A stretch of DNA of 64,000 bases from Candidatus Omnitrophota bacterium (GCA_024277375.1 JAJRVD010000027.1:19063-83062); one strand, 5' to 3'; shown: positions 1 through 64,000, numbered from the stretch's first letter. The notes: a model not told the origin generated them from the sequence alone. Numbers and translations: made by a program.

Positions 1-7
1 GCTTTTC

Positions 8-415
8 GTGATCGCGGTCATTTTGTTATTCTTTAAACGAAAAGACATAAAAATAACAGGAATTCTATTAATGGCTGCTCTTGCATGTTCTTATCAAGTA
101 GTGCATTTTCTTAAGATGTCTTTTTCGCGGCCTAGGCCATTTATTACTCTGGAGGCCGTGAACGTGCTAATTGAGCAAAAAGGTTTTTCATTTCCGTCAG
201 CACATGCCGCAATGGCTTTTACTGCAGCCGTAATATTGACTAAGTGTTTAAAAAAAGGGTATATATTTTTTGCAATAGCTGCAACAGTAGCGATTACAAG
301 GATTTATATAGGCGTGCATTATCCATCTGATGTAATCGTGGGGTCTCTCCTTGGATGCCTGATAGGGTATGCTCTTATCAATATTTCCAGTCGAAGTAGT
401 TTATACAACAAATAA
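8..415 (+). CDS. PAP2-family lipid phosphatase, 5'-partial (reading frame open to window start)
   Basis: All three PAP2 signature motifs are present: KMSFSRPRP (KX6RP), PSAH and TRIYIGVHYPSDV (SRX5HX3D-like). It is hydrophobic and membrane-embedded. The frame is open upstream of position 8, so the N-terminus is probably missing. Confidence 0.6.
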   Translation: MIAVILLFFKRKDIKITGILLMAALACSYQVVHFLKMSFSRPRPFITLEAVNVLIEQKGFSFPSAHAAMAFTAAVILTKCLKKGYIFFAIAATVAITRIYIGVHYPSDVIVGSLLGCLIGYALINISSRSSLYNK

Positions 416-493
416 TGATCATTATTTGAATTAGGTTGCTTGTATTCTAAGCTTTTGTTATAATAACAAAACAATTGTTAGGAGTAAGTAAGT

Positions 494-3400
494 ATGGATA
501 TGAAAGAACCCAGATCTAAAATAATAATCAAAGTTATATCTCTTTCGGTGAGTATTCTCATGCTCTGGCAGGGCCTAGTGTGGGCGAATCCTGAAATCTT
601 CTCAAAAAGTAAAACTACTTTGCAACCGCTTACTTTGCGTGCTCGTGGTGATTATAGTATTTGGTTCGTAAAATCCCTCTTGGTTTCCCTCGAGAAAACC
701 GAAAAAAATATCACTAATCAAAATTTCTCTCAGGTAGCCAATATTGTCAAATCTGAAATACGTGCGATGCTTGCGATAAAAACCGGCGAGGCGGAAACGC
801 ATGATTTCCATTCTAAGCTTTTTGCGCTATTTAGCGATATTGAGACACAGGAAAAGCATAGGTTTTACCGTAAGTTTTTTCTCATTGATATGGGAGTGTT
901 TTGCATAAGATATTATTTTTCGGAAGATGTCCGAGATCCAGGAGATCAATATCAGGTTATTTCTGATGAAAAAATAGGTCGGTATCTTTATAAACAGCTT
1001 TTGCTGAAAAGAGAATTTTCTGACGATGGTATTATCAAGAAAGAAGCTGCATACAGGCTTTATGAAGCGCTTGTAACCCATCCAAAAGAAGAACCGGTTC
1101 CTAAAAAAGAACAAGATACCATATTCTTTGATGGGGAAATGGTAAAAGCAATGGATACTGATCGATATTTAATCGAAGATGCGACTGTCTCTGATGCAGA
1201 AGTAATATCTGAAATGTATAGAAATAGTATAAATCTTGAAGATATGAGTCCTTCACGTTTGATTAAGATAATCAGCCAGGGGAAGATTGGTGAAAACCAG
1301 AATACTTATTTAAAAGTGTGTCGTGATCGTCAAAGCGGGAAAGTTGCCGGTTATATTTTTGCCATTGATGGGGAAAATGGACAGGGAAATGTCTACATAA
1401 AGCATTTAGTGATTTCAACATGGTACAGACGGCAGTACGTCGCCCAGACACTTCTTATGGATATGTGTAGGACGATGCAAACGAAAAGCTATGAGAGTTG
1501 TACTATACTCCCGATTTATCCCGCTGTTACGGATATAACTAAGTTCTTGGGGTTTAAATGGGATCGCAATATAGCGATGTTCAGGAAAACTTTTGAGGAA
1601 AATTCTTGGGATGGATGTATTGCCAGGGGAGATTCGGATGAGTTGTTTAAGCGGTTCGAGGATATGTTTAAGGTCAAAGGAACCATTAAACCTTTGAGGG
1701 ATTCCTTCCGGGATGGATTGTCAGAGGCAATTGATGAGATCAAGGCTAGACTTGAAAAAATGGAAGAGAGTATTCCCAGGAGGGACAATCAGTGGAGAGG
1801 GTCTATAAAAATAGCTAATGATGAGATCGAGAAGATCTTGAAAAACATAAGATCAGATCGGGTTGTAGAATTCAGGGGAATAGTGTTACCGTCCGACTAC
1901 TTAAATATAAAGCCGAAAGAATGGCTCCTAGGATTTAATACAATTGGACTTGATCTTGATGAAAAATACGAGCAAAAAGGAATGAGGGCTTTAAGGCAGA
2001 GGATAAACAAGTTAGTGCCTGGGGCGATCGGTCTTTCATCGCAGGTACTTGATATTATGGAGTCGCGTCCGGCTGGTAGTGTTGTTCAGGAGTTTCTTTT
2101 TCACGAAATTATTTGCCCAAGAATTGGACACCGATTGTCGAGAGTGTTCCAGGAGGAATTGTTTCCTGAAAACTACCAAAGGTTATGGACATCAGGAAAA
2201 GGCGGATACAAAGACGGAATCTTGGGGCATATGTTGAAAGAGGTTATAATCGATGAAAACAAGAAAACTAAAAAGAGAGATAGAGACAGAAAACAAAAGA
2301 GAGTAAAACGAGCTAAAAAAAAGTTATCCAAAGTTGAAGCAGGCGAAAAAAAACCAGTGCGGGAGAAGCCGGGGAACGGCATAGTATTGCGCAAAAAAAC
2401 GTCTCCGGCGAGGATAAAGTGGATAAAGAATAAGTTCTTTCCAAACGCAAAGGATGATCAATATGCCATCGGAGGGGCTCCTCTGTTTGAAGAAGCCATA
2501 TTTTATTATAGTTTCGCCGTTTCAGGGATCCACATGGCGAATCTCACAAATGTGTATTTCGCGGCGTTTTTGGTGGCTCTTAGAATTTTGTTTTATTTTT
2601 TGCATACGGATAAAGATAATAAAAAAACGGAACGCACTTGGTTTGAAAAATGTGGTATTCCATTTATCATGACGATAATAGGTGTGCTGGTTGTATTGGT
2701 GCCTTTTATTTATCCTGTTACCGCCGGTGCGGAAGCAACTTTTATTAAAAGTGCTACGGGAATGCTGATTTTTACGCATAGCCTTCTAAATTGTTTTGCT
2801 GTTAACGCGGGTTGGTCTCCGGCGAATGTATTGAATTTTTTTGGGCCGAAGATACCTGCGACTTCGAAAGATGTTTTAAGGTTTATGGAAAGGATTTTCG
2901 GAAAGTTTAAATTGAAAGGGAAGAATTTTTTAGAAATAGGATTTGTTGATAGAGAAGACTATGTTTCTGACCTGAGAGACGCGGGTGTTAATGTTACCAG
3001 GATAGAATCTGCGTCTTTGAGTGCGCACCTTTTTAAATTTAAAAAATATTCTTTTCAGACTGTATTTATGCATCAGATGCCGGGGGAGATGGCCGATGAG
3101 GTTAAAGTTGTGAAAACCTTTCGTGGTGTAGCGCGTATTATGGATATCCAGGGCCGTTTAGTGATTTTTGATGAAGAAATAAAAAAACACACAAGAAAAT
3201 CTATTGAGAAAGTCTTGTCTCAAGCCGGATTGCGGATAGAGTCTATGAGTAAATATCCGGGAGTATTAGTTGTTTGTAAGGATACTATGTTGGAATATCG
3301 AATGTGGAAGCTTTTGGAAAAGTGGTTGGATCTTCTGGAGAACGATGGATATGATATTGAAGAGGTATCCGATACCCTGCTTGAGCGCGAATATGGCCAT

Positions 3401-4876
3401 GCAATTACACATTATCTCCTGGGTAAAGTCCTCAATATCGTTCGAGATAAGGGTATGACACCATTTGCTGAAAAAATAATAGAATTTATACTTGTTGTTA
3501 ATAAATCCGTAAATGTTTCAGGGATGAGATTGTTTTTTAAATTTCTCAATTCCGCTAAGCCCGCCAAGGTCGAAATCGCTTCTTTCATCATAAAAGGAAT
3601 GGGGATGAAGGCTGTAAGCCACTTAGTGTCCGAAGGTTCAGGGAAGAAGAGTGAATATAAAAGAGATCTCTATTTGGGTTTGTTGGCTCATGTCGTCGCG
3701 GAGAATTTAAATGTAACGCGGTTGGCTGCATATTACAAAAAAGTTAAGCACCCTCGTAAAAAGAAGTTTTTTGTCGAGGCGATGGTAGCTGCCGGAGAGA
3801 AGCTTGTGAAAAAGATAAAGCACAAGAGAAAGGTCGCAAGTGAAATAATCATAACGACAGAAAGTTATAATGAAAAAATATATATGGAAGAATTCATGGG
3901 ATATTCAGGGGAACTATTGAATGATATCGCTGCGGAAAGAGATAGAGCCGCAAAGGTGCTAAAGCCGGGTGTGATACTAAAGCTTCAAAAATGGTTTGCG
4001 CCGCACATGTCACCGGAAAAGTACGCGGTTAAGAGGGCTCCGTGGATTGAGGAGGGTATATTCTTTATGTTGCCGGCCCTAGCCGCGGAAGGTATAAATT
4101 ATTGGGTCCGATGGGGAGGTTGGGGAACACTTGTTCTTATATCCCTTTCGAGGATATTATTATTTTTTCTGCACGAAGGTGCACGCGGTAACGCTCCACC
4201 GAAAGAGTATATTGTTCCATTGATCGTTGCTGCTTTAGGTTTTGTGTATGCAATGCTTGTCCCACAGGTTGCTCTCTCCGGTGTTTTAAACATGTTTTTT
4301 ATCCTGACCCTTTTTTTTGCGATCGGATATACGCACTATAGTCTCAATAAATTCGCCCTCCATACAGGTATCCCCCCGGCGAGTATTGCTAAAAGTAACA
4401 GTAGACACAAAACTTCCTATCTTGTGTTATGTTTAGAGGATGTTGTCAAGGGGAGCAAAGGCAAAGAGAGGCAAGTATTAAGTATTAACGGGGCAGTGTC
4501 AGAAGAAGATATATATTCATTGCTTCAGAAAGGAATTTTTGTGACAAATGTGAAATTAAGCCAAATAGATGACCCTGATTCGGAGCTATTGAGAAATGGT
4601 TATTTTGATGTTACGGTTATAAAGGATTTTGGTGAGGCAAACAATAGGAGGGGCGAAGTATGGAAATATATTTTCCAAAGTCTCAAGCCTTCGGGGTTGG
4701 TAGTTGTTACAGATAAGCAGATCTTTGATGAAAGCGTTGCTGATGAGACATTAGATCTATCAGCTCTTGTTGCTAAGTTGTATAATTCGTCGTCAAAAGT
4801 TTGGCTTATCAAGAAGAAGCGAAGTTTTTCAAGCAGAGAAATACGGAATATTGATGAGGAGTTGTATCGCTTGTAG
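494..4876 (+). CDS. Giant (1460 aa) secreted/polytopic membrane multi-domain protein of unknown function
   Basis: A 4.4-kb uninterrupted ORF with an AGGAG-like RBS before the ATG and an N-terminal signal/TM segment. A GNAT acetyltransferase-like core is visible (GYIFAIDGENGQGNVYIKHLVISTWYRRQYVAQTLLMD, about nt 1180-1560). A K/R-rich linker follows (KKTKKRDRDRKQKRVKRAKKKLSK, about nt 2264-2444). There are several TM helices. Two degenerate SAM-methyltransferase-like segments occur (FLEIGFVDRED...GRLVIFDEE near nt 2900-3280, and GYFDVTVIKDFGE...LKPSGLVVV near nt 4480-4760). Confidence 0.75.
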   Translation: MDMKEPRSKIIIKVISLSVSILMLWQGLVWANPEIFSKSKTTLQPLTLRARGDYSIWFVKSLLVSLEKTEKNITNQNFSQVANIVKSEIRAMLAIKTGEAETHDFHSKLFALFSDIETQEKHRFYRKFFLIDMGVFCIRYYFSEDVRDPGDQYQVISDEKIGRYLYKQLLLKREFSDDGIIKKEAAYRLYEALVTHPKEEPVPKKEQDTIFFDGEMVKAMDTDRYLIEDATVSDAEVISEMYRNSINLEDMSPSRLIKIISQGKIGENQNTYLKVCRDRQSGKVAGYIFAIDGENGQGNVYIKHLVISTWYRRQYVAQTLLMDMCRTMQTKSYESCTILPIYPAVTDITKFLGFKWDRNIAMFRKTFEENSWDGCIARGDSDELFKRFEDMFKVKGTIKPLRDSFRDGLSEAIDEIKARLEKMEESIPRRDNQWRGSIKIANDEIEKILKNIRSDRVVEFRGIVLPSDYLNIKPKEWLLGFNTIGLDLDEKYEQKGMRALRQRINKLVPGAIGLSSQVLDIMESRPAGSVVQEFLFHEIICPRIGHRLSRVFQEELFPENYQRLWTSGKGGYKDGILGHMLKEVIIDENKKTKKRDRDRKQKRVKRAKKKLSKVEAGEKKPVREKPGNGIVLRKKTSPARIKWIKNKFFPNAKDDQYAIGGAPLFEEAIFYYSFAVSGIHMANLTNVYFAAFLVALRILFYFLHTDKDNKKTERTWFEKCGIPFIMTIIGVLVVLVPFIYPVTAGAEATFIKSATGMLIFTHSLLNCFAVNAGWSPANVLNFFGPKIPATSKDVLRFMERIFGKFKLKGKNFLEIGFVDREDYVSDLRDAGVNVTRIESASLSAHLFKFKKYSFQTVFMHQMPGEMADEVKVVKTFRGVARIMDIQGRLVIFDEEIKKHTRKSIEKVLSQAGLRIESMSKYPGVLVVCKDTMLEYRMWKLLEKWLDLLENDGYDIEEVSDTLLEREYGHAITHYLLGKVLNIVRDKGMTPFAEKIIEFILVVNKSVNVSGMRLFFKFLNSAKPAKVEIASFIIKGMGMKAVSHLVSEGSGKKSEYKRDLYLGLLAHVVAENLNVTRLAAYYKKVKHPRKKKFFVEAMVAAGEKLVKKIKHKRKVASEIIITTESYNEKIYMEEFMGYSGELLNDIAAERDRAAKVLKPGVILKLQKWFAPHMSPEKYAVKRAPWIEEGIFFMLPALAAEGINYWVRWGGWGTLVLISLSRILLFFLHEGARGNAPPKEYIVPLIVAALGFVYAMLVPQVALSGVLNMFFILTLFFAIGYTHYSLNKFALHTGIPPASIAKSNSRHKTSYLVLCLEDVVKGSKGKERQVLSINGAVSEEDIYSLLQKGIFVTNVKLSQIDDPDSELLRNGYFDVTVIKDFGEANNRRGEVWKYIFQSLKPSGLVVVTDKQIFDESVADETLDLSALVAKLYNSSSKVWLIKKKRSFSSREIRNIDEELYRL

Positions 4877-4921
4877 AACGGATTAATAAATAAAGAACAA
4901 GCGTGCGACCGTTTTAAAGAT

Positions 4922-5728
4922 ATGGACAATAATTCTGCTGTAACATTTCATTTGATCAAAAGAGTAAAAAAAATATATGCCAAAAAAAATCATGTCATGG
5001 CGGGAATGATTGGAGATATTATTTATGAGCTAAATCATCGATCCGCTTCGGATGGAATATCGTTAATACCATACTTGTTCGATACTGGAGACCCTGTGGC
5101 AACGTTTGTGGGTAGGAAAATTTTGAGAAAAATAGGGAAAAACAGTTTTCATGCACTTATAAACTACGGAGTTAGTGATGGTAGTGGCACTGGAGGCGAG
5201 GTGTGCGGTGAGATTCTTACGGAGCTGATAAGGGAAAATATGGGGATAGGATACGTAGTTGCTATTTACAAGAAGTATTCCGAAAGCGACAAAAGTAGCG
5301 ATTTGGTCAAAAGAATGTTCATTGTCAAAGCGGTATCAGATTCGGGGCAGCAAGGACAGATGCAAGTAAGAAATTTCAAAAAACGAATGAAGGACAAAAT
5401 AAAAAAAGCGCCTTCGAAGATCGGAAAAAGTTCATTGAGAGCGGAACGAGAAGTTGTCAGTATGTTGCTAAGGGATGTAGAGAACTATAGTGCGAGCCAT
5501 AGTTCTCAAAACCGCTTAAGAGACAAGGATTTATCCAAAGAACCCGATGAAAAGATCGCGAAAACGAAAGCGGATAGCATGATGAGTATGTTGATCTCTT
5601 CTGTGAAGCTTAATCGGGGAGTTAAGGTATTGGTGTTTGATCTTGGCGCCGGCAATGGCGAGATGAAAAATACAGTAATGAGTATTGTAGAAACGGATAT
5701 AGCGCGGGTAAAAGAAAATGATATATAG
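4922..5728 (+). CDS. Hypothetical protein (268 aa), co-oriented with and tightly following the giant ORF
   Basis: The ORF follows the upstream giant ORF after a 45-nt gap. No recognisable motif. Its stop (TAG) directly abuts the next ATG. Confidence 0.45.
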   Translation: MDNNSAVTFHLIKRVKKIYAKKNHVMAGMIGDIIYELNHRSASDGISLIPYLFDTGDPVATFVGRKILRKIGKNSFHALINYGVSDGSGTGGEVCGEILTELIRENMGIGYVVAIYKKYSESDKSSDLVKRMFIVKAVSDSGQQGQMQVRNFKKRMKDKIKKAPSKIGKSSLRAEREVVSMLLRDVENYSASHSSQNRLRDKDLSKEPDEKIAKTKADSMMSMLISSVKLNRGVKVLVFDLGAGNGEMKNTVMSIVETDIARVKENDI

Positions 5729-6607
5729 ATGGGGGAAGCTTTAGGAAATATGGATATAATTGTAGGCGTTGGTAAAAGTCTTGCGAAGAAGGCAATGAAG
5801 ATCTCAACTTTAAATGGAGGGAATATAAGTCCTGAAGCTATGGAGATCATTGCCGGCGAACAAAACAGAAGACATTACATTCATTTTATAAACAAAGCTG
5901 CGGTAACTTTTGTAGATAAGGATGAACTTCTCCGAGACGCTAAGGGCAAATACGAATTTGACGAGAAAAGAGCAAAAAGATTAGCAGACAATGTTGTGGG
6001 GGCATTAATTGTCGCTGCTGAAAATAAGGAAAAGCCATTGGAAGCGTTGATATTTGATCTGGAGCTTGGCAAAGGAAAGATGAGAAAGATCATAAGGGGG
6101 ATGGTTGAAGATGGCATAGTGAAGATAAAAAAGAACAATAAGGAGTTAGGTATATTTTTAGAAGGCGTCGAAATATTTTTTGGAGAGGGGGAAGTTTTTG
6201 CCAAAAGGATGGTAAACATTACGACCTTGGGCAAAGGCGTAAGAGATCCTGAGGGTCTTATAGTTATTTCTAATGACAAAAACAAAGAATATTATGCGGA
6301 GCTTATCAACAAAGCGACAATGACATTTGTTAACGATAGCGATCTTGCCGAGGATGATTTTGTGTGCCTGCCGGCTATTTTACTGTGTACTTTGGGTAAA
6401 TATCTAAATTGGCCGGTTGAAGATCTGATTAAGCATTACAAGAATATTCCAAATGCCAAAAAATATAGCGATGATTTTTATAAGAAATTATTTTCACCTA
6501 AGAATAAGACGTTATTGATTAAGCTTATACCAGGCGCGGCAAAAATAGATTTTAACAAGTCTGATGATCTAGTAGATGCTTGGGTAAGGATATTAAAGAG
6601 CGCGTAG
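5729..6607 (+). CDS. Hypothetical protein (292 aa) with an internal duplicated motif
   Basis: The ATG immediately follows the TAG of the upstream ORF, which suggests an operon. An internal repeat is present: HYIHFINKAAVTFVDKDEL (about nt 5873-5930) and EYYAELINKATMTFVNDSDL (about nt 6290-6350). No known domain is recognised. Confidence 0.45.
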   Translation: MGEALGNMDIIVGVGKSLAKKAMKISTLNGGNISPEAMEIIAGEQNRRHYIHFINKAAVTFVDKDELLRDAKGKYEFDEKRAKRLADNVVGALIVAAENKEKPLEALIFDLELGKGKMRKIIRGMVEDGIVKIKKNNKELGIFLEGVEIFFGEGEVFAKRMVNITTLGKGVRDPEGLIVISNDKNKEYYAELINKATMTFVNDSDLAEDDFVCLPAILLCTLGKYLNWPVEDLIKHYKNIPNAKKYSDDFYKKLFSPKNKTLLIKLIPGAAKIDFNKSDDLVDAWVRILKSA

Positions 6608-6621
6608 AGGCCGCTCCTACG
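6604..6621 (+). repeat. Partial copy of REP family B (AGGCCGCTCCTACG core)
   Basis: gtagaggccgctcctacg matches the core of the REP sequences that flank the RAYT gene at 55965-56526. It lies at the 3' end of pabB. Confidence 0.5.
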
Positions 6622-6622
6622 A

Positions 6623-8035
6623 TTATTTAGATAGGCTGTCTATGAGCGCGCGCGCCTTTACGAGAGTTTCTTCATATTCCAGCTCGGGGTCACTGTCGGC
6701 GACAATACCGCCACCCGCGGCGAAATATACTTCGGTCCCTTTTACTACCATTGTGCGGATAGCGATATTAAGGTCCATAGTATCATGGAAACTTATGTAG
6801 CCTATAGAGCCTGTGTAGATGCCCCTTTGTGTAGGTTCCAACTCATCCAGTATTTCCATAGCTCTTATTTTAGGGCAACCTGTTATTGACCCTCCGGGAA
6901 AAGCGGCTTTTATTACCTCCACCAGGCTTGAAGTTTTATTTTGCTCTCCTTGTATAACGGATATTGCCTGAAATACGGTAGGATATGTTTCGATCCTTCT
7001 GGATTCGACAACTCTGATCGATCCTGGTACGCAGACCCGGCCGAGATCGTTCCTCTCGAGGTCCGTTATCATGGATAGTTCCGCTGTATCTTTAGTGCTC
7101 GTGTCTAATTCAAGCTTAAGAGCTTTGTCTTCCTGGGGATTGCCTCCACGTCGGCGAGTTCCTTTCATGGGACGTGTCTCGATAGTGTTTTGGCGTTTTC
7201 TCAAAAAGAGTTCGGGGCTTGAGGAAATGATCTTAGAGTCTATAAAATTCAGATACGCGCTGAAGGGTGAGGGGTTTAATTTGTTTAGTTTTAAGTATAA
7301 ATCATATGGATCATGTGGCCATGTGGTTTTAAAGCGTTGAGAAAGACATGCCTGGTAGATGTCACCCGCGCGAATATGTTCGATAACGCTTTTTATGGCG
7401 TTGGTGTAGGATTTCTTGGTAAAATTTAATTCGATAGATCCTGATACTGATATTGGGGTCAGGTCTCCACATTTGACATTGTGAGGTCTTGTCGGAAGTG
7501 TCAAATGTGGAGACCTGACCCCAATATGCGCGACAGTGATCCGGCCAGGCTCTTGCCTGTCATAGATAAGGATCGTTCGGTAAAAAACAAAGTAGATATC
7601 GGGGAGGTCCAAGTCATCTTGCGCTTTTTGCGGCAGTATTTCCAGACGATCTTTAAGGTCATAGGACAGGTAGCCTATGCCTCCGGCGGTGAAAGGCAAG
7701 TTGGTCGTATTATTGGTTTTATAGTGTGTGAGTATGGACTCCAGGCATTTAAAAGGATCTTCCTGAATGCTGAAACTGTCCCTTTCAGTTCGAATGGTCA
7801 AGTTTGTGCCTTTGCCCTTAAAAGTGAGGAAGGGGTGCGTTCCGATAAAGGAATACCTGCCCGCATCTGTTTCAAGGGAGCTGTTCAGGAAAGAAGTGTC
7901 ATCTTGATCGGAGAAGTGAGAATAGAGATCCTCTATCGAACAGTTAATGGGGATTTGTTCGACAGTTGGGGTAGAGTTTATTTTTGGGAGATTTGATAAT
8001 AGTTCGCGGCCGGAGGCCGCTCCTGCGTTATTCAT
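6623..8035 (-). CDS. pabB: Aminodeoxychorismate synthase component I (PabB; chorismate-binding enzyme, TrpE/PabB family)
   Basis: C-terminal chorismate-utilising signatures are present: PGGSITGCPKIRAMEILDELEP, RGIYTGSIGY and AGGGIVADSDPELEYEETLVKA. These are near-identical in pattern to E. coli PabB. The 470-aa length fits. The first roughly 12 codons are encoded by a REP-B repeat, so the true start is uncertain. Confidence 0.8.
   Translation of the reverse strand: MNNAGAASGRELLSNLPKINSTPTVEQIPINCSIEDLYSHFSDQDDTSFLNSSLETDAGRYSFIGTHPFLTFKGKGTNLTIRTERDSFSIQEDPFKCLESILTHYKTNNTTNLPFTAGGIGYLSYDLKDRLEILPQKAQDDLDLPDIYFVFYRTILIYDRQEPGRITVAHIGVRSPHLTLPTRPHNVKCGDLTPISVSGSIELNFTKKSYTNAIKSVIEHIRAGDIYQACLSQRFKTTWPHDPYDLYLKLNKLNPSPFSAYLNFIDSKIISSSPELFLRKRQNTIETRPMKGTRRRGGNPQEDKALKLELDTSTKDTAELSMITDLERNDLGRVCVPGSIRVVESRRIETYPTVFQAISVIQGEQNKTSSLVEVIKAAFPGGSITGCPKIRAMEILDELEPTQRGIYTGSIGYISFHDTMDLNIAIRTMVVKGTEVYFAAGGGIVADSDPELEYEETLVKARALIDSLSK
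8002..8027 (-). repeat. REP family B copy (gttcgcggccggaggccgctcctgcg)
   Basis: A near-exact match to the REPs flanking the RAYT at 55965-55991 and 56501-56526. It contains the GCGGCC-GGAG-GCCGC hairpin. It overlaps the pabB start and the ispH stop. Confidence 0.7.
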
Positions 8036-8871
8036 GGCGCAATATTCCTAAGTTGTTTTACTATTTCTTTTGTAATGTAGTCAGGAGTGGAGGCGCCGGC
8101 CATTATACCAACTTTTTTTATGTTCTTGAACCATATGGGTTTAAGGTTTTTAGCGCACTCGATCCAATGGGTTTTATCATTTATGCTTTTTGATATCTGA
8201 TAGAGCCTTTTTGTGTTAGCGCTGGTTTTCGAGCCGATAATAAGAATAAGATCATTTTCTTTTGGCAGTGAGTTTATTTCTTCCTGTTTTACCTTTGTCG
8301 TTCGGCATGTTGTATCGTAAAGCTCAACGTCAGGTATTATTTTTACAAGACGTTGCATGATATTGTTTATATTTTCGATCGTCTGTGTAGATTGGGTAAC
8401 TACCGCAGCTTTTTTAATATGTCCCAGCTTTTCGCGTGAAATATCCCGCGGGGACTCGATCGTTATCGGTTTTTTCTTAAGCTGTCCGGCAATGCCCTTA
8501 ACTTCATCATGGTTATTGTCGCCGATTATAATGATCTTATGGTCTTTTTCTAATTTTTGCGCGATTTTGTATATGTCCTTCACCATAGGGCAAGTAGCAT
8601 CTTCGATCTTATAACCCGACGCTGAGGCTTTGTCGAATGTTACTTGCGGGGCGCCATGAGCCCTGATGATAAGAATAGCGTTTTTCGCGGGGCGTATACG
8701 TTGTATCTTTTTTATGCCTTTTTCTTCAAGTTCCCGGACGACAAAGCTGTTATGTACTATGTCGCCCAAGACATATACGGCTTTTTCCCCATCCGCGAGA
8801 TCCTTGCTAAGGTCTATCGCGCGTTTTACGCCGAAACAGAATCCTGAACTTTTGGCTATGTTTATTTTCAT
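8032..8871 (-). CDS. ispH: 4-hydroxy-3-methylbut-2-enyl diphosphate reductase (IspH/LytB)
   Basis: The N-terminus MKINIAKSSGFCFGVKRAI, the three conserved Cys contexts and the VVTQSTQ motif match IspH. At 279 aa it is typical of IspH. It overlaps pabB by ATGA. Confidence 0.9.
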   Translation of the reverse strand: MKINIAKSSGFCFGVKRAIDLSKDLADGEKAVYVLGDIVHNSFVVRELEEKGIKKIQRIRPAKNAILIIRAHGAPQVTFDKASASGYKIEDATCPMVKDIYKIAQKLEKDHKIIIIGDNNHDEVKGIAGQLKKKPITIESPRDISREKLGHIKKAAVVTQSTQTIENINNIMQRLVKIIPDVELYDTTCRTTKVKQEEINSLPKENDLILIIGSKTSANTKRLYQISKSINDKTHWIECAKNLKPIWFKNIKKVGIMAGASTPDYITKEIVKQLRNIAP

Positions 8872-10013
8872 GTTATTAGGGATTTTTTTGTCAGGCCTTC
8901 GGCCTTTCTCTCAATGACAGTTTTTGAGGATAGATCGGTGATGAAGCTTGTGAGGGTATTTTTGTGCTTTATTGCCATCTTTAGGGTTTTGAGAGCGATA
9001 TGTGCTTCTTTGAAAAAAGAATCGGATGTTTTTAAGCAATGATCACGCGCCCCGGTCGTTTTTATTAATTTGCGGATCTTTAAGAGGTCTTGGTAGGTCT
9101 TTTTATCTTTTTTCATAAGACGAGCGAAGGTTGCTTTGTCCTTTCCTTTCAGGTCTTTATAGGTTTTCCATACCAGGAGCGTTTTTTTTGACTCGTCCAG
9201 GTCGGAAAGTATGGGTTTTCCTGTTTTTTTGCTTGTAGAAAAAACATCTAAAAGATCATCTTGTATCTGAAAAGCCTGTCCCAGGGCCAGGGCCAGTCCG
9301 GACAGCTTCTTCTGTTCGGCTTTGGAGGCGCCGGCTAATATCGCGCCGATAAGAAGAGGTCCTTCAAAGGTGTATCTGGCGGTCTTTAGGATATAGGTTA
9401 GAAAAACGTCGCGCCTCGTGATCTTCTCTATCTCTTTGACGTTGTTAACGACATCAAGAAATTCACCGATTCCGGTAGCGGCCGCGATATTGGTAAATAT
9501 CTTTAGAGCTTCTTTTTTACGCTTAGGCGGAGCATCAAATTCAGAAAGGGCGTCTACCGCCATCGCGAACATAATATCGCCCGTCACAATGCTCAAATTC
9601 GCTCCCAGATCGTTATTCAAGGGTACTCCCAGTTTTGAGTTGAATACTCTGTGTAAGGTGGGTTTGCCGCGTCTGAGATCGGAATTGTCTATAACATCGT
9701 CATGTACCAGCAAAAAATCGTGCAAGAGTTCAAGTGATAAAGAGCTCCGTAGAAGCTGTTTTCGTGGAACTTTACGCTTTTTTGTATATCCGAGGTATCC
9801 TAGGATGAAGAGCAGAGGCCGGATACGTTTACCGCTCCGCCCGAGGAAGTTCACGAGGCCGCTGAATAGCAGTCCGGAGGCCTTTTTGAGCTCCAGATTC
9901 TCGGTTGTTTCTTTAAGAAAGAGACCGAGCTCCATATCTATATCATTTCTTAGCTTAGCAAGCATGTTCAATACTGTATCATAAGTGTGATGGAGGGGCA
10001 ATAATATTCGCAT
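8868..10013 (-). CDS. Polyprenyl diphosphate synthase (trans-isoprenyl diphosphate synthase family)
   Basis: The first DDxxD motif is LLVHDDVIDNSDLRRGKPT. The second is FQIQDDLLDVF. KRIRP is near the N-terminus. The 4-nt overlap with ispH suggests an isoprenoid operon. Chain-length specificity cannot be told from the sequence. Confidence 0.85.
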   Translation of the reverse strand: MRILLPLHHTYDTVLNMLAKLRNDIDMELGLFLKETTENLELKKASGLLFSGLVNFLGRSGKRIRPLLFILGYLGYTKKRKVPRKQLLRSSLSLELLHDFLLVHDDVIDNSDLRRGKPTLHRVFNSKLGVPLNNDLGANLSIVTGDIMFAMAVDALSEFDAPPKRKKEALKIFTNIAAATGIGEFLDVVNNVKEIEKITRRDVFLTYILKTARYTFEGPLLIGAILAGASKAEQKKLSGLALALGQAFQIQDDLLDVFSTSKKTGKPILSDLDESKKTLLVWKTYKDLKGKDKATFARLMKKDKKTYQDLLKIRKLIKTTGARDHCLKTSDSFFKEAHIALKTLKMAIKHKNTLTSFITDLSSKTVIERKAEGLTKKSLIT

Positions 10014-10088
10014 TTTTAGCTTGAAATGGGGACCATATATTGTATAATAGGTAGCTCAATCAAGCACATTAAAAGGCGGGAGTTGATC

Positions 10089-10325
10089 ATGAAACCTAGA
10101 AAGAATTTTAGAAGTCGTCCCAAAAAGAATGGGGCAAAGAAAAGACAGAAAGTTTTAAGCCAAAAGAGAAGATTGGTCGCGGCAGGTGAGGACAAAGACA
10201 AAGTGGAAAAGCTGACACCAGTTGAGACCAGAAATCACCTTAAGGTAGTCGCTAAAAAGAAATCCGTAAAACCCGCGGTAAAGAAAAAGGCGAAGGCGCC
10301 TGCTAAAACTAAGGCCAAAGCGTAA
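10089..10325 (+). CDS. Small lysine/alanine-rich basic protein (histone H1/Hc1-like composition)
   Basis: MKPRKNFRSRPKKNGAKKRQ ... KKKSVKPAVKKKAKAPAKTKAKA. GGCGGGAG lies 8 nt upstream of the ATG at 10089. This is a low-complexity call only. Confidence 0.35.
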   Translation: MKPRKNFRSRPKKNGAKKRQKVLSQKRRLVAAGEDKDKVEKLTPVETRNHLKVVAKKKSVKPAVKKKAKAPAKTKAKA

Positions 10326-10352
10326 ATGGGAGGGGTATATTGCAATGTGCCC

Positions 10353-12245
10353 CTATAGAAATCTATTGTAAAAAACAAGGCTTCTTTTAGCTATCTTTAT
10401 CCAGCTGAATTCATCTTTAGCTAATTTAAATCCGTTTTTGGCGACCTTGTTTCGCAAAGCAGTATTCCGATTAAAGACCTTGTAAGCTCCTGCAAGGTCT
10501 TTTTTATTGGCAGGATTTACTATGAGACAGTTTTGTTTGTTCTTAAGGTATTTTGTTATTCCCGCGCGTTCGCTCGCTATCAGGGGGGTCCCGCACGCCA
10601 TCGCTTCCGCTGCCGTCATGCCGAAAGGTTCGAATTTTGAGGGAAGTACAAAGAAATTCGCCCTGCGGTAATAGATGGGCATAAGCTCATCTTTAATGTG
10701 GTGGGCAAAAAACACTCTGCTTTTTATATGAGTTTTGTTGATTATTGCCATAAGGTTTTTTCTTAGTCTTTTCTCTTCGGGGGTGGGGTTCTTGGACCCT
10801 CCGCCGATTACCAGAAAAAGATCCTTTTCTTTTGTTACAATTTGAGCGAAAGCGTTTAACAGGTAGTCGAGACCTTTGTTGGTAGCGAATCTACCTACCC
10901 AGAATATATAATTTTGAGGTACATCTATCTTTTTCTCTTTTTCCCCTTTTTTGAGGGGGCGAAAAAATGACGTATTTACGCCCGCGGGCAGTACAGCATA
11001 ATTCTTCTTATTGTAATTGTAAAACCGCTTGGAGTGTTTTATCATATCTGTCGATGTCATTACCAGGCCCCTGGTTTTTTTGTAAACGATCTTCTCTATT
11101 TTTATACGCTTTTTGAAATTGTAAAGTTTTTCCATCTTGATCGGATCGCCGCCCATGTGTTCTTTTTTCCAGGCACCCAAAGAGTGGAAAGTATGAAAAA
11201 AGCAGGTTCCCAGACGTTCAGTAAGTGTCATCGCTACGTATCCGGCGTCCCAGTAATGAGAGTGATATATGTTGTATTTCAGGTTCTCCTTTTTGATGAA
11301 TTTCTGCATGTTATCTACGAACTCATCCAAATAGGGGAGAAGTCTCTCTTTCGCGATAAATTTTGTTCCTCCACACGGTATCCTGATGATACGAACATCT
11401 TTTGTGACGCGCTCAACCGCTTTTTTCCCTTGAAATTTACGCGTATAGATATCTACTTTTATACCTTTTTCGGCTAGGGCTTTGGAGAGTTCAAGGACAT
11501 ATGTTACTTGCCCGCCGGTATCTGTTTTGCCAAGAATTGGTTTGGGGTCGACATAGCCATGGACAGTAAGCATGGCTATGCTTTTGATTTTTCCCGCGTG
11601 TTTTTTTAACTCAATTATTGAATAATTCGCATCAAGGATGATATCCGCGAGTTTATTATGTTTTGAAATTATTCTGTGTTCGATGGCTAGAATATGTTCG
11701 TCAAATTTATCTATTTTGTCACGTTTTCTGGCCATACGAGCTTCCAGGGTTTCTTTATGCGTGCGCGCGAGGAATATTTTTTTATCTATGTTCTTAAGAA
11801 GAGAAGTGAAGGTTCCTTCTACGATCAGGACCTTAGTGGTTTTACATTTTAGGGTCTCCCTGTCGATCTTATTCTTCTCGAAATCGACAAGAGGTTTGTT
11901 GATCTCGGTCGTTTTAAGATTTTTAAAACGCCTGATATGGCCATTTATCGAGGTGAGGTTTACCTCGCTCGTTCCCACGATTGAGATATCCTTTCGCCGC
12001 AGCTTATAATTGGTCTTTGGCGGATGCTTAAAGTAATCGTCCTGATGGAGTATCAGCGTTTTTATCTTTTTTTTCTCCAAGAGAGCCTTTAGCTCGTATG
12101 CGATCTCAGATTTACCCGATCCGGATTCGCCTCCTATGCCAATGACGTACTTGTCAGATGGGGATATCTCCGGCGAGATCGCTTTAGCTATTTTTCTCGC
12201 CGCGTCGGTATGGTGGGGTTTTATTAAGAGCTTATCGCCTATCAT
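10353..12245 (-). CDS. Fusion protein: N-terminal uridine-kinase/PRK-like P-loop domain plus C-terminal GT4 glycosyltransferase (sucrose-phosphate-synthase-like)
   Basis: The N-terminus carries Walker A VIGIGGESGSGKSEIA and LILHQDDYF, as in uridine kinase/phosphoribulokinase. The C-terminal 420 aa carry GT4/SPS signatures: TGGQVTYVLELSKALAEKG and EPFGMTAAEAMACGTPLIASERAG (the EX7E motif). Confidence 0.75.
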   Translation of the reverse strand: MIGDKLLIKPHHTDAARKIAKAISPEISPSDKYVIGIGGESGSGKSEIAYELKALLEKKKIKTLILHQDDYFKHPPKTNYKLRRKDISIVGTSEVNLTSINGHIRRFKNLKTTEINKPLVDFEKNKIDRETLKCKTTKVLIVEGTFTSLLKNIDKKIFLARTHKETLEARMARKRDKIDKFDEHILAIEHRIISKHNKLADIILDANYSIIELKKHAGKIKSIAMLTVHGYVDPKPILGKTDTGGQVTYVLELSKALAEKGIKVDIYTRKFQGKKAVERVTKDVRIIRIPCGGTKFIAKERLLPYLDEFVDNMQKFIKKENLKYNIYHSHYWDAGYVAMTLTERLGTCFFHTFHSLGAWKKEHMGGDPIKMEKLYNFKKRIKIEKIVYKKTRGLVMTSTDMIKHSKRFYNYNKKNYAVLPAGVNTSFFRPLKKGEKEKKIDVPQNYIFWVGRFATNKGLDYLLNAFAQIVTKEKDLFLVIGGGSKNPTPEEKRLRKNLMAIINKTHIKSRVFFAHHIKDELMPIYYRRANFFVLPSKFEPFGMTAAEAMACGTPLIASERAGITKYLKNKQNCLIVNPANKKDLAGAYKVFNRNTALRNKVAKNGFKLAKDEFSWIKIAKRSLVFYNRFL

Positions 12246-12329
12246 GTGAACCGTCCTTTAGAGTAGAGGGTAGGGGCGTAATGCGTTACGTCCCTACGTT
12301 TTAATATTATTTATTGTGAACGATTTTTA

Positions 12330-12357
12330 TTGCTATATATCTCGCAGTACTTATAAT
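12330..12357 (+). promoter_or_regulatory. Candidate sigma70-type promoter for glgP (TTGCTA-16 nt-TATAAT)
   Basis: TTGCTA at 12330-12335 and TATAAT at 12352-12357 with a 16-nt spacer, about 55 nt upstream of the glgP start. It lies in the divergent intergenic region. Confidence 0.25.
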
Positions 12358-12410
12358 ATACATGAAAATGACGAAATATCCTACACATATAAAGCGTTGA
12401 TCAAATTATC

Positions 12411-14861
12411 GTGAGAAAAACTGAAAAAGAAAAGATTATAGAAGACCTTAAAAGTGATTTTTTGCGTAATCGCAAATACTCGCTTGCCAAAGATGTTTAT
12501 ACCTCCACTGATTACGATAATTTTAAGTCATTGGCTATGACGATACGTGATCGCCTGATCGAGAGATGGATACTGACCCAACAGAGGTATCATGACGAGA
12601 ACAGTAAAAGAGTATATTATCTTTCCCTGGAGTTTCTTCCCGGTCGATTTTTATCTAACAATATGATCAATTTGGATATTCTCGAAGAATGCAAGAGCGC
12701 CGTTAGTGAAATTGGATTAAATCTGGAAGACTTATGCGAACAGGAAGTAGACCCCGGGCTTGGCAATGGCGGGCTTGGCAGGCTAGCGGCTTGTTTTCTC
12801 GACTCGATGGCTACGCTTGGTATCCCAGCGACAGGTTACGGGATCCGGTATGATTATGGAATATTTAAACAAAAAATTGAAAAAGGATTTCAGGTAGAAG
12901 TTCCGGAAGAATGGCTTCGCCTGGGCAACCCATGGGAATTTGAAATGCCGGAGGTGACGCTTAAGATCCGTCTTTACGGTAAAACCATTAAACGTACGGA
13001 CAAAAATGGTAAGTTATGTGTGGATTGGGTGGATACCAGTGACATATTGGCAATGCCTTATGATACCCCGATCGCCGGATACAGGAACGGTGTGGTCAAT
13101 AACCTGAGACTTTGGTCAGCGAGAAGTACTGAAGAATTCGATCTTGATTATTTTCATGATGGAGACTATATAAAAGCATGTGAAGACAAGATAGTTACTG
13201 AAAATATCTCGCGAGTACTCTATCCGAGCGATAATGTGTACAAGGGCCTTGAATTGCGTCTTAAACAGGAATATTTTTTCACCTCCGCGTCAATACAGGA
13301 TATTATTCGTCGTTTCAAGATGCACAATAACGACTTTAGCGCTTTCCCTGAAAAAACAGCGATCCATCTCAATGACACGCATCCGGCTGTAGCGATAATA
13401 GAGTTGATGCGTATTCTTTTGGACGAAGAAGAATTAGATTGGGATATGGCCTGGGGTATTACGACCGGAACATTCGCTTACACCAACCACACGATCCTCC
13501 CCGAGGCCTTAGAGGCCTGGCCGGTATCGCTCTTTGGTAAACTATTGCCCAGGCATCTTGAGTTGATCTATGAAATAAATATGAGGTTTCTTAAGGACGT
13601 AGCCAAACATTTTCCGCACGATCAGGATAGGCTTAAACGTATGTCGTTAATAGAAGAAGGACCAAATAAAAAGTTGAGAATGAGTCACCTATGTATCGTA
13701 GGAAGTCATTCGGTGAATGGAGTTTCAAAGCTTCATACGGAATTATTGAAGACGACTCTTTTTAAAGATTTTTACGAGTTTTGTCCGGAGAAGTTCAATT
13801 CGAAGACGAACGGTATTACACAAAGACGGTGGCTTAAAAAAGCAAATTCTTCTTTAGCTCAGTTAATAACCACCAAGATCGGTGATGAGTGGACCGGAGA
13901 TCTTACACAATTAAAAAAATTAATTCCATTGTCATCCGATCGGCTTTTTAAGAAAAAATGGAGTCAGATCAAAAGGGATAACAAAATAAAGTTTGCCGAG
14001 TACGTAAAGAACGGAACGGGTGTTATTATCGATCCTGATTCTATTTTTGATGTGCAGGTAAAAAGAGTGCATGAATACAAAAGACAAGTTCTTTTCGCGT
14101 TCTATCTGATAGCGCGCTATCTCAGGATAAAACATAATCCAAAAAAAAACGTAGTTCCAAGAACGGCTATTTTTGCCGGGAAGGCCGCCCCGGGATACGC
14201 GAGAGCGAAGCTGATAATAAAATTCATCAATAATATCGCGGATGTTATTAATAAAGATCCGGAGATAAATGATAAGTTGAAAGTTGTTTTTCTGGAAAAC
14301 TATTCTGTGTCCATGGCAGAGAGGATATTTCCGGCAAGTGATCTGTCGGAACAGATATCAACCGCCGGGAAAGAAGCCTCGGGTACCGGAAATATGAAGT
14401 TCATGCTTAATGGCGCGCTTACTATAGGGACATGGGACGGCGCGAATATAGAGATCGCCGAGGAAGTTGGCCTCGATAATATTTTTATTTTTGGACTAAA
14501 AGCGGATAAGATCGCTCAGATCAAGGCAACAGGGTATAATCCGCATGAGTACGTCAAGAAAAACCCGCTTCTGAATGAGTCTCTTTCTCTTATTAAGGAA
14601 GACTTTTTCTCGCAGTTTGAACCCGGGATATTTAAACCTTTGTGCGATTCACTTATCTGGCATGACGAATACATGATCTTTGCCGACTTTGAGGATTATG
14701 TCGCGACACAAGATAAAGTTTCAAAGGCATATCGTGATCAGGAAAAATGGACAGAAAGATCTATAATGAACACCGCTAATTCCGGAAGGTTCTCCAGTGA
14801 CAGGACAGTTGCTGAGTATGCCGAAGACATCTGGGGAGTGGATCATAACGGAAAAAAATGA
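12411..14861 (+). CDS. glgP: Glycogen/alpha-glucan phosphorylase
   Basis: The pyridoxal-phosphate site EASGTGNMKFMLNGALTIGTWDGANIE is present. At 816 aa the length fits. The overall GT35 pattern is present (LGNGGLGRLAACFLDS). GTG start. Confidence 0.9.
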   Translation: MRKTEKEKIIEDLKSDFLRNRKYSLAKDVYTSTDYDNFKSLAMTIRDRLIERWILTQQRYHDENSKRVYYLSLEFLPGRFLSNNMINLDILEECKSAVSEIGLNLEDLCEQEVDPGLGNGGLGRLAACFLDSMATLGIPATGYGIRYDYGIFKQKIEKGFQVEVPEEWLRLGNPWEFEMPEVTLKIRLYGKTIKRTDKNGKLCVDWVDTSDILAMPYDTPIAGYRNGVVNNLRLWSARSTEEFDLDYFHDGDYIKACEDKIVTENISRVLYPSDNVYKGLELRLKQEYFFTSASIQDIIRRFKMHNNDFSAFPEKTAIHLNDTHPAVAIIELMRILLDEEELDWDMAWGITTGTFAYTNHTILPEALEAWPVSLFGKLLPRHLELIYEINMRFLKDVAKHFPHDQDRLKRMSLIEEGPNKKLRMSHLCIVGSHSVNGVSKLHTELLKTTLFKDFYEFCPEKFNSKTNGITQRRWLKKANSSLAQLITTKIGDEWTGDLTQLKKLIPLSSDRLFKKKWSQIKRDNKIKFAEYVKNGTGVIIDPDSIFDVQVKRVHEYKRQVLFAFYLIARYLRIKHNPKKNVVPRTAIFAGKAAPGYARAKLIIKFINNIADVINKDPEINDKLKVVFLENYSVSMAERIFPASDLSEQISTAGKEASGTGNMKFMLNGALTIGTWDGANIEIAEEVGLDNIFIFGLKADKIAQIKATGYNPHEYVKKNPLLNESLSLIKEDFFSQFEPGIFKPLCDSLIWHDEYMIFADFEDYVATQDKVSKAYRDQEKWTERSIMNTANSGRFSSDRTVAEYAEDIWGVDHNGKK

Positions 14862-16879
14862 AGAAATATTTGTTGCACGACGATAATGGTAAACTAGAGA
14901 CCCATATAGATTTCAAAGGGAGTCTTAACGATCAGCAGTATGAAGTTGTAACCGCCGCGGAAGGCCCATGTCTTGTTCTCGCCGGCGCGGGAAGCGGTAA
15001 GACCCGAACTCTCATATATCGCCTGGCATATCTTTTGGAACGTGGAATCCCCCCGGGTAATATTTTGCTTATGACCTTTACTAATAAGGCAGCGAGAGAG
15101 ATGCGCGAGCGCACTGAAATGCTTTTAAAGTACAGGCCCAAAGGGTTATGGAGCGGGACATTCCATCATGTGGGGAATAGATCTTTACGCGCGTACGCTC
15201 CCGAAGTTGGTTACGAACGAGACTTTGGTATACTTGACCAGCATGATTCCCGTGAGATTATTAAGTCATGTGTAAAAAAAATGCGTATTAGTCCGGGAAA
15301 AGAAAAGTTTCCTAAGCCGTCGGTGATACAGGCAGTAATAAGTCTCGCGACAAATACCCAAAGAATCACTAAAGAAGTCTTGGAGGATAGATTCCCGTAT
15401 CTATTGAAATTCGCGCCACAGATAAGCGCGATAAAAGATCTCTATGAAAAAAAGAAAGTTTCATCGGGGAACATGGATTATGACGATCTTCTTTCAAAAT
15501 GGAAATGGCTTCTGGAGAACGTAACTGAGGTAAGAAAAAGATATTCTGAGCAGTTTCGGTACATAATGGTAGATGAATATCAGGATACGAACTTTCTTCA
15601 AGCGGACATAATAAATATCCTTAGCGGTCACCACTGTAATTTATTGGCGGTAGGAGATGACGCCCAATCTATTTATTCATTTCGCGGTGCCCGAGTAGAG
15701 AATATACTACAGTTCCCAAAAAAGTTTAAGAGCGCCAAGGTCTTTAAACTGGAGATCAACTATCGTTCAACTCCCGAAATACTGGACTTGGCGAATGATT
15801 CTCTTTTAAATAATGAGAACCAGTTTGAAAAACAGCTTAAAGCGGTAAACCCGTCTATAGATAAGCCCGCGCTGGTCGAAGTAAGAGATCCTTATGCTCA
15901 GGCGAAATTCATCGCGCAGAGGGTAAAAGAAATGCGTGAAGAGGGTATTGAGATGAAAGATATCGCTGTTCTTTTCAGGGCGCATTATCAGTCAGCCGAG
16001 CTTGAAATGGAGCTTGTTAAGAGAGGAATGCCATATATTGTCCGAGGAGGAATACGCTTTTTTGAACAGGCTCATATCAAGGATGTATTGGCTTATTTGA
16101 AAATAGTCATTAATCCTATTGATGAAGTAGCCTGGATCCGGGCTCTTGTTCTGTGTCCTGGTATCGGACCGGGATATGCGGAGAAGATATATTCCGCTTT
16201 TTGCGGATCGGGCACTGATATTGCAAGATTTCTGAAAAGTGGTTTCGTGAATAATTTGCCCAAAAAAGCGCAGGATGGATACGGGCGATTTCAGAAGATA
16301 ATGCGCGCTATAATTTCTGAAGATGTCAACGGTGATACCGGGAGCATGATAGCAGCCGTATTGGACGCGGGGTATGAAACGCATCTTCAGGTAGCTTTCG
16401 AGAACGCGAAAGACCGCGTAGACGATATACATGAACTGATAAATTTTTCTCATGAATATGAGACATGCGCGGATTTTTTAAGTGATATAACGCTCAGGGA
16501 AGGATTTAGGGGAGAGATTGTTCAGGACGGGCAAGACGAAGAATAACAGCTTGTGCTTTCAACCATACATCAGGCAAAAGGTTTAGAGTGGAAGGCTGTT
16601 TTTGTGATAGGTCTTTGTGAAGGGCAGTTCCCGCATCCCAAGGCTTATGCGGAATCGGCGGAGATGGAAGAAGAGAGGCGTCTTTTTTATGTAGCGGCAA
16701 CCAGAGCGGAAGAATTTTTATACCTTATTCATCCCCGTACGCGTTATGACTATCAGCAGGGGACGGTAATAGCTCGCCAGAGCAGATTTCTTGAAGAATT
16801 GGATCCGGATGATTATGAGGTGTGGGAAGTGGGGTCGAATTCGTTCCCAAGCAACGAAGAAAGGACCATTGAGCTGTAA
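14858..16879 (+). CDS. uvrD: UvrD/PcrA-type ATP-dependent DNA helicase, interrupted by one in-frame TAA (16544-16546); possible pseudogene or readthrough
   Basis: Walker A LAGAGSGKTRTLIYRLAYLL and motif II MVDEYQDTN are present. The C-terminal piece (16553-16879) carries motif VI, LSTIHQAKGLEWKAVFVIGL...RRLFYVAATRAEEFLYL. Both parts are in the same frame and are separated only by TAA, CAG, CTT. The track splits the gene into 562-aa and 108-aa ORFs. Confidence 0.8.
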
Positions 16880-17301
16880 TGAAACAATTTGCCGCGGGCG
16901 GTGTGGTAATAAAAAAAGAAAGAGGAATCCCAAAAATTCTTCTCATAAAAGATAGCTACGGTCATTGGACCTGGCCGAAGGGGCATATGGAGAAGAAAGA
17001 AACGCTTGAAGAAACGGCCCTGAGGGAGATCGCCGAGGAGACCGGCCAGAAGAAAACAGAGATAGTGAAAAAGATAGGGGAGCAGAAATATATTTTTACG
17101 CTTCGTGGTAAAAAAATATCTAAAATCGTTTACATTTTTTTGATAAAAGCACAGGCGCGAGAAAAACTTGTAGTACAAGCTTCGGAAATAGAGAAGGCAA
17201 AGTGGTTCCGGGCAGAAGAGGCGCTGGAGAAGATAGAGTACAAAGGTTCTCGCGCGCTACTTAAGAAGGGAATAGAGGCGTTTAAAAGGAAATATTGCTG
17301 A
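16879..17301 (+). CDS. NUDIX hydrolase
   Basis: A canonical Nudix box GHMEKKETLEETALREIAEETG (GX5EX7REUXEEXGU) is present. TAATG overlap with the helicase stop. Confidence 0.8.
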   Translation: MKQFAAGGVVIKKERGIPKILLIKDSYGHWTWPKGHMEKKETLEETALREIAEETGQKKTEIVKKIGEQKYIFTLRGKKISKIVYIFLIKAQAREKLVVQASEIEKAKWFRAEEALEKIEYKGSRALLKKGIEAFKRKYC

Positions 17302-17306
17302 TAGGT

Positions 17307-17414
17307 GACGTAGGAGCGCCTTCCACCGCCGCCAAGGTCTTCGACGGACAGGCCGGCCGCGAACATAAAAATTGTCATCCTGAGCGAGGCCGTTAGGCCG
17401 AGCCGAAGGATCTC
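17307..17414 (+). repeat. Composite intergenic repeat: REP-B variant (gacgtaggagcgcc...ggccgcgaac) followed by REP family C (tgtcatcctgagcgaggcc...gccgagccgaaggatctc)
   Basis: Both halves recur elsewhere in the window. Family C is at 29647-29695, 42445-42521 and 55372-55415. Confidence 0.6.
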
Positions 17415-17420
17415 TGAAAA

Positions 17421-18044
17421 ATGAGTACTATTATAAAATCCATATTTTTCGATCTTGGTAACGTCTTGGTTAAACTTAAGCCGGAAATGCTTGCGGAGGG
17501 TTTTGCCCCTTATTGTAAGGCTAAAAAGGGTGAGATCATCCCCTATGTTATGGAGCAATCCAAGCAAGTGGATAGATACATGGAAGGTAAATCCACGTCT
17601 TCTCAGTTTTATACAAACACCTGCAAATATTTTAAAATGAAGATCAAGTATTACGACTTTTACGAGATCTGGAACAGTATGTTCGATCCGTATCCGGAGA
17701 TGGATGATATTATAAGGACTCTTAAAAAAGACTATCCCGAAATTAAATTGCTGCTGCTTTCTAATACCAATGAGGCGCATTACGGATATATTAAAGAGAA
17801 GTATAAGATCTTGGAAGTATTGGATCATCATGTGGTTTCACACGAAGTCGGTGCTCAAAAACCTGACCCCAAAATATTTAATGAGGCGTTAAAGATAGCC
17901 GGTAGTATTTCCAAAAATACCTTTTATACGGATGATCGTCAGGATCTGATTGATGCCGCGCGTGTTATGGGTCTTCGGGCGTTTCAATTTACAGATCACG
18001 AATCTTTTAGCAAACAACTCTCCAAGTTTGAAATTAACGTATAA
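17421..18044 (+). CDS. HAD-superfamily phosphatase, YihX-like (alpha-D-glucose-1-phosphate phosphatase type)
   Basis: The N-terminus IFFDLGNVLV matches the YihX-type motif I. A C-terminal YTDDRQDLIDAA motif IV-like segment is present. Confidence 0.7.
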   Translation: MSTIIKSIFFDLGNVLVKLKPEMLAEGFAPYCKAKKGEIIPYVMEQSKQVDRYMEGKSTSSQFYTNTCKYFKMKIKYYDFYEIWNSMFDPYPEMDDIIRTLKKDYPEIKLLLLSNTNEAHYGYIKEKYKILEVLDHHVVSHEVGAQKPDPKIFNEALKIAGSISKNTFYTDDRQDLIDAARVMGLRAFQFTDHESFSKQLSKFEINV

Positions 18045-18060
18045 GAATAGGTAGGCTTGA

Positions 18061-18152
18061 TATATGAGGGGCCATACCGTGCTCAAACATGCGGAAGAAC
18101 AGAAGTATTATTCTGTTCTTCCGAACTGCGCGCGGTATGGCCCCTCATATAT
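18061..18152. repeat. Compound hairpin (20-bp outer stem atatatgaggggccataccg / cggtatggcccctcatatat enclosing an inner 11-bp hairpin)
   Basis: Outer arms at 18061-18080 and 18133-18152 are perfect inverted repeats. The inner segment ggaagaacagaa...ttctgttctcc also pairs. The motif ccgaactgcgcgcggta recurs at 48987-49003. Confidence 0.6.
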
Positions 18153-18240
18153 CAAGCCCTGGAATAGTAATGTTATCCTGAACGAAATGTTCGTAGGGCA
18201 TGAAGCTGAATGATTTCAATTGAAAGCTATTCTGTGGAGT

Positions 18241-18280
18241 GGGGGGACAGAGCCTTTTTGGGCAAAAAGGCTCTGTCCCC
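18241..18280. repeat. Palindromic repeat family A (GGGGACAG-N-CCTTTTTGGGCAAAAAGG-N-CTGTCCCC)
   Basis: A perfect hairpin with a roughly 17-bp stem. Related copies are at 18694-18733 and 55531-55590. Confidence 0.65.
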
Positions 18281-18451
18281 ATTTTAACTATAGATGTAGT
18301 GTGGGATGTTAAATGATTATAATAAAAGCACTTATGCTCAAAAGCCGTTAACATTCAAAAAGGTAGCCATGTGGCCTTGCTAATGTTGTTACTATTGGGT
18401 AACATATAAGTGCAAATAAAAGGTAGATAGGGGCTAAAGAATATATCTTTG

Positions 18452-18597
18452 TGGGGGCGCGGCATGCAGACTGTGTCGTAATTTGTTTCGCGGATGACCG
18501 CATACAACATATTGTAGGGGTTCGATTTATCGAACCCGATATAACGGGCTTGATGAATCAAGCCCCTACATTATGACACAGTCTGATGCCGTGCCCC
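18452..18597 (+). repeat. Family D structured repeat, copy 1. It is about 115 nt, with an outer stem cagactgtg/cacagtctg and two internal hairpins. It could be an ncRNA or a MITE.
   Basis: The core tgtgtcgtaat...gtaggggttcgatttatcgaacccgatataacgggcttgatgaatcaagcccctacattatgacacag is conserved in 4 copies. The outer stem pairs with a G-U wobble (tgtgtcgtaat / attatgacaca). The internal hairpins are ggttcgat..atcgaacc and gggcttga..tcaagccc. Confidence 0.7.
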
Positions 18598-18693
18598 TAC
18601 GGATGATTTTTTTTGCTCGGTTATTTCAAACATTTTAAAAGCATATGAGGTGCAGGCGATGAAACTGTCATTGAGAAGAGGAGCTAAGAGCAA

Positions 18694-18733
18694 GGGGGAC
18701 AGCCTCTTTTTGGCCAAAAAGAGGCTGTCCCCC
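18694..18733. repeat. Palindromic repeat family A copy (gggggacagcctctttttggccaaaaagaggctgtccccc)
   Basis: A perfect hairpin. It lies inside the first 35 codons of the six-frame ORF 18650, so the real start of the giant gene is probably downstream at 18755. Confidence 0.65.
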
Positions 18734-18754
18734 TTGCTACGTTGTTCGCTCGTG

Positions 18755-21700
18755 ATGACGGGGAAGGGTATTGCCTCGCTGGTCACTTTGATAGCTTTTG
18801 TATTAAATATTTTAGGCGCGGAAGTTATTAGTATAAAAGCATATGCCGCTATTTCCCCTGAAATAGCTTCTACCAATCCCGCTGAGTATAATTTTCTGAA
18901 TGTCGATTCTTTTACATTACCCAAATACCTTGGAACCATAAAAGATTTGTGGAAGTCTGCCTCCGGACGAGACACGGTTATTCATATCCAGGACGCTCAT
19001 TGTAACTATGCCGCGCAGGATACGATAGCTAAGATGATAGAACGTATCGATTCGGAGTACGATATAGACGTGATAAATCTTGAAGGCGGCGCGGAGGATT
19101 ATGACCTGTCTTTGTTTACCGATATTGAGGATAAGGGCGTAAGACAAAAAGTAGTCGACTATTTTATGAAGCTTGGCATGGTCTCCGGTGCCGAAAGCTT
19201 TGTTCTTAATAATCAGGATAAAGCAAAGTTATGGGGCGTCGAAGACGTGGATCTTTATTTTGACAACCTTAGCGCCTACCGGAATTCGCTGGAGTACAAG
19301 GAAGAAGTTGACGGGTATCTTAAAATGCTCAGCCGTTTGCTGAATGAACTTAAAATAAACGTTTATTCGAACGAACTTTTGGAGTTTGATCTTAAATATT
19401 CCGCTTACAAGGCGGGTAATCTGGCTTTCAGAGATTATGTGATCTATATTCGTGATAAGGCCGCGAAATGTGCTATCGACATGGAGGAGTTTGAGAATAT
19501 TGCGTTATTGTCTGAGTCTCTTGAACTTGAGGGCAAAATTGATTTCAAAAAGGCCAATCGCGAGAGGGATATGCTCATAGAAGAGCTCCGGCGCATGGTC
19601 TCGAAAAACGAGCTTGAAAACCTGGTGCTCAAGACCTTACAGTTCAAGAAAAAGATAATTTCCCGGAAAGACTATTATACGTATCTTTTTGAAAAAGCGC
19701 GGCTTGTGAACATCGGCTTGGATGGGTTCGGCGAACTCAGGAAATACACTGACTATATCTCAAAGTATCAGACCGTTGATAGATCAAAGATATTAGAAGA
19801 AATGTCTATTATTGAGGATGCGATCAAGGATGTTCTATGCGTAAAAGATAAAGATCGTACGCTTGTCAGGTTGTCCAAGAATTTCGCGCTCCTAAAGAAC
19901 ATATTCAACGTCTCGCTCACAAAAGACGACTATGTGTATTACAAAACCAACGAACCCGCGTTCGCGGTGAAAAACTATATTTCATTCATTAAGGCTAACG
20001 ACTCATCATTGCGTGGAGCTGTGCCTTTCTCGCCGTTGCGAGGAGCCGACCTATCCTCTGTCATTGCGAGCCCGCCGAAGGCGGGAGAAGCAATCTCTGA
20101 AAACATCTATAATCTCGACCGCCACCGCGAACAAATATCCCGTTTTTACGAAGATGGCATCAAGCGTGACGATGCATTCTTGCGCAACCTCAGGTTTCAA
20201 CGTAAGCAGGGAGTAGGAAGCAGGGAGCAGGGTGTCGTAGGAGAGGCCTCTAGCCGTGAACAAAAAACGACAATTTTAGTTACCGGCGGATTTCACACCA
20301 AAAATTTATGCGAGCTGTTTAAAGAGAAAGGTATCTCCTACGTTTCTATCATGCCTAACTTCCGGAATGAGAATGGTTATGAAAGCCCGTATTTTAACCT
20401 TCTCGCTGGTAAGAAAAATGATGTAGCCGCGGCGCTTACAAGTGATATATCTTCGTTGGCGTTATATTCTGATTTATTGCAGAACGGTCTAAACAATGGA
20501 GATTTTACCTCGAATGTTAAAGCGGTTAGAAGGTTGTGGGTAAGTCTGGTTGCCGCTCAGATCAGGAAAAACGGGAGAAATGTCATATTCGGAGATATTA
20601 ATGGTCGTTATAGACGCTATTCATTCAACTCCGAAGATGGTGATCCTGTAGCGGGACTTACAATAAACGGAAAACAGGTATACGCAAGGAATTTTGGTGG
20701 GGAAAGATCCCTTCAGGCTGAAGCGAAGGCATTATATGAGGAAATTTCCAGAGATATTGTATCCTTTGCCGCGGAAAGAGAGGAGATAAAGTCCGCGGTT
20801 GTCAGGTTAAGAGAGATCTTTAGTACTTTTCCCGACGTTGTTATCTCTGAAGTGAGAAATTTCTGGGAAAATGAAAAAGAAAGCACCGGAAATGTTTTCA
20901 GAGCTGTCGAGTTCTTTGATCTGATGCCCGAGATAATGCTTAATGCGAAAGTAGAGCGGTTGAAAGAAGCGGCGTTGAGTTTTGTCGACCGTCAACTGGA
21001 ACATATTTTTGACAGAGAAAACGCGGTGGCCATATATAACGAGATAATATCTACCGACGAAGGTATTCCTCAAGACCTGCTCAAATACGCTTTGTACTAC
21101 AGGAATCTAAAGGAGGGTAAAACTCTTACGGATGAGCAGTTGGCCCTGCATGGCCTCAGCAGCAAAGAGGACTTCCCATATTCCCTCGAGGTCGATCGTG
21201 TCTTAAAACACAAGGATGATAGTAATCCTAAAAAACTTTTGCTTATTTATAATGCTGAACATACCAGTATGGTAGGGATGGGAGACCAGATATCAAATGT
21301 GGTTCCCCTGGTTCAGGCACTTAAGGATAAATATCCCAAGTTGGACATAACCATATATACGGATAAACCCTTTGTGTATGAGGCTCATGACAATGTCCGT
21401 GTATTTAGCATGTCTTCTCCCGGAATAAATGCCGAAGAGGTTTTTGATATGGCGATCGATTATTCGGACAGTAAGAGTCGAGAGGAATATCCGGATAAAT
21501 ATTTAGTTCAAGAAGCGCAGATCTCTATTGTAGGGGATTTCAATAATTTAACAGTTAAGGCTAAGGGGTTACCGCCTTTGGGCATAAAAGTTCGTAATCG
21601 AAGTAATGCATATTCATTAAGCTTACGGTTATGTGCCGAATTGAGACTTCCTGTCAGGATAGGAACAGAACAACCTCAGACAAGTTCGATAGTTCTTGGC

Positions 21701-24700
21701 CCGGGTAGTGAGGAAGCCGATATGTGGTGGGAGGAAAATGTAGTATTGAAAAACACAGAAAAGAGAAAAGTCGTATTTTTGAATCCGTATGGAGGGGAAT
21801 GGAAGGAAAAGGGATACATTTATAACGATAGGCTAGTCAAGGATATAGAAGCCCTTCTTGAAGACGGAAACTATATTGTTATATCTCCAAATGACACTCG
21901 TTGGGGTACTCGTGAAAAAATCGAAGAAATGCTGAAACTATTAGATGCAGCAAAACAAAAATACATTACTATTTCAAAGGGTCCGTCAGAGGCTGGAAAT
22001 TTAATAAAACATTGGTTATATAGGGCTGATCATATTGTCACGGTTGAGGGTGGTACCGCGCATTTGGCCTACAATTTGGGTAAAACATTTACGCTTGTCT
22101 GGAAAAGAGGCGCGGGATTACTACATGATATCCCGCCTATGTGCGATCTTGGTCAGGAGTTAATCCCGATAGGAGGTAAACCGCAGGATATAGTGGATGC
22201 TGTTAAAAGAGCTTTTGAGAGTGACGATGAAGGCTCAAAAGTTACTAGTATCGGAACCGGAATTTTGCGAAAAACAAAAACAGTACTATCCGGTCTTTTG
22301 GTCTTTCTTGCCGGATCTTCAGCTTTGCAAATACTTTTGGCGGGCGATCTCTTCGCGGCGACGCCGGATGCGATTATGCAGGCTACTGCGACGCCGTGGG
22401 GCTGGATTGCAGTAGTGGTGGTTGCGGGTTTTATTGTGTATAGGTATTTTGCGATGTCTGCAGAAAGAATGGGTACAAAAGTTATTCCATTGGGAATAGC
22501 AGGTTTGATCTTTATGGGGGTTCAATGTAGCTATGCAGCCGCGTTGTCTCCACGTGAGGGTAAAACAAAAATATTAGTTTCATCTGCTGAGTTTCAGGAA
22601 AAACAGCAGCAGATCCGAGAAATGATAAAAGGGCTTGCGGATAGCGAAGAACATCTTTCAGGGAAAGAAAGGGAGTTGCTTGAAGGAATATTAAGTCTTA
22701 TCGAGGATGGAGATATCAAGATTAAATATGATCCTGAAAGGAATTATGCGTATGCCGATAAAGAGAATAAAGAAGTCGGGTTGCCTGAGAGTAGCTTCAT
22801 GGACAGGTATCGATTGGCGAGTGCCATAATTCATGAATTATTACATCAGCTATGCGCGAAACGTAATATCGATTTTTCAGATAAGATTAAAACGAGTGGG
22901 TTTAATGATTCAAATGATTATTGGCAATGGCTTGATCCCGGGGAGGAAGGATGGGTGCTCCGAAATACCATGATGATCATGAATCAAATCCCGATGGAAG
23001 CATTAGGCCTGAAACTGCTACTTGCGGAAGTCCCAAATCAAGAATCTTTCAATACTCAGATATTGACATATGATAACGAACCCATTACGAATGTTGACAG
23101 AATTATAGAATTGGCAAAAGATCCGGAAATGGTTATGGAAAAAAGAAGATTTCTGGTGAAGTTGTTACCTCTCATAAGCCTTAATATCGCGGAAAAAGTC
23201 GGAAACACCGGGATCATAAGGCCAGTTGACGCGGAAACCTCAAAAGAGGCAGAAGAGGCTTTGCTGGCTTTGAAAAAGTATTATGAGAGCGAACAAAATA
23301 TATTAGCAACGAAACATAAAATCCTGAAAAACAATAAGAAGAGACCCAAGCTGGTTAATGGGGCGGTCCGTCTGTCCTGGAAAGATCCCTCCAAGCTAAC
23401 ATCAGAAGATAAAGATCTCGTTGAATGGTGGTCAAATGTTAAATTGCTGGAAACGATAGAGCTATCAAGAAGGATGCTTAACGAGAGCAAGGTAAGTGTA
23501 GATAAAAAGTTAGATGAGTTTACTGTCCTAATAGTGGATGGGATCAAGCGTGAAATGAAGGTATCTGATTTGAGAATAGGGATGGCACGTATGTTGTATG
23601 GGAGTGAAGAAAAACTCGTAAAAGATGTCTTGAGGGAGTTGAAGCCTTGGGAAATCGACCTGATCGTGTATTACCAAAAAGAGATAAGGATCAAGCTAAA
23701 ACAGACTATTTCATATTATGAGGGAAGAGAGTTTGAGTTTAATAAGAACAACTTAACGGGAGCAATTAGCACGATAATGATGTCGCTTTTGCGGGATGTC
23801 TCAAAAACCGAGTATAACAGCATTTATGATCATAATAATCGTGGCCTTAAATGGGATGACCCGGGACGGTGGCATGGGCTCACGTTTGATGATAGATGGT
23901 ATGAGATCGGCAACCTGAATGGTTTATCATATAATTACTATAACGAACATCGTAAAAATGAAACAGAGGAAGAAAAGTACAAAGCTGATAATCCAAACAG
24001 GCCGAAAAATTTCGTTAACAATAACGCGACAAAAGGGTTTCGCGTGGATATGAGGGAGACATATTTATTCATGCGCTTCTATCCTGAAGAACTAGCTAAG
24101 ATCGTTAAGAAGGACAGAGGTGTAGCCGCAAAAGTAGAATTATTGGAAGAATATATGGGCAAATTGAAGCGGAATGTTAATAAAACAGCAAAATGGAGAG
24201 GAGACAGACAAAAAAAGAAAGAGAGTGAAAAGACATCAGACGGTATCAATACACTTAAAGGAATAATGGCTTTCGCGATAGCCCTGCCGCTTGTGCAGAT
24301 GCTTTTGGCGGGCGATCTCTTCGCGGCGACACCGGGGGTGCTTGTGCCCTCGATATTTAACTCGTTTAATGTTATAGGGTTCTTGTTAACGGTGGTGTGC
24401 TTAGGTTTAGCCGGGCTTATTCTTTATTATGATACCAATGATGCGGACGAATGGGATGATATCCCAGAGAGTGAGTCGATAAGGGCCTGGCAGGTTCTCT
24501 TAGGAGGGCGTGAGTGGGAAAAGATGGGGAAAGAATTCACTGACCGCTTAGCGATCTTGACCCCACAGGAGAGTGAGAACCGAACACTTCTTTTTGAGTT
24601 TTTGGAGAGATTCGGAAGAAAAGATTTACTCGCCCATATCAAGAGAAAACCGGATGAATTTTTGCCTGTTCTTGAGCATTTGAGGGGTAGTGAATTCATT

Positions 24701-27700
24701 TCAGGATACTTTGGAGAATTACTATATAGGGTAGACCGGTCGGGGGAGAAAGAACAGGAATTGCTGGATCTTGACTTGAAGACAGAACCATTGAAGGTAT
24801 GGGAATTGATAGATATTCTCATTGAAGTTGATTCATTTCAGCAAGATCTATACGAGTTCCTGACAAAAGATACCGCATATTCGGCAATACCCGGACAACA
24901 GTATTTGCCGCTTAATGTGAATGTCGTAAATGTTGTAGGGCAGATGGTTGAAGAAACGAGAAGTGCAAATCGGGTGAATATAAGGGGCAATCTTATCGCG
25001 ATAAGCGGGCAATTCCCCGGATATTATGCCGCTATTTGCGATTCTATTCTGAGGAATCCTGCCAGGATTCTAGAATTTGACATTGCCCCGGAAGTTGTAG
25101 AAAGAAATCTAAAATTTCTTCAACCTGAAAATTCCAAAGATCATATAACCTCTTTTGAGGGGTTTGTGGCGTTTCTGAAGAGGGAAAGTAAAGTTACCGA
25201 TAATATGGGGAAATCACCCATTGGTAAAGGTGTTCTGGATATATCGAAACGTGTTTTTAAATTCTTCGGCAAGGAAATAACTCCGGTTGTTGAAAATACA
25301 TGGATCCCGGTATTTGAAGAACTTGTGATGTTTTTGGTTTTGGCGGGCGGATATTTGGGCGGGTTATTCGTTCTTTCCGCACTGCCGTATATCCTCACCA
25401 GAATTATATTTACCGCATGGCACCTGAAAAACGAAAGTGGCACCTGGTTGCAGAAAATGCTTGTGCCGGGCATCGCGTCTGTGTTTGCGCTTATACCGGT
25501 GATGGCGGTTTTGGTATTGCCGGCGGTGTCCGCAGAGTTAATGTTAGCGGCGGCATTGGCTTTGGGAACCGGAACACATGTGCTAGGAAACCGGAGAGTA
25601 CACAAAAAGCGGATGGATGCATTTAAGCGTATCTTCGAAGAGAAAAAAGAAACTCTCGTTAAACAGGTAAGTGATGAAGAATTATTGGATGAATTTATCG
25701 GATATCTAGATGTGAATGTCAAAGAACTATTCGGGATCGGATTGCTTCTTGAGATAAGAGAGTTCTCTAAGTCTATACCTTTATCCAGAGATGAACAAAC
25801 TCGTCGCGGAAGACAAAGGGCGATTCTTTTAATGGCCGGGTTGAATGTCAGCGAAACGGAGTTGTACAAAGAAAATCAAAGAAAGATCGAGGAAGAACGC
25901 GTAATAGCGGAAGATCTAAATGGTATGGAAAATATTCATGATCTGATAGAGGGAAAGTTTGTTACGGTAAAACAGCTGAAAAGGGCCATAGAACTGTCCG
26001 CTGGGAACATAACCTCAGCGCTTGAAACATTAAATAAACTGAAAGACGTTATTAAAAAACACGGTATCGATGAGCTGTTTGAATTAGCCGATTTGGAGCG
26101 CGTATCCAATAATGTTCCGTGGAATTGTTTTGAATGGGTTGATTATGATTCCGCGCGAGATTTATTGGATCAATACGGCATCAAGCCATTTCTCAAAATG
26201 AGACGTTTGGGAGTAGGAGAATATTCATATCGTTCCATAGATTCTTATTCTCTGACGCTTCGGGGCATATTTAATTTGGTTAGGGACATGAGAGATGGGG
26301 ATATCAGTGAGAGATATGGGATAAGTGTTACCGGTTCTAATGTCGAGAAAATAACCATCAACATCATCAAAGAAAAGATATCGCTAAAAGGGCCGTCCAG
26401 TTTGCCTGTTAACATGTTCCCGGAAGATGAGATCGAATTTTTAGAAAAAAGTCATGAGGATACATACCGGCGTGAGAGCGAAAAAAACATGGATCGTTAT
26501 CTGAACAGGGAAAAACATAAAAAAGCGATATTGTCGTATATGCTGCTTTGCGAACGTTACGGCCCGGATAACATTAGGCGTCTTGTGCGGGATAACGTGC
26601 TGGAGAAGTGGAGCGAAAAAGTAGAGTCAATTAAAGACCAGTTGAGAGATCTAAAATCCGTGATCGACTTGCCGAGTGTCGGGATAGAACCGTTTGTTGA
26701 GTTTTCCGGAGGGAATGAAGACGGGCTTTGGCCGCTGACATTTATTGAAAAAGAAAAATGGGCACAATTTCTTACGTCGATACTAATTCAAAGAGGAGAT
26801 GTCACCGCGAAAAATAAAAGGCTCAGCGATCTTTATATCAACAATATGCTCGCTTCGGTAGGGAACAATATTGTTCCGAATGTGTCTATGATCAATGTTA
26901 TCGCGGAACTCCTTACACATAACGCGCAAAGCGGGGTACATCCCGTAGAGAGTTTTTTGCTTTCCGCGCTTGGTGAAGCGGGATTAAACAAGGGTTCAAT
27001 AGAAAAAATCTTAGAATATCTGGCGAAGAACAAAAAAAGTGAGATAAAAAGGTCGCAAATTATACGGGCCTTAGCCGGTATATATTGGGGATTTAAGTAT
27101 GAACGCTTTTCGGCGGGAACAATAGATACGCGAATGATAAACGCTATTATCGAGACGGAAGACACTCGCCGATTAAGCGCGGCGCTGAATTTTATCCCCG
27201 CGTTAATTGATCTTCTCGAGTCGGGAATACTTGCCAAAGAAGAGATCGAAACCGGGACAAGATCGGGAAATATAGTTGACAAAATCGGAGGGTTATTGAA
27301 AAGTAAGATTGAAGAAACATTTAGTATAAAGATCAGTGATACCGATTTGGAGGTACAGGCGGCTCTTTCCGACACGTATTTTCTGGCGGATTTATTCAGT
27401 TTTCGAAGAAAGTATAAGGAAGAAGACGAAAACGCCTATAAGATATTCCTGGGATTGGTCAAAGCGTATTTTGAGAACGGCAGTAAAGGTGTGAGAGAAT
27501 ATAAAAACTCAAATGAGCTTGTCAATGTACAAATCCCTGAAAGGATAAAGGAGAAAGGATTTGAACAACTTTCGCGCCTCAGGACGTTCGCGCGGTCGGG
27601 GGAAGGTGAAGAGATGAGTGTATTTGACCGACTATTTAAAACAACATTAAGAAATTATGATGAGCATTCTAAGGAAATGAAATTTGATCCCGGTTCGATC

Positions 27701-29623
27701 AGCGCGGCGTCAACGGAAGAAATAAGTAACTTTGAGAAGAGTATAGAGGAGTTTCGCGGGGGAATAAGTAACATTGAATTAAAGAAAGCTGTAGAGCATG
27801 CTATAGCGTCGGGAGATACTAATACGTTAAAGAAGTTAGAAAATCTATCACGTCCGGATAAAAAGTCACGCGGATATGCTATCGGATCGATCGAAAAATT
27901 GTACGCGATGCGGCAAGAAGGTAGCGTGGTCGAAGCGGCTATGATAATCAAGAGCCTGCGCGGTATCAAAGATATTTCCGTCGGGGAACAGGAAAAAGAG
28001 CTCAGGACATTATATTCCTCCAGCAAAGAAAAGATTGAGGAGCTTATTCCGACATTGAGGTATATCCGCGGCAAAATGCAGGCTAAAAATAAACCCGTAG
28101 CGATAATTATAGGAGGAATGATTGGTTTATTGACAGGATTGGAAAAATTCTCAACAGGAAAGAGCGATATATTATCGGAGAAGAAAATCACGGCGGAAAT
28201 AAGTTTTGACCTGAAAGAGATCTTAAAAATAGGGCGTTACGGCGCCAGCGGCGAAGGTAATTGCCAGCATAGCAATAGTCCGGGTGAGAGCAACCATAGT
28301 TTAATGAGTTTTATAGGGGACGCTCATGAACTTATTATTCTGTTTAGAGATGATGACGGTATTGTCGTAGGGCAGGCGCTGATGCACGGAGTATACCTGG
28401 AGACCGGAGATTTTGTTTATATGAAAGAGGATGTTTACACTAATGATAATTCCCTGAAAGCGTTGATGGAAACCGCGGCAAGGAGAATGGGTAAGGCAAT
28501 AGCTAATTTTTACGGAATTAAAGTTTTAGATCCAGGGGCAGTCGAGAATAAAAAGATTTTTAATAACATAAAAATACCGCCAAGTAAGGTATTTCGTTAT
28601 TTAGACTCATTGGGCGGAGAAGTGTACACGTTTATGGAATCCATGCCGCTTGAAAAACCTTTATTGGCAGGGGTAGTTGAACCTATACACATTCGGGGCG
28701 GACGGGAAAGTAGCTATAGATTGTCTCCCATCGGCGGGATGTTGAGTGCGGATCAGCTGATCGCCCGTGCACAGGACCCTAAGATTTCTGCCGCGGAATT
28801 GGTCGGAAATCTGAAGCTGACCGGATTAGATCAAGCACATGTGGTTCAGGAGGCTTTGGCTGATCCGGAATATGCCGACAAGCTCAAAGAATTTAACAGG
28901 TTGCTTGCCAGGGCTCTGGGGGGAACCGAACTTGTCGAAAAGGCGAAAAGGGAGGAGAGGGAAGAAGCGATCGAAGATCGGCAGGCGGTGACGGTGGAGG
29001 TATTTGGGGAGGTTAACAGGAAAACCGATACGGTGAGAGCGGTTATAGGTGTTCCCAAAGGCATGCCGCAGAAAGTACTGCAGAAAATGCTTCGTGAAGT
29101 TAACAGAGGCCTTGCCAAAAATGGGTTTGGAGAGAGAAACGATACGCATCAGGTCATAGTGTTTGAAATGGATGCTGACAATAAAGATTTAACGGAAAGT
29201 AACCAGGCCGCGGCAGTAGAAAAAGCCCGGAAAGATCTATCCAAAAAAGGAATGATCGTTCTTTTTTCGCCCGAGACGGACAAGTTGCCGCTTGCGGAAC
29301 TCACGGTTGAAAAGTACAAGGATCAAGAAAATATTACTATTATCAGAGATGCTTATTCAGATTCCAAGCCGCAAGAAAAACAGTTCCTTGATGTTGATGT
29401 AAGGGCGGCACTCGCTAGGCATATAGCTTTTTATTATAACGGCAGTGATCAAGCATCCGCGATAAGCGCGATAAATGCTTTGATGAGGCAGATATCCGAT
29501 GAGCATAAGGACATATCGGATATAAACGAACTATTGGCCATGGTTGTTAGAATAAGGCCGATCGATTATGGGGAAATAACGCAGTGGGCCGAAGCGCAGA
29601 TAGCGACGGCAACGTCGCTGTAA
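18755..29623 (+). CDS. Giant (about 3620 aa) polytopic membrane multi-domain protein with an embedded GT9 (heptosyltransferase-like) domain
   Basis: A 10.9-kb open frame. The ATG at 18755 is the first start downstream of the family-A palindrome. An N-terminal TM helix is present. Region nt 18920-20450 carries IHIQDAHCNYAAQ and ILVTGGFHT, a weak resemblance to the TraB/GumN/ChaN fold. Region nt 21230-22110 matches the GT9 pattern: KKLLLIYNAEHTSMVGMGDQISNVVPLVQALKDKYPKLDITIYTD and ADHIVTVEGGTAHLAYNLGKTFTLVW. An HExxH motif (IIHELLHQL) is near nt 22835. There are two TM bundles, each beginning with the identical motif LLAGDLFAATP (nt 22339 and 24301). A further 4-helix TM bundle is near nt 25300-25600. 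Confidence 0.8.
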   Translation: MTGKGIASLVTLIAFVLNILGAEVISIKAYAAISPEIASTNPAEYNFLNVDSFTLPKYLGTIKDLWKSASGRDTVIHIQDAHCNYAAQDTIAKMIERIDSEYDIDVINLEGGAEDYDLSLFTDIEDKGVRQKVVDYFMKLGMVSGAESFVLNNQDKAKLWGVEDVDLYFDNLSAYRNSLEYKEEVDGYLKMLSRLLNELKINVYSNELLEFDLKYSAYKAGNLAFRDYVIYIRDKAAKCAIDMEEFENIALLSESLELEGKIDFKKANRERDMLIEELRRMVSKNELENLVLKTLQFKKKIISRKDYYTYLFEKARLVNIGLDGFGELRKYTDYISKYQTVDRSKILEEMSIIEDAIKDVLCVKDKDRTLVRLSKNFALLKNIFNVSLTKDDYVYYKTNEPAFAVKNYISFIKANDSSLRGAVPFSPLRGADLSSVIASPPKAGEAISENIYNLDRHREQISRFYEDGIKRDDAFLRNLRFQRKQGVGSREQGVVGEASSREQKTTILVTGGFHTKNLCELFKEKGISYVSIMPNFRNENGYESPYFNLLAGKKNDVAAALTSDISSLALYSDLLQNGLNNGDFTSNVKAVRRLWVSLVAAQIRKNGRNVIFGDINGRYRRYSFNSEDGDPVAGLTINGKQVYARNFGGERSLQAEAKALYEEISRDIVSFAAEREEIKSAVVRLREIFSTFPDVVISEVRNFWENEKESTGNVFRAVEFFDLMPEIMLNAKVERLKEAALSFVDRQLEHIFDRENAVAIYNEIISTDEGIPQDLLKYALYYRNLKEGKTLTDEQLALHGLSSKEDFPYSLEVDRVLKHKDDSNPKKLLLIYNAEHTSMVGMGDQISNVVPLVQALKDKYPKLDITIYTDKPFVYEAHDNVRVFSMSSPGINAEEVFDMAIDYSDSKSREEYPDKYLVQEAQISIVGDFNNLTVKAKGLPPLGIKVRNRSNAYSLSLRLCAELRLPVRIGTEQPQTSSIVLGPGSEEADMWWEENVVLKNTEKRKVVFLNPYGGEWKEKGYIYNDRLVKDIEALLEDGNYIVISPNDTRWGTREKIEEMLKLLDAAKQKYITISKGPSEAGNLIKHWLYRADHIVTVEGGTAHLAYNLGKTFTLVWKRGAGLLHDIPPMCDLGQELIPIGGKPQDIVDAVKRAFESDDEGSKVTSIGTGILRKTKTVLSGLLVFLAGSSALQILLAGDLFAATPDAIMQATATPWGWIAVVVVAGFIVYRYFAMSAERMGTKVIPLGIAGLIFMGVQCSYAAALSPREGKTKILVSSAEFQEKQQQIREMIKGLADSEEHLSGKERELLEGILSLIEDGDIKIKYDPERNYAYADKENKEVGLPESSFMDRYRLASAIIHELLHQLCAKRNIDFSDKIKTSGFNDSNDYWQWLDPGEEGWVLRNTMMIMNQIPMEALGLKLLLAEVPNQESFNTQILTYDNEPITNVDRIIELAKDPEMVMEKRRFLVKLLPLISLNIAEKVGNTGIIRPVDAETSKEAEEALLALKKYYESEQNILATKHKILKNNKKRPKLVNGAVRLSWKDPSKLTSEDKDLVEWWSNVKLLETIELSRRMLNESKVSVDKKLDEFTVLIVDGIKREMKVSDLRIGMARMLYGSEEKLVKDVLRELKPWEIDLIVYYQKEIRIKLKQTISYYEGREFEFNKNNLTGAISTIMMSLLRDVSKTEYNSIYDHNNRGLKWDDPGRWHGLTFDDRWYEIGNLNGLSYNYYNEHRKNETEEEKYKADNPNRPKNFVNNNATKGFRVDMRETYLFMRFYPEELAKIVKKDRGVAAKVELLEEYMGKLKRNVNKTAKWRGDRQKKKESEKTSDGINTLKGIMAFAIALPLVQMLLAGDLFAATPGVLVPSIFNSFNVIGFLLTVVCLGLAGLILYYDTNDADEWDDIPESESIRAWQVLLGGREWEKMGKEFTDRLAILTPQESENRTLLFEFLERFGRKDLLAHIKRKPDEFLPVLEHLRGSEFISGYFGELLYRVDRSGEKEQELLDLDLKTEPLKVWELIDILIEVDSFQQDLYEFLTKDTAYSAIPGQQYLPLNVNVVNVVGQMVEETRSANRVNIRGNLIAISGQFPGYYAAICDSILRNPARILEFDIAPEVVERNLKFLQPENSKDHITSFEGFVAFLKRESKVTDNMGKSPIGKGVLDISKRVFKFFGKEITPVVENTWIPVFEELVMFLVLAGGYLGGLFVLSALPYILTRIIFTAWHLKNESGTWLQKMLVPGIASVFALIPVMAVLVLPAVSAELMLAAALALGTGTHVLGNRRVHKKRMDAFKRIFEEKKETLVKQVSDEELLDEFIGYLDVNVKELFGIGLLLEIREFSKSIPLSRDEQTRRGRQRAILLMAGLNVSETELYKENQRKIEEERVIAEDLNGMENIHDLIEGKFVTVKQLKRAIELSAGNITSALETLNKLKDVIKKHGIDELFELADLERVSNNVPWNCFEWVDYDSARDLLDQYGIKPFLKMRRLGVGEYSYRSIDSYSLTLRGIFNLVRDMRDGDISERYGISVTGSNVEKITINIIKEKISLKGPSSLPVNMFPEDEIEFLEKSHEDTYRRESEKNMDRYLNREKHKKAILSYMLLCERYGPDNIRRLVRDNVLEKWSEKVESIKDQLRDLKSVIDLPSVGIEPFVEFSGGNEDGLWPLTFIEKEKWAQFLTSILIQRGDVTAKNKRLSDLYINNMLASVGNNIVPNVSMINVIAELLTHNAQSGVHPVESFLLSALGEAGLNKGSIEKILEYLAKNKKSEIKRSQIIRALAGIYWGFKYERFSAGTIDTRMINAIIETEDTRRLSAALNFIPALIDLLESGILAKEEIETGTRSGNIVDKIGGLLKSKIEETFSIKISDTDLEVQAALSDTYFLADLFSFRRKYKEEDENAYKIFLGLVKAYFENGSKGVREYKNSNELVNVQIPERIKEKGFEQLSRLRTFARSGEGEEMSVFDRLFKTTLRNYDEHSKEMKFDPGSISAASTEEISNFEKSIEEFRGGISNIELKKAVEHAIASGDTNTLKKLENLSRPDKKSRGYAIGSIEKLYAMRQEGSVVEAAMIIKSLRGIKDISVGEQEKELRTLYSSSKEKIEELIPTLRYIRGKMQAKNKPVAIIIGGMIGLLTGLEKFSTGKSDILSEKKITAEISFDLKEILKIGRYGASGEGNCQHSNSPGESNHSLMSFIGDAHELIILFRDDDGIVVGQALMHGVYLETGDFVYMKEDVYTNDNSLKALMETAARRMGKAIANFYGIKVLDPGAVENKKIFNNIKIPPSKVFRYLDSLGGEVYTFMESMPLEKPLLAGVVEPIHIRGGRESSYRLSPIGGMLSADQLIARAQDPKISAAELVGNLKLTGLDQAHVVQEALADPEYADKLKEFNRLLARALGGTELVEKAKREEREEAIEDRQAVTVEVFGEVNRKTDTVRAVIGVPKGMPQKVLQKMLREVNRGLAKNGFGERNDTHQVIVFEMDADNKDLTESNQAAAVEKARKDLSKKGMIVLFSPETDKLPLAELTVEKYKDQENITIIRDAYSDSKPQEKQFLDVDVRAALARHIAFYYNGSDQASAISAINALMRQISDEHKDISDINELLAMVVRIRPIDYGEITQWAEAQIATATSL

Positions 29624-29646
29624 CAGTGGATAGTTGTTAGTGAATA

Positions 29647-29695
29647 GAGATCCTTCGACTTCGTGCTCTTCGGGCACTCCGCTCAGGATGACAGG
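29647..29695 (-). repeat. REP family C copy, reverse orientation (cctgtcatcctgagcggagtgcccgaag...)
   Basis: It is the reverse complement of the family C consensus. It is intergenic, between the giant ORF stop and the era stop. Confidence 0.55.
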
Positions 29696-29756
29696 GGTGG
29701 AGGCATTACATAGCATCATATACTACGTGCGCTGTACGCTATACGATGTACGCAAA

Positions 29757-30653
29757 TTAGTCTGAATATCCCATCTCTCTGAGGGCGTTGGGGTCTCTTT
29801 TCCATTTCTCGGATACTTTTACCCAGAGGTCCAGGTATATGTGGGTGTCCACAAGCAGTTCTATGTCGCGCCGGGCGAGTTTACCTATTTTTTTCATCAT
29901 CTCGCCCCCTTTGCCGATGATGATCGATTTCTGGCTGGCGCGCTCGACAAAAACTGTCGCGAAGATCTTTAAAGCTTTGGTTTCTTCATCTTCGGTAATG
30001 TCGTCTACGATAACGGCAATAGAGTGGGGAACTTCTTCATGAGTGAGTATTAATATTTTTTCACGTATGATCTCCTGTATGTGGAACTGTTCACTTTTAT
30101 CCGTTAGCTGGTCTTCCGGATAGAGAGGGGGACCTTCTATGAGATATGATTTTATAACTTTGAGGAGATTGTCCAGGTCTCCCTGTTTAAGGGCGCATAG
30201 GGGCACGATCTCGTCAAACGGATACATCTTCTGAGCTTTTTCTATCAAGGGCAGAAGAATCCTTTTATTCTTCACTTTATCAACTTTGTTTATGACTAGT
30301 ATCACTATTTTGTCCCCCTTAGGATCAGGAAGACGTTTTATGATATTTTTGTCTCTTTCGTCAAAAGCTTTTCCTTTCTCTGTAACAAAAAGGACTATTT
30401 CCGATTCCATGAGAGCCGATTGTGCTCTAGAAAGCATGAGTTTTCCCAATAAGTCATGAGGTTTGTGTATGCCGGGTGTGTCAATAAACACTATCTGAGA
30501 GTTTTTATCGCTAAGAATACCGGTAATAGTGTCCCTGGTCGTTTCCGGCTTTTTAGAGATAATGGCAAGTTTTTCTCTTAAAAACCCGTTCAGCATGGTG
30601 CTTTTGCCCACGTTTGGCTGTCCTGATATGGCTACAATTCCTGATCTATACAT
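29757..30653 (-). CDS. era: GTPase Era
   Basis: G1 motif AISGQPNVGKST, a DTPG G3 motif, NKVD G4 and a C-terminal KH domain are present. At 298 aa it is typical. Confidence 0.9.
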   Translation of the reverse strand: MYRSGIVAISGQPNVGKSTMLNGFLREKLAIISKKPETTRDTITGILSDKNSQIVFIDTPGIHKPHDLLGKLMLSRAQSALMESEIVLFVTEKGKAFDERDKNIIKRLPDPKGDKIVILVINKVDKVKNKRILLPLIEKAQKMYPFDEIVPLCALKQGDLDNLLKVIKSYLIEGPPLYPEDQLTDKSEQFHIQEIIREKILILTHEEVPHSIAVIVDDITEDEETKALKIFATVFVERASQKSIIIGKGGEMMKKIGKLARRDIELLVDTHIYLDLWVKVSEKWKRDPNALREMGYSD

Positions 30654-30762
30654 AGTGGGATGATTATAACATAAGTAAGCGGGTTATGTCCTTAAATAAA
30701 AATTTTATTGGCATTTCAGGTTTTAACCGTATAATGTAATAGTAATTCGTATGTAGCTCGTT

Positions 30763-30810
30763 AAAGGGACAGTCCACGCACTCACTACGTTAGTTTGGGA
30801 CAGTCCCTTT
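30763..30810. repeat. Palindromic repeat family A-prime (AAAGGGACAGTCC-acgcactc...-GGGACAGTCCCTTT)
   Basis: Related copies are at 32247-32292, 48932-48983 (inverted) and 51151-51192. It lies in the era/mgtE divergent intergenic region. Confidence 0.6.
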
Positions 30811-30832
30811 CCCGATGCGTGAGGAATTTTAT

Positions 30833-32194
30833 ATGACAAATCCACAAGACAAAAAGATCATCACACAGAAAGAGCGTTTGACCCTGCTCAGGTCTCTTTT
30901 AGAGGAAGCGCGGAGTGAACGTTTTTTGGCGTTCCTGAAAGAAACCAAGCCTGAAGATGTCGCTGAACTTTTAGGAGAGTTTTCCTCTGACGAGAAGCTC
31001 ACTATATTTAATTCTCTCTCAGACGAGAATGCCGCGGTTGTTCTTGATGATACCGATCCGCAGACTCGTTTGCAATTATTGCAGAGAGTTAATAACGACA
31101 AGCTGGCTAAAGTGCTTGATGAGATGCCTGTTGATGAAGCCGCTGACGTCATAGAGGAAGTTCCGAAAAAAGAAAGAGAAGACCTGCTTGACCTTATGGA
31201 AGAAAAAGACGCCGAAGAGGTCGAGGAGATATTAAGTTATCCGGAGGACTCCGCCGCGCGCGTCATGAACCCGGAGTTTATTTCAGTAAAAGGTGACGCT
31301 GATGTGGAAGACTCCATCCAAAATATCAGAGGTCAGGAGCTGGATGAAGACGTTTTTTATATTTACGTTATCGGGGAAAAAGATAAGTTTTTGGGTGTTG
31401 TACCGATAAGAAAGCTCTTGACGTCCAAGGCGGGGACGTTGGTGAAGGATATAATGGAAGAAGATGTTCAATCTGTTCTGGTTGATACTGACCAGGAAGA
31501 GGCCGCTTTGATCATGAAAAAGTATGACATTTTTTCTTTGCCGGTCGTAGATGATAAAGGGTGCCTGGTGGGGCGTATCACGGCAGACGACATTATTGAC
31601 GTTATGGATGAAGAGCGAGGGGAAGATATAAGCCGCATGACAGGAACCATAGAGGAAGAGCAGGGTACGGAGACGGCTTTTGCCGCGACACAGAACAGGC
31701 TTCCCTGGCTTATTGTCTGTATGCTGGGTAGCATTGTCACGGGTTTGGTTATTCAAATGTTTGAAGTTACGCTTGCCGAGACCATCGCGTTGGTTTCTTT
31801 TATTCCGGTGATCACGGCGACCGGCGGCAATTCCGGGGTTCAGGCGTCAACTGTTGTAGTTCGGGAAATAGCTCTGGGGCAGATGAAGTATTCTAAGGTT
31901 GGGGGCGAACTTTGGAGGCAACTGAAAGTAGCGTTAAGTCTGGGGCTTGTGTGCGGAACTTCCTTAACGATCTTAGCGAATTTCTGGAAAAAGAACAGCC
32001 TGGTGGGAATGGTAGCGGGACTTTCTATTTTTCTGGTTGTGATATGGTCGAATTTTGTAGGCGTATTGATCCCTGTCATATTCAAAAGAATACGTATAGA
32101 CCCGGCGATAGCCTCAGGGCCCCTCATTACCACTCTGAACGACGTTATTGGTGTATTCATATATTTGAGTGTTGCCGCTTTTATTCTGGCATAA
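30833..32194 (+). CDS. mgtE: Magnesium transporter MgtE
   Basis: An acidic N-terminal domain, tandem CBS domains and C-terminal TM helices with the GGNSGVQASTVVVR motif are present. The ATG at 30833 has a GAGGA RBS 8 nt upstream. The track ORF starts 18 nt earlier. Confidence 0.85.
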   Translation: MTNPQDKKIITQKERLTLLRSLLEEARSERFLAFLKETKPEDVAELLGEFSSDEKLTIFNSLSDENAAVVLDDTDPQTRLQLLQRVNNDKLAKVLDEMPVDEAADVIEEVPKKEREDLLDLMEEKDAEEVEEILSYPEDSAARVMNPEFISVKGDADVEDSIQNIRGQELDEDVFYIYVIGEKDKFLGVVPIRKLLTSKAGTLVKDIMEEDVQSVLVDTDQEEAALIMKKYDIFSLPVVDDKGCLVGRITADDIIDVMDEERGEDISRMTGTIEEEQGTETAFAATQNRLPWLIVCMLGSIVTGLVIQMFEVTLAETIALVSFIPVITATGGNSGVQASTVVVREIALGQMKYSKVGGELWRQLKVALSLGLVCGTSLTILANFWKKNSLVGMVAGLSIFLVVIWSNFVGVLIPVIFKRIRIDPAIASGPLITTLNDVIGVFIYLSVAAFILA

Positions 32195-32246
32195 TTGAGT
32201 TCGTTGCGTTTGTTGTGGAGTTTATTGAGTTGTTCGAGAATGCTAA

Positions 32247-32292
32247 CCGGGGACAGTCCACGCACTCGCGTTGCTCGCTTGGGACAGTCCCC
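32247..32292. repeat. Palindromic repeat family A-prime copy (ccggggacagtccacgcactcgcgttgctcgcttgggacagtcccc)
   Basis: About 85% identical to 30763-30810. It sits directly after the mgtE stop and may act as a terminator. Confidence 0.6.
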
Positions 32293-32323
32293 TAACGCAA
32301 GAAACTCTAAAAGGGAGAATGAA

Positions 32324-32515
32324 ATGGGAAAGATATTGAGCCTGTTGATCGGAGCGATCGTTGTTGTTGCCGGACTGATCCTTCTTTTCGCGTGGTGGTA
32401 CGAGCTTGTTATTGTTTTTAAGGGGATACTGCCATTGGTACTTTTGGCGGGCGGAGTTATAGCTGTTTTTGCCGGTATCGGCGAATTTAAAGATGTTTTG
32501 AAGAGTAAGAAATAA
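32324..32515 (+). CDS. Small (63 aa) two-TM membrane protein
   Basis: MGKILSLLIGAIVVVAGLILLFAWWYELVIVFKGILPLVLLAGGVIAVFAGI. An AAGGGAGAAT RBS precedes the ATG at 32324. The upstream part of track ORF 32195 is repeat sequence. Confidence 0.4.
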   Translation: MGKILSLLIGAIVVVAGLILLFAWWYELVIVFKGILPLVLLAGGVIAVFAGIGEFKDVLKSKK

Positions 32516-32521
32516 ATCATG

Positions 32522-32609
32522 ACGTAGAAGTCGTATTATCCTTCGGATAATGGGCGGCGAACAATAAATTTATTCGCGGTCCATCGCCGAAGGCGATACC
32601 GCTCCTACG
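32522..32609. repeat. Inverted doublet of REP family B variants (acgtagaagtcgtattatccttcgg ... ccgaaggcgataccgctcctacg)
   Basis: The two arms are reverse complements of each other (about 22/25 positions). They are separated by an AT-rich spacer gcgaacaataaatttattcgc. Confidence 0.6.
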
Positions 32610-32621
32610 GGACAGAAAAAA

Positions 32622-33173
32622 ATGAACACAACAATAATTATATTTCTTGTATTGTTTTTGCAGGGGTGCGGGGATCGCGGGGTCGATATAGAGAAAAAGG
32701 TATTAGCCTTTGATCCGTCTTTTCAAAACGCTATCAACGTGCGGAATTCGTTGGCTGAAGAGATAAGCGCTCGTCAAATAAGTTATAACGAAAAAGAAGC
32801 TGATTTTGTAGAGAGGATAAATGTTCTTAATGCCAAAAAAGAAACGGCAAAAAGAGAGTATTTTGCCTCGGTTGAAGAGATAAAAAGACGGTTGGATCCC
32901 AGAAAAAGAAGTTTAAGGCAGGAGCTTATTGATATTGAACGACGTTACAGAAACCAGAAGACAGAATTAGAGTACATTGATCGGGATATAAAAGAGATCA
33001 GCGCGCTGATCGATAAAAAGGATCGACTGATATTAACCCCAGAGGAGATACGTTCCTGGAATGAACGGCTTGCTGTTCTGATAGACAAAAGGTCCGACAT
33101 AACTTCGAAAAAAGAAGAACTAAAGCAAGAGATAGAAATAACGAAATTAAAAATAAAGGTGCTGGAAATATAG
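32622..33173 (+). CDS. Coiled-coil lipoprotein (183 aa)
   Basis: A lipobox LFLQGC follows a signal peptide. The rest is charged, heptad-like coiled-coil sequence. Confidence 0.5.
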   Translation: MNTTIIIFLVLFLQGCGDRGVDIEKKVLAFDPSFQNAINVRNSLAEEISARQISYNEKEADFVERINVLNAKKETAKREYFASVEEIKRRLDPRKRSLRQELIDIERRYRNQKTELEYIDRDIKEISALIDKKDRLILTPEEIRSWNERLAVLIDKRSDITSKKEELKQEIEITKLKIKVLEI

Positions 33174-33220
33174 TGCAGAGGTTGCCACGTCGTCCGCTTC
33201 GCGGACTCCTCGCGGTCGAA

Positions 33221-33331
33221 TTGTGTCGTAATTCGTTTTGCGGACGCTCGCATGCAATATATCGTAGGGGTTTGATCCATAGAACCCGATATAACGGGCT
33301 TGATGAACCAAGCCCCTACATTATGACACAG
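33221..33331 (+). repeat. Family D structured repeat, copy 2
   Basis: ttgtgtcgtaattcgttttgcgg...gtaggggtttgatccatagaacccgatataacgggcttgatgaaccaagcccctacattatgacacag. It is 55 nt upstream of purH. Confidence 0.7.
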
Positions 33332-33385
33332 CTTGAATGACGGGAGAGGCACTGTACGCTAAACGCTAGAAAAAAGGAAGTTTTC

Positions 33386-34945
33386 ATGAAAATTAAACGA
33401 GCATTGATCAGTGTGTCGGATAAGGCTCACTTGGAGGGTTTTGTAAAAGTGTTGGATCAGCTGGGAGTAGAGATAATTTCTACCGGTGGAACCGCAAAGA
33501 TGATCAGTTCCTTAGGTGTCTCCGTTGTGGAAGTTTCTGATTATACAGGGCTCCCTGAAATGATGGATGGAAGGGTAAAAACACTCCATCCGAAAATACA
33601 CGCCGGACTTTTAGCTGTTCGTGATAATGATGAACATATGAGCCAAATGAAAGAGCAGTCCATCCCGACAATAGATATGGTAGTGGTTAATCTTTATCCG
33701 TTCGAAGAGACTGTCGCGCGTCCAGGGGTGACAATGGAAGACGCGATCGAAAATATTGATATCGGAGGACCTAGTATGCTTCGCAGCGCGGCAAAAAATT
33801 TCAGATCGGTCGCTGTTCTAAGCTCGCCGGAGCAGTATGGAAGTATTATTGATGAGTTGGAGGCTACCGGCGGCGAAATCTCAGAGGCCACTATGAAAGG
33901 TCTTGCGGAGAGCGTATTCGCGAGGACAGCTCAGTATGACGGTGCTATAGCCAATTACCTCTCCGGTGCCTCCGCGGCCTCAGAGGATGAGGATGATCTT
34001 CCGGATGAGATAAGCATAAAATTAAATAAAGTGCGGTCTCTCAGGTATGGTGAGAACCCGCATCAGAAAGCGGCTTTTTACGCGGAAGCCGCGTCTAAGA
34101 ATTCGTGGATAACCGAAGCTGAACAGTTGCAGGGTAAGGAACTTTCGTTCAATAATATAATAGACCTTTCATCCGCGTATGAGATGGTAAAGGTTTTTGA
34201 GCAGCCTGCCGTAAGTATCGTCAAACATAATAATCCTTGCGGCGCGGCAACAGCTGAAACGTTGGAACAAGCCTACTTAGGCGCGCTTGATTGTGACCGC
34301 CTAAGCGCGTTCGGCGGTATCATGGGGTTTAATCGGGCCATAGGCGGGCAGATGGCCGAAGTTATATTAGAAGAGGCTGATTTTGTGGAATGCGTGATCG
34401 CACCGGACTTTGACGCGGAGTCTTTAAAAGCGTTCAGTGTTAAGAAGAACCTCAGGGTATTGAAAGTTCCGATCTCGGATGTATCGACCGAAAAAGATAT
34501 CAAAAAAGTCCCGGGCGGTGCTTTGGTCCAGGATGCCGATGCCGGGGTGATATCTGAAAGTGACATTAAAGTTGTTACGAAAAATAAACCTTCGACGGAA
34601 TTGTTGGACGCGATGATGTTCGCGTGGAAGATCGTAAAATTCGTTAAAAGTAACGCCATAGTGTTAGCTAACGGGACTAAAACCGTTGGTATAGGCGCGG
34701 GGCAAATGTCACGAGTGGACTCGGTGATAATCTCTATACGCAAAGCCGCCGACAGAACAAAAGGTGCCGTTCTTGCCAGTGACGCTTTTTTCCCGAAAGC
34801 GGATTCTATTGAAGAAGCGCACAAAGCGGGTGTAGCCGCTATCATCCAGCCGGGTGGCTCTATACGAGATGAAGAGGTTATCGCCGCTTGCGATAAGTTC
34901 GGGATCCCGATGGTTTTGACAGGTATGAGACATTTTAGACACTGA
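33386..34945 (+). CDS. purH: Bifunctional AICAR transformylase / IMP cyclohydrolase PurH
   Basis: The N-terminal MGS-like domain KRALISVSDK and the typical C-terminal end ...GMRHFRH are present. At 519 aa the length fits. Confidence 0.9.
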   Translation: MKIKRALISVSDKAHLEGFVKVLDQLGVEIISTGGTAKMISSLGVSVVEVSDYTGLPEMMDGRVKTLHPKIHAGLLAVRDNDEHMSQMKEQSIPTIDMVVVNLYPFEETVARPGVTMEDAIENIDIGGPSMLRSAAKNFRSVAVLSSPEQYGSIIDELEATGGEISEATMKGLAESVFARTAQYDGAIANYLSGASAASEDEDDLPDEISIKLNKVRSLRYGENPHQKAAFYAEAASKNSWITEAEQLQGKELSFNNIIDLSSAYEMVKVFEQPAVSIVKHNNPCGAATAETLEQAYLGALDCDRLSAFGGIMGFNRAIGGQMAEVILEEADFVECVIAPDFDAESLKAFSVKKNLRVLKVPISDVSTEKDIKKVPGGALVQDADAGVISESDIKVVTKNKPSTELLDAMMFAWKIVKFVKSNAIVLANGTKTVGIGAGQMSRVDSVIISIRKAADRTKGAVLASDAFFPKADSIEEAHKAGVAAIIQPGGSIRDEEVIAACDKFGIPMVLTGMRHFRH

Positions 34946-34949
34946 TCCC

Positions 34950-36290
34950 ATGGAAGCTCACACCGATACTATTACCTATCTCAATTCTTTGATCAATTAT
35001 GAGAAGAGCGGGTTTGGCCCGGATTGTAAACATTTTGATCTGGATAAATTGCGCGTGGTTCTTGAAAAATCAGGGAATCCCCATCATGATTACAGGTGTG
35101 TGCATGTTGCCGGGACAAAAGGCAAGGGGTCCATATGTGAATTTGCCTCAGGTATTTTGCAAGCATCTGGCTATAGGGTGGGTCTATTTACTTCACCTCA
35201 TCTTAGTTCTCCGAACGAAAGAATAAAGATAAACGGAAATATGATACGCGATGATGACATTGCCGGCGTGGTCAGTTGTCTGAGGGAACATCTGGGGCAC
35301 GCGGAAGGTGAGTTCACTTTTTTCGAGGTATATACGCTGCTTGCCTTGTTATATTTCAGCAAAGAAAAAGTAGATCATGCTATTTTTGAAGTGGGTCTTG
35401 GGGGACGGTTAGACGCTACCAATGTGATATTTCCGGACGTGTGCGCCATTAGTCCTGTAAGTTACGATCATATGGAAGTTTTGGGCTCTAAGATCGATGA
35501 GATAGCTATTGAGAAAGCGGCGATAATAAAAAAAGGCACACATTGTGTAAGTGCCGAGCAGATCCCATCGGTTTTGAATGTTATAGATAAAAGATGCCGG
35601 GAGGTCGGGGCATCTTTGTCTGTTGTCGGCAAGGATATAACGTATAAGCCTACCAGTTTATCCGAGGTCGGAAGCTGTTTTGACGTAATAAGCAGGGACA
35701 CGGCGCGCCGTGCCCCTGCCATAAAAAGATACGAGGGATGCAAGGCGAATATGCCCGGTGAGTTCCAAGTTTCTAATGCCGCCACGGCTGTAGGTATATG
35801 TGAAAAACTTCTCGGCGCAGAAAAAACGGATATGGAGGCGTTTAAGCGCGGTATCCAGAACGCGTTTCTCCCCGGGAGATTGGAGACCTTGTGTCGGTGT
35901 CCTGCAATTGTTATTGATGGCGCCCAAAATGGTGCCAGCGCGGAACATCTGAAATATTCTGTTGAACAAATCTTCAAATATGATAAATTAATACTCCTCC
36001 TGGGGATCTCGGACGATAAATACGTAAAAAGTGTATGTCGCGAGCTTGTGCCTATAGCGGATGAAATAATACTTACTCGTTAGTCTAGCAGTCGAGCTAC
36101 GGATCCACACTTGATAAGAGGCCATATAAGAGGTAAGCGAGTTAATGTAACTAAAAACACGATCGAAGCTCTGGGGTTGGCGCTTAAGACCGCCGGAGAA
36201 AATGATATGATCCTGGCGACGGGGTCGTTTTTTTTGATTGGAGAAGTTAGGGGATTAGTATTAGCACAACAAATTCAAACGACACAATAG
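34950..36290 (+). CDS. folC: Folylpolyglutamate synthase/dihydrofolate synthase FolC with a single in-frame TAG at 36081-36083
   Basis: The Mur-ligase P-loop VHVAGTKGKGS is present. The same frame continues past the TAG for 68 codons. These encode the conserved FolC C-terminus ...[34 protein letters not shown], consistent with the VLVCGSFHTVAHV end of E. coli FolC. The track ORF stops at 36083. Confidence 0.8.
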
Positions 36291-37657
36291 CGGCGATATC
36301 TACACCTCTCGGAGAGGGGGGTATCGGGGTAATACGTCTAAGCGGAAAAGACTCTCTCGAGATCGCGGATAAGATCTTCTCTTCGCCCAAGGATAAGGGT
36401 TTATCTTCTTCAGAGAGTCATACGGTGCGTTATGGACATATTAAATCCCCTTCAAGCGGTGAGATCGTGGACGAGGTTCTCCTTACCGTTCTTCGCGCTC
36501 CAAGAACTTACACCGCTGAAGATGTCATCGAAATAAGCTGTCATGGCGGCACCATGTCCCTGAAGAAGGTACTTGAGCTGTGTCTTACCGAAGGTGCGCG
36601 TCTGGCGGAACCCGGCGAATTTACCAAACGCGCTTTTTTAAGCGGCAGGATCGATCTGTCTCAGGCGGAAGCGGTATTGGATATTATCAAGTCTGAAACA
36701 GATACTTCTCGCAAGGTTTCTGTCGATCAGCTTCGCGGTGTTTTTTCTGAGGAGATCCGCGCTTTACGTGCGGCTATCGTGGAAACCCTCGCTCTTATTG
36801 AGCTGACGATCGACTTTTCTCAGGAGGACGTGGATTTTCCTGAACCTGAAGAGACGATCGAAAAAATAAATGATATAAATCAGTCGCTTCAAAAGGTTCT
36901 CGGGACTTATGACAAGGGGATGATCCTGCGTCAGGGGGCTAGTGTTGTTATCTGCGGAAGACCAAATGTAGGCAAATCGAGCCTTATGAACGCTTTGTTA
37001 AAACATGACAGGGTAATAGTAACTCCTGTCGCCGGGACGACCAGAGATGTGATAGAGGAGTCCATAGACCTGTCGGGAGTTAAAGTAAGGTTATCTGATA
37101 CGGCAGGCATAATAGAAACTCGCGACAGAGTCGAAGTCGAGGGCATAAAGCGATCAAAGGAAAAATTAGAAGCTGCGGATATTGTTATCTTTATGTTGGA
37201 CTATAGCCGTGTTTTTTCTGAAAAAGACGCGGCCATATTCAATACTATCAAGGACAAAAAGGTTGTCGTGGTTGTGAATAAGACAGATCTTTCCGGAAAA
37301 CTCAGGATCAAAGAAGTTAAAGAAATGTTGGGTGTCAAAAATACCGTGGAACTGTCGGTTCTGAAAAATAAAGGTATTGAAGAACTGGAAGACGCCATAG
37401 CGGAAAAACTTTTTGAAGGCAAAAGCGGTATTCCGGAAGGTCCCATAGTTACGAATATGCGGCATAAAACGCTTTTGGAGAAAGCTGTCAGGAGTATGGA
37501 CAGATGTATTAAAGAAGCGATAGATAAAGAGTTTAAAAGTGAACTGGTTGCCAGCGACCTTAATGACGTGGTTTATCATCTTGGCCTTATCATAGGTGAA
37601 TCCGTCAGTGACGACGTGCTGGACAAGATATTCTCACAGTTCTGTGTGGGCAAATGA
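36260..37657 (+). CDS. mnmE: tRNA modification GTPase MnmE (TrmE); probable non-canonical ATT start
   Basis: The conserved N-terminus [23 protein letters not shown], the G domain [16 protein letters not shown] and the C-terminal CVGK are present. There is no ATG, GTG or TTG in frame between the upstream stop (36248) and the conserved N-terminus. ATT at 36260 is preceded by AGGGGA 5 nt upstream. The track ORF starts at an internal GTG (36425). Confidence 0.8.
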
Positions 37658-37674
37658 CGCATAAAGGAGTGATC

Positions 37675-38244
37675 ATGGATAAAGAAAAAATAAAAAAGGC
37701 AATAAGAGACATCTTAGAAGCGGTAGGTGACGATCCGGAAAGAGAGGGCCTTAAAAATACCCCTGAGAGGGTCGCGAATATGTATGAAGAGATCCTGGGC
37801 GGTATGCATCGTTCGGTCGATGATGACCTTAAGGTGTTTTTTGAGCAGGAGCATGACGAGATCATTCTTCTTAAAGACATACCTCTATACTCTCTATGTG
37901 AGCATCATATGGTTCCGTTTATGGGTAAAGCCCATGTGGCATACATACCTGACGCGAACAGAATAACGGGACTTAGTAAAATCGCGAGGGTTGTTGATAC
38001 TCTCTCCAGGAGGCTTCAAGTGCAGGAACGGCTCACGACGGAAATAGCCGGTGTGCTGATGAGAAAGCTTAAACCGAAAGGTGTACTTGTGGTGATAGAG
38101 GCGGAACATCTTTGTATGAGCATGAGAGGTGTAAAAAAACCCGGAGTTCTCACTACCACAAGTGCCGTTAAGGGAATATTTCGTACAAGTCAGAAAACGC
38201 GAATGGAAGCGTTATCCTTAATAGGTCAGCCGAGAAGGTGGTAA
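37675..38244 (+). CDS. folE: GTP cyclohydrolase I FolE
   Basis: The region contains CEHHMVPF, and a Cys-containing C-terminal region is present. An AAAGGAG RBS precedes the ATG at 37675. Confidence 0.9.
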
Positions 38245-38347
38245 TTGATGGATTTTGAAAGACAGTTTGCCTTTTGGGCGTTATTATAATATAATTACAG
38301 CGTATAACCTGACCCACATGTCATTAAAACGTGGAAATTCGTAAAAT

Positions 38348-38809
38348 ATGGAAACACACGGTATTTTTTACCAATTCTTTCATAACCCGGTTGTCGGGGC
38401 TACCTTTTTGGGTTGGTTCATAGCCCAGACTGTTAAGGTGGTCGTTGGTGTTGTGAAGGAGAGGCGATTTAACTTTAAATGGTTCGTGGGCACCGGAGGT
38501 ATGCCGAGTTCACACGCGGCCGGGGTGACGGCTATGGCCACCAGCGTGGGGTTGTATGAAGGTACGGGGACGGCGATCTTTGGTGTAACACTTATGTTTA
38601 CGGTTGTAGTTATCTGTGATGCCCAGGGGGTCAGGCGAGCGACCGGACAACAGGCCGAGATATTGAATAGGATCATGGAAGATATCTACTGGAAGAAGAA
38701 GATCCAGGAGAATCGTCTTAAGGAGCTTATCGGGCATACTCCGATACAGGTAATAGCGGGCATTTTTCTCGGGCTTTTTGTGGGTTTTGTGTTGTATTGG
38801 ATGGGGTAA
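38348..38809 (+). CDS. Divergent PAP2-family membrane protein (DUF212-like)
   Basis: GMPSSHAAGVTAMATSVG lies in a small four-TM protein. The pattern is that of the acid-phosphatase/vanadium-haloperoxidase-related divergent PAP2 family. Confidence 0.55.
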   Translation: METHGIFYQFFHNPVVGATFLGWFIAQTVKVVVGVVKERRFNFKWFVGTGGMPSSHAAGVTAMATSVGLYEGTGTAIFGVTLMFTVVVICDAQGVRRATGQQAEILNRIMEDIYWKKKIQENRLKELIGHTPIQVIAGIFLGLFVGFVLYWMG

Positions 38810-38817
38810 AAGGAGAT

Positions 38818-39747
38818 ATGATTAATCGTAGACTTTTATTGATTCTTATAACCATTATCGCGGTTTTGGCGACCGGATGGTCTTTTGTAGCGCTGAATGG
38901 GGAACGAAGTAAGGTCCCTATAGAGCGTCTGGATAAAGCGGAGCTTGTGTATTCCAGAGCTGAGAGTTTCCTGAAAGGTGCCGATCAGGAGAAAGCGATA
39001 AACGCTTTTATAACGACTGTTAACCAGTACTCGGGCTCTAAATACGCCGAAAAAGCTCTAAGGAAACTGGCATCCATTAGTGTCGGTGACGACGACTACA
39101 AAAAGGCTAATTACTATTACAAACGTCTTTTAAAAGCTTTTCCGGAGATAAAAGATGGAGATCAGATACGTTCCTCTATCGACGAACTTAATGTTAAAAT
39201 GATACAGTCGGCTCTTGTGACTGAAGACAGTATAGAATATGTGGTCCAATCGGGAGATACACTTTTTGTTATAGCAAAAAGATTCAATACGACCGTTGAG
39301 TTGATCAAAAAAACTAATAATCTCAGCAATGATATCATAAGGCTTGGTCAAAAACTAAAGATAATTATTTCTAAATTCTCTATTTTTGTCGATAAATCCG
39401 ACAATATGCTTATACTTAAAAAAGACGGAGAACCGTTTAAGACGTATATGGTGTCCACCGGAAGAAACAACTCAACTCCGGTGGGAGTGTTCACTGTTAC
39501 TGACAAGATGATAAAACCTCCATGGACAAAGCCGGGAGTCGGGATAATTACGGCTGATAGCGACGAATACGAGCTGGGAGAACGATGGATAGCTATATCC
39601 GCTCAGGGGTATGGAATACATGGAACCAATGACGAGAATTCAATAGGTGGACAGGTTACAGCCGGATGTGTGCGAATGCATAATGACGAGGTTATAGAGC
39701 TTTATGATATAATCCCCAGGGGCACAGAGGTAGAAATAATTGATTAA
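38818..39747 (+). CDS. L,D-transpeptidase with LysM domain
   Basis: LysM: YVVQSGDTLFVIAKRFNTTVELIKKTNNL. YkuD catalytic domain: HGTNDENSIGGQVTAGCVRMHNDEV (the H...GC.R catalytic pair). An AAGGAG RBS precedes the ATG at 38818. N-terminal TM anchor. Confidence 0.75.
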   Translation: MINRRLLLILITIIAVLATGWSFVALNGERSKVPIERLDKAELVYSRAESFLKGADQEKAINAFITTVNQYSGSKYAEKALRKLASISVGDDDYKKANYYYKRLLKAFPEIKDGDQIRSSIDELNVKMIQSALVTEDSIEYVVQSGDTLFVIAKRFNTTVELIKKTNNLSNDIIRLGQKLKIIISKFSIFVDKSDNMLILKKDGEPFKTYMVSTGRNNSTPVGVFTVTDKMIKPPWTKPGVGIITADSDEYELGERWIAISAQGYGIHGTNDENSIGGQVTAGCVRMHNDEVIELYDIIPRGTEVEIID

Positions 39748-39760
39748 GAGGTGCAAATTA

Positions 39761-39835
39761 ACGTAGGAGCCGCCTCTGGCGGCGAATTGTAAATAATGTT
39801 CGCGGAATATCACCGAAGGTGATACCGCTCCCACG
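39761..39835. repeat. Inverted doublet of REP family B variants (acgtaggagccgcctctggcggcgaa ... ccgaaggtgataccgctcccacg)
   Basis: Same architecture as 32522-32609. It lies between the L,D-transpeptidase and accA. Confidence 0.6.
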
Positions 39836-39852
39836 AAATATGGAGAGTTGAA

Positions 39853-40809
39853 ATGGCGATAGTTCTGGATTTTGAAAAACCTATAATTGAGCTGGAAGAC
39901 AAGATAGAAGAGCTTAAAAAATTTACCAGCAAAGAAGATATAGATCTTTCCGCTGAGATAGTAAGCCTTACCAGGAGATTGGAACGGCTCAAAAAAGAGA
40001 TCTTTGAGAATCTGACTTCGTGGCAAAGGGTTTTACTGTCACGTCACCCGGAACGTCCGTATACACTTGATTATATAGGTCTGATCATGGATGAGTTCGT
40101 TGAAATACATGGAGACCGACATTTTTCCGATGATAAAGCTCTCATCGCTGGATTAGCTGAGATGGATGGGCAGAAGTTGATGGTGATGGGGCATCAGAAA
40201 GGGCGTGAGACAACCGAGAATCTGGAAAGGAATTTCGGGTGCGCGCATCCTGAAGGATACCGTAAAGCGATGCGGCTTATGCGTTTGGCGGAGAAATTTG
40301 AGATCCCGATAGTTACTTTCATAGATACGCCGGGGGCTTACCCGGGGGTGGGGGCTGAAGAACGTGGGCAAGCTGAGGCCATAGCTTATAATTTGAGAGA
40401 AATGGCGGGATTAAAAGTTCCGGTTGTTGTGGTGGTAATAGGTGAAGGCGGTTCCGGTGGAGCTCTTGGTATAGGTGTAGGCGATAAAATATTTGTTTTG
40501 GAAAACGCGTATTATTCGGTCATATCTCCGGAAGGATGCGCGGCTATTTTGTGGAGAGAGCGTTCGAAAGCGCCGGCGGCCGCTAAAGCACTCAGGCTAA
40601 CGGCACCGGAACTCCTTGAACTCGGAATAATCGATGGCATGATCAAGGAATCTCTGGGCGGTGCTCATAGGAACTCGGCAAAAACGGCAGCTCGCATAAA
40701 ATCGGCGATAAAAAAGAGTTTGCAGGAGCTATCTGTGCTTTCTCCCGACGAATTAGTGCAGCAGCGGTATGAAAAATACAGAGAAATGGGTGAGTATAGA
40801 GAGAGTTAA
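39853..40809 (+). CDS. accA: Acetyl-CoA carboxylase carboxyltransferase subunit alpha
   Basis: [66 protein letters not shown] matches AccA nearly motif for motif. 318 aa. Confidence 0.9.
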
Positions 40810-40812
40810 AAT

Positions 40813-41223
40813 ATGAAACAAAAAACAAGCATAGCAAATGATAGCAACCTTTTAAAAGAAGTCAGCAAGGACCTGATAAGCGCCTTGAAAGATAAAGAGG
40901 TCGTTGAAGAGATCATTTTTGATATTCATGTGGCTTTTGAAGAAGCCTTACGCAATGCCATGATCCATGGTAATAAGAATGATCCGGATAAAGAGGTTAG
41001 TGTGGAAATAGAACTATCGGACGATGCTGTAACTATTTGCATTGAAGACGAGGGAGAGGGCTTCGACCCGGATAAATTACCGGATCCGACGTTTGGTGAG
41101 AATTTACTCAAAGAAAGCGGACGCGGGGTATATCTCATGCGACACCTTATGGATGAAGTGGAACATGAGAATGATGGCAGAAAAGTAGTTATGAAGAAAC
41201 TTTTCGAAAAAAAACATTTGTAA
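40813..41223 (+). CDS. Anti-sigma-factor-type serine kinase (RsbW/SpoIIAB-like HATPase)
   Basis: N-box EALRNAMIHGN and G-box ICIEDEGEGFDPD are present. The 136-aa size is typical of RsbW. Confidence 0.7.
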   Translation: MKQKTSIANDSNLLKEVSKDLISALKDKEVVEEIIFDIHVAFEEALRNAMIHGNKNDPDKEVSVEIELSDDAVTICIEDEGEGFDPDKLPDPTFGENLLKESGRGVYLMRHLMDEVEHENDGRKVVMKKLFEKKHL

Positions 41224-41240
41224 AAATAGATGGAGGCAAA

Positions 41241-41573
41241 ATGCAGATCAACCTGGAAGAAAAAAATGACATAGCCGTTTATCGTGTAACGGGTGATATC
41301 GACATCGAGTCGTCTCCGGAGGTTAAAAAATTTTTTGATAAAGTAGCGAAAGAACAAAGGAGCAAGGTTCTGGTCAACTTAAAGGAAGTGAATTATGTTG
41401 ATTCGTCCGGTCTTGCCACGCTGGTTGAGATATTCAAGAACCTTCGAACATATGGAGGGAAACTTAAACTATCGAATCTTTCCGCTAAAGTTAATGGTCT
41501 TTTTGAAATAACAAAGCTGGACAAGCTGTTTGATATTTCCGAAGAAGAGGATGACGCTTTAAGCTCGTTCTAA
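41241..41573 (+). CDS. STAS-domain anti-sigma-factor antagonist (RsbV/SpoIIAA-like)
   Basis: 110 aa. The phosphorylatable Ser context is VNYVDSSGLATLVEI. Confidence 0.75.
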   Translation: MQINLEEKNDIAVYRVTGDIDIESSPEVKKFFDKVAKEQRSKVLVNLKEVNYVDSSGLATLVEIFKNLRTYGGKLKLSNLSAKVNGLFEITKLDKLFDISEEEDDALSSF

Positions 41574-41593
41574 ATCAGTGTAGGATTAAAAAC

Positions 41594-42391
41594 ATGAATA
41601 ATCCAATAGCCGCTATAGGCAGAGTATCAATTAATGTTTTTCAGGATACGATCAAAATACTGGGTCTTTTTTTTAATACGATCTGGTGGATAATTGTTGG
41701 TCCGTTTAAAGGAAAAACCGCCAGTCGCACGAGTGTTTTTGAACAGCTGGTATTCGCGGGGACCCAATCCGTCATTATCGTCTTTTTTATAACCTTTTTC
41801 ACCGGTATAGTTATAGCTATGCAGAGCGCTTATCAGCTTAAACAACTGGGTGCTGTAATATATGTCGCGCCCATGGTAAGCATAAGCATGGCGAGAGAAT
41901 TAGGCCCGGTGTTTGCCGCGTTAGTTGTTACCGGGAGAGTCGGCTCGGCTATTACAGCGGAACTCGGTACAATGAAGGTTTCTGAGCAGATAGAAGCATT
42001 AGAGACAATAGCGCTTGATCCGGTCAGATATCTTGTGGTTCCTCGTTTTCTGGCATTATTGATCATGTTGCCGTGTCTGACTATCATGGGGGACCTGATG
42101 GGGATATTGGGTGGCTTGGTCGTAGGAGTGTTTAACCTCAACATTAACCCATATAGATATGTTACTTTCTCATTCGACCTTATGACCTGGAAAGACATAT
42201 GGACGGGTTTGGTGAAAAGCGGAGCGTTCGCGATCATTATATCGCTAATTTCATGTCATGTAGGGTTGGAGACCCGCGGCGGCGCGGAAGGTGTTGGAAA
42301 ATCTACAACGCTAAGTGTTGTTTTAAGTTTTATTTTGATTATTTTGTTCGATTGTATTTTGACGGGAATATTTTTCTTTTCTAACATGTAA
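41594..42391 (+). CDS. mlaE: Phospholipid ABC transporter permease MlaE
   Basis: A 265-aa polytopic MlaE/Ttg2B-type permease. It is followed by the mlaF and mlaD homologues. Confidence 0.8.
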   Translation: MNNPIAAIGRVSINVFQDTIKILGLFFNTIWWIIVGPFKGKTASRTSVFEQLVFAGTQSVIIVFFITFFTGIVIAMQSAYQLKQLGAVIYVAPMVSISMARELGPVFAALVVTGRVGSAITAELGTMKVSEQIEALETIALDPVRYLVVPRFLALLIMLPCLTIMGDLMGILGGLVVGVFNLNINPYRYVTFSFDLMTWKDIWTGLVKSGAFAIIISLISCHVGLETRGGAEGVGKSTTLSVVLSFILIILFDCILTGIFFFSNM

Positions 42392-42400
42392 ATTCCTCAC

Positions 42401-42553
42401 ATAACTTACGCGACCGAAGGAAGCGTAAGTTATAAGTGGGGAATTTATCCTGAGCGAACGAACGAAGTGAGAGAGCCGAAGGATCTCATTCCAGATTCTT
42501 CGCTTCGCTCAGAATGACAGGAGTAGAGATTGCACGGGCCTGCGGCCCGCGCA
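42401..42553. repeat. Cluster of three hairpins between mlaE and mlaF, including an inverted doublet of REP family C (42445-42521)
   Basis: First hairpin: ataacttacgc..gcgtaagttat (42401-42433). Family C doublet: atcctgagcgaacgaacgaag...cttcgcttcgctcagaatgacagg. Third hairpin: gggcctgcggcccgcgc (42536-42553). Confidence 0.6.
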
Positions 42554-42593
42554 ATGAGGACATGACGAAAAGGCGAAACACAACAAGAATATC

Positions 42594-43394
42594 ATGGAAA
42601 ATAGAGAAGTAGTGATAGAAGTAAAAGATCTGGTGCGTAAGTTCGGAGACAGGACCGTTCTTAACGGAGTTAATCTCAAGGTGCATAGAGGTGAGATATT
42701 CGTTATTATGGGTGGTTCCGGATGCGGGAAAAGCACGCTTTTACGCCATATTATAGGTAATTTAAAACCCACATCGGGAAGGGTCGAATTGCTGGGTACG
42801 GATATTACGGACTTTTATGGGACAGAACTGGATGGTGTGCGCAAAAAGATAGGCATGTCATTCCAGTCTTCAGCGCTTTTTGACTCAATGACGGTTGCCG
42901 AGAATGTGAGTCTTCCCCTGAGAGAGCATACAAAACTCGAACAAAGCGTTATAGATATAATGGTGAAGATGAAGCTGGAGCTTGTGGGGCTCAGAGGGTT
43001 TGAAGACCTGTTGCCCAGTGAGATATCCGGTGGGATGAAAAAACGTGTGGGTCTTGCGCGCGCGATCGCCATGGACCCTGAAATTATTTTTTATGATGAA
43101 CCGACGGCCGGGTTGGATCCCATCGTCGCGGCAGTTGTAGATAAGCTTATTATCGACCTTGCCCGTAAACTTGCTATTACAAGTGTTGTTGTTACGCACG
43201 ATATGAAAAGCGTTATGACTATCGCGGATAGTGTAGCGATGCTTTACGAGGGGAAAGTGCTGGAAACCGGGACGGTAGAGGAGATAAAAAATTCAAAGAA
43301 TGAGATGGTTCAACAGTTCATTAATGGTGATCCGGACGGCCCTATACGATTTTTTCAACAGAAAGACGATTATTTAGAGCATTTAACGCAATAA
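42594..43394 (+). CDS. mlaF: Phospholipid ABC transporter ATP-binding protein MlaF
   Basis: Walker A GGSGCGKSTLL, signature LSGGMKKRVGLARA and Walker B IIFYDEPTAGLD are present. Confidence 0.85.
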   Translation: MENREVVIEVKDLVRKFGDRTVLNGVNLKVHRGEIFVIMGGSGCGKSTLLRHIIGNLKPTSGRVELLGTDITDFYGTELDGVRKKIGMSFQSSALFDSMTVAENVSLPLREHTKLEQSVIDIMVKMKLELVGLRGFEDLLPSEISGGMKKRVGLARAIAMDPEIIFYDEPTAGLDPIVAAVVDKLIIDLARKLAITSVVVTHDMKSVMTIADSVAMLYEGKVLETGTVEEIKNSKNEMVQQFINGDPDGPIRFFQQKDDYLEHLTQ

Positions 43395-43409
43395 AAGAAG
43401 GAGATAAAA

Positions 43410-44003
43410 ATGAGATTTAACAATGAAATAAAAGCCGGGATAGTTGTTGCGGCAGCGATCGCCGCGGGGATGCTTTTCTTTCTTAAAACAGGGACAAATT
43501 ATACTGAGACATATGAGGTGAAGACATATTTTCAATACGCCGGAAATCTTACTGCTGATGCTACAGTGAAACTCGCGGGAATTGAAGTGGGTAGGCTTAA
43601 AGAAATGAAATTCGTGTATACTCCCGAGACGAAAGTTGAGTGTATTCTTGAAATTGACGGAGTGGCGAGAATACGAGAGGATTCGCTTGCCTACATAGAT
43701 ACCGCGGGTTTCGTGGGCGACGCGTATATCGGTATTACCGCGGGAGAATCTTCTGAATTTTTGAAGGCTGGAACCACACTCAATAGTGAAGATCCGGTCC
43801 AGATGCGGCTTTTGATGAAAAAGGCTGATGATATTACGAAGAATCTGGATAGTATTCTTGTCGATATCAAATCTATTGTTTCCGATAATAAGGGGAACAT
43901 AGATGATATCGTAGTCAACTTAGAAGCTACTACTGAGAATTTCAAGGAATTCAGCGAGGATGTTAAAAAACATCCGTGGAAACTCATGTTCAAAGGGGAA
44001 TAG
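43410..44003 (+). CDS. mlaD: MCE-domain substrate-binding protein MlaD
   Basis: An N-terminal TM anchor and the MCE domain VKLAGIEVGRLKEMKF are present. It lies in an operon with mlaE and mlaF. Confidence 0.75.
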   Translation: MRFNNEIKAGIVVAAAIAAGMLFFLKTGTNYTETYEVKTYFQYAGNLTADATVKLAGIEVGRLKEMKFVYTPETKVECILEIDGVARIREDSLAYIDTAGFVGDAYIGITAGESSEFLKAGTTLNSEDPVQMRLLMKKADDITKNLDSILVDIKSIVSDNKGNIDDIVVNLEATTENFKEFSEDVKKHPWKLMFKGE

Positions 44004-44012
44004 TATATAAAC

Positions 44013-44528
44013 ATGATAAAAAAAATTATCATATGTGTTGCCTTCCTCTTAAGCCTGACTTATCTTACGTACGCCTCTAGCGATACGATCGTAATACTTT
44101 CTTTTGCCGGTGATGTGAAAATCATACCTTCCGGCGGAACAGATCCTGTTTTTTGTAATCCCGGTATGATATTGAAAGAAGGGACGCGTATTATTACGGG
44201 AGAAGAATCCTATCTTGAAATGGCTTTTGATAGATCCAGCCGAAACATCGTAATAGTAAAAGAGAACAGCGAAGTCGTCATTAGGCTGGACGGGATAGAC
44301 AAGATCAGTCTTATAGACGGTAAAATGTATACGCTTCTGCGGGAGCTTAAGAAAGGCGCGACTTTCAGGGTCCGGACACCAAGTGCCATATGCGGTGCTC
44401 GTGGTACCGGATGGAGCGTGTCGGCGGATGAAAACGTAACAGAGATCATATCTTTTGACGGCAGGGTTTTTGTTCGGGGCATAAACAGTGACGGGTCGGG
44501 AGCGGAAGAAGAGGTCTGGATCGAGTAA
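44013..44528 (+). CDS. Secreted FecR-domain protein (171 aa)
   Basis: A signal peptide is followed by the FecR-domain pattern GDVKIIPSGG...LKEGTRIITGEESYLEMAFDRSSRNIVIVKENSEV...FRVRTPSAICGARGTGWSV. Confidence 0.6.
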   Translation: MIKKIIICVAFLLSLTYLTYASSDTIVILSFAGDVKIIPSGGTDPVFCNPGMILKEGTRIITGEESYLEMAFDRSSRNIVIVKENSEVVIRLDGIDKISLIDGKMYTLLRELKKGATFRVRTPSAICGARGTGWSVSADENVTEIISFDGRVFVRGINSDGSGAEEEVWIE

Positions 44529-44872
44529 GGATATTCCAGGAAGATAAGAAAGTTCGAACGCCCCGGTAAAATGGAGAAGGTATCAGAAGCTAAGCTATCA
44601 GACTTGTTGGCGGAATTCGGGATCAAGAAAAACATACAAGATCATGACAAAATAAAAGCTATCAGTAAAATGCAGCGGATGAGAGAGGAACACACCGAAC
44701 ATTTGCTTGAGAAAAAAGATGAGAGTAGGTTTGATCAGATGCGTGATGATAAAAAAAATGACAGATCCTCGGGCGGCGGTCAGAAACACTAGGGTTAGAT
44801 TGGTCACACTGCCAAGTGGTCAATAAATAGGCTTGTGCAAAATGGAACTTTTGTTATTCAGGGTGTGTCGTA

Positions 44873-44977
44873 ATTCGTTTTGCGGATGACAGCATACAAC
44901 ATATTGTAGGGGTTCGATTCATCGAACCCGATATAACGGGCTTGATAAATCAAGCCCGTACATTATGACACAGTCTG
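44873..44977 (+). repeat. Family D structured repeat, copy 3
   Basis: gtgtgtcgtaattcgttttgcggatgacagcatacaacatattgtaggggttcgattcatcgaacccgatataacgggcttgataaatcaagcccgtacattatgacacagtctg. It lies between the two FecR-domain paralogues. Confidence 0.7.
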
Positions 44978-45030
44978 ATAAAAAACAGCGTTTCGCACAA
45001 GTCTAGTCAATGAATACAAAGGAGGGTGAT

Positions 45031-45930
45031 ATGAAATTTTTTTTAACCTTTACAGTATGCGCGATATTCGCGATCTGTGCCTCTTTCTCAGGGCATGCTT
45101 TGCCGGAGAAAGTAAGTATCATTTCTTATGGAGGGGATGCCAAAGTTGTTTTCGCGGGCCAGACAGACTCTATCGCGTGTAAGCCGGGAATGCTTTTAGA
45201 GGCGGGAGCGCGTCTCATAACCGGCAAGAACTCTTTTATCGAAATAGCTTTTGATGAAAACGCGGACAATATCGTAAAAGTTGAAGAAGAAACAGAGGTT
45301 ATTATCAAATTGTCGGGTATAGACAAGATCGAACTTGTTGATGGTGAGATGTTCACGCTGTTACAGGCTTTGGATGGAAAAGAAACTTTTCAGGTTCGTA
45401 CGCCGTTCGCGACCTGTGGAGCCAGGGGAACCGGGTGGAGGACTAAAACAGATGGCAATACCACTGATGTGGCGGTTATCAGGGACAAAGTTTACATTCG
45501 CGGTATAAATAAAGACGGGTCTGACATGGAAAAGAAATTTTGGGTTAAGGAGGGTTTTGAGAGAAAGGTAAATAAATTTGAGCGTCCCGGAAAAACGCAA
45601 AAAATAGATAAGGTAAGGTTTTCTGGCATGGAAAAAGAGATCAAGGTTCTTCAAAAGACCAAAGACAAAAAAAGAGTCCTGCCTAAGGAACCGATAAGGA
45701 CGCTGGAGAATCCTATTGTGAATAAATTGGACGATACTATCGACAAGATGGATAGGATCGACAGAATAGTGGGCCGTCAGGAGAAAGTAGAGATTAGAGA
45801 AAGGATAGACGACAGAAGAGAAGGCTTCAGAGATATAAAGAGAGATAATGTTTTAGACCGTAAGAGTGACAACAAAGTAGTGAATATACGTTTACGGAAA
45901 CCGAAGCCCGATGGCGGAGGAAATCAATAA
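45031..45930 (+). CDS. Secreted FecR-domain protein paralogue with a K/R/D/E-rich C-terminal extension
   Basis: Signal peptide. Its FecR-like segment (…FQVRTPFATCGARGTGWRT) aligns with the 44013 paralogue over about 150 aa. An AAGGAGGG RBS precedes the ATG at 45031. The C-terminal 120 aa are highly charged. Confidence 0.6.
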   Translation: MKFFLTFTVCAIFAICASFSGHALPEKVSIISYGGDAKVVFAGQTDSIACKPGMLLEAGARLITGKNSFIEIAFDENADNIVKVEEETEVIIKLSGIDKIELVDGEMFTLLQALDGKETFQVRTPFATCGARGTGWRTKTDGNTTDVAVIRDKVYIRGINKDGSDMEKKFWVKEGFERKVNKFERPGKTQKIDKVRFSGMEKEIKVLQKTKDKKRVLPKEPIRTLENPIVNKLDDTIDKMDRIDRIVGRQEKVEIRERIDDRREGFRDIKRDNVLDRKSDNKVVNIRLRKPKPDGGGNQ

Positions 45931-46961
45931 TGCGAAGATATTTCCTCGGCACATGTGTCCTTTTTATAGCCTTAGCCTTCGGTGGGGTAAGATCTTTTGC
46001 CGTTGATGAACAGATAACGGATAGGTATCCTTCTACAAGCCAGCCTCCGGAGAAAATAAAAGAAGTTGAGGAAGATGTTCCTTTCGAGCGAAAGCTCACA
46101 GAAATTACCGGATTTGTAGATCTACAGCAGGGCTATGACAATAATGTTGATCTTAATTCACAAAGACACAAAGATGGATTTTTGCAGGGGACGGCAAATA
46201 TAGACGTCAAATATGAACAGGCGGATAATTTAAAGTTGCGTGCGGGGGTAGATCTCTTTGAAGCGATTTACTATAAGCACAATGTTAATAACCTGTTAGA
46301 TGTGTCTCCTTATGCTGGTTTTGATCTGGAGATAACGCCTGAGATCATTTCCCGTAATCGTGTTATGTTTGAATATTTTTCTTATCCGAACAAGAAGGAA
46401 AGTACGTTTTCCGGGATCGTCCTTACATCGTATCTAAGGCATTATATTTCAAGAACGTTATATCAGGAAGTCGGATATGAATATATTCGGAGGTGGTATC
46501 CTGATAAGAAGGTGGCTCTCCATGAAGCGCAAGAAGGAAATATTGACAGGGGTGACGAGCGATATAGAGTCAAGTATAACGTAGGGATGTATTCGGATCG
46601 TTTTTTTGTGCGACTGAGCAATGAGTTCGCCCGGAATAACTCGAATTATACGTATCAGGAATATTATGATTATTGGTACTACAGGGTTAAGCCGTCAATC
46701 ATGTATTTCTTTACGGAAAAATTATATACAGCGGTAGGCGTTATTTATAAACGCACGAAATACAAGGATCGGCGTAGTACCGACGATCCCACGAAGATAG
46801 TAATAGATAACACTGTCATATGCGATGCTACCCTGTATTACGATATTACTTCCGGTATGACGTTCGGCCTTACGTATGCTTATAGCGAAAATTTTTCTAA
46901 TGATCCATATCAGCAATATTCAGGCAGTGTGGTTTCCGGAGGGATCTACTACAGTTTCTAA
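45930..46961 (+). CDS. Putative outer-membrane beta-barrel protein
   Basis: A signal peptide (ALAFGGVRSFA) is present. The sequence alternates and is rich in aromatic and Tyr residues. The C-terminus ...GGIYYSF ends in Phe. The stop overlaps the start of the upstream gene. Confidence 0.45.
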   Translation: MRRYFLGTCVLFIALAFGGVRSFAVDEQITDRYPSTSQPPEKIKEVEEDVPFERKLTEITGFVDLQQGYDNNVDLNSQRHKDGFLQGTANIDVKYEQADNLKLRAGVDLFEAIYYKHNVNNLLDVSPYAGFDLEITPEIISRNRVMFEYFSYPNKKESTFSGIVLTSYLRHYISRTLYQEVGYEYIRRWYPDKKVALHEAQEGNIDRGDERYRVKYNVGMYSDRFFVRLSNEFARNNSNYTYQEYYDYWYYRVKPSIMYFFTEKLYTAVGVIYKRTKYKDRRSTDDPTKIVIDNTVICDATLYYDITSGMTFGLTYAYSENFSNDPYQQYSGSVVSGGIYYSF

Positions 46962-46963
46962 AT

Positions 46964-48880
46964 ATGTTTAAAGAGTTTGATAGAACGAAAGTATTTTATT
47001 TTTTATTAATAGCCTCTCTAGTGGGGTTATTCCTCTATTTTTCATATTCCAGAGCATTTGATGAATTTGAGAACAGTGCTATTGATTTCCGTTTAAAATT
47101 GCGTCCGCACCAGGATGTTAGTGATGATATAGTTATTATTGAGATTGGTGATGACTCTATAGAGAAACTGGGGAAATGGCCTTTTCCCCGTAATTATCAC
47201 GCCCTTCTTACAAACGCGCTAAAACATTCCGGGGTAAAGACCATAGTTTTTGATATATTTTTCAGTGAAGGCAAAAAAGAGGATGAAGAGTTTGCCAGGG
47301 CTATTAGAGAAGCCGGTAACGTATATATGCCTCATGTTTTTGAGTTGGATAGGGAGAATCCGGACAGATCACGTCTTTGTGCCACAGGTTTTGCCGCTCG
47401 TTTGATAGAAGTGTACAAAAAGCCCGCTAAGGGTGTTGGTTTTATTAATGTTGTTCCGGAGATCGATGGTAAGATCCGCAGAGTTCCCCCTTTTGTCGAA
47501 TATGAAGGTGTATACCATCCGCATATAACCGTTTTAGCTGTACTGAATAACTTGGGATATAGCTTCAGCGACGTCAAGATCATTCCTCAGAAAAGTTTTA
47601 TTGTCTCTGAGGATCTGGTTATCCCTTTGGACGAGAATTCTTCGATCCTGGTTAATTATCCGGATGTTTGGGGCAAAGCTTTTCGACACTATTCCTACAT
47701 AGATATATTGCAATCTTACCTGGCGGATGTAACAGGACAGGAACCCATCGTGGACTTAAGTGAACTGAAAGACACGGTTTGCTTTATAGGCCTTACAGCG
47801 ACAGCATCACCGGATGCTCATCCATCGCCGATGGAACCGCTTTATCCGGGAGTAGGGGTTCATACGAGTCTTTATAACAGTGTGTTGAATAAAAGTCTTT
47901 TAGTAAGATTGAACCGGTGGTGGAATCTTCTTATTCTGATTATGCTGTGGGTGCTTACGGCATTCGTTACATCAAGAAGTCGTAAAAGGTTTGTTATCCC
48001 TTTTATTGTTCTTCTTATGGTGTCCTTTGTCTCCGCGGCGGTACTGCTCTTTTGTTTCGCGGGTATATGGATAGATGTTTTTTATCCTGTTGTTACGGTA
48101 GCCGCCGTGTATGTTGTTTTCGCGTTCAAAAAATATGTGGGTGAAATACAAAAGCGTGAGATATTAGAGAAAGAACTGGATATCGCGAAAAATATACAAC
48201 AGAGTTTTCTCCCCAGAGAGATCCCGGAGGTGGGAGGCATTAAGATAGGCGTTGAAATGTTAACGGCACGTCAGGTAGGTGGGGATCTTTATGATATTGT
48301 GCAGCTTGACGAGGATAGACTTGGCGTTATGTTGGGCGATGTTTCGGGGAAGGGGGTTCCGGCGGCTCTTTATATGGCAAGGGTTGTAAGTGTTTTTAAA
48401 ACCTATGTAAGGAAAGGCGCCGTCGCCGAGGTCGTAAAAAAAGTAAATGAAAGGTTGGTTGACGAGGGCGGCAGTAATCTTTTTGTAACGTTGACGTATA
48501 TGGAGTTCAAGACAAAGACCAATACTGTAGACATGGCGATAGGAGGGCATTTGCCTACTATTGTTATAGGCCCGGATGGGAATGTGGAGCTTCTTAATGT
48601 TGAGGAAGGAATGCCTTTGGGGCTTATAAGCAGTGACTTTTCACAAATAACATATAAGTATAAACCCGGAAGCATCTTTGTGCTTTATACCGATGGTGTT
48701 ACCGAGGCGATGAACCTGAAAAAAGATATGTTTGAAGAAGAGCGTCTTGTAGAACTTTCTAAAACACTAAAAGGATGTTCGCCAGAAGAAGTTGTAAAAA
48801 CAATTCACAAGGCCGTAGATGACTTTGCTGGTAAGGCCAAGCAATTCGATGACATCACGGTGATGGCGATTAAAACGTAA
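46964..48880 (+). CDS. CHASE2 sensor domain - PP2C-type serine phosphatase (RsbU/SpoIIE-like)
   Basis: The N-terminal CHASE2 pattern is DDIVIIEIGDDSIEKLGKWPFPRNYHALLTNALKHSGVKTIVFDIFF. TM helices follow. The C-terminal PP2C signature is GDVSGKGVPAALYMA...DGVTEA. Confidence 0.8.
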   Translation: MFKEFDRTKVFYFLLIASLVGLFLYFSYSRAFDEFENSAIDFRLKLRPHQDVSDDIVIIEIGDDSIEKLGKWPFPRNYHALLTNALKHSGVKTIVFDIFFSEGKKEDEEFARAIREAGNVYMPHVFELDRENPDRSRLCATGFAARLIEVYKKPAKGVGFINVVPEIDGKIRRVPPFVEYEGVYHPHITVLAVLNNLGYSFSDVKIIPQKSFIVSEDLVIPLDENSSILVNYPDVWGKAFRHYSYIDILQSYLADVTGQEPIVDLSELKDTVCFIGLTATASPDAHPSPMEPLYPGVGVHTSLYNSVLNKSLLVRLNRWWNLLILIMLWVLTAFVTSRSRKRFVIPFIVLLMVSFVSAAVLLFCFAGIWIDVFYPVVTVAAVYVVFAFKKYVGEIQKREILEKELDIAKNIQQSFLPREIPEVGGIKIGVEMLTARQVGGDLYDIVQLDEDRLGVMLGDVSGKGVPAALYMARVVSVFKTYVRKGAVAEVVKKVNERLVDEGGSNLFVTLTYMEFKTKTNTVDMAIGGHLPTIVIGPDGNVELLNVEEGMPLGLISSDFSQITYKYKPGSIFVLYTDGVTEAMNLKKDMFEEERLVELSKTLKGCSPEEVVKTIHKAVDDFAGKAKQFDDITVMAIKT

Positions 48881-48931
48881 CCTGCTATATGTGCTGAGAT
48901 AAATATGTGGATGATGCTAAAACATGTGGAG

Positions 48932-49011
48932 AAATAGGGGACTGTGCCAAGCGGCGAAGCCGCGCGTGGACTGTCCCCTATTTCTCCCGAACTGCGCGCG
49001 GTACCCCTGCC
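48932..49011 (-). repeat. Family A-prime palindrome (inverted orientation) followed by the ccgaactgcgcgcggta motif
   Basis: ggggactgtgccaagcggcgaagccgcgcgtggactgtcccc is the reverse complement of the 32247-32292 copy at about 85% identity. The 17-nt motif is shared with 18121-18137. Confidence 0.55.
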
Positions 49012-49092
49012 AATACCTGAGAAGCATGAAGTAAAATAGAAGCGGGATCTGCCCGCGAACCAAAAAAGTGTCAAAATATCAAAAGGAAAAAT

Positions 49093-50721
49093 ATGAAGTT
49101 AGAATTAAAAAAATTAAATAATTTTACACCTCGGAAAGGGCCGCTTTTGCTTATAATTATGGATGGTGTGGGGATAGGGCCTGAAGATGAGTCCAATGCC
49201 GTCTATGTTGCTAAGACACCATGCCTGGATCGTTTGTTTAGCAGCGATTTGTACTCTACGCTACAAGCGCACGGTGTCGCGGTGGGGCTTCCGAGCGATG
49301 AAGATATGGGAAATAGCGAAGTCGGACATAATGCTTTGGGTGCGGGACGTGTTTTTGCTCAAGGCGCTAAAATGGTAAATAATGCCATAAGCGATGGGAC
49401 TATTTTTAAAACGGATATATGGAATAAATTGTCGAATAAAGGGGAAAATGATGGCGGTACGATCCATTTTATAGGGCTCTTGTCGGATGGCAATGTTCAT
49501 TCTCATATTGAACAGTTGTTCGCGATGATAAAACAGCTTGCCAATGACGGTGTTAGAAGTGTGCGTGTGCATGTGCTTTTGGATGGTAGAGATGTTTACG
49601 AGAAATCCGCGTTGACGCACATAGATAAGACAGAGGAAGTGCTTGTTAAGATACGTTCCGAGAAAGGATATGATTATAGGATAGCTTCAGGCGGCGGACG
49701 AATGGTGACGACAATGGATCGATATAGTGCTGATTGGAGTGTTGTGAAAAACGGATGGGACGCGCATGTGCTCGGCAAGGCACGTCGGTTCTCTTCAGCG
49801 CGCGAAGCGGTAGAGACGTATTATAACGAAGATCCTAAAGCGACCGATCAGTATTTGCCGACTTTTGTCGTCGAGGAGGATGATAAGCCCGTGGGTCCTA
49901 TTGTTGACGGGGATTCGGTGATATTTTTTAATTTTAGAGGTGATCGCGCGATCGAGATCTCTCGCGCGTTTGAAGAGAAAGATTTTTCTGAATTTGATCG
50001 AGAAAGGGTTCCTGATGTTCTTTATGTCGGGATGATGGAATATGACGGAGATCTGCATATCCCTGAACATTTTCTGGTAGATCCGCCGCAGATCGACCGT
50101 ACGCTTTCAGAATATCTGTGTTCAGCGAACGTTAGTATGTTCGCGATCTCTGAAACTCAAAAATTCGGACATGTGACTTATTTCTGGAACGGGAATAAAT
50201 CGGGATATATTTGTCCCGATATTGAAGAGTATATCGAGATCCCTTCGGATAAAATACGGTTTGATAAAGCGCCCGGGATGAAAGCGGCGGAAATCACGGA
50301 TAAGACCATAGAATTATTAAAAAGCGGTAAATTCCGCTTTGGACGTCTTAATTTCCCGAACGGGGATATGGTAGGGCATACGGCATCGGAAAAAGCCGTA
50401 ATAGAAGCGGTAGAGTCGGTAGATGCCTCTGTTCAAAGACTTCTGGATGTTATAAAAGAACTCGGCGGTGTTGCTCTAATTACGGCCGATCATGGGAATT
50501 CTGATGAGATGTTTACTATAAAGGATGGTAAACACATACCTAAAACGGCCCATACCCTTAATCCTGTGCCTTTTGTGATATATGATCCTGAGTACTCAGA
50601 GGAATATAAGATGCGGGATCTGTCCGAAAGAGGACTTTCTAATGTAGCGGGTACGATCCTCAACCTTCTGGGGTATGAGAATGTAGAAGATTATGATCCA
50701 TCGCTGGTGGAGCTTAAATAG
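49093..50721 (+). CDS. gpmI: 2,3-bisphosphoglycerate-independent phosphoglycerate mutase
   Basis: N-terminal LLIIMDGVGI is present. The metal-binding region contains TADHGN. 542 aa. Confidence 0.85.
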   Translation: MKLELKKLNNFTPRKGPLLLIIMDGVGIGPEDESNAVYVAKTPCLDRLFSSDLYSTLQAHGVAVGLPSDEDMGNSEVGHNALGAGRVFAQGAKMVNNAISDGTIFKTDIWNKLSNKGENDGGTIHFIGLLSDGNVHSHIEQLFAMIKQLANDGVRSVRVHVLLDGRDVYEKSALTHIDKTEEVLVKIRSEKGYDYRIASGGGRMVTTMDRYSADWSVVKNGWDAHVLGKARRFSSAREAVETYYNEDPKATDQYLPTFVVEEDDKPVGPIVDGDSVIFFNFRGDRAIEISRAFEEKDFSEFDRERVPDVLYVGMMEYDGDLHIPEHFLVDPPQIDRTLSEYLCSANVSMFAISETQKFGHVTYFWNGNKSGYICPDIEEYIEIPSDKIRFDKAPGMKAAEITDKTIELLKSGKFRFGRLNFPNGDMVGHTASEKAVIEAVESVDASVQRLLDVIKELGGVALITADHGNSDEMFTIKDGKHIPKTAHTLNPVPFVIYDPEYSEEYKMRDLSERGLSNVAGTILNLLGYENVEDYDPSLVELK

Positions 50722-50778
50722 TCTTGACTATTAGGCCTTAAAATAATACAATTATTCCTCTGATCTTTCGAATATAAA

Positions 50779-50865
50779 GCCGGAGTGGTGGAATTGGCAG
50801 ACGCGCTGGATTCAAAATCCAGTGAGGGCAACCTCATGTGGGTTCAAGTCCCACCTCCGGTACCA
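50779..50865 (+). tRNA. tRNA-Leu (anticodon CAA)
   Basis: A cloverleaf can be drawn by hand. Acceptor gccggag/ctccggt. Anticodon arm ctgga-ttCAAaa-tccag. Long variable arm. Encoded CCA. Confidence 0.8.
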
Positions 50866-51020
50866 AAATTCCTGAATAACAGGAATTTTGTGAACAGATA
50901 TCTTGAAAAACAGATATCTGTTCAGTTCGTTCGGCGCAAAACCATCGGAAATAAATTCCCGTGATTTTGCTTCTCGCGAACTTTTACCGGAATGGGGATC
51001 TTCTTGGTGGGGGCGCTTAA

Positions 51021-51043
51021 GGGATTTCCCACCTCCGGTACCA
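51021..51043 (+). other. Duplicated 3'-terminal fragment of tRNA-Leu(CAA)
   Basis: gggatttcccacctccggtacca; the last 17 nt are identical to the 3' end of the tRNA-Leu 160 bp upstream. This is a candidate att-type direct repeat or a decayed tandem tRNA. Confidence 0.5.
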
Positions 51044-51060
51044 GTTTGCATGAAATATGT

Positions 51061-51136
51061 GGGGCTGTAGCTCAGCTGGGAGAGCGCGTGCATGGCATGC
51101 ATGAGGTCAGGGGTTCGAGCCCCCTCAGCTCCACCA
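51061..51136 (+). tRNA. tRNA-Ala (anticodon GGC)
   Basis: ggggctgtagctcagctgggagagc...cgtgc-atGGCat-gcatg... Carries the G3:U70 identity pair. T arm aggggttcgagcccct. Encoded CCA. Confidence 0.8.
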
Positions 51137-51150
51137 TTTCAACAAAAAAG

Positions 51151-51192
51151 AGGGACTGTCCCGAGTGAGCGCAGCGAACGGGTGGACTGTTT
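51151..51192 (-). repeat. Family A-prime palindrome copy directly downstream of tRNA-Ala
   Basis: agggactgtcccgagtgagcgcagcgaacgggtggactgttt is related to 48932-48983. It may serve as a terminator for the tRNA pair. Confidence 0.5.
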
Positions 51193-51339
51193 AAAAATAT
51201 ACTTTTTTAGTCTGTTGTGGGCGTAAGTACGCGTTATTGGAATAGTTTACGAAGTTCAAGGGTTTTTACTCTGTTTTTTGTCTGCTTTGTATCATGTATC
51301 ACACAAAGTTCCCCTTGAACCGGACGCGAGATAACAAAA

Positions 51340-51759
51340 ATGGAGGGGAAAATGGATAAGACGAAAATGGAGGGGTTCGGACCGCATTTGATGCTGGACC
51401 TCAGACAATGTAATCAGGAAAAACTAAAAGACTATAGTCTTATATTTAATATTCTGCATGAGCTTCCCAAAAAGATCGGGATGACAAAAATAACTCAGCC
51501 GTATGTATTTCCGTATTCCGGCCTTGTTCCTGAAGATAAAGGCATAACGGGAACGGTGATCATAGCGGAAAGTCATATTTCAATACATACTTTTCAGGAG
51601 AAAGACTATTGTTTTGTAGATGTATTTTCCTGTAAGGAATTCTCCGTTGAATTCGCCGCGGAATACCTTATAAATGCTTTTGAATCAAAGGAATTCGATA
51701 AACACATAGTTCATAGGGGTAGATATTTTGCGATACATCCAGAACTTGAAAAAGTATAG
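51340..51759 (+). CDS. speH: S-adenosylmethionine decarboxylase proenzyme (SpeH type, pyruvoyl-dependent)
   Basis: GPHLMLDL and the self-cleavage site context IIAESHISIHTFQE (the E-S bond) are present. A second in-frame ATG at 51352 lies after GGAGGGG and may be the real start. Confidence 0.8.
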   Translation: MEGKMDKTKMEGFGPHLMLDLRQCNQEKLKDYSLIFNILHELPKKIGMTKITQPYVFPYSGLVPEDKGITGTVIIAESHISIHTFQEKDYCFVDVFSCKEFSVEFAAEYLINAFESKEFDKHIVHRGRYFAIHPELEKV

Positions 51760-52609
51760 AAACTTCGGAGATATTTCGGGATCATTAACAGAGCTGGATT
51801 CGGCACGAATAGTGATCTTGCCGATCCCTTATGATAAAACAAGTACATGGATCAAGGGGGCCGATAATGGCCCCCTTGCTATTTTAGAGGCCTCGCGCGC
51901 GCTTGAATTATACGACATTGAAACTGATTATGAGGTTTATAAACACGGTATATATACCTGTCAACCGATTGTAACCGATTCCTCGCCCGAGGAAATGGTG
52001 CGGGAGGTCAAAAAAACAGTGCTTGGCCTTTTAGAGGATGAGAAGTTCGTTGTTACTCTCGGCGGCGAACATTCGGTAAGTATAGGCGCGGCGCAGGCTT
52101 ATGCCGATCAGTTTGATGATATTTCCGTGCTTCAATTGGACGCTCATTCGGACCTGAGAGATGAATATGAGGGGAGCCGATATAATCATGCCTGCGCGAT
52201 GGCTAGAATTAGTGAAATAGCTCCAATAGCGCAAGTCGGAATAAGGAGTATGGATTCGTCCGAGAAAAGTAAATTGGATAGTAAGAATGTATTTTTCGCC
52301 AGGGACATATGCGGGAAAGACGATTGGATAGACAAAGCAGTTGGTTGCCTTAAGCCTAACGTATATGTTACTATAGACTTGGATATGTTCGATCCGTCCA
52401 TTATGCCGGCAACCGGTACCCCGGAACCCGGTGGTCTTGATTGGTATTCGGTATTACGCTTTTTAAAATCCCTTAGCGAAAATAAAAATGTAGTGGGGTT
52501 TGATATCGCCGAACTTTGTCCGATGAAAGACAATAAGATCTCGGACTTTACAGCGGCAAAGCTTGTGTATAAGTTTTTAAGTTATGTGTTTAAAACTAAG
52601 GGAAAATGA
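51728..52609 (+). CDS. speB: Agmatinase / arginase-family ureohydrolase
   Basis: Mn-binding motifs GGEHSVSIGA, DAHSDLRD and DLDMFDP are present. It overlaps speH, which suggests a polyamine operon. Confidence 0.8.
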   Translation: MRYIQNLKKYRNFGDISGSLTELDSARIVILPIPYDKTSTWIKGADNGPLAILEASRALELYDIETDYEVYKHGIYTCQPIVTDSSPEEMVREVKKTVLGLLEDEKFVVTLGGEHSVSIGAAQAYADQFDDISVLQLDAHSDLRDEYEGSRYNHACAMARISEIAPIAQVGIRSMDSSEKSKLDSKNVFFARDICGKDDWIDKAVGCLKPNVYVTIDLDMFDPSIMPATGTPEPGGLDWYSVLRFLKSLSENKNVVGFDIAELCPMKDNKISDFTAAKLVYKFLSYVFKTKGK

Positions 52610-55116
52610 TGAAATTATATAATTTCAATGAAATAGAGGAAACCTGGCAGGACTGGTGGCGCGAGACGGGTCTGTTCAAGGTTGATGAAAAAAACATTAA
52701 AGATAAATACTATTGTCTGATGATGTTCCCTTATCCGTCCGCGGCCCTGCATGTCGGTCATGGACGCAATTATATAATTGGCGATGTTGTGGCCAGATAT
52801 AACATGATGAAGGGGCTTAATGTCCTTACTCCTATGGGCTGGGACGCGTTCGGTCTGCCCGCTGAAAACGCGGCTATCAAAAATGGGATCGATCCCAAAA
52901 AGTCTACACTTAGCAATATTAACATGATGAAAGCTCAGTTGGCTTCCTGGGGTGTAAATTACGATTGGGATCGTGAGGTTACTTCATGCATGCCGGACTA
53001 TTATAAATGGACCCAGTGGATATTTCTGAAATTATATGAAAAAGTACTTGCGTATCGAAAAAATGCTTTCGTTAACTGGTGCTCTTCGTGTAATACGGTT
53101 CTCGCGAACGAACAGGTCATAGATGGAGCTTGCGAAAGATGTGATACCGAGGTCGATCAAAAAAGGCTGGAACAATGGTTTTTTAAGATCACGGATTACG
53201 CGCAGAAACTTATCGATGACCTGGATAAACTGGATGAATGGCCGGATAAGGTTAAAACAATGCAACGCAACTGGATCGGTCGATCAGAGGGTGTGAATAT
53301 CGATTTTCCTGTCTGTCATTCTGAGGCCTCGCCTGTCCCGAGTGAAGTCGAGGGGAAGAGCCCGAAGGATCTCAACCTTACCTGTTTTACTACCCGTGTA
53401 GATACTATTTATGGCTGTACATATATGGTTCTTGCCGCCGAGCATCCTATGATAGAAGAGCTCATAGCCGATAATCCCGAAAAAGACAAGATAATGAAAT
53501 TTGTGCAGGAAGTTCGCTCTAAATCACGCATACAACGCGTACAAACAGATACCGAAAAGAGAGGTATCTTTACGGGGCGTTACGTAATAAATCAGGTGAA
53601 TGGCAGGAAAATACCTTTATGGATAGCCGATTATGTCCTTATGGAATATGGCACGGGAGCCGTTATGGCAGTTCCCGCGCATGATCAGAGAGATTTTGAA
53701 TTCGCTAAAAAGTATGACCTCCCCGTCGAAGTCGTTATAGATGATCCAAAGGATCATCTAGATGCCGGTAAGTTGACCGAAGCTTATGAGAACGAAGGCG
53801 TGCTTACCGCTTCAGCGCAGTTTGACGGAATGAAAAATAAAGACGCGATGGAGTCTATAGCCGACTACATGGAAAAAGAAAAGATCGGCGAGAGAACTAT
53901 TCACTTCAAACTCAGAGACTGGCTTATTTCACGCCAAAGATATTGGGGCGCTCCCATACCGATGGTATATTGCGATAAGTGCGGTATTGTCCCGGTCCCG
54001 GAGGAAGACCTGCCTGTTCTTCTCCCCGAAGGTGTGGAATTCAGGCCCACGGGCGAATCCCCTTTAAAAGAAGCCTCGGATTTTGTTAAGACAACGTGCC
54101 CTGAATGCGGAGGAAATGCCAGGCGTGAAATTGATACTATGGATACTTTTGTGGATTCAAGCTGGTACTACCTGAGATATATATCACCGAAGGCTGATGA
54201 CAAGCCTTTTGAAAAGGCTGACGTGAACGGCTGGTTGCCGGTAGATCAATATATCGGTGGGGTAGAGCACGCGATATTGCACTTACTGTATTCGCGTTTT
54301 ATTACCAAAGTTCTTTCCGATATGGATTATATAGGCTTTGATGAGCCGTTCAAGCGTCTTTTTACTCAAGGGATGATAGTTAAAGACGGCGCTAAGATGT
54401 CTAAATCTAAGGGCAATGTGGTAGATCCGGCTGAACTTATAAAAAAATATGGAGCGGACACGGTTCGTTTGTATACACTCTTTTTAGGCCCGCCGGAAAA
54501 AGACGCCGAGTGGTCGGATAGGGGAGTTGAAGGGTCGTTCAGATTTGTAAAAAGAGCATGGAATCTTCTTGAAGTTCTTGGATCAGCGCCTGAGTTTGAG
54601 GGGAATAAAGAGGCCTCTCTGGGGCTTTTAAGAAAAATGCATCAGACCATAAAAAAGGTAACAGATGACATAGAGGATTCTTTTCATTTTAACACGGCCA
54701 TAAGTGCTGTTATGGAGCTTGTCAATTATGTGTACTCCGGGTTGAATGATAACGGCAAAGATTGTTTTAGCAAAAAATGTATGGAAGAAGTAGTAAAGAA
54801 TATGACGCTTCTCTTGGCGCCGTTCGTGCCGCATATCGCGGAAGAGATGCATAAACAAACCGGTGGAGAGAAGAGCGTTTTTGAGGAAACCTGGCCGTCT
54901 TTTAACGAAGATATGTTAGTGGAAGACATTATAGTTATTCCTGTCCAAGTTAATGGTAAACTTCGAAATACCATAGAGATGGCTAGAGGCATTGACGAAG
55001 AGACGGTCAGGGAGACCATTTTAGCGGACGATAAAACGAAGCCATGGTTAGAGGGTAAACAGATCCGCAAGTGGATAATAATCCCCGATAAGTTAGTGAA
55101 TATAGTTGTGCAGTAG
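52606..55116 (+). CDS. leuS: Leucine--tRNA ligase
   Basis: HIGH motif HVGHGRNYIIGDV, KMSKS motif KMSKSKGN, and the editing and Zn-binding regions are present. 836 aa. Confidence 0.9.
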   Translation: MMKLYNFNEIEETWQDWWRETGLFKVDEKNIKDKYYCLMMFPYPSAALHVGHGRNYIIGDVVARYNMMKGLNVLTPMGWDAFGLPAENAAIKNGIDPKKSTLSNINMMKAQLASWGVNYDWDREVTSCMPDYYKWTQWIFLKLYEKVLAYRKNAFVNWCSSCNTVLANEQVIDGACERCDTEVDQKRLEQWFFKITDYAQKLIDDLDKLDEWPDKVKTMQRNWIGRSEGVNIDFPVCHSEASPVPSEVEGKSPKDLNLTCFTTRVDTIYGCTYMVLAAEHPMIEELIADNPEKDKIMKFVQEVRSKSRIQRVQTDTEKRGIFTGRYVINQVNGRKIPLWIADYVLMEYGTGAVMAVPAHDQRDFEFAKKYDLPVEVVIDDPKDHLDAGKLTEAYENEGVLTASAQFDGMKNKDAMESIADYMEKEKIGERTIHFKLRDWLISRQRYWGAPIPMVYCDKCGIVPVPEEDLPVLLPEGVEFRPTGESPLKEASDFVKTTCPECGGNARREIDTMDTFVDSSWYYLRYISPKADDKPFEKADVNGWLPVDQYIGGVEHAILHLLYSRFITKVLSDMDYIGFDEPFKRLFTQGMIVKDGAKMSKSKGNVVDPAELIKKYGADTVRLYTLFLGPPEKDAEWSDRGVEGSFRFVKRAWNLLEVLGSAPEFEGNKEASLGLLRKMHQTIKKVTDDIEDSFHFNTAISAVMELVNYVYSGLNDNGKDCFSKKCMEEVVKNMTLLLAPFVPHIAEEMHKQTGGEKSVFEETWPSFNEDMLVEDIIVIPVQVNGKLRNTIEMARGIDEETVRETILADDKTKPWLEGKQIRKWIIIPDKLVNIVVQ

Positions 55117-55371
55117 CAATAGTAAACACAGTTCGAATTCTTTCCCCGCGGAAATTTTTAACGCTTTTTTATCTTATTCTTAGCCCCGGCAAAACTCGTC
55201 CTTGATCAAACAAGTTTGTTCAAGGACTCAAACAGTTGCCGGTAGGTAGTTTGCCTTGCGAACAAGCTGAAAAGGCTAAATTTCCGAGGGGCCCCTTTAA
55301 TCCGAACTGTTTTTACTGTATTCACTCATTCATCGACGGCTGTATCTGCCGGTATTTCAAGTTCCCGCGAG

Positions 55372-55415
55372 CTGTCATCCTGAGCGAGGCCCGAAGGGCC
55401 GAGTCGAAGGATCTC
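55372..55415 (+). repeat. REP family C copy (ctgtcatcctgagcgaggcccgaagggccgagtcgaaggatctc)
   Basis: Matches 17373-17414 at about 90% identity. It carries an internal ggcc-N-ggcc hairpin. Confidence 0.6.
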
Positions 55416-55530
55416 ATAATATTGAATAAACAACATTTTTATTATACTTAACTTTGACTTAAAAGATAAGATATATTGAATAAAAATCAATAAAATGATA
55501 AAATTAAGAGCAACAGAAAGATAGTTGACA

Positions 55531-55590
55531 ATAGGAGCAATGGGGACAGCCTCCTTTTGACCAAAAGGAGGCTGTCCCCATTGCTCCTAT
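55531..55590. repeat. Family A-type perfect 28-bp-stem palindrome (ataggagcaatggggacagcctcctttt-gacc-aaaaggaggctgtccccattgctcctat)
   Basis: The two arms are exact reverse complements. It ends 18 nt upstream of the comEA start codon. Confidence 0.7.
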
Positions 55591-55608
55591 TGCCAGGAGA
55601 GATGAATT

Positions 55609-55965
55609 ATGGAACAAAAATCCGATTATTCTGAAAGAATAGTGCTGATCGGTCTTTGCGTTATATTATTCGCGGGTGCACTGTTCCTGAATGAGAAAGA
55701 CTCTCTTCAAGTCGAACGGCCGGATCTTATGAAAATTAAAGAGTTCTTGGATGAGAGGAAAATAGTTAATATAAATTCGGCTACTCCCGGTGAACTTACA
55801 GATCTTCCCGGGATCGGGAACGTGATGGCTCAAAGGATAGTGAAATATAGAAATGAGAATGGTAGTTTTAGTTTCGCTGATGATCTGTTAAAAATTAAAG
55901 GTATAGGCCCGAAGAAACTCGAGAAGATGAAGAGCTACATTAACGTAGGAGTGGCCTCAAGATAA
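55609..55965 (+). CDS. comEA: ComEA-like competence protein (TM anchor plus tandem helix-hairpin-helix DNA-binding motif)
   Basis: INSATPGELTDLPGIGNVMAQRIVKYRNENGSFSFADDLLKIKGIGPKKLEKM. The last 6 codons are REP-B sequence. Confidence 0.7.
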   Translation: MEQKSDYSERIVLIGLCVILFAGALFLNEKDSLQVERPDLMKIKEFLDERKIVNINSATPGELTDLPGIGNVMAQRIVKYRNENGSFSFADDLLKIKGIGPKKLEKMKSYINVGVASR

Positions 55966-56526
55966 CGTAGGAGCGGCCTCCGGCCGCGAACATTATGAAA
56001 AAAATTCACAAACAAAATAATTTACGAAAGGCCAGGATATACAATTCGGAATATCCGTACTTTGTAACAATTTGTACCGACAGTGGGCAGGAGTTGTTTG
56101 TGGGGAAAAATATTCCGGAATTATTGATAGAGAGCATTAAATGGTTCGCGGATAATTCATTGATACTGAATCTCGGATTTGTGATTATGCCTGATCACTT
56201 ACATTGGGCGTTTGCTTTAGTAAGGGGAGAAAAATTGGATAATATTATGCGACGATACAAAAATTGTACCGCTCAAAAGAGAAAAGATCTTAAAGATGAT
56301 GACATTCGGATGTGGCAAAAAGGATGTTATGATCACTTATTGAGGAATGTATAGGATTGTGAAGTAAAACTCAAATATATGCATAACAACCCTGTTCGAA
56401 AAGGCCTGGTAGATATCCCAGAGGAATATCTATACTCTACAGCTAATGAGAAATACACGGATATGATAAATTGGGAGTATGTCTGGGGTTTATGAAATAT
56501 GTTCGCGGCCGGAGGCCGCTCCTACG
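55943..56526 (+). mobile_element. REP-RAYT unit: IS200/IS605-like Y1 HUH transposase gene flanked by inverted REP family B copies
   Basis: Left REP at 55965-55991 (acgtaggagcggcctccggccgcgaac), with a partial copy at 55943-55958. Right REP at 56501-56526 (gttcgcggccggaggccgctcctacg) is the exact reverse complement. It is inserted in the 560-bp gap between comEA and comEC. Confidence 0.75.
55995..56495 (+). pseudogene. REP-associated tyrosine transposase (RAYT, IS200-like TnpA) with an in-frame TAG at 56352-56354 between the HUH and catalytic Tyr motifs
   Basis: The HUH motif is VIMPDHLHWAF. The same frame continues after the TAG as DCEVKLKYMHNNPVRKGLVDIPEEYLYST. This is the Y-x3-NPV-K/R-GLV catalytic-Tyr region typical of RAYTs. 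The total would be 166 codons. Confidence 0.7.
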
Positions 56527-58092
56527 ATGAAAAGGCCGATATTATTGTTGATAATTTCATATTTCGCGGGATTAATAGTTGTCGGGGTGACCGGAATTGC
56601 GATAGTTCCCGGGATTACAGTCGTCTTAATAACGTTTATTACTCTATCCGCCGTATTCTCGAAGAAGAAAAAAGTTTTTTATGCGCTTCTATGTGTTTTC
56701 TTTTTTTTGTTGGGAATTTTTAGATACTCTTCTGCCGTAACACCGGGCGCGGGGAATATATGTAATTTTGTGTCTGAAGAACCTGAGAGAGCTGTTCTTT
56801 ACGGAATTGTCGCTAGCCCCGGCGAGCATAAAGGGAAGTCATTTCGGGAACGTTTTGTGTTCCAGATAAAAGCGGAACGGCTGCTTATAGATGGGGAGGA
56901 ACATAAGGTTACGGGAGGCGTACAAATAGACCTTTATTCTTTGCGCAAGAAGCCCGCATTGGGGAATAGATTGGTTATTGGCGGTAAAATATTTCTGCCA
57001 AAAGGGGAAAGCGGACCCGATGGTTTTGACTATAAGGCTTACCTAAAGCGAAATAGTATTTACGCGGTAATGAGATCTTCGGAGGATGATTATTTTTTAA
57101 AGGTTGAGACCGGAAAGAACCCGATTATGCAATGCCAGCGATTTCTTTCGGAGGCCAGGACCCAAACGGACAGGCTATTCACCAAATATCTTCATGGTCA
57201 GACTCGTGACATTACCCGATCCATAGTTCTCGGCCTGCGTAGTACTCTAACCAAAGGCACAACTACCATATTCAGAAGGACAGGTACGATGCATATCCTG
57301 GCGGTAAGCGGTTTGCATATAGGGGTTGTAGCACTGATGTTGATGGGATCTTTGAAACTTATCAAGTGTCCGAAGATGGTAATGTGTTTCCTTGTGATAG
57401 CCGGGATATGTTCGTTTGCTGTTTTTACGGGCGCGCGAACATCTTCGATACGCGCCGCGATAATGGCGTCGTTCCTCTTGGTGGGTTTGGCGATGGAATG
57501 GAGGGTAGACATAATAAATACACTCATCCTGTCAGCGTTTATAATTACGTTTTTTCTCCCGGGGCAATTATTTCAACCGGGTTTTATCCTCTCGTACACA
57601 GCGGTCCTTTCGATAATTTACATAACACCCGTTACGGATCGGATGTTGAGAATCGTAAAGGGCGAAAGGTTTGAAAGCAGGATGGCGAGAATCCGGAGGT
57701 ACGCGTTAAAGTCAGTATCGGTATCGGTCGCGGTGTGGATAGGTATGGCCCCGGTGATCGCGGCATATTTCAACATAGTTACGCCTTCGGTGATATTGTC
57801 TAATCTTGTAGCGATCCCGATGCTTATAGTCGTGATCGGCCTGGGTTTTTCTCTGGCATTGGTTGGCGCGGTAAAGATTCTTGTGCCGATAGCCTTTGCT
57901 GTTTCCGGCATCCTGAATTTTTTGATACCACTTTTTTTAAAGACACTCCGGGACATCTCCAGTGTGCCTTTTTCGTTTATCGAAGTGCCCACGCCAAATT
58001 GGTTATTTATAGCGGGATACTATGCCGTTCTGGCGGGAGGATTAGTGAGAATTCGTTCAAACTGGTACGCCCGACAGGATTCGAACCTGTGA
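56527..58092 (+). CDS. comEC: ComEC/Rec2-family DNA internalisation channel protein (lacks C-terminal metallo-beta-lactamase domain)
   Basis: The ATG at 56527 immediately follows the right REP. A DUF4131-like N-terminal region is present (DYKAYLKRNSIYAVM). The competence-domain signature is HILAVSGLHIGVV. Polytopic. The last 10 codons overlap tRNA-Arg on the opposite strand. Confidence 0.75.
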   Translation: MKRPILLLIISYFAGLIVVGVTGIAIVPGITVVLITFITLSAVFSKKKKVFYALLCVFFFLLGIFRYSSAVTPGAGNICNFVSEEPERAVLYGIVASPGEHKGKSFRERFVFQIKAERLLIDGEEHKVTGGVQIDLYSLRKKPALGNRLVIGGKIFLPKGESGPDGFDYKAYLKRNSIYAVMRSSEDDYFLKVETGKNPIMQCQRFLSEARTQTDRLFTKYLHGQTRDITRSIVLGLRSTLTKGTTTIFRRTGTMHILAVSGLHIGVVALMLMGSLKLIKCPKMVMCFLVIAGICSFAVFTGARTSSIRAAIMASFLLVGLAMEWRVDIINTLILSAFIITFFLPGQLFQPGFILSYTAVLSIIYITPVTDRMLRIVKGERFESRMARIRRYALKSVSVSVAVWIGMAPVIAAYFNIVTPSVILSNLVAIPMLIVVIGLGFSLALVGAVKILVPIAFAVSGILNFLIPLFLKTLRDISSVPFSFIEVPTPNWLFIAGYYAVLAGGLVRIRSNWYARQDSNL

Positions 58093-58139
58093 CCCTCTGC
58101 TTAGAAGGCAGATGCTCTATCCAGCTGAGCTACGGGCGC
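58063..58139 (-). tRNA. tRNA-Arg (anticodon TCT)
   Basis: The reverse complement is gcgcccgtagctcagctggatagagcatctgc-ctTCTaa-gcagagggtcacaggttcgaatcctgtcgggcgtacca. Confidence 0.8.
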
Positions 58140-58147
58140 TCCAAGTT

Positions 58148-58231
58148 TGGTGCGGATGAAGGGATTCGAACCCCCACGGTAAAACCACTGGCTCCTAAGG
58201 CCAGCGCGTCTGCCAGTTCCGCCACATCCGC
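58148..58231 (-). tRNA. tRNA-Leu (anticodon TAG)
   Basis: The reverse complement is gcggatgtggcggaactggcagacgcgctggc-ctTAGga-gccag + long variable arm + gggggttcgaatccc...cacca. Confidence 0.8.
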
Positions 58232-58247
58232 ATTTATGCATATATAG

Positions 58248-58325
58248 TGGTCGGGAAGGTGGGATTCGAACCCACGACCCCCTGCTCCCAAAGCAGGTAC
58301 GCTAGCCAAACTGCGCCACTCCCCG
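58248..58325 (-). tRNA. tRNA-Pro (anticodon TGG)
   Basis: The reverse complement is cggggagtggcgcagtttggctagcgtacctgc-ttTGGga-gcagggggtcgtgggttcgaatcccaccttcccgacca. Confidence 0.8.
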
Positions 58326-58550
58326 AAATATTCTCAAAATAGAAACCTCATTATAGCAATGCCGTTTTTCGAAGTCAAGAACTGTTCGATATTTACCCGA
58401 TCCGGGTCTTTTCCGGGCCCTTTCCAGACCTTTCAGAAACTTCTTGTCTGCCAAATAGTACTGTAATATAATAACTTATCTTTTTTATGCAGGGAGTAGG
58501 GGCACAGCATACCGTGCTTCCACGTATACGAAATTACAAACAGAGAGGAT

Positions 58551-60065
58551 GTGGCGGGGATGTTTAGAACTTTTCTTGTATTAGTGTTGTGTCTATCTTT
58601 TTCCTGCGGTGATGTTTTTGCCCAGGCGAAGGCGGATGACGAGCTTTTGAAAAAGGGTATTTATCTGTTTCGTCAGGAAAACTATGATGAGGCTCTTGAC
58701 GCTTTCAGCGAGGTGATAAAAAAAGATCCGAAGTCTTCTCTGGCAGAGTACTACATGGCTCTCACGTATAAGAGAACAGAAAACTATGTTGCTTCAAGAG
58801 AACATTTCGAGAAATCCTTAAGTTTAACTCCGAAGATCAAAGGCGCGCTTATAGAGTTGGTCGATCTCCTTTACCGTCTTGGGGAATATGACGAAGCTAA
58901 GAAATGGATCAAGATTGCGGAAGAGGAAGGTGTACGTCCCGCCCAGACAAAATTCCTTAAAGGTCTTACTCTTCAGAAGAACGGGGAATACGTTGAAGCC
59001 ATAAAAGCGTTCGCGGACGCTAAAGATCTGGATGATAAGCTGATACAATCGGCGGATTATCAGACCGGTGTTTGTTATCTGAAAATGAAGAGATATTCTG
59101 ACGCTCGGGATCTTTTTAAAGATGTTTTTGCCGTGGACCCTTATTCGGATATTGCCGAACAGGCTAACACATATGTCGTGGCTTTGGAACGTAAGATCGA
59201 AAAAGACAAACCTTTTCATTTTACGGCTAAAGCCGCCTTCGAGTACGATTCTAATGTTATTTTAAAACCTACGGATTCCACTCTTGTCTCGGGGGTGACC
59301 GACCAGGATGACACCCGACAGGTATTTGACCTGAAAGGCGATTATACGTTCAAGACGGAAGATAATTTCCTCAGCCTGAAGACAGGATATGGGTTTAAGG
59401 TCTCCAAACAAAATGATTTCGGCGCTTACGATCTCGTCGGCCACAACGTTTCGGCCCAGGGTAGTATTTCGTTTAAGAAAGTGCTTGTTACATTTCCGGT
59501 GAACTACAGCTATACGGTAGTTAACGAGAAAAATTATCTTTCAAGTTTTACCGCCGGAAACATTAATAATTTCATGTTGGGTAAAACTCAAATGGCGCAG
59601 TTAGGCGCGCTCTATACACACGATGACTATTTGCGACCCTCGGCTACCGCAAGTGAAGACAGAACAGGAAATGAGCTTACGGCGATCGCCGGATGGTTCC
59701 ATTTTTTTAACGGGGGAAAAGGATTTGTGAATTTGAAATACAGCTATAACAAAGATTGGACGAAAGGTGCTAACTGGCAATACTCCGGACATAAGATCAA
59801 TGCCGGTGTTTTGTATCCCTTTTGGGACAAATTTAAGTTGAGCGTAAATGGTGAAGTGTTCCTGCAAAATTTTGATAATACCCATACGGTTTTTGACAAA
59901 AAGCGGCAGGATCAGGTATATACGGCCGCGTCACTTTTGTCTTATGAATTTTTAAAGAATATGGAAGTTCAGGTTCGGTATACATATGTGAACGAAAGAT
60001 CGAATCTTAGTGTTTATGAGTACGACAGGCACATAATAAGCACGGGTGTACAATATAAGTTTTAG
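58551..60065 (+). CDS. Secreted TPR-repeat protein with C-terminal outer-membrane beta-barrel (Slam/DUF560-like architecture)
   Basis: A signal peptide is present. About 200 aa of TPR-like repeats follow (YYMALTYKRTENYVASREHFEKSL...). The C-terminal half alternates in beta-strand-like fashion and ends GVQYKF. Confidence 0.55.
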   Translation: MAGMFRTFLVLVLCLSFSCGDVFAQAKADDELLKKGIYLFRQENYDEALDAFSEVIKKDPKSSLAEYYMALTYKRTENYVASREHFEKSLSLTPKIKGALIELVDLLYRLGEYDEAKKWIKIAEEEGVRPAQTKFLKGLTLQKNGEYVEAIKAFADAKDLDDKLIQSADYQTGVCYLKMKRYSDARDLFKDVFAVDPYSDIAEQANTYVVALERKIEKDKPFHFTAKAAFEYDSNVILKPTDSTLVSGVTDQDDTRQVFDLKGDYTFKTEDNFLSLKTGYGFKVSKQNDFGAYDLVGHNVSAQGSISFKKVLVTFPVNYSYTVVNEKNYLSSFTAGNINNFMLGKTQMAQLGALYTHDDYLRPSATASEDRTGNELTAIAGWFHFFNGGKGFVNLKYSYNKDWTKGANWQYSGHKINAGVLYPFWDKFKLSVNGEVFLQNFDNTHTVFDKKRQDQVYTAASLLSYEFLKNMEVQVRYTYVNERSNLSVYEYDRHIISTGVQYKF

Positions 60066-60080
60066 CGGATCCCCGTCTTT

Positions 60081-60200
60081 CAGACTATGTCAAGATGTAG
60101 GGGCTTGATTTATCAAGCCCGTTATATCGGGTTCGATGAATCGAACCCCTACAACATTATTGCAGGCAGCCCGTCGCGAAATGACTTTTGGTACAGTCTG
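60081..60200 (-). repeat. Family D structured repeat, copy 4 (inverted orientation)
   Basis: The reverse complement reads cagactgtacc...gtaggggttcgattcatcgaacccgatataacgggcttgataaatcaagcccctacatcttgacatagtctg. The core and outer stem are conserved and the 5' arm has diverged. Confidence 0.65.
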
Positions 60201-60239
60201 TTCGCGATGGATGACAGACAAGACAATGGAGGTAATATA

Positions 60240-63200
60240 ATGAAGAGTATAAAACTGGTCGTAGCGGTAGCGGTTTCGCTGTTACTCGCGTTTCCTATGA
60301 GTGTTCTTGCTGATGTGGTTGGTACGGTTACTTGCATCGAAGGCAGGGTTGATAGACTGGATATAGAAGGGGATAAGTATCTTCCTCTCGTAGTAGGCGA
60401 GGATATCTCAGTCGGCGACGCGATAAGAACAAAGAGTTTTTCTAAAATGGAAATTTCTTTTGAGGATAATTCTGTTGTTCAGCTGGGTGATAGCTCTCAG
60501 ATCAGGATCAAGGATTATACCGTGGGTGATGATGGATATAGGAAAAGCAGCGCCATAGATCTTGATAGAGGCAAGATACGTGCTATTGTGTCAAAAACTC
60601 CGGAGTTAACGCCGTTTGATATCAACACACCAAACGCATCCGGTTTTGTTAAAGGATCCGATATTTTCGTATCGTTCCTGCAGTCATCCACGAATGTATT
60701 GGTGACGGAAGGGACATTTACAATGGCCAACCCGACGTTTCCTGATGATCGTATAGACGTGAATCCCGGTATGACTTCGCTGGTGCCTTACAACGCGCCC
60801 CCCAAAGATCCGCGTGCTTTTTTGCCATCGGAGAAAGCAAAATACGAAGATGCAATTAGTCCCATTGTTAAAAAAACCGAAGGCGTAACGGAGAAACATT
60901 TCACCAAAGCTACGGTTTCCAAAACGTCCGGTGAGGTTAGAGTGCAGTCCAAAGGCACAAAAGAGTGGAAGGTGGTAACGAAAGATGTTGTGCTGAACGT
61001 GGGAGATCGAGTCGAAACGGGTAAAACCGGGAATATTCAGATAGTTTTTGATAACGGCCTTATCATAGAGCTACGCCCAAATACGCAACTTATTATTGTG
61101 AAGCTTAATCGTAACCCGAAAACAGGTGATTACGAAAGCATATTTGAATCAAAATACGGTAAGCTTATAGCCAAACTTCAGAATAAACCTGCCACGTCTA
61201 CGTTTCAGGTTAAGACTCCGCATGCGGTATGCGGTATACGCGGAACGATAATGTATCTTGATATCCTGCCTAATGCTACCAGAAGTTTTTTTGAAGGTGG
61301 TGAAGGTTTTGTGGCGGACGCCGCTACAGGCACGGCAAGAATAATACAGTTGGGAACTACCGCAACGACAGATGGTCAGGGGAATACGACAGAATCTGAG
61401 ACTACCGATGAGGAACGTTCCGGATTCGGTAGTGGTTTTGGTTCTGAGGGTGGCGATGAATACGGTTATTCAGGCGGAGGAGGTGGTGATCCCGCTGGTG
61501 ACCCTGATCCGGATCCGGCTCCGGCACCGGATCCCGCGCCGGTAGACCCGGACCCATCGGGTGGTGATGACCCCACAGGAGGTGATGTCGGAGACAATAT
61601 TACGAACGATATTATCGTTGACTTGACCAACCAGGAGCAGATAGTTCCGGTGGTGATAAATGATGAAAATACCGGCCCTGTTGATGTGAGAGCCGATTAT
61701 AACGGCACATATGGGTGTTACGGCTCTTTCGCGGCCGATCCGGAAAGTTGGGTGAGAGGCGTAATATCGGGTTCAACCAGCGGTGCTCCATGGATGGGTA
61801 TCTATCCGGCGGCGTTTGCGGGGGAATACTTCAATCCGAACGGATTAGACCTTTTTTGGGGTGAACTCGAAGGTGAAGGCTCGGACGGTGGAAGCATATA
61901 CGGGCGCATGGTCGGCGCTTCCGGTGATGCGCATGGAACGGAAACAGTGCTAGCGTCCCTATATGTGGATCCGTCCAATACGACGGGATGGATCTTTAAC
62001 GGTAATGACACTTCGGATGTCTTCTTTATACCCGTTACAGAAAGCCCTGTCCCGGCGGAAAATTTGCTGGATTCGATAAATGAAAGCGATGTGGAAACCG
62101 AATTGTGGTTTGATTTTTATAGAGATGAAGGCTATTTCGAAGGTGAATGCGAGGTCAATCAAATAAGCATCGACAGAGAAAACTGGGGTATATGGGAAGG
62201 TATTTTTAGCGCGTGGTATGACAACCCTGAAGGCATTGAGAACTGGACCGGTGTCAATATAGATGAGGCATTTGGTTCATGGCAGTATGGCCTTTTGATG
62301 GAAAGAAGAGTGTTGTCAGCACGAGTGATGGATTTTGACGGATTCGGCGAGGGTTATTCCATCACTGTTGTTGAGGGGATAGATGATCTGGAAGGATTTC
62401 TCCGAATGGATGTTATGGGGATGTATCTGGATTCTTACAGTCTTAACACTATGTATGGGACTATCGTGGGTACGTATGAGGCTAGAGATGGTTATTATTT
62501 CGAGGGTGTTGGCGCGGGAGGATGGAGTCAAAGTCCGCTTGCGTGGAGTGCGGAAGTGGATGCGTATTATCACTATCTCGATTATGGTGAGATTACTAGT
62601 GACGATTGTGAGTACGTTCATGCCGGTTTAGCGGGCGCTGTAACTTCACCGTTCGTTTCGCCCGGGACTCCGGTCGCGATCACCCTTATGGGGGAGACAG
62701 AACCCTATGGGTATATTTCATGGTGGGGGTATGTGTCCGAAAATGAGATGAGCGATGGTAGTGTTCTTCCCGACGGTTTTATCGGGGGGCGCACGAATTC
62801 CTGCGAGGGGATGCTTGCCAGTTTGTATATAGACGGCGACGGTCATGCCGGAACATTGTGGGGCAACTTTGACGGTGAATATTATGAGAATTTTGACATG
62901 TGGATGGCGACGGGAAGTATGACCGCTACGCAAAGAACCGTAGGGTATGACCCAGGGAGCTATGACACGGATGTTTACTATATGGATGGCGATATATACG
63001 GAGACTTTAATGATACGGGAGGGGAGATCTATTCTGACTATGGGATATACGGTGTGGCATATGGAGAACTGGGCGCGTACACAGCGTGGTTGATCAATCC
63101 CGAAACGGGTGATGCTGAACCGTGGGGTATATACAATATTGAACTTGGTGGTTATTTTGACTATCCAGATACATCGGACGACTGGACTCTTTATCTTGGT

Positions 63201-64000
63201 TGTGATAACGGTGAATGGCGTGATCTGGATCCGGATGAAAGATGGTTTGCGACCGTAGAAGGCAGTCAGTGGTCGGATCAAAGAATAGCGGGTACCTTAT
63301 ACGGAAGATATATGACTTCCAGGGTGCTGGGGACTATCAGCGGCGAAGTTCTCGGAAGCTATGATACGGAAGATTATGAGTCTTGGGAGGCGATAGCTCT
63401 CGGGGTGTTTACGGAAGAACCTCTTTCTCACCGTGGAAAAATCGAAGATGGTGAATTTTACGCGTTTACATTTGATGGGAGAATGGAATTCGGATTGAAT
63501 CCGGAACCCATCGGAGACATGAATGGTGTTATGGGTGGTGTGGGATCCTTGTGGTCGGGAGCGGATGACGTAACGTTATTGGGGTCGAGCCAATTGTATG
63601 ATAGTCTATCTTCTTGTGTGTGGAGGGCTCCTGTGTATAGTCGTAATGATGGAAGAATAACTTACACTACTTATGATGGCGGCGCTTACTATGGTTTCCT
63701 TCTCGGTTCACAGCGTGAGACTGAGATTGAAGGGGTGATGAGAGCACTGTACTTAGGACCGCCTGACGAGGATGGGAATATGGACGTTGGATTTGTTTCC
63801 GGTGATTTTTCCGGGGTGAATGCTCCCGATCTGGATATGTTCTGGATGGAAGGTTCCCTAGAGACAAATAGTATGGGTGTTTTTACGGAAATGCCGGGGA
63901 TATCATCACCTGAAGATCTGTACTTTTATTTCTCCGAGAACGATGAAGAGAGTTTCTTGGCCGGGGTAGGTGTTTGCCTGGGGGATCCGGAAGGAGAATC
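60240..64000 (+). CDS. Giant secreted protein (more than 1250 aa, 3'-partial). Two N-terminal FecR domains, a Pro/Asp/Gly-rich linker, and a long W/Y/G/D-rich repetitive region
   Basis: The ORF runs from the ATG at 60240 to the window end without a stop. It is absent from the track because it is unterminated. The signal peptide is MKSIKLVVAVAVSLLLAFPMSVLA. FecR domain 1 spans about aa 25-130. FecR domain 2 spans about aa 235-340 (…FQVKTPHAVCGIRGTIMYLD). The linker is PDPDPAPAPDPAPVDPDPSGGDDPTGGD, near nt 61490-61600. Confidence 0.75.
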   Translation, partial: MKSIKLVVAVAVSLLLAFPMSVLADVVGTVTCIEGRVDRLDIEGDKYLPLVVGEDISVGDAIRTKSFSKMEISFEDNSVVQLGDSSQIRIKDYTVGDDGYRKSSAIDLDRGKIRAIVSKTPELTPFDINTPNASGFVKGSDIFVSFLQSSTNVLVTEGTFTMANPTFPDDRIDVNPGMTSLVPYNAPPKDPRAFLPSEKAKYEDAISPIVKKTEGVTEKHFTKATVSKTSGEVRVQSKGTKEWKVVTKDVVLNVGDRVETGKTGNIQIVFDNGLIIELRPNTQLIIVKLNRNPKTGDYESIFESKYGKLIAKLQNKPATSTFQVKTPHAVCGIRGTIMYLDILPNATRSFFEGGEGFVADAATGTARIIQLGTTATTDGQGNTTESETTDEERSGFGSGFGSEGGDEYGYSGGGGGDPAGDPDPDPAPAPDPAPVDPDPSGGDDPTGGDVGDNITNDIIVDLTNQEQIVPVVINDENTGPVDVRADYNGTYGCYGSFAADPESWVRGVISGSTSGAPWMGIYPAAFAGEYFNPNGLDLFWGELEGEGSDGGSIYGRMVGASGDAHGTETVLASLYVDPSNTTGWIFNGNDTSDVFFIPVTESPVPAENLLDSINESDVETELWFDFYRDEGYFEGECEVNQISIDRENWGIWEGIFSAWYDNPEGIENWTGVNIDEAFGSWQYGLLMERRVLSARVMDFDGFGEGYSITVVEGIDDLEGFLRMDVMGMYLDSYSLNTMYGTIVGTYEARDGYYFEGVGAGGWSQSPLAWSAEVDAYYHYLDYGEITSDDCEYVHAGLAGAVTSPFVSPGTPVAITLMGETEPYGYISWWGYVSENEMSDGSVLPDGFIGGRTNSCEGMLASLYIDGDGHAGTLWGNFDGEYYENFDMWMATGSMTATQRTVGYDPGSYDTDVYYMDGDIYGDFNDTGGEIYSDYGIYGVAYGELGAYTAWLINPETGDAEPWGIYNIELGGYFDYPDTSDDWTLYLGCDNGEWRDLDPDERWFATVEGSQWSDQRIAGTLYGRYMTSRVLGTISGEVLGSYDTEDYESWEAIALGVFTEEPLSHRGKIEDGEFYAFTFDGRMEFGLNPEPIGDMNGVMGGVGSLWSGADDVTLLGSSQLYDSLSSCVWRAPVYSRNDGRITYTTYDGGAYYGFLLGSQRETEIEGVMRALYLGPPDEDGNMDVGFVSGDFSGVNAPDLDMFWMEGSLETNSMGVFTEMPGISSPEDLYFYFSENDEESFLAGVGVCLGDPEGE

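Follow-up and report, generated by a model that had tools for sequence, protein, structure and literature searches.

An open reading frame (ORF) that runs off the end of a 64,000-nt stretch of DNA from a Candidatus Omnitrophota bacterium (GCA_024277375.1 JAJRVD010000027.1:19063-83062; hereafter, the window) encodes a secreted protein of an undescribed Omnitrophota family, for which no description was found in the literature searched. The protein, termed the cargo below, combines a FecR-type head, a disordered tether and a chain of predicted 8-stranded β-barrel units, and its gene adjoins that of an outer-membrane barrel protein carrying tetratricopeptide repeats (TPR), the partner. On balance, we favour the view that the cargo belongs to a dedicated Sec-dependent outer-membrane display system involving export, chaperoning, passage through a pore and periplasmic anchoring by the FecR head. 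Cargo, barrel and chaperone together suggest a dedicated surface-display system that has not been reported outside Proteobacteria.

Results

Extent and export signal of the cargo

The cargo gene begins with an ATG at position 60240 (plus strand), preceded by a Shine-Dalgarno sequence, GGAGG, at 60228-60232. Translation of 60240-64000 agrees with the preliminary description of this DNA in that all 1253 codons to the end of the window are open, with zero in-frame stops. A database protein of 1550 aa, P0001, is 100% identical across the entire query, and the stop codon of the cargo ORF therefore lies 297 codons past the window, that is, after aa 1550 and about 892 nt beyond the window's end. The full length that had been sought is thus 1550 aa, making the ORF large rather than giant, as it had been called. 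Given that the 297 additional codons complete module 3 and add a conserved C-terminal domain (CTD), the ORF does not end early without further domains, an outcome that the preliminary description had considered. The module of the cargo was not found in the two other giant ORFs of the window.

The N-terminus (MKSIKLVVAVAVSLLLAFPMSVLA, followed by DV) reads as a predicted Sec-type signal peptide, as had been proposed, and contains no lipobox cysteine. Of the 73 family members scored with a FecR head, 68 have an N-terminus of this kind.

Table 1. Features of the partner-cargo locus (positions in the window; aa, residues of the respective protein)
Position	Strand	Feature	Basis or remark
58066-58325	-	Three tRNA genes	Lie between the cassette and comEC
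58444-58472	+	Candidate promoter TTGTCT-17-TATAAT, 10/12 consensus matches	About 80 nt 5' of the partner start
58551-60065	+	Partner gene, 504 aa	Signal peptide aa 1-24
58632-59204	+	Partner TPR domain, aa 28-218	Pfam TPR_2 3.3e-22; AF2: 11 helices
59214-60059	+	Partner 14-stranded outer-membrane β-barrel, aa 222-503	AF2
60066-60239	+	Structured 174-nt spacer	Sequence and RNA fold
60240-60311	+	Cargo Sec-type signal peptide, aa 1-24, ending ...VLA before DV	Translation
60315-60809	+	FecR-type domain 1, aa ~26-190	Best Pfam FecR stretch aa 60-159
60909-61418	+	FecR-type domain 2, aa ~224-393	Second Pfam FecR stretch
61419-61649	+	Low-complexity Gly/Pro/Asp tether, aa ~394-470, including GGGGGDPAGDPDPDPAPAPDPAPVDPDPSGGDD	Composition
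61653-62531	+	Module 1, aa ~472-764	HMM match aa 503-754, E 2.8e-40
62532-63416	+	Module 2, aa ~765-1059	HMM match aa 794-1054, E 3.1e-52
63417-64000	+	Module 3, cut by the window at aa 1253	P0001 extends the module to aa ~1392

The FecR-type head and the tether

Pfam FecR (PF04773) matches the head in two stretches (85.5 bits against a cutoff of 24; E 3.5e-24), corresponding to the two FecR domains described previously. Domain 1 also matches the NCBIfam model retention_LapA (NF033682) with 32.6 bits where the cutoff is 50 (E 7.8e-8), and a phmmer search of the PDB returned a marginal match of aa 18-188 to 5ix9_A (E 3.4e-4), the RIN of MpIBP (PMC5550230). As judged by sequence, domain 1 weakly resembles the periplasmic retention plug of the T1SS adhesins (MpIBP RIN, LapA). 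Domain 2 is matched weakly by Pfam DUF7354/MtxA_N and, in the phmmer search of the PDB, by MtxA (4z29, E 0.021), while the NCBIfam models Lsa33 and LipL45 both match aa 221-393 of the cargo. Directly after the head follows a disordered tether of ~75 aa, whose composition (G 21%, D 20%, P 17%) is that of the linker noted earlier. A linker occupies the same position in 111 of 153 family members, with a median length of 71 aa and about 70% G/P/D/E/S/T/N.

A chain of predicted β-barrel units

Residues 470-1330 of the cargo contain 14% G, 17% D+E, 15% Y+F+W and 0.1% K. Over 1080 aa, the protein carries a net charge of about -150, Lys being nearly absent and Arg scarce. While this aromatic, acidic and Gly-rich composition agrees with the W/Y/G/D-rich region of the preliminary description, the motifs quoted there do not hold: WxxYxxGxxDxDG has no literal occurrence and YGIYG a single one. 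The true period is a module of ~290 aa, for which a module HMM returned three copies (aa 503-754, 794-1054 and 1091-1386). These repeats were detected solely with an iteratively built HMM; BLASTP of P0001 against itself gave no internal repeats, and Pfam contains no model for the ~145-aa β-barrel repeat of the module.

The AF2 model of cargo units (pLDDT 81.3, pTM 0.77) shows 3 x 8 strands. By homology to the modelled module 3, module 1 would consist of two 8-stranded β-barrel units, and a conserved C-terminal 8-stranded unit (aa 1416-1530 of P0001) follows module 3. The barrel units are mutually homologous, and the predicted chain is composed of seven of them, three A+B modules plus the C-terminal unit. 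The repeats that had been anticipated are real, but the β-propeller or β-helix suggested for them gives way in the model to chains of 8-stranded up-and-down β-barrels. Readings of the cargo as a β-propeller, β-helix or RTX protein were ruled out by the AF2 model together with the lack of family matches. Foldseek comparison of the cargo model with the PDB yielded meaningless matches alone (TM <= 0.2), and a PEP-CTERM sorting signal, considered because of BBP2/EpsL matches, was not found at the cargo C-terminus. Conservation relative to P0001 is 50% for the head, 39% for the CTD and 27.5% for the internal units, which fits an arrangement in which head and tail touch the machinery.

The partner and its relation to Slam

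The AF2 model of the partner (pLDDT 91.8) comprises the TPR domain and 14 strands, the latter forming a barrel of the open-pore type (CymA/OmpG-like). TPR_Slam matches the partner weakly (23.8 bits against a cutoff of 35.2) and 38 of 75 members overall, and the window's own barrel alone has no match to SlipAM (PF04575/DUF560) even at E <= 10. SlipAM does match the orthologues P0107, P0108, P0105 and P0090 with 26-33 bits (cutoff 22), covering 1-280 of the 288 profile positions in both P0107 and P0108, 57-278 in P0105, and near full length in P0090. Given that these orthologues pass SlipAM and the window copy fails, the family borders SlipAM and the window copy is not a member. SlipAM matches 5 of 36 barrels, and BBP2_2 and DUF2860 each match a larger number of members. 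The partner barrel is nonetheless related to the Slam/T11SS (SlipAM) barrel, and the Slam-like architecture proposed previously can be retained with regard to the TPR domain, the 14 strands and the SlipAM-positive orthologues, but not for a SlipAM match of the window barrel itself. Sequence searches of the PDB returned generic TPR proteins only for the partner profile and nothing for the barrel-only profile, and POTRA, ShlB and haemagg_act are absent from partner and cargo in Pfam.

Conservation of the gene pair

Among 21 distinct loci with differing wider surroundings, 20 have the TPR-barrel gene next to the cargo gene, and the co-occurrence analysis called for in the preliminary description is therefore strongly positive; one locus (L023) is without the barrel gene. 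The contig scan behind these loci had a best match of 46% and did not include the window's own genome. The same order, with a FecR-headed family member after the barrel, is seen for remote or SlipAM-positive barrels, and the pairing persists to 24% identity. A gene for a periplasmic chaperone of SurA-N/parvulin type usually comes next in relatives, being adjacent in 10 of the 21 loci. Synteny and fold together lead us to infer that the partner may be the dedicated translocator of the cargo. Clustering at 50% leaves about 560 representatives of the family, whose members span one to ten or more modules, the smallest being ~730-930 aa and the longest 3756-6991 aa with 10-20 matched stretches.

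Two further observations concern the wider set of pairs. A FecR-only protein (297 aa) next to a remote barrel has nothing to display, which speaks against display, and CHASE2 sensor genes recur near FecR and barrel pairs, hinting at signalling.

Discussion

In the display system that we favour, the cargo would be exported by Sec and held unfolded in the periplasm by the SurA-like chaperone. The TPR-barrel protein might then recognise the cargo by the FecR head and the C-terminal barrel unit, the two parts of the cargo that are conserved best, and the barrel chain would thread through the 14-stranded pore, its units folding one after another outside. Being too large for the pore, the FecR head would remain in the periplasm and act there as plug or anchor while the tether lies in the pore, an arrangement as in the retention of LapA and MpIBP. 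The outcome would be an acidic surface rod of lineage-dependent length (one to ten or more modules), plausibly serving as an adhesin or spacer in ultra-small, host-associated bacteria. Precedents for both halves of this scheme exist: T11SS cargo is Sec-dependent and has an 8-stranded C-terminal barrel (PMC8406197; 10.1101/2024.09.26.615229), and a plug with the linker in the pore is the model for RIN (PMC5550230; 10.1101/198937).

Similar to Slam/T11SS, the partner has ~500 aa, its TPR domain being N-terminal and periplasmic and its barrel 14-stranded; partner and cargo genes are neighbours; the cargo has a predicted Sec signal and a predicted 8-stranded β-barrel domain at its C-terminal end; and some partner orthologues exceed the SlipAM Pfam threshold. 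Cargo proteins of the T11SS include TbpB, LbpB, fHbp, HpuA and hemophilin. In contrast to this system, the window barrel has no SlipAM match, the cargo is not a lipoprotein and does not match TbpBBD in sequence, its barrel units number up to dozens instead of one, a SurA-like gene belongs to the cassette, and the FecR head and tether are unmentioned in the T11SS cargo papers. The T11SS has been described across Proteobacteria (PMC8406197; 10.1101/2024.09.26.615229), and the host here belongs to the Omnitrophota.

With the retention of T1SS RTX adhesins (LapA/LapE of Pseudomonas fluorescens; MpIBP RIN), the cargo may share an N-terminal β-sandwich of the same sequence type; also in common are a flexible Gly-rich linker directly after it, a long chain of repeated β-domains and, as proposed, the logic of a periplasmic plug, a linker in the pore and a fibre outside. 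Unlike these adhesins, it carries a Sec signal peptide and no C-terminal RTX/T1SS signal, its pore would be a 14-stranded monomeric barrel rather than TolC-like, and its head, about 370 aa long, consists of a FecR domain in duplicate and scores below curated thresholds. Pfam and NCBIfam gave no RTX/T1SS matches in the cargo, no locus has ABC/MFP/TolC neighbours, and no LapG TAAG site was seen on reading the head. Two-partner secretion (type Vb; TpsA with a TpsB such as FhaC or ShlB) offers the same order of barrel gene first and cargo second, a Sec signal, a conserved N-terminal recognition domain ahead of a long, variable and repetitive C-terminal part, and a transporter with a periplasmic protein-binding domain. 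However, TPR and 14 strands stand here in place of POTRA and a 16-stranded Omp85-type barrel, and the cargo is a β-barrel chain rather than a β-helix, with no Pfam matches to Omp85/ShlB or the TPS domain (haemagg_act).

The head itself finds its best NCBIfam matches in Leptospira Lsa33 (E 8.5e-26) and LipL45 (E 2.4e-17), exported, non-regulatory FecR-domain proteins annotated as surface adhesins, although the scores are far under the family cutoffs (90.8 versus 420 bits) and those proteins are lipoproteins of ~300-400 aa without a β-barrel chain. In FecA-FecR-FecI, too, a periplasmic FecR-fold domain is functionally coupled with an outer-membrane β-barrel protein. The cargo differs from FecR/PupR-type anti-sigma regulators in lacking a cytoplasmic anti-sigma domain and a transmembrane helix, the signal peptide being followed by FecR and the head being fused to a large secreted-type region, and neither an ECF sigma factor nor a TonB-dependent 22-stranded transducer is found here.

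FecR docks with the outer-membrane protein FecA and is a signalling fold by origin, which lends some weight to the cassette as an envelope signalling device, with the head as periplasmic transducer on the barrel, the chain as sensor arm and output to CHASE2 phosphatases/cyclases. The window contains a second set at 45010-48877, in which a CHASE2-SpoIIE gene accompanies FecR (306 aa) and a barrel-like protein (343 aa). Elsewhere, a FecR-only protein comes after a remote TPR-barrel and adjoins a CHASE2 cyclase, and locus L030 has its complete cassette three genes upstream of another CHASE2-SpoIIE gene. We still regard this role as unlikely: neither in the window nor in most loci are CHASE2, ECF sigma or anti-sigma genes found beside the cassette, the cargo has a cleaved signal peptide without the anti-sigma domain and transmembrane helix, and one to ten or more modules with a SurA-like partner suit a sensor less well than a fibre that is structural or secreted. 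The two roles are non-exclusive, as a displayed fibre could signal too. Quite unlikely, in our estimate, is a cargo that stays untranslocated as a length-variable periplasmic scaffold or spacer, its FecR head or C-terminal unit bound to the TPR domain of the partner. Sec export of the cargo, the nature of TPR domains as periplasmic protein-binding modules and the periplasmic location of the SurA-like partner would all be accommodated, but members of 3756-6991 aa far exceed the width of the periplasm, the composition is extremely acidic and nearly lysine-free, a 14-stranded barrel of the open-pore type (CymA/OmpG-like) is needless for a mere anchor, and the plug-like head followed by a disordered tether mirrors known through-pore anchoring.

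The charge of the cargo weighs likewise against units that are membrane-embedded, OmpA/NspA-like barrels forming a transmembrane chain, with the TPR-barrel and SurA-like proteins as assembly factors. A net charge near -150 for 1080 aa, with Lys almost missing and little Arg, is unlike that of outer-membrane proteins, and the last strand is followed by an acidic tail. Every Foldseek match is an outer-membrane barrel, albeit with TM-scores of 0.2 or less; the strands are long (10-16 residues), the composition is Gly- and aromatic-rich, SurA is an outer-membrane-protein chaperone and the even strand number permits periplasmic links between units, yet we consider such a chain very improbable. We give hardly any credence to the TPR-barrel as an exopolysaccharide export porin of the PgaA/BcsC/PelB type, to which the FecR gene would be incidental or regulatory. 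The TPR and barrel layout is shared with those porins and weak BBP2_2 and EpsL matches exist, but the partner barrel has 14 rather than 16-18 strands, polysaccharide synthase genes are not consistently adjacent, and a FecR-headed gene is adjacent in 20 of 21 loci, down to 24% identity.

Omnitrophota are uncultivated, ultra-small and thought to be mostly host-dependent, and their large surface proteins, suspected to act in attachment, are almost wholly unannotated (PMC10066038; 10.1101/2023.11.21.568195). One family of these proteins now gains an anatomy, a partner and a testable mechanism of export and anchoring. If correct, the display system would take Slam/T11SS-type export outside Proteobacteria and to cargo with long chains of barrels in place of a single one, and it would connect the FecR fold with adhesin retention; a new ~145-aa β-barrel repeat family, of about 560 representatives at 50% clustering, would be added as well. 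The smallest members (~730-930 aa) suit the E. coli co-expression assay already in use for the T11SS. Possible, though doubtful, is a broader reading, by which the FecR-fold head and the SlipAM-like 14-stranded barrel constitute a general, unrecognised outer-membrane docking pair outside Proteobacteria. Such a pair would join plug-in-pore retention of the LapA/LapE kind, here in a Sec-dependent form, with T11SS-type export of an 8-stranded barrel chain, and would represent a distinct class of secretion and anchoring with its own SurA-like chaperone. Small FecR-only versions next to CHASE2 sensors would dock in the same way to serve envelope signalling. In that case the fibre of these host-dependent nanobacteria could double as attachment organelle and surface sensor.

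The cargo gene is neighboured in the window by the TPR-barrel gene, tRNAs, ComEC and ComEA, and an Rfam scan returned tRNAs alone. Partner and cargo genes are co-oriented, as had been noted, with the partner stop at 60065 and a 174-nt spacer between them; the spacers of relatives are shorter (about 1-94 nt). The spacer RNA folds with -68.5 kcal/mol (z -6.1) and contains two perfect hairpins, at 60100-60120 and 60129-60148, that are able to pair mutually, and the second of these recurs four times within the window.

The cargo gene encodes a FecR head, a tether and a chain of β-barrel units

Translation of the cargo gene, the FecR-headed frame at the end of the window, from an ATG preceded by a GGAGG Shine-Dalgarno sequence (60228-60232), meets no stop codon through the last base (1253 codons). 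P0001, a database protein of 1550 aa, shows 100% identity across the entire query and the frame therefore stops 297 codons beyond the window. The preliminary description had proposed an open frame running off the window and carrying a signal peptide, two FecR domains and a linker, all of which were recovered by translation, Pfam and composition. Read from the sequence, MKSIKLVVAVAVSLLLAFPMSVLA/DV at the N-terminus looks like a Sec signal peptide that lacks a lipobox; Pfam FecR matches two stretches (E 3.5e-24); and the linker is rich in Gly (21%), Asp (20%), and Pro (17%). Residues 470-1330 contain 14% G, 17% D+E, 15% aromatic residues, and 0.1% Lys. Given a family median of 1.5% Lys, this scarcity is a lineage-specific extreme. 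Residues 1330-1550 of P0001 lack Lys entirely, and His is scarce throughout residues 470-1550 (window 61650-64000 and beyond). Two motifs said to recur in this region did not hold up: WxxYxxGxxDxDG has no match and YGIYG has one.

BLASTP self-comparison of P0001 detected no internal repeats. An iteratively built HMM identified a module of ~290 aa three times (aa 503-754, 794-1054, and 1091-1386), and the conserved C-terminal unit (CTD) matches its second half weakly. Profile-profile comparison relates the two halves of the module, units A and B, to each other (95.8% probability, E 7e-9) and unit B to the C-terminal unit (95.7% probability, E 9e-9). The three units are thus homologous, and P0001 comprises seven related units preceded by a head and a tether. 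Residues 1060-1550, modelled from a 31-row alignment with internal module copies among its rows (pLDDT 81.3, pTM 0.77), are predicted to be all-β, with three successive sets of eight long antiparallel strands and short helices between the sets. Fold matches of this model include the soluble barrels of LbpB (6.4), TbpB (6.3), HpuA (5.8), and hemophilin (6.0, 5.9, and 5.3), as well as avidins, scores that speak to the fold class of the predicted structure and not to homology; Foldseek returned no meaningful match. The β-propeller or β-helix suggested for the W/Y/G/D-rich region is excluded by these scores.

The cargo belongs to a large protein family

While a word-indexed search yielded just 14 relatives, all in Omnitrophota-type MAGs, a module and CTD profile run exhaustively with HMMER against 1.84 billion representatives yielded 562 proteins at E <= 1e-3 (505 at E <= 1e-10), the longest of 6991 aa. 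Small members include the L025 protein (731 aa) and P0014 (931 aa). The module is covered by no Pfam or NCBIfam model. Among the 153 members analysed, complete proteins contain 0-10 modules, and in 111 members a FecR-type head leads into a low-complexity tether with a median length of 71 aa and a G/P/D/E/S/T/N content of ~70%. Median identity to P0001 is ~50% in the head, 39% in the C-terminal unit, and 27.5% in the internal units. Four loci (L007, L010, L013, and L020) lie in cassette-bearing MAGs, all binchicken assemblies, that bear the titles 'uncultured Planctomycetia' or 'Actinomycetota'. Their cassette proteins share 28-46% identity with P0001, a range also seen in Omnitrophota-titled loci; either these MAGs are mislabelled or the cassette is more broadly distributed.

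The top PDB sequence match of cargo residues 18-188 is 5ix9_A (E 3.4e-4), the periplasmic N-terminal domain (RIN) of the Marinomonas ice adhesin, which exceeds a TolC-type pore in size and for which a plug role has been proposed (PMC5550230). RIN also served as template for the LapA retention module, whose flexible linker was modelled through LapE (10.1101/198937). The NCBIfam model retention_LapA matches cargo residues 26-93 (E 7.8e-8, 32.6 bits, under the cutoff of 50). These two similarities are weak yet independent, and in the cargo, too, a disordered linker of this kind comes after both matching stretches.

A TPR-barrel gene is the near-constant neighbour

The partner gene directly upstream encodes a TPR domain and an outer-membrane β-barrel; TPR models match its product strongly, whereas TPR_Slam and two barrel families, DUF2860 and BBP2_2, match it weakly. 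It has ~100 orthologues, each ~500 aa long. The window's barrel alone has no match to SlipAM (PF04575, the Slam barrel) even at E 10, whereas four orthologues with 35-46% identity to it (P0107, P0108, P0105, and P0090) reach 26-33 bits (cutoff 22), covering nearly the whole profile or, for P0105, positions 57-278 of 288. In a barrel-only set (n=36), SlipAM matches 5 proteins, BBP2_2 28, and DUF2860 22; in individually inspected alignments, the latter two span the C-terminal strands only. The partner family therefore borders the Slam barrel family. The earlier description 'Slam-like in architecture' draws support from those orthologues that pass the cutoff; the window's own copy, judged by its sequence, does not qualify as a Slam barrel.

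Our comparison covered the window itself, three loci retrieved by exact-protein look-up, and 17 more taken from a scan of species-representative genomes, 21 distinct loci in all. The two genes co-occur in relatives: a full-length TPR-barrel orthologue (37-68% identity) adjoins the cargo gene in 20 of 21 loci. In 19 it immediately precedes the cargo gene on the same strand; it lies downstream in L006, where the order is cargo, TPR-barrel, SurA-like (5247-13546). The one exception is L023, a single-cell genome of Ca. Omnitrophus magneticus. Broader surroundings vary from locus to locus, and 10 loci have an adjoining gene of ~245-300 aa whose matches to SurA_N_3 and Rotamase_2 lie close to the Pfam cutoffs; L009 has no such gene directly downstream. 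Ca. Makaraimicrobium (L008, 1-8576) carries two tandem systems: a cargo gene end, a SurA-like gene, a TPR-barrel gene and a second cargo gene.

In the reverse direction, starting from barrels, SlipAM-positive P0107 and P0108 are followed after 11 nt by proteins of 731-734 aa that carry a single FecR domain and a single module ahead of the C-terminal unit. P0095 precedes a full family member of 1577 aa and a SurA-like gene, P0114 (24% identity) a FecR-only protein of 297 aa, and P0118 (22% identity) one of 181 aa that matches a retention module weakly (E 3e-4); the exception is P0115, followed by a His-rich protein. These neighbours define a constant core, a TPR-barrel together with a FecR-headed protein whose C-terminal extension varies. 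In L028 (1-10175), P0115, a remote TPR-barrel homologue, has a 7110-aa giant gene (RHS, discoidin, laminin-G) on one side; on the other is a protein of 917 aa with His/Ala-rich, HNAFH-like repeats and no family match. Where small cargo genes adjoin SlipAM-positive barrels, they are followed by a protein of 1441-1468 aa (L025, 12767-17173; L026, 12768-17093) with DUF7948, SBBP, C-type lectin, and Flg_new_2 domains, which may be another surface protein of that locus.

A possible route of export and anchoring

T11SS combine a TPR domain and a 14-stranded barrel with Sec-dependent cargo ending in an eight-stranded barrel, and have been described across Proteobacteria (PMC8406197; 10.1101/2024.09.26.615229); this literature does not mention FecR. 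Two papers on giant genes of Omnitrophota mention neither FecR nor a TPR-barrel partner, and the one paper that names both Omnitrophota and FecR is unrelated. Within the searchable literature, the cassette and its β-barrel-chain family are thus undescribed. The cassette would be a form of Slam/T11SS-like export with retention-type anchoring.

Our analysis establishes how the cargo is built, to which fold class each of the two proteins belongs, that their genes are tightly coupled, and how conservation is distributed. We lean, by a modest degree, towards a route in which the cargo would be exported by Sec, held by the SurA-like chaperone, and recognised by the TPR-barrel; the barrel chain would then be threaded through the 14-stranded pore and fold outside, with the FecR head kept in the periplasm and the tether within the pore. 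Such a route would join T11SS logic to LapA-type retention, and two-partner secretion offers a parallel. An envelope signalling device competes with this reading and draws support from CHASE2 genes, which recur near pairs of FecR and barrel genes, one of them a second set within the window. Other competing readings are the cargo as a purely periplasmic scaffold or as a chain of membrane-embedded, OmpA-like barrels, and the TPR-barrel as a polysaccharide porin.

Additional features of the window

In the second FecR set, the 343-aa protein (ending in GGIYYSF) aligns end-to-end with the profile built from the partner's barrel (51% probability in hhalign, E 1.6e-4) and matches SlipAM at E 0.019. 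In L027 and L030, too, a CHASE2 gene is found next to or close to a FecR and barrel pair.

Coordinates of the cassette and of other features in the window
Feature	Position	Strand	Description
Cargo gene	60240-64000	+	runs past window end
TPR-barrel gene	58551-60065	+	504 aa
Barrel-cargo spacer	60066-60239		174 nt
Hairpin copies	18518-18537, 33268-33287, 44910-44929, 60129-60148	+	in spacers just upstream of + strand genes
Other giant ORF	494-4876		1460 aa; no Pfam or NCBIfam match, no β-barrel module
Other giant ORF	18650-29623		3657 aa; no Pfam or NCBIfam match, no β-barrel module
Second, small FecR system	45010-48877		FecR protein (306 aa) and 343-aa protein, then CHASE2-SpoIIE phosphatase gene
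tRNA cluster	50779-51133	+	two genes after phosphoglycerate mutase gene
tRNA cluster	58066-58325	-	three genes between comEC and TPR-barrel gene
Short ORF	55995-56354		119 aa, between comEA-like and comEC; matches IS200-type Y1 transposase weakly (E 4.4e-4, under the cutoff)

The spacer between barrel and cargo, longer than in relatives (~1-94 nt), is predicted to fold very strongly (-68.5 kcal/mol, z -6.1). It contains two neighbouring hairpins that can alternatively pair together as one long stem, and it may set the ratio of barrel to cargo expression. Four copies of a palindromic hairpin, GGGTTCGAT-NN(N)-ATCGAACCC, lie in the window versus 0.01 expected by chance. This hairpin has no match in Rfam and may act as a REP-like element, as an operator, or to stabilise RNA; the genes downstream of its copies include the giant ORF at 18650 and the cargo gene.
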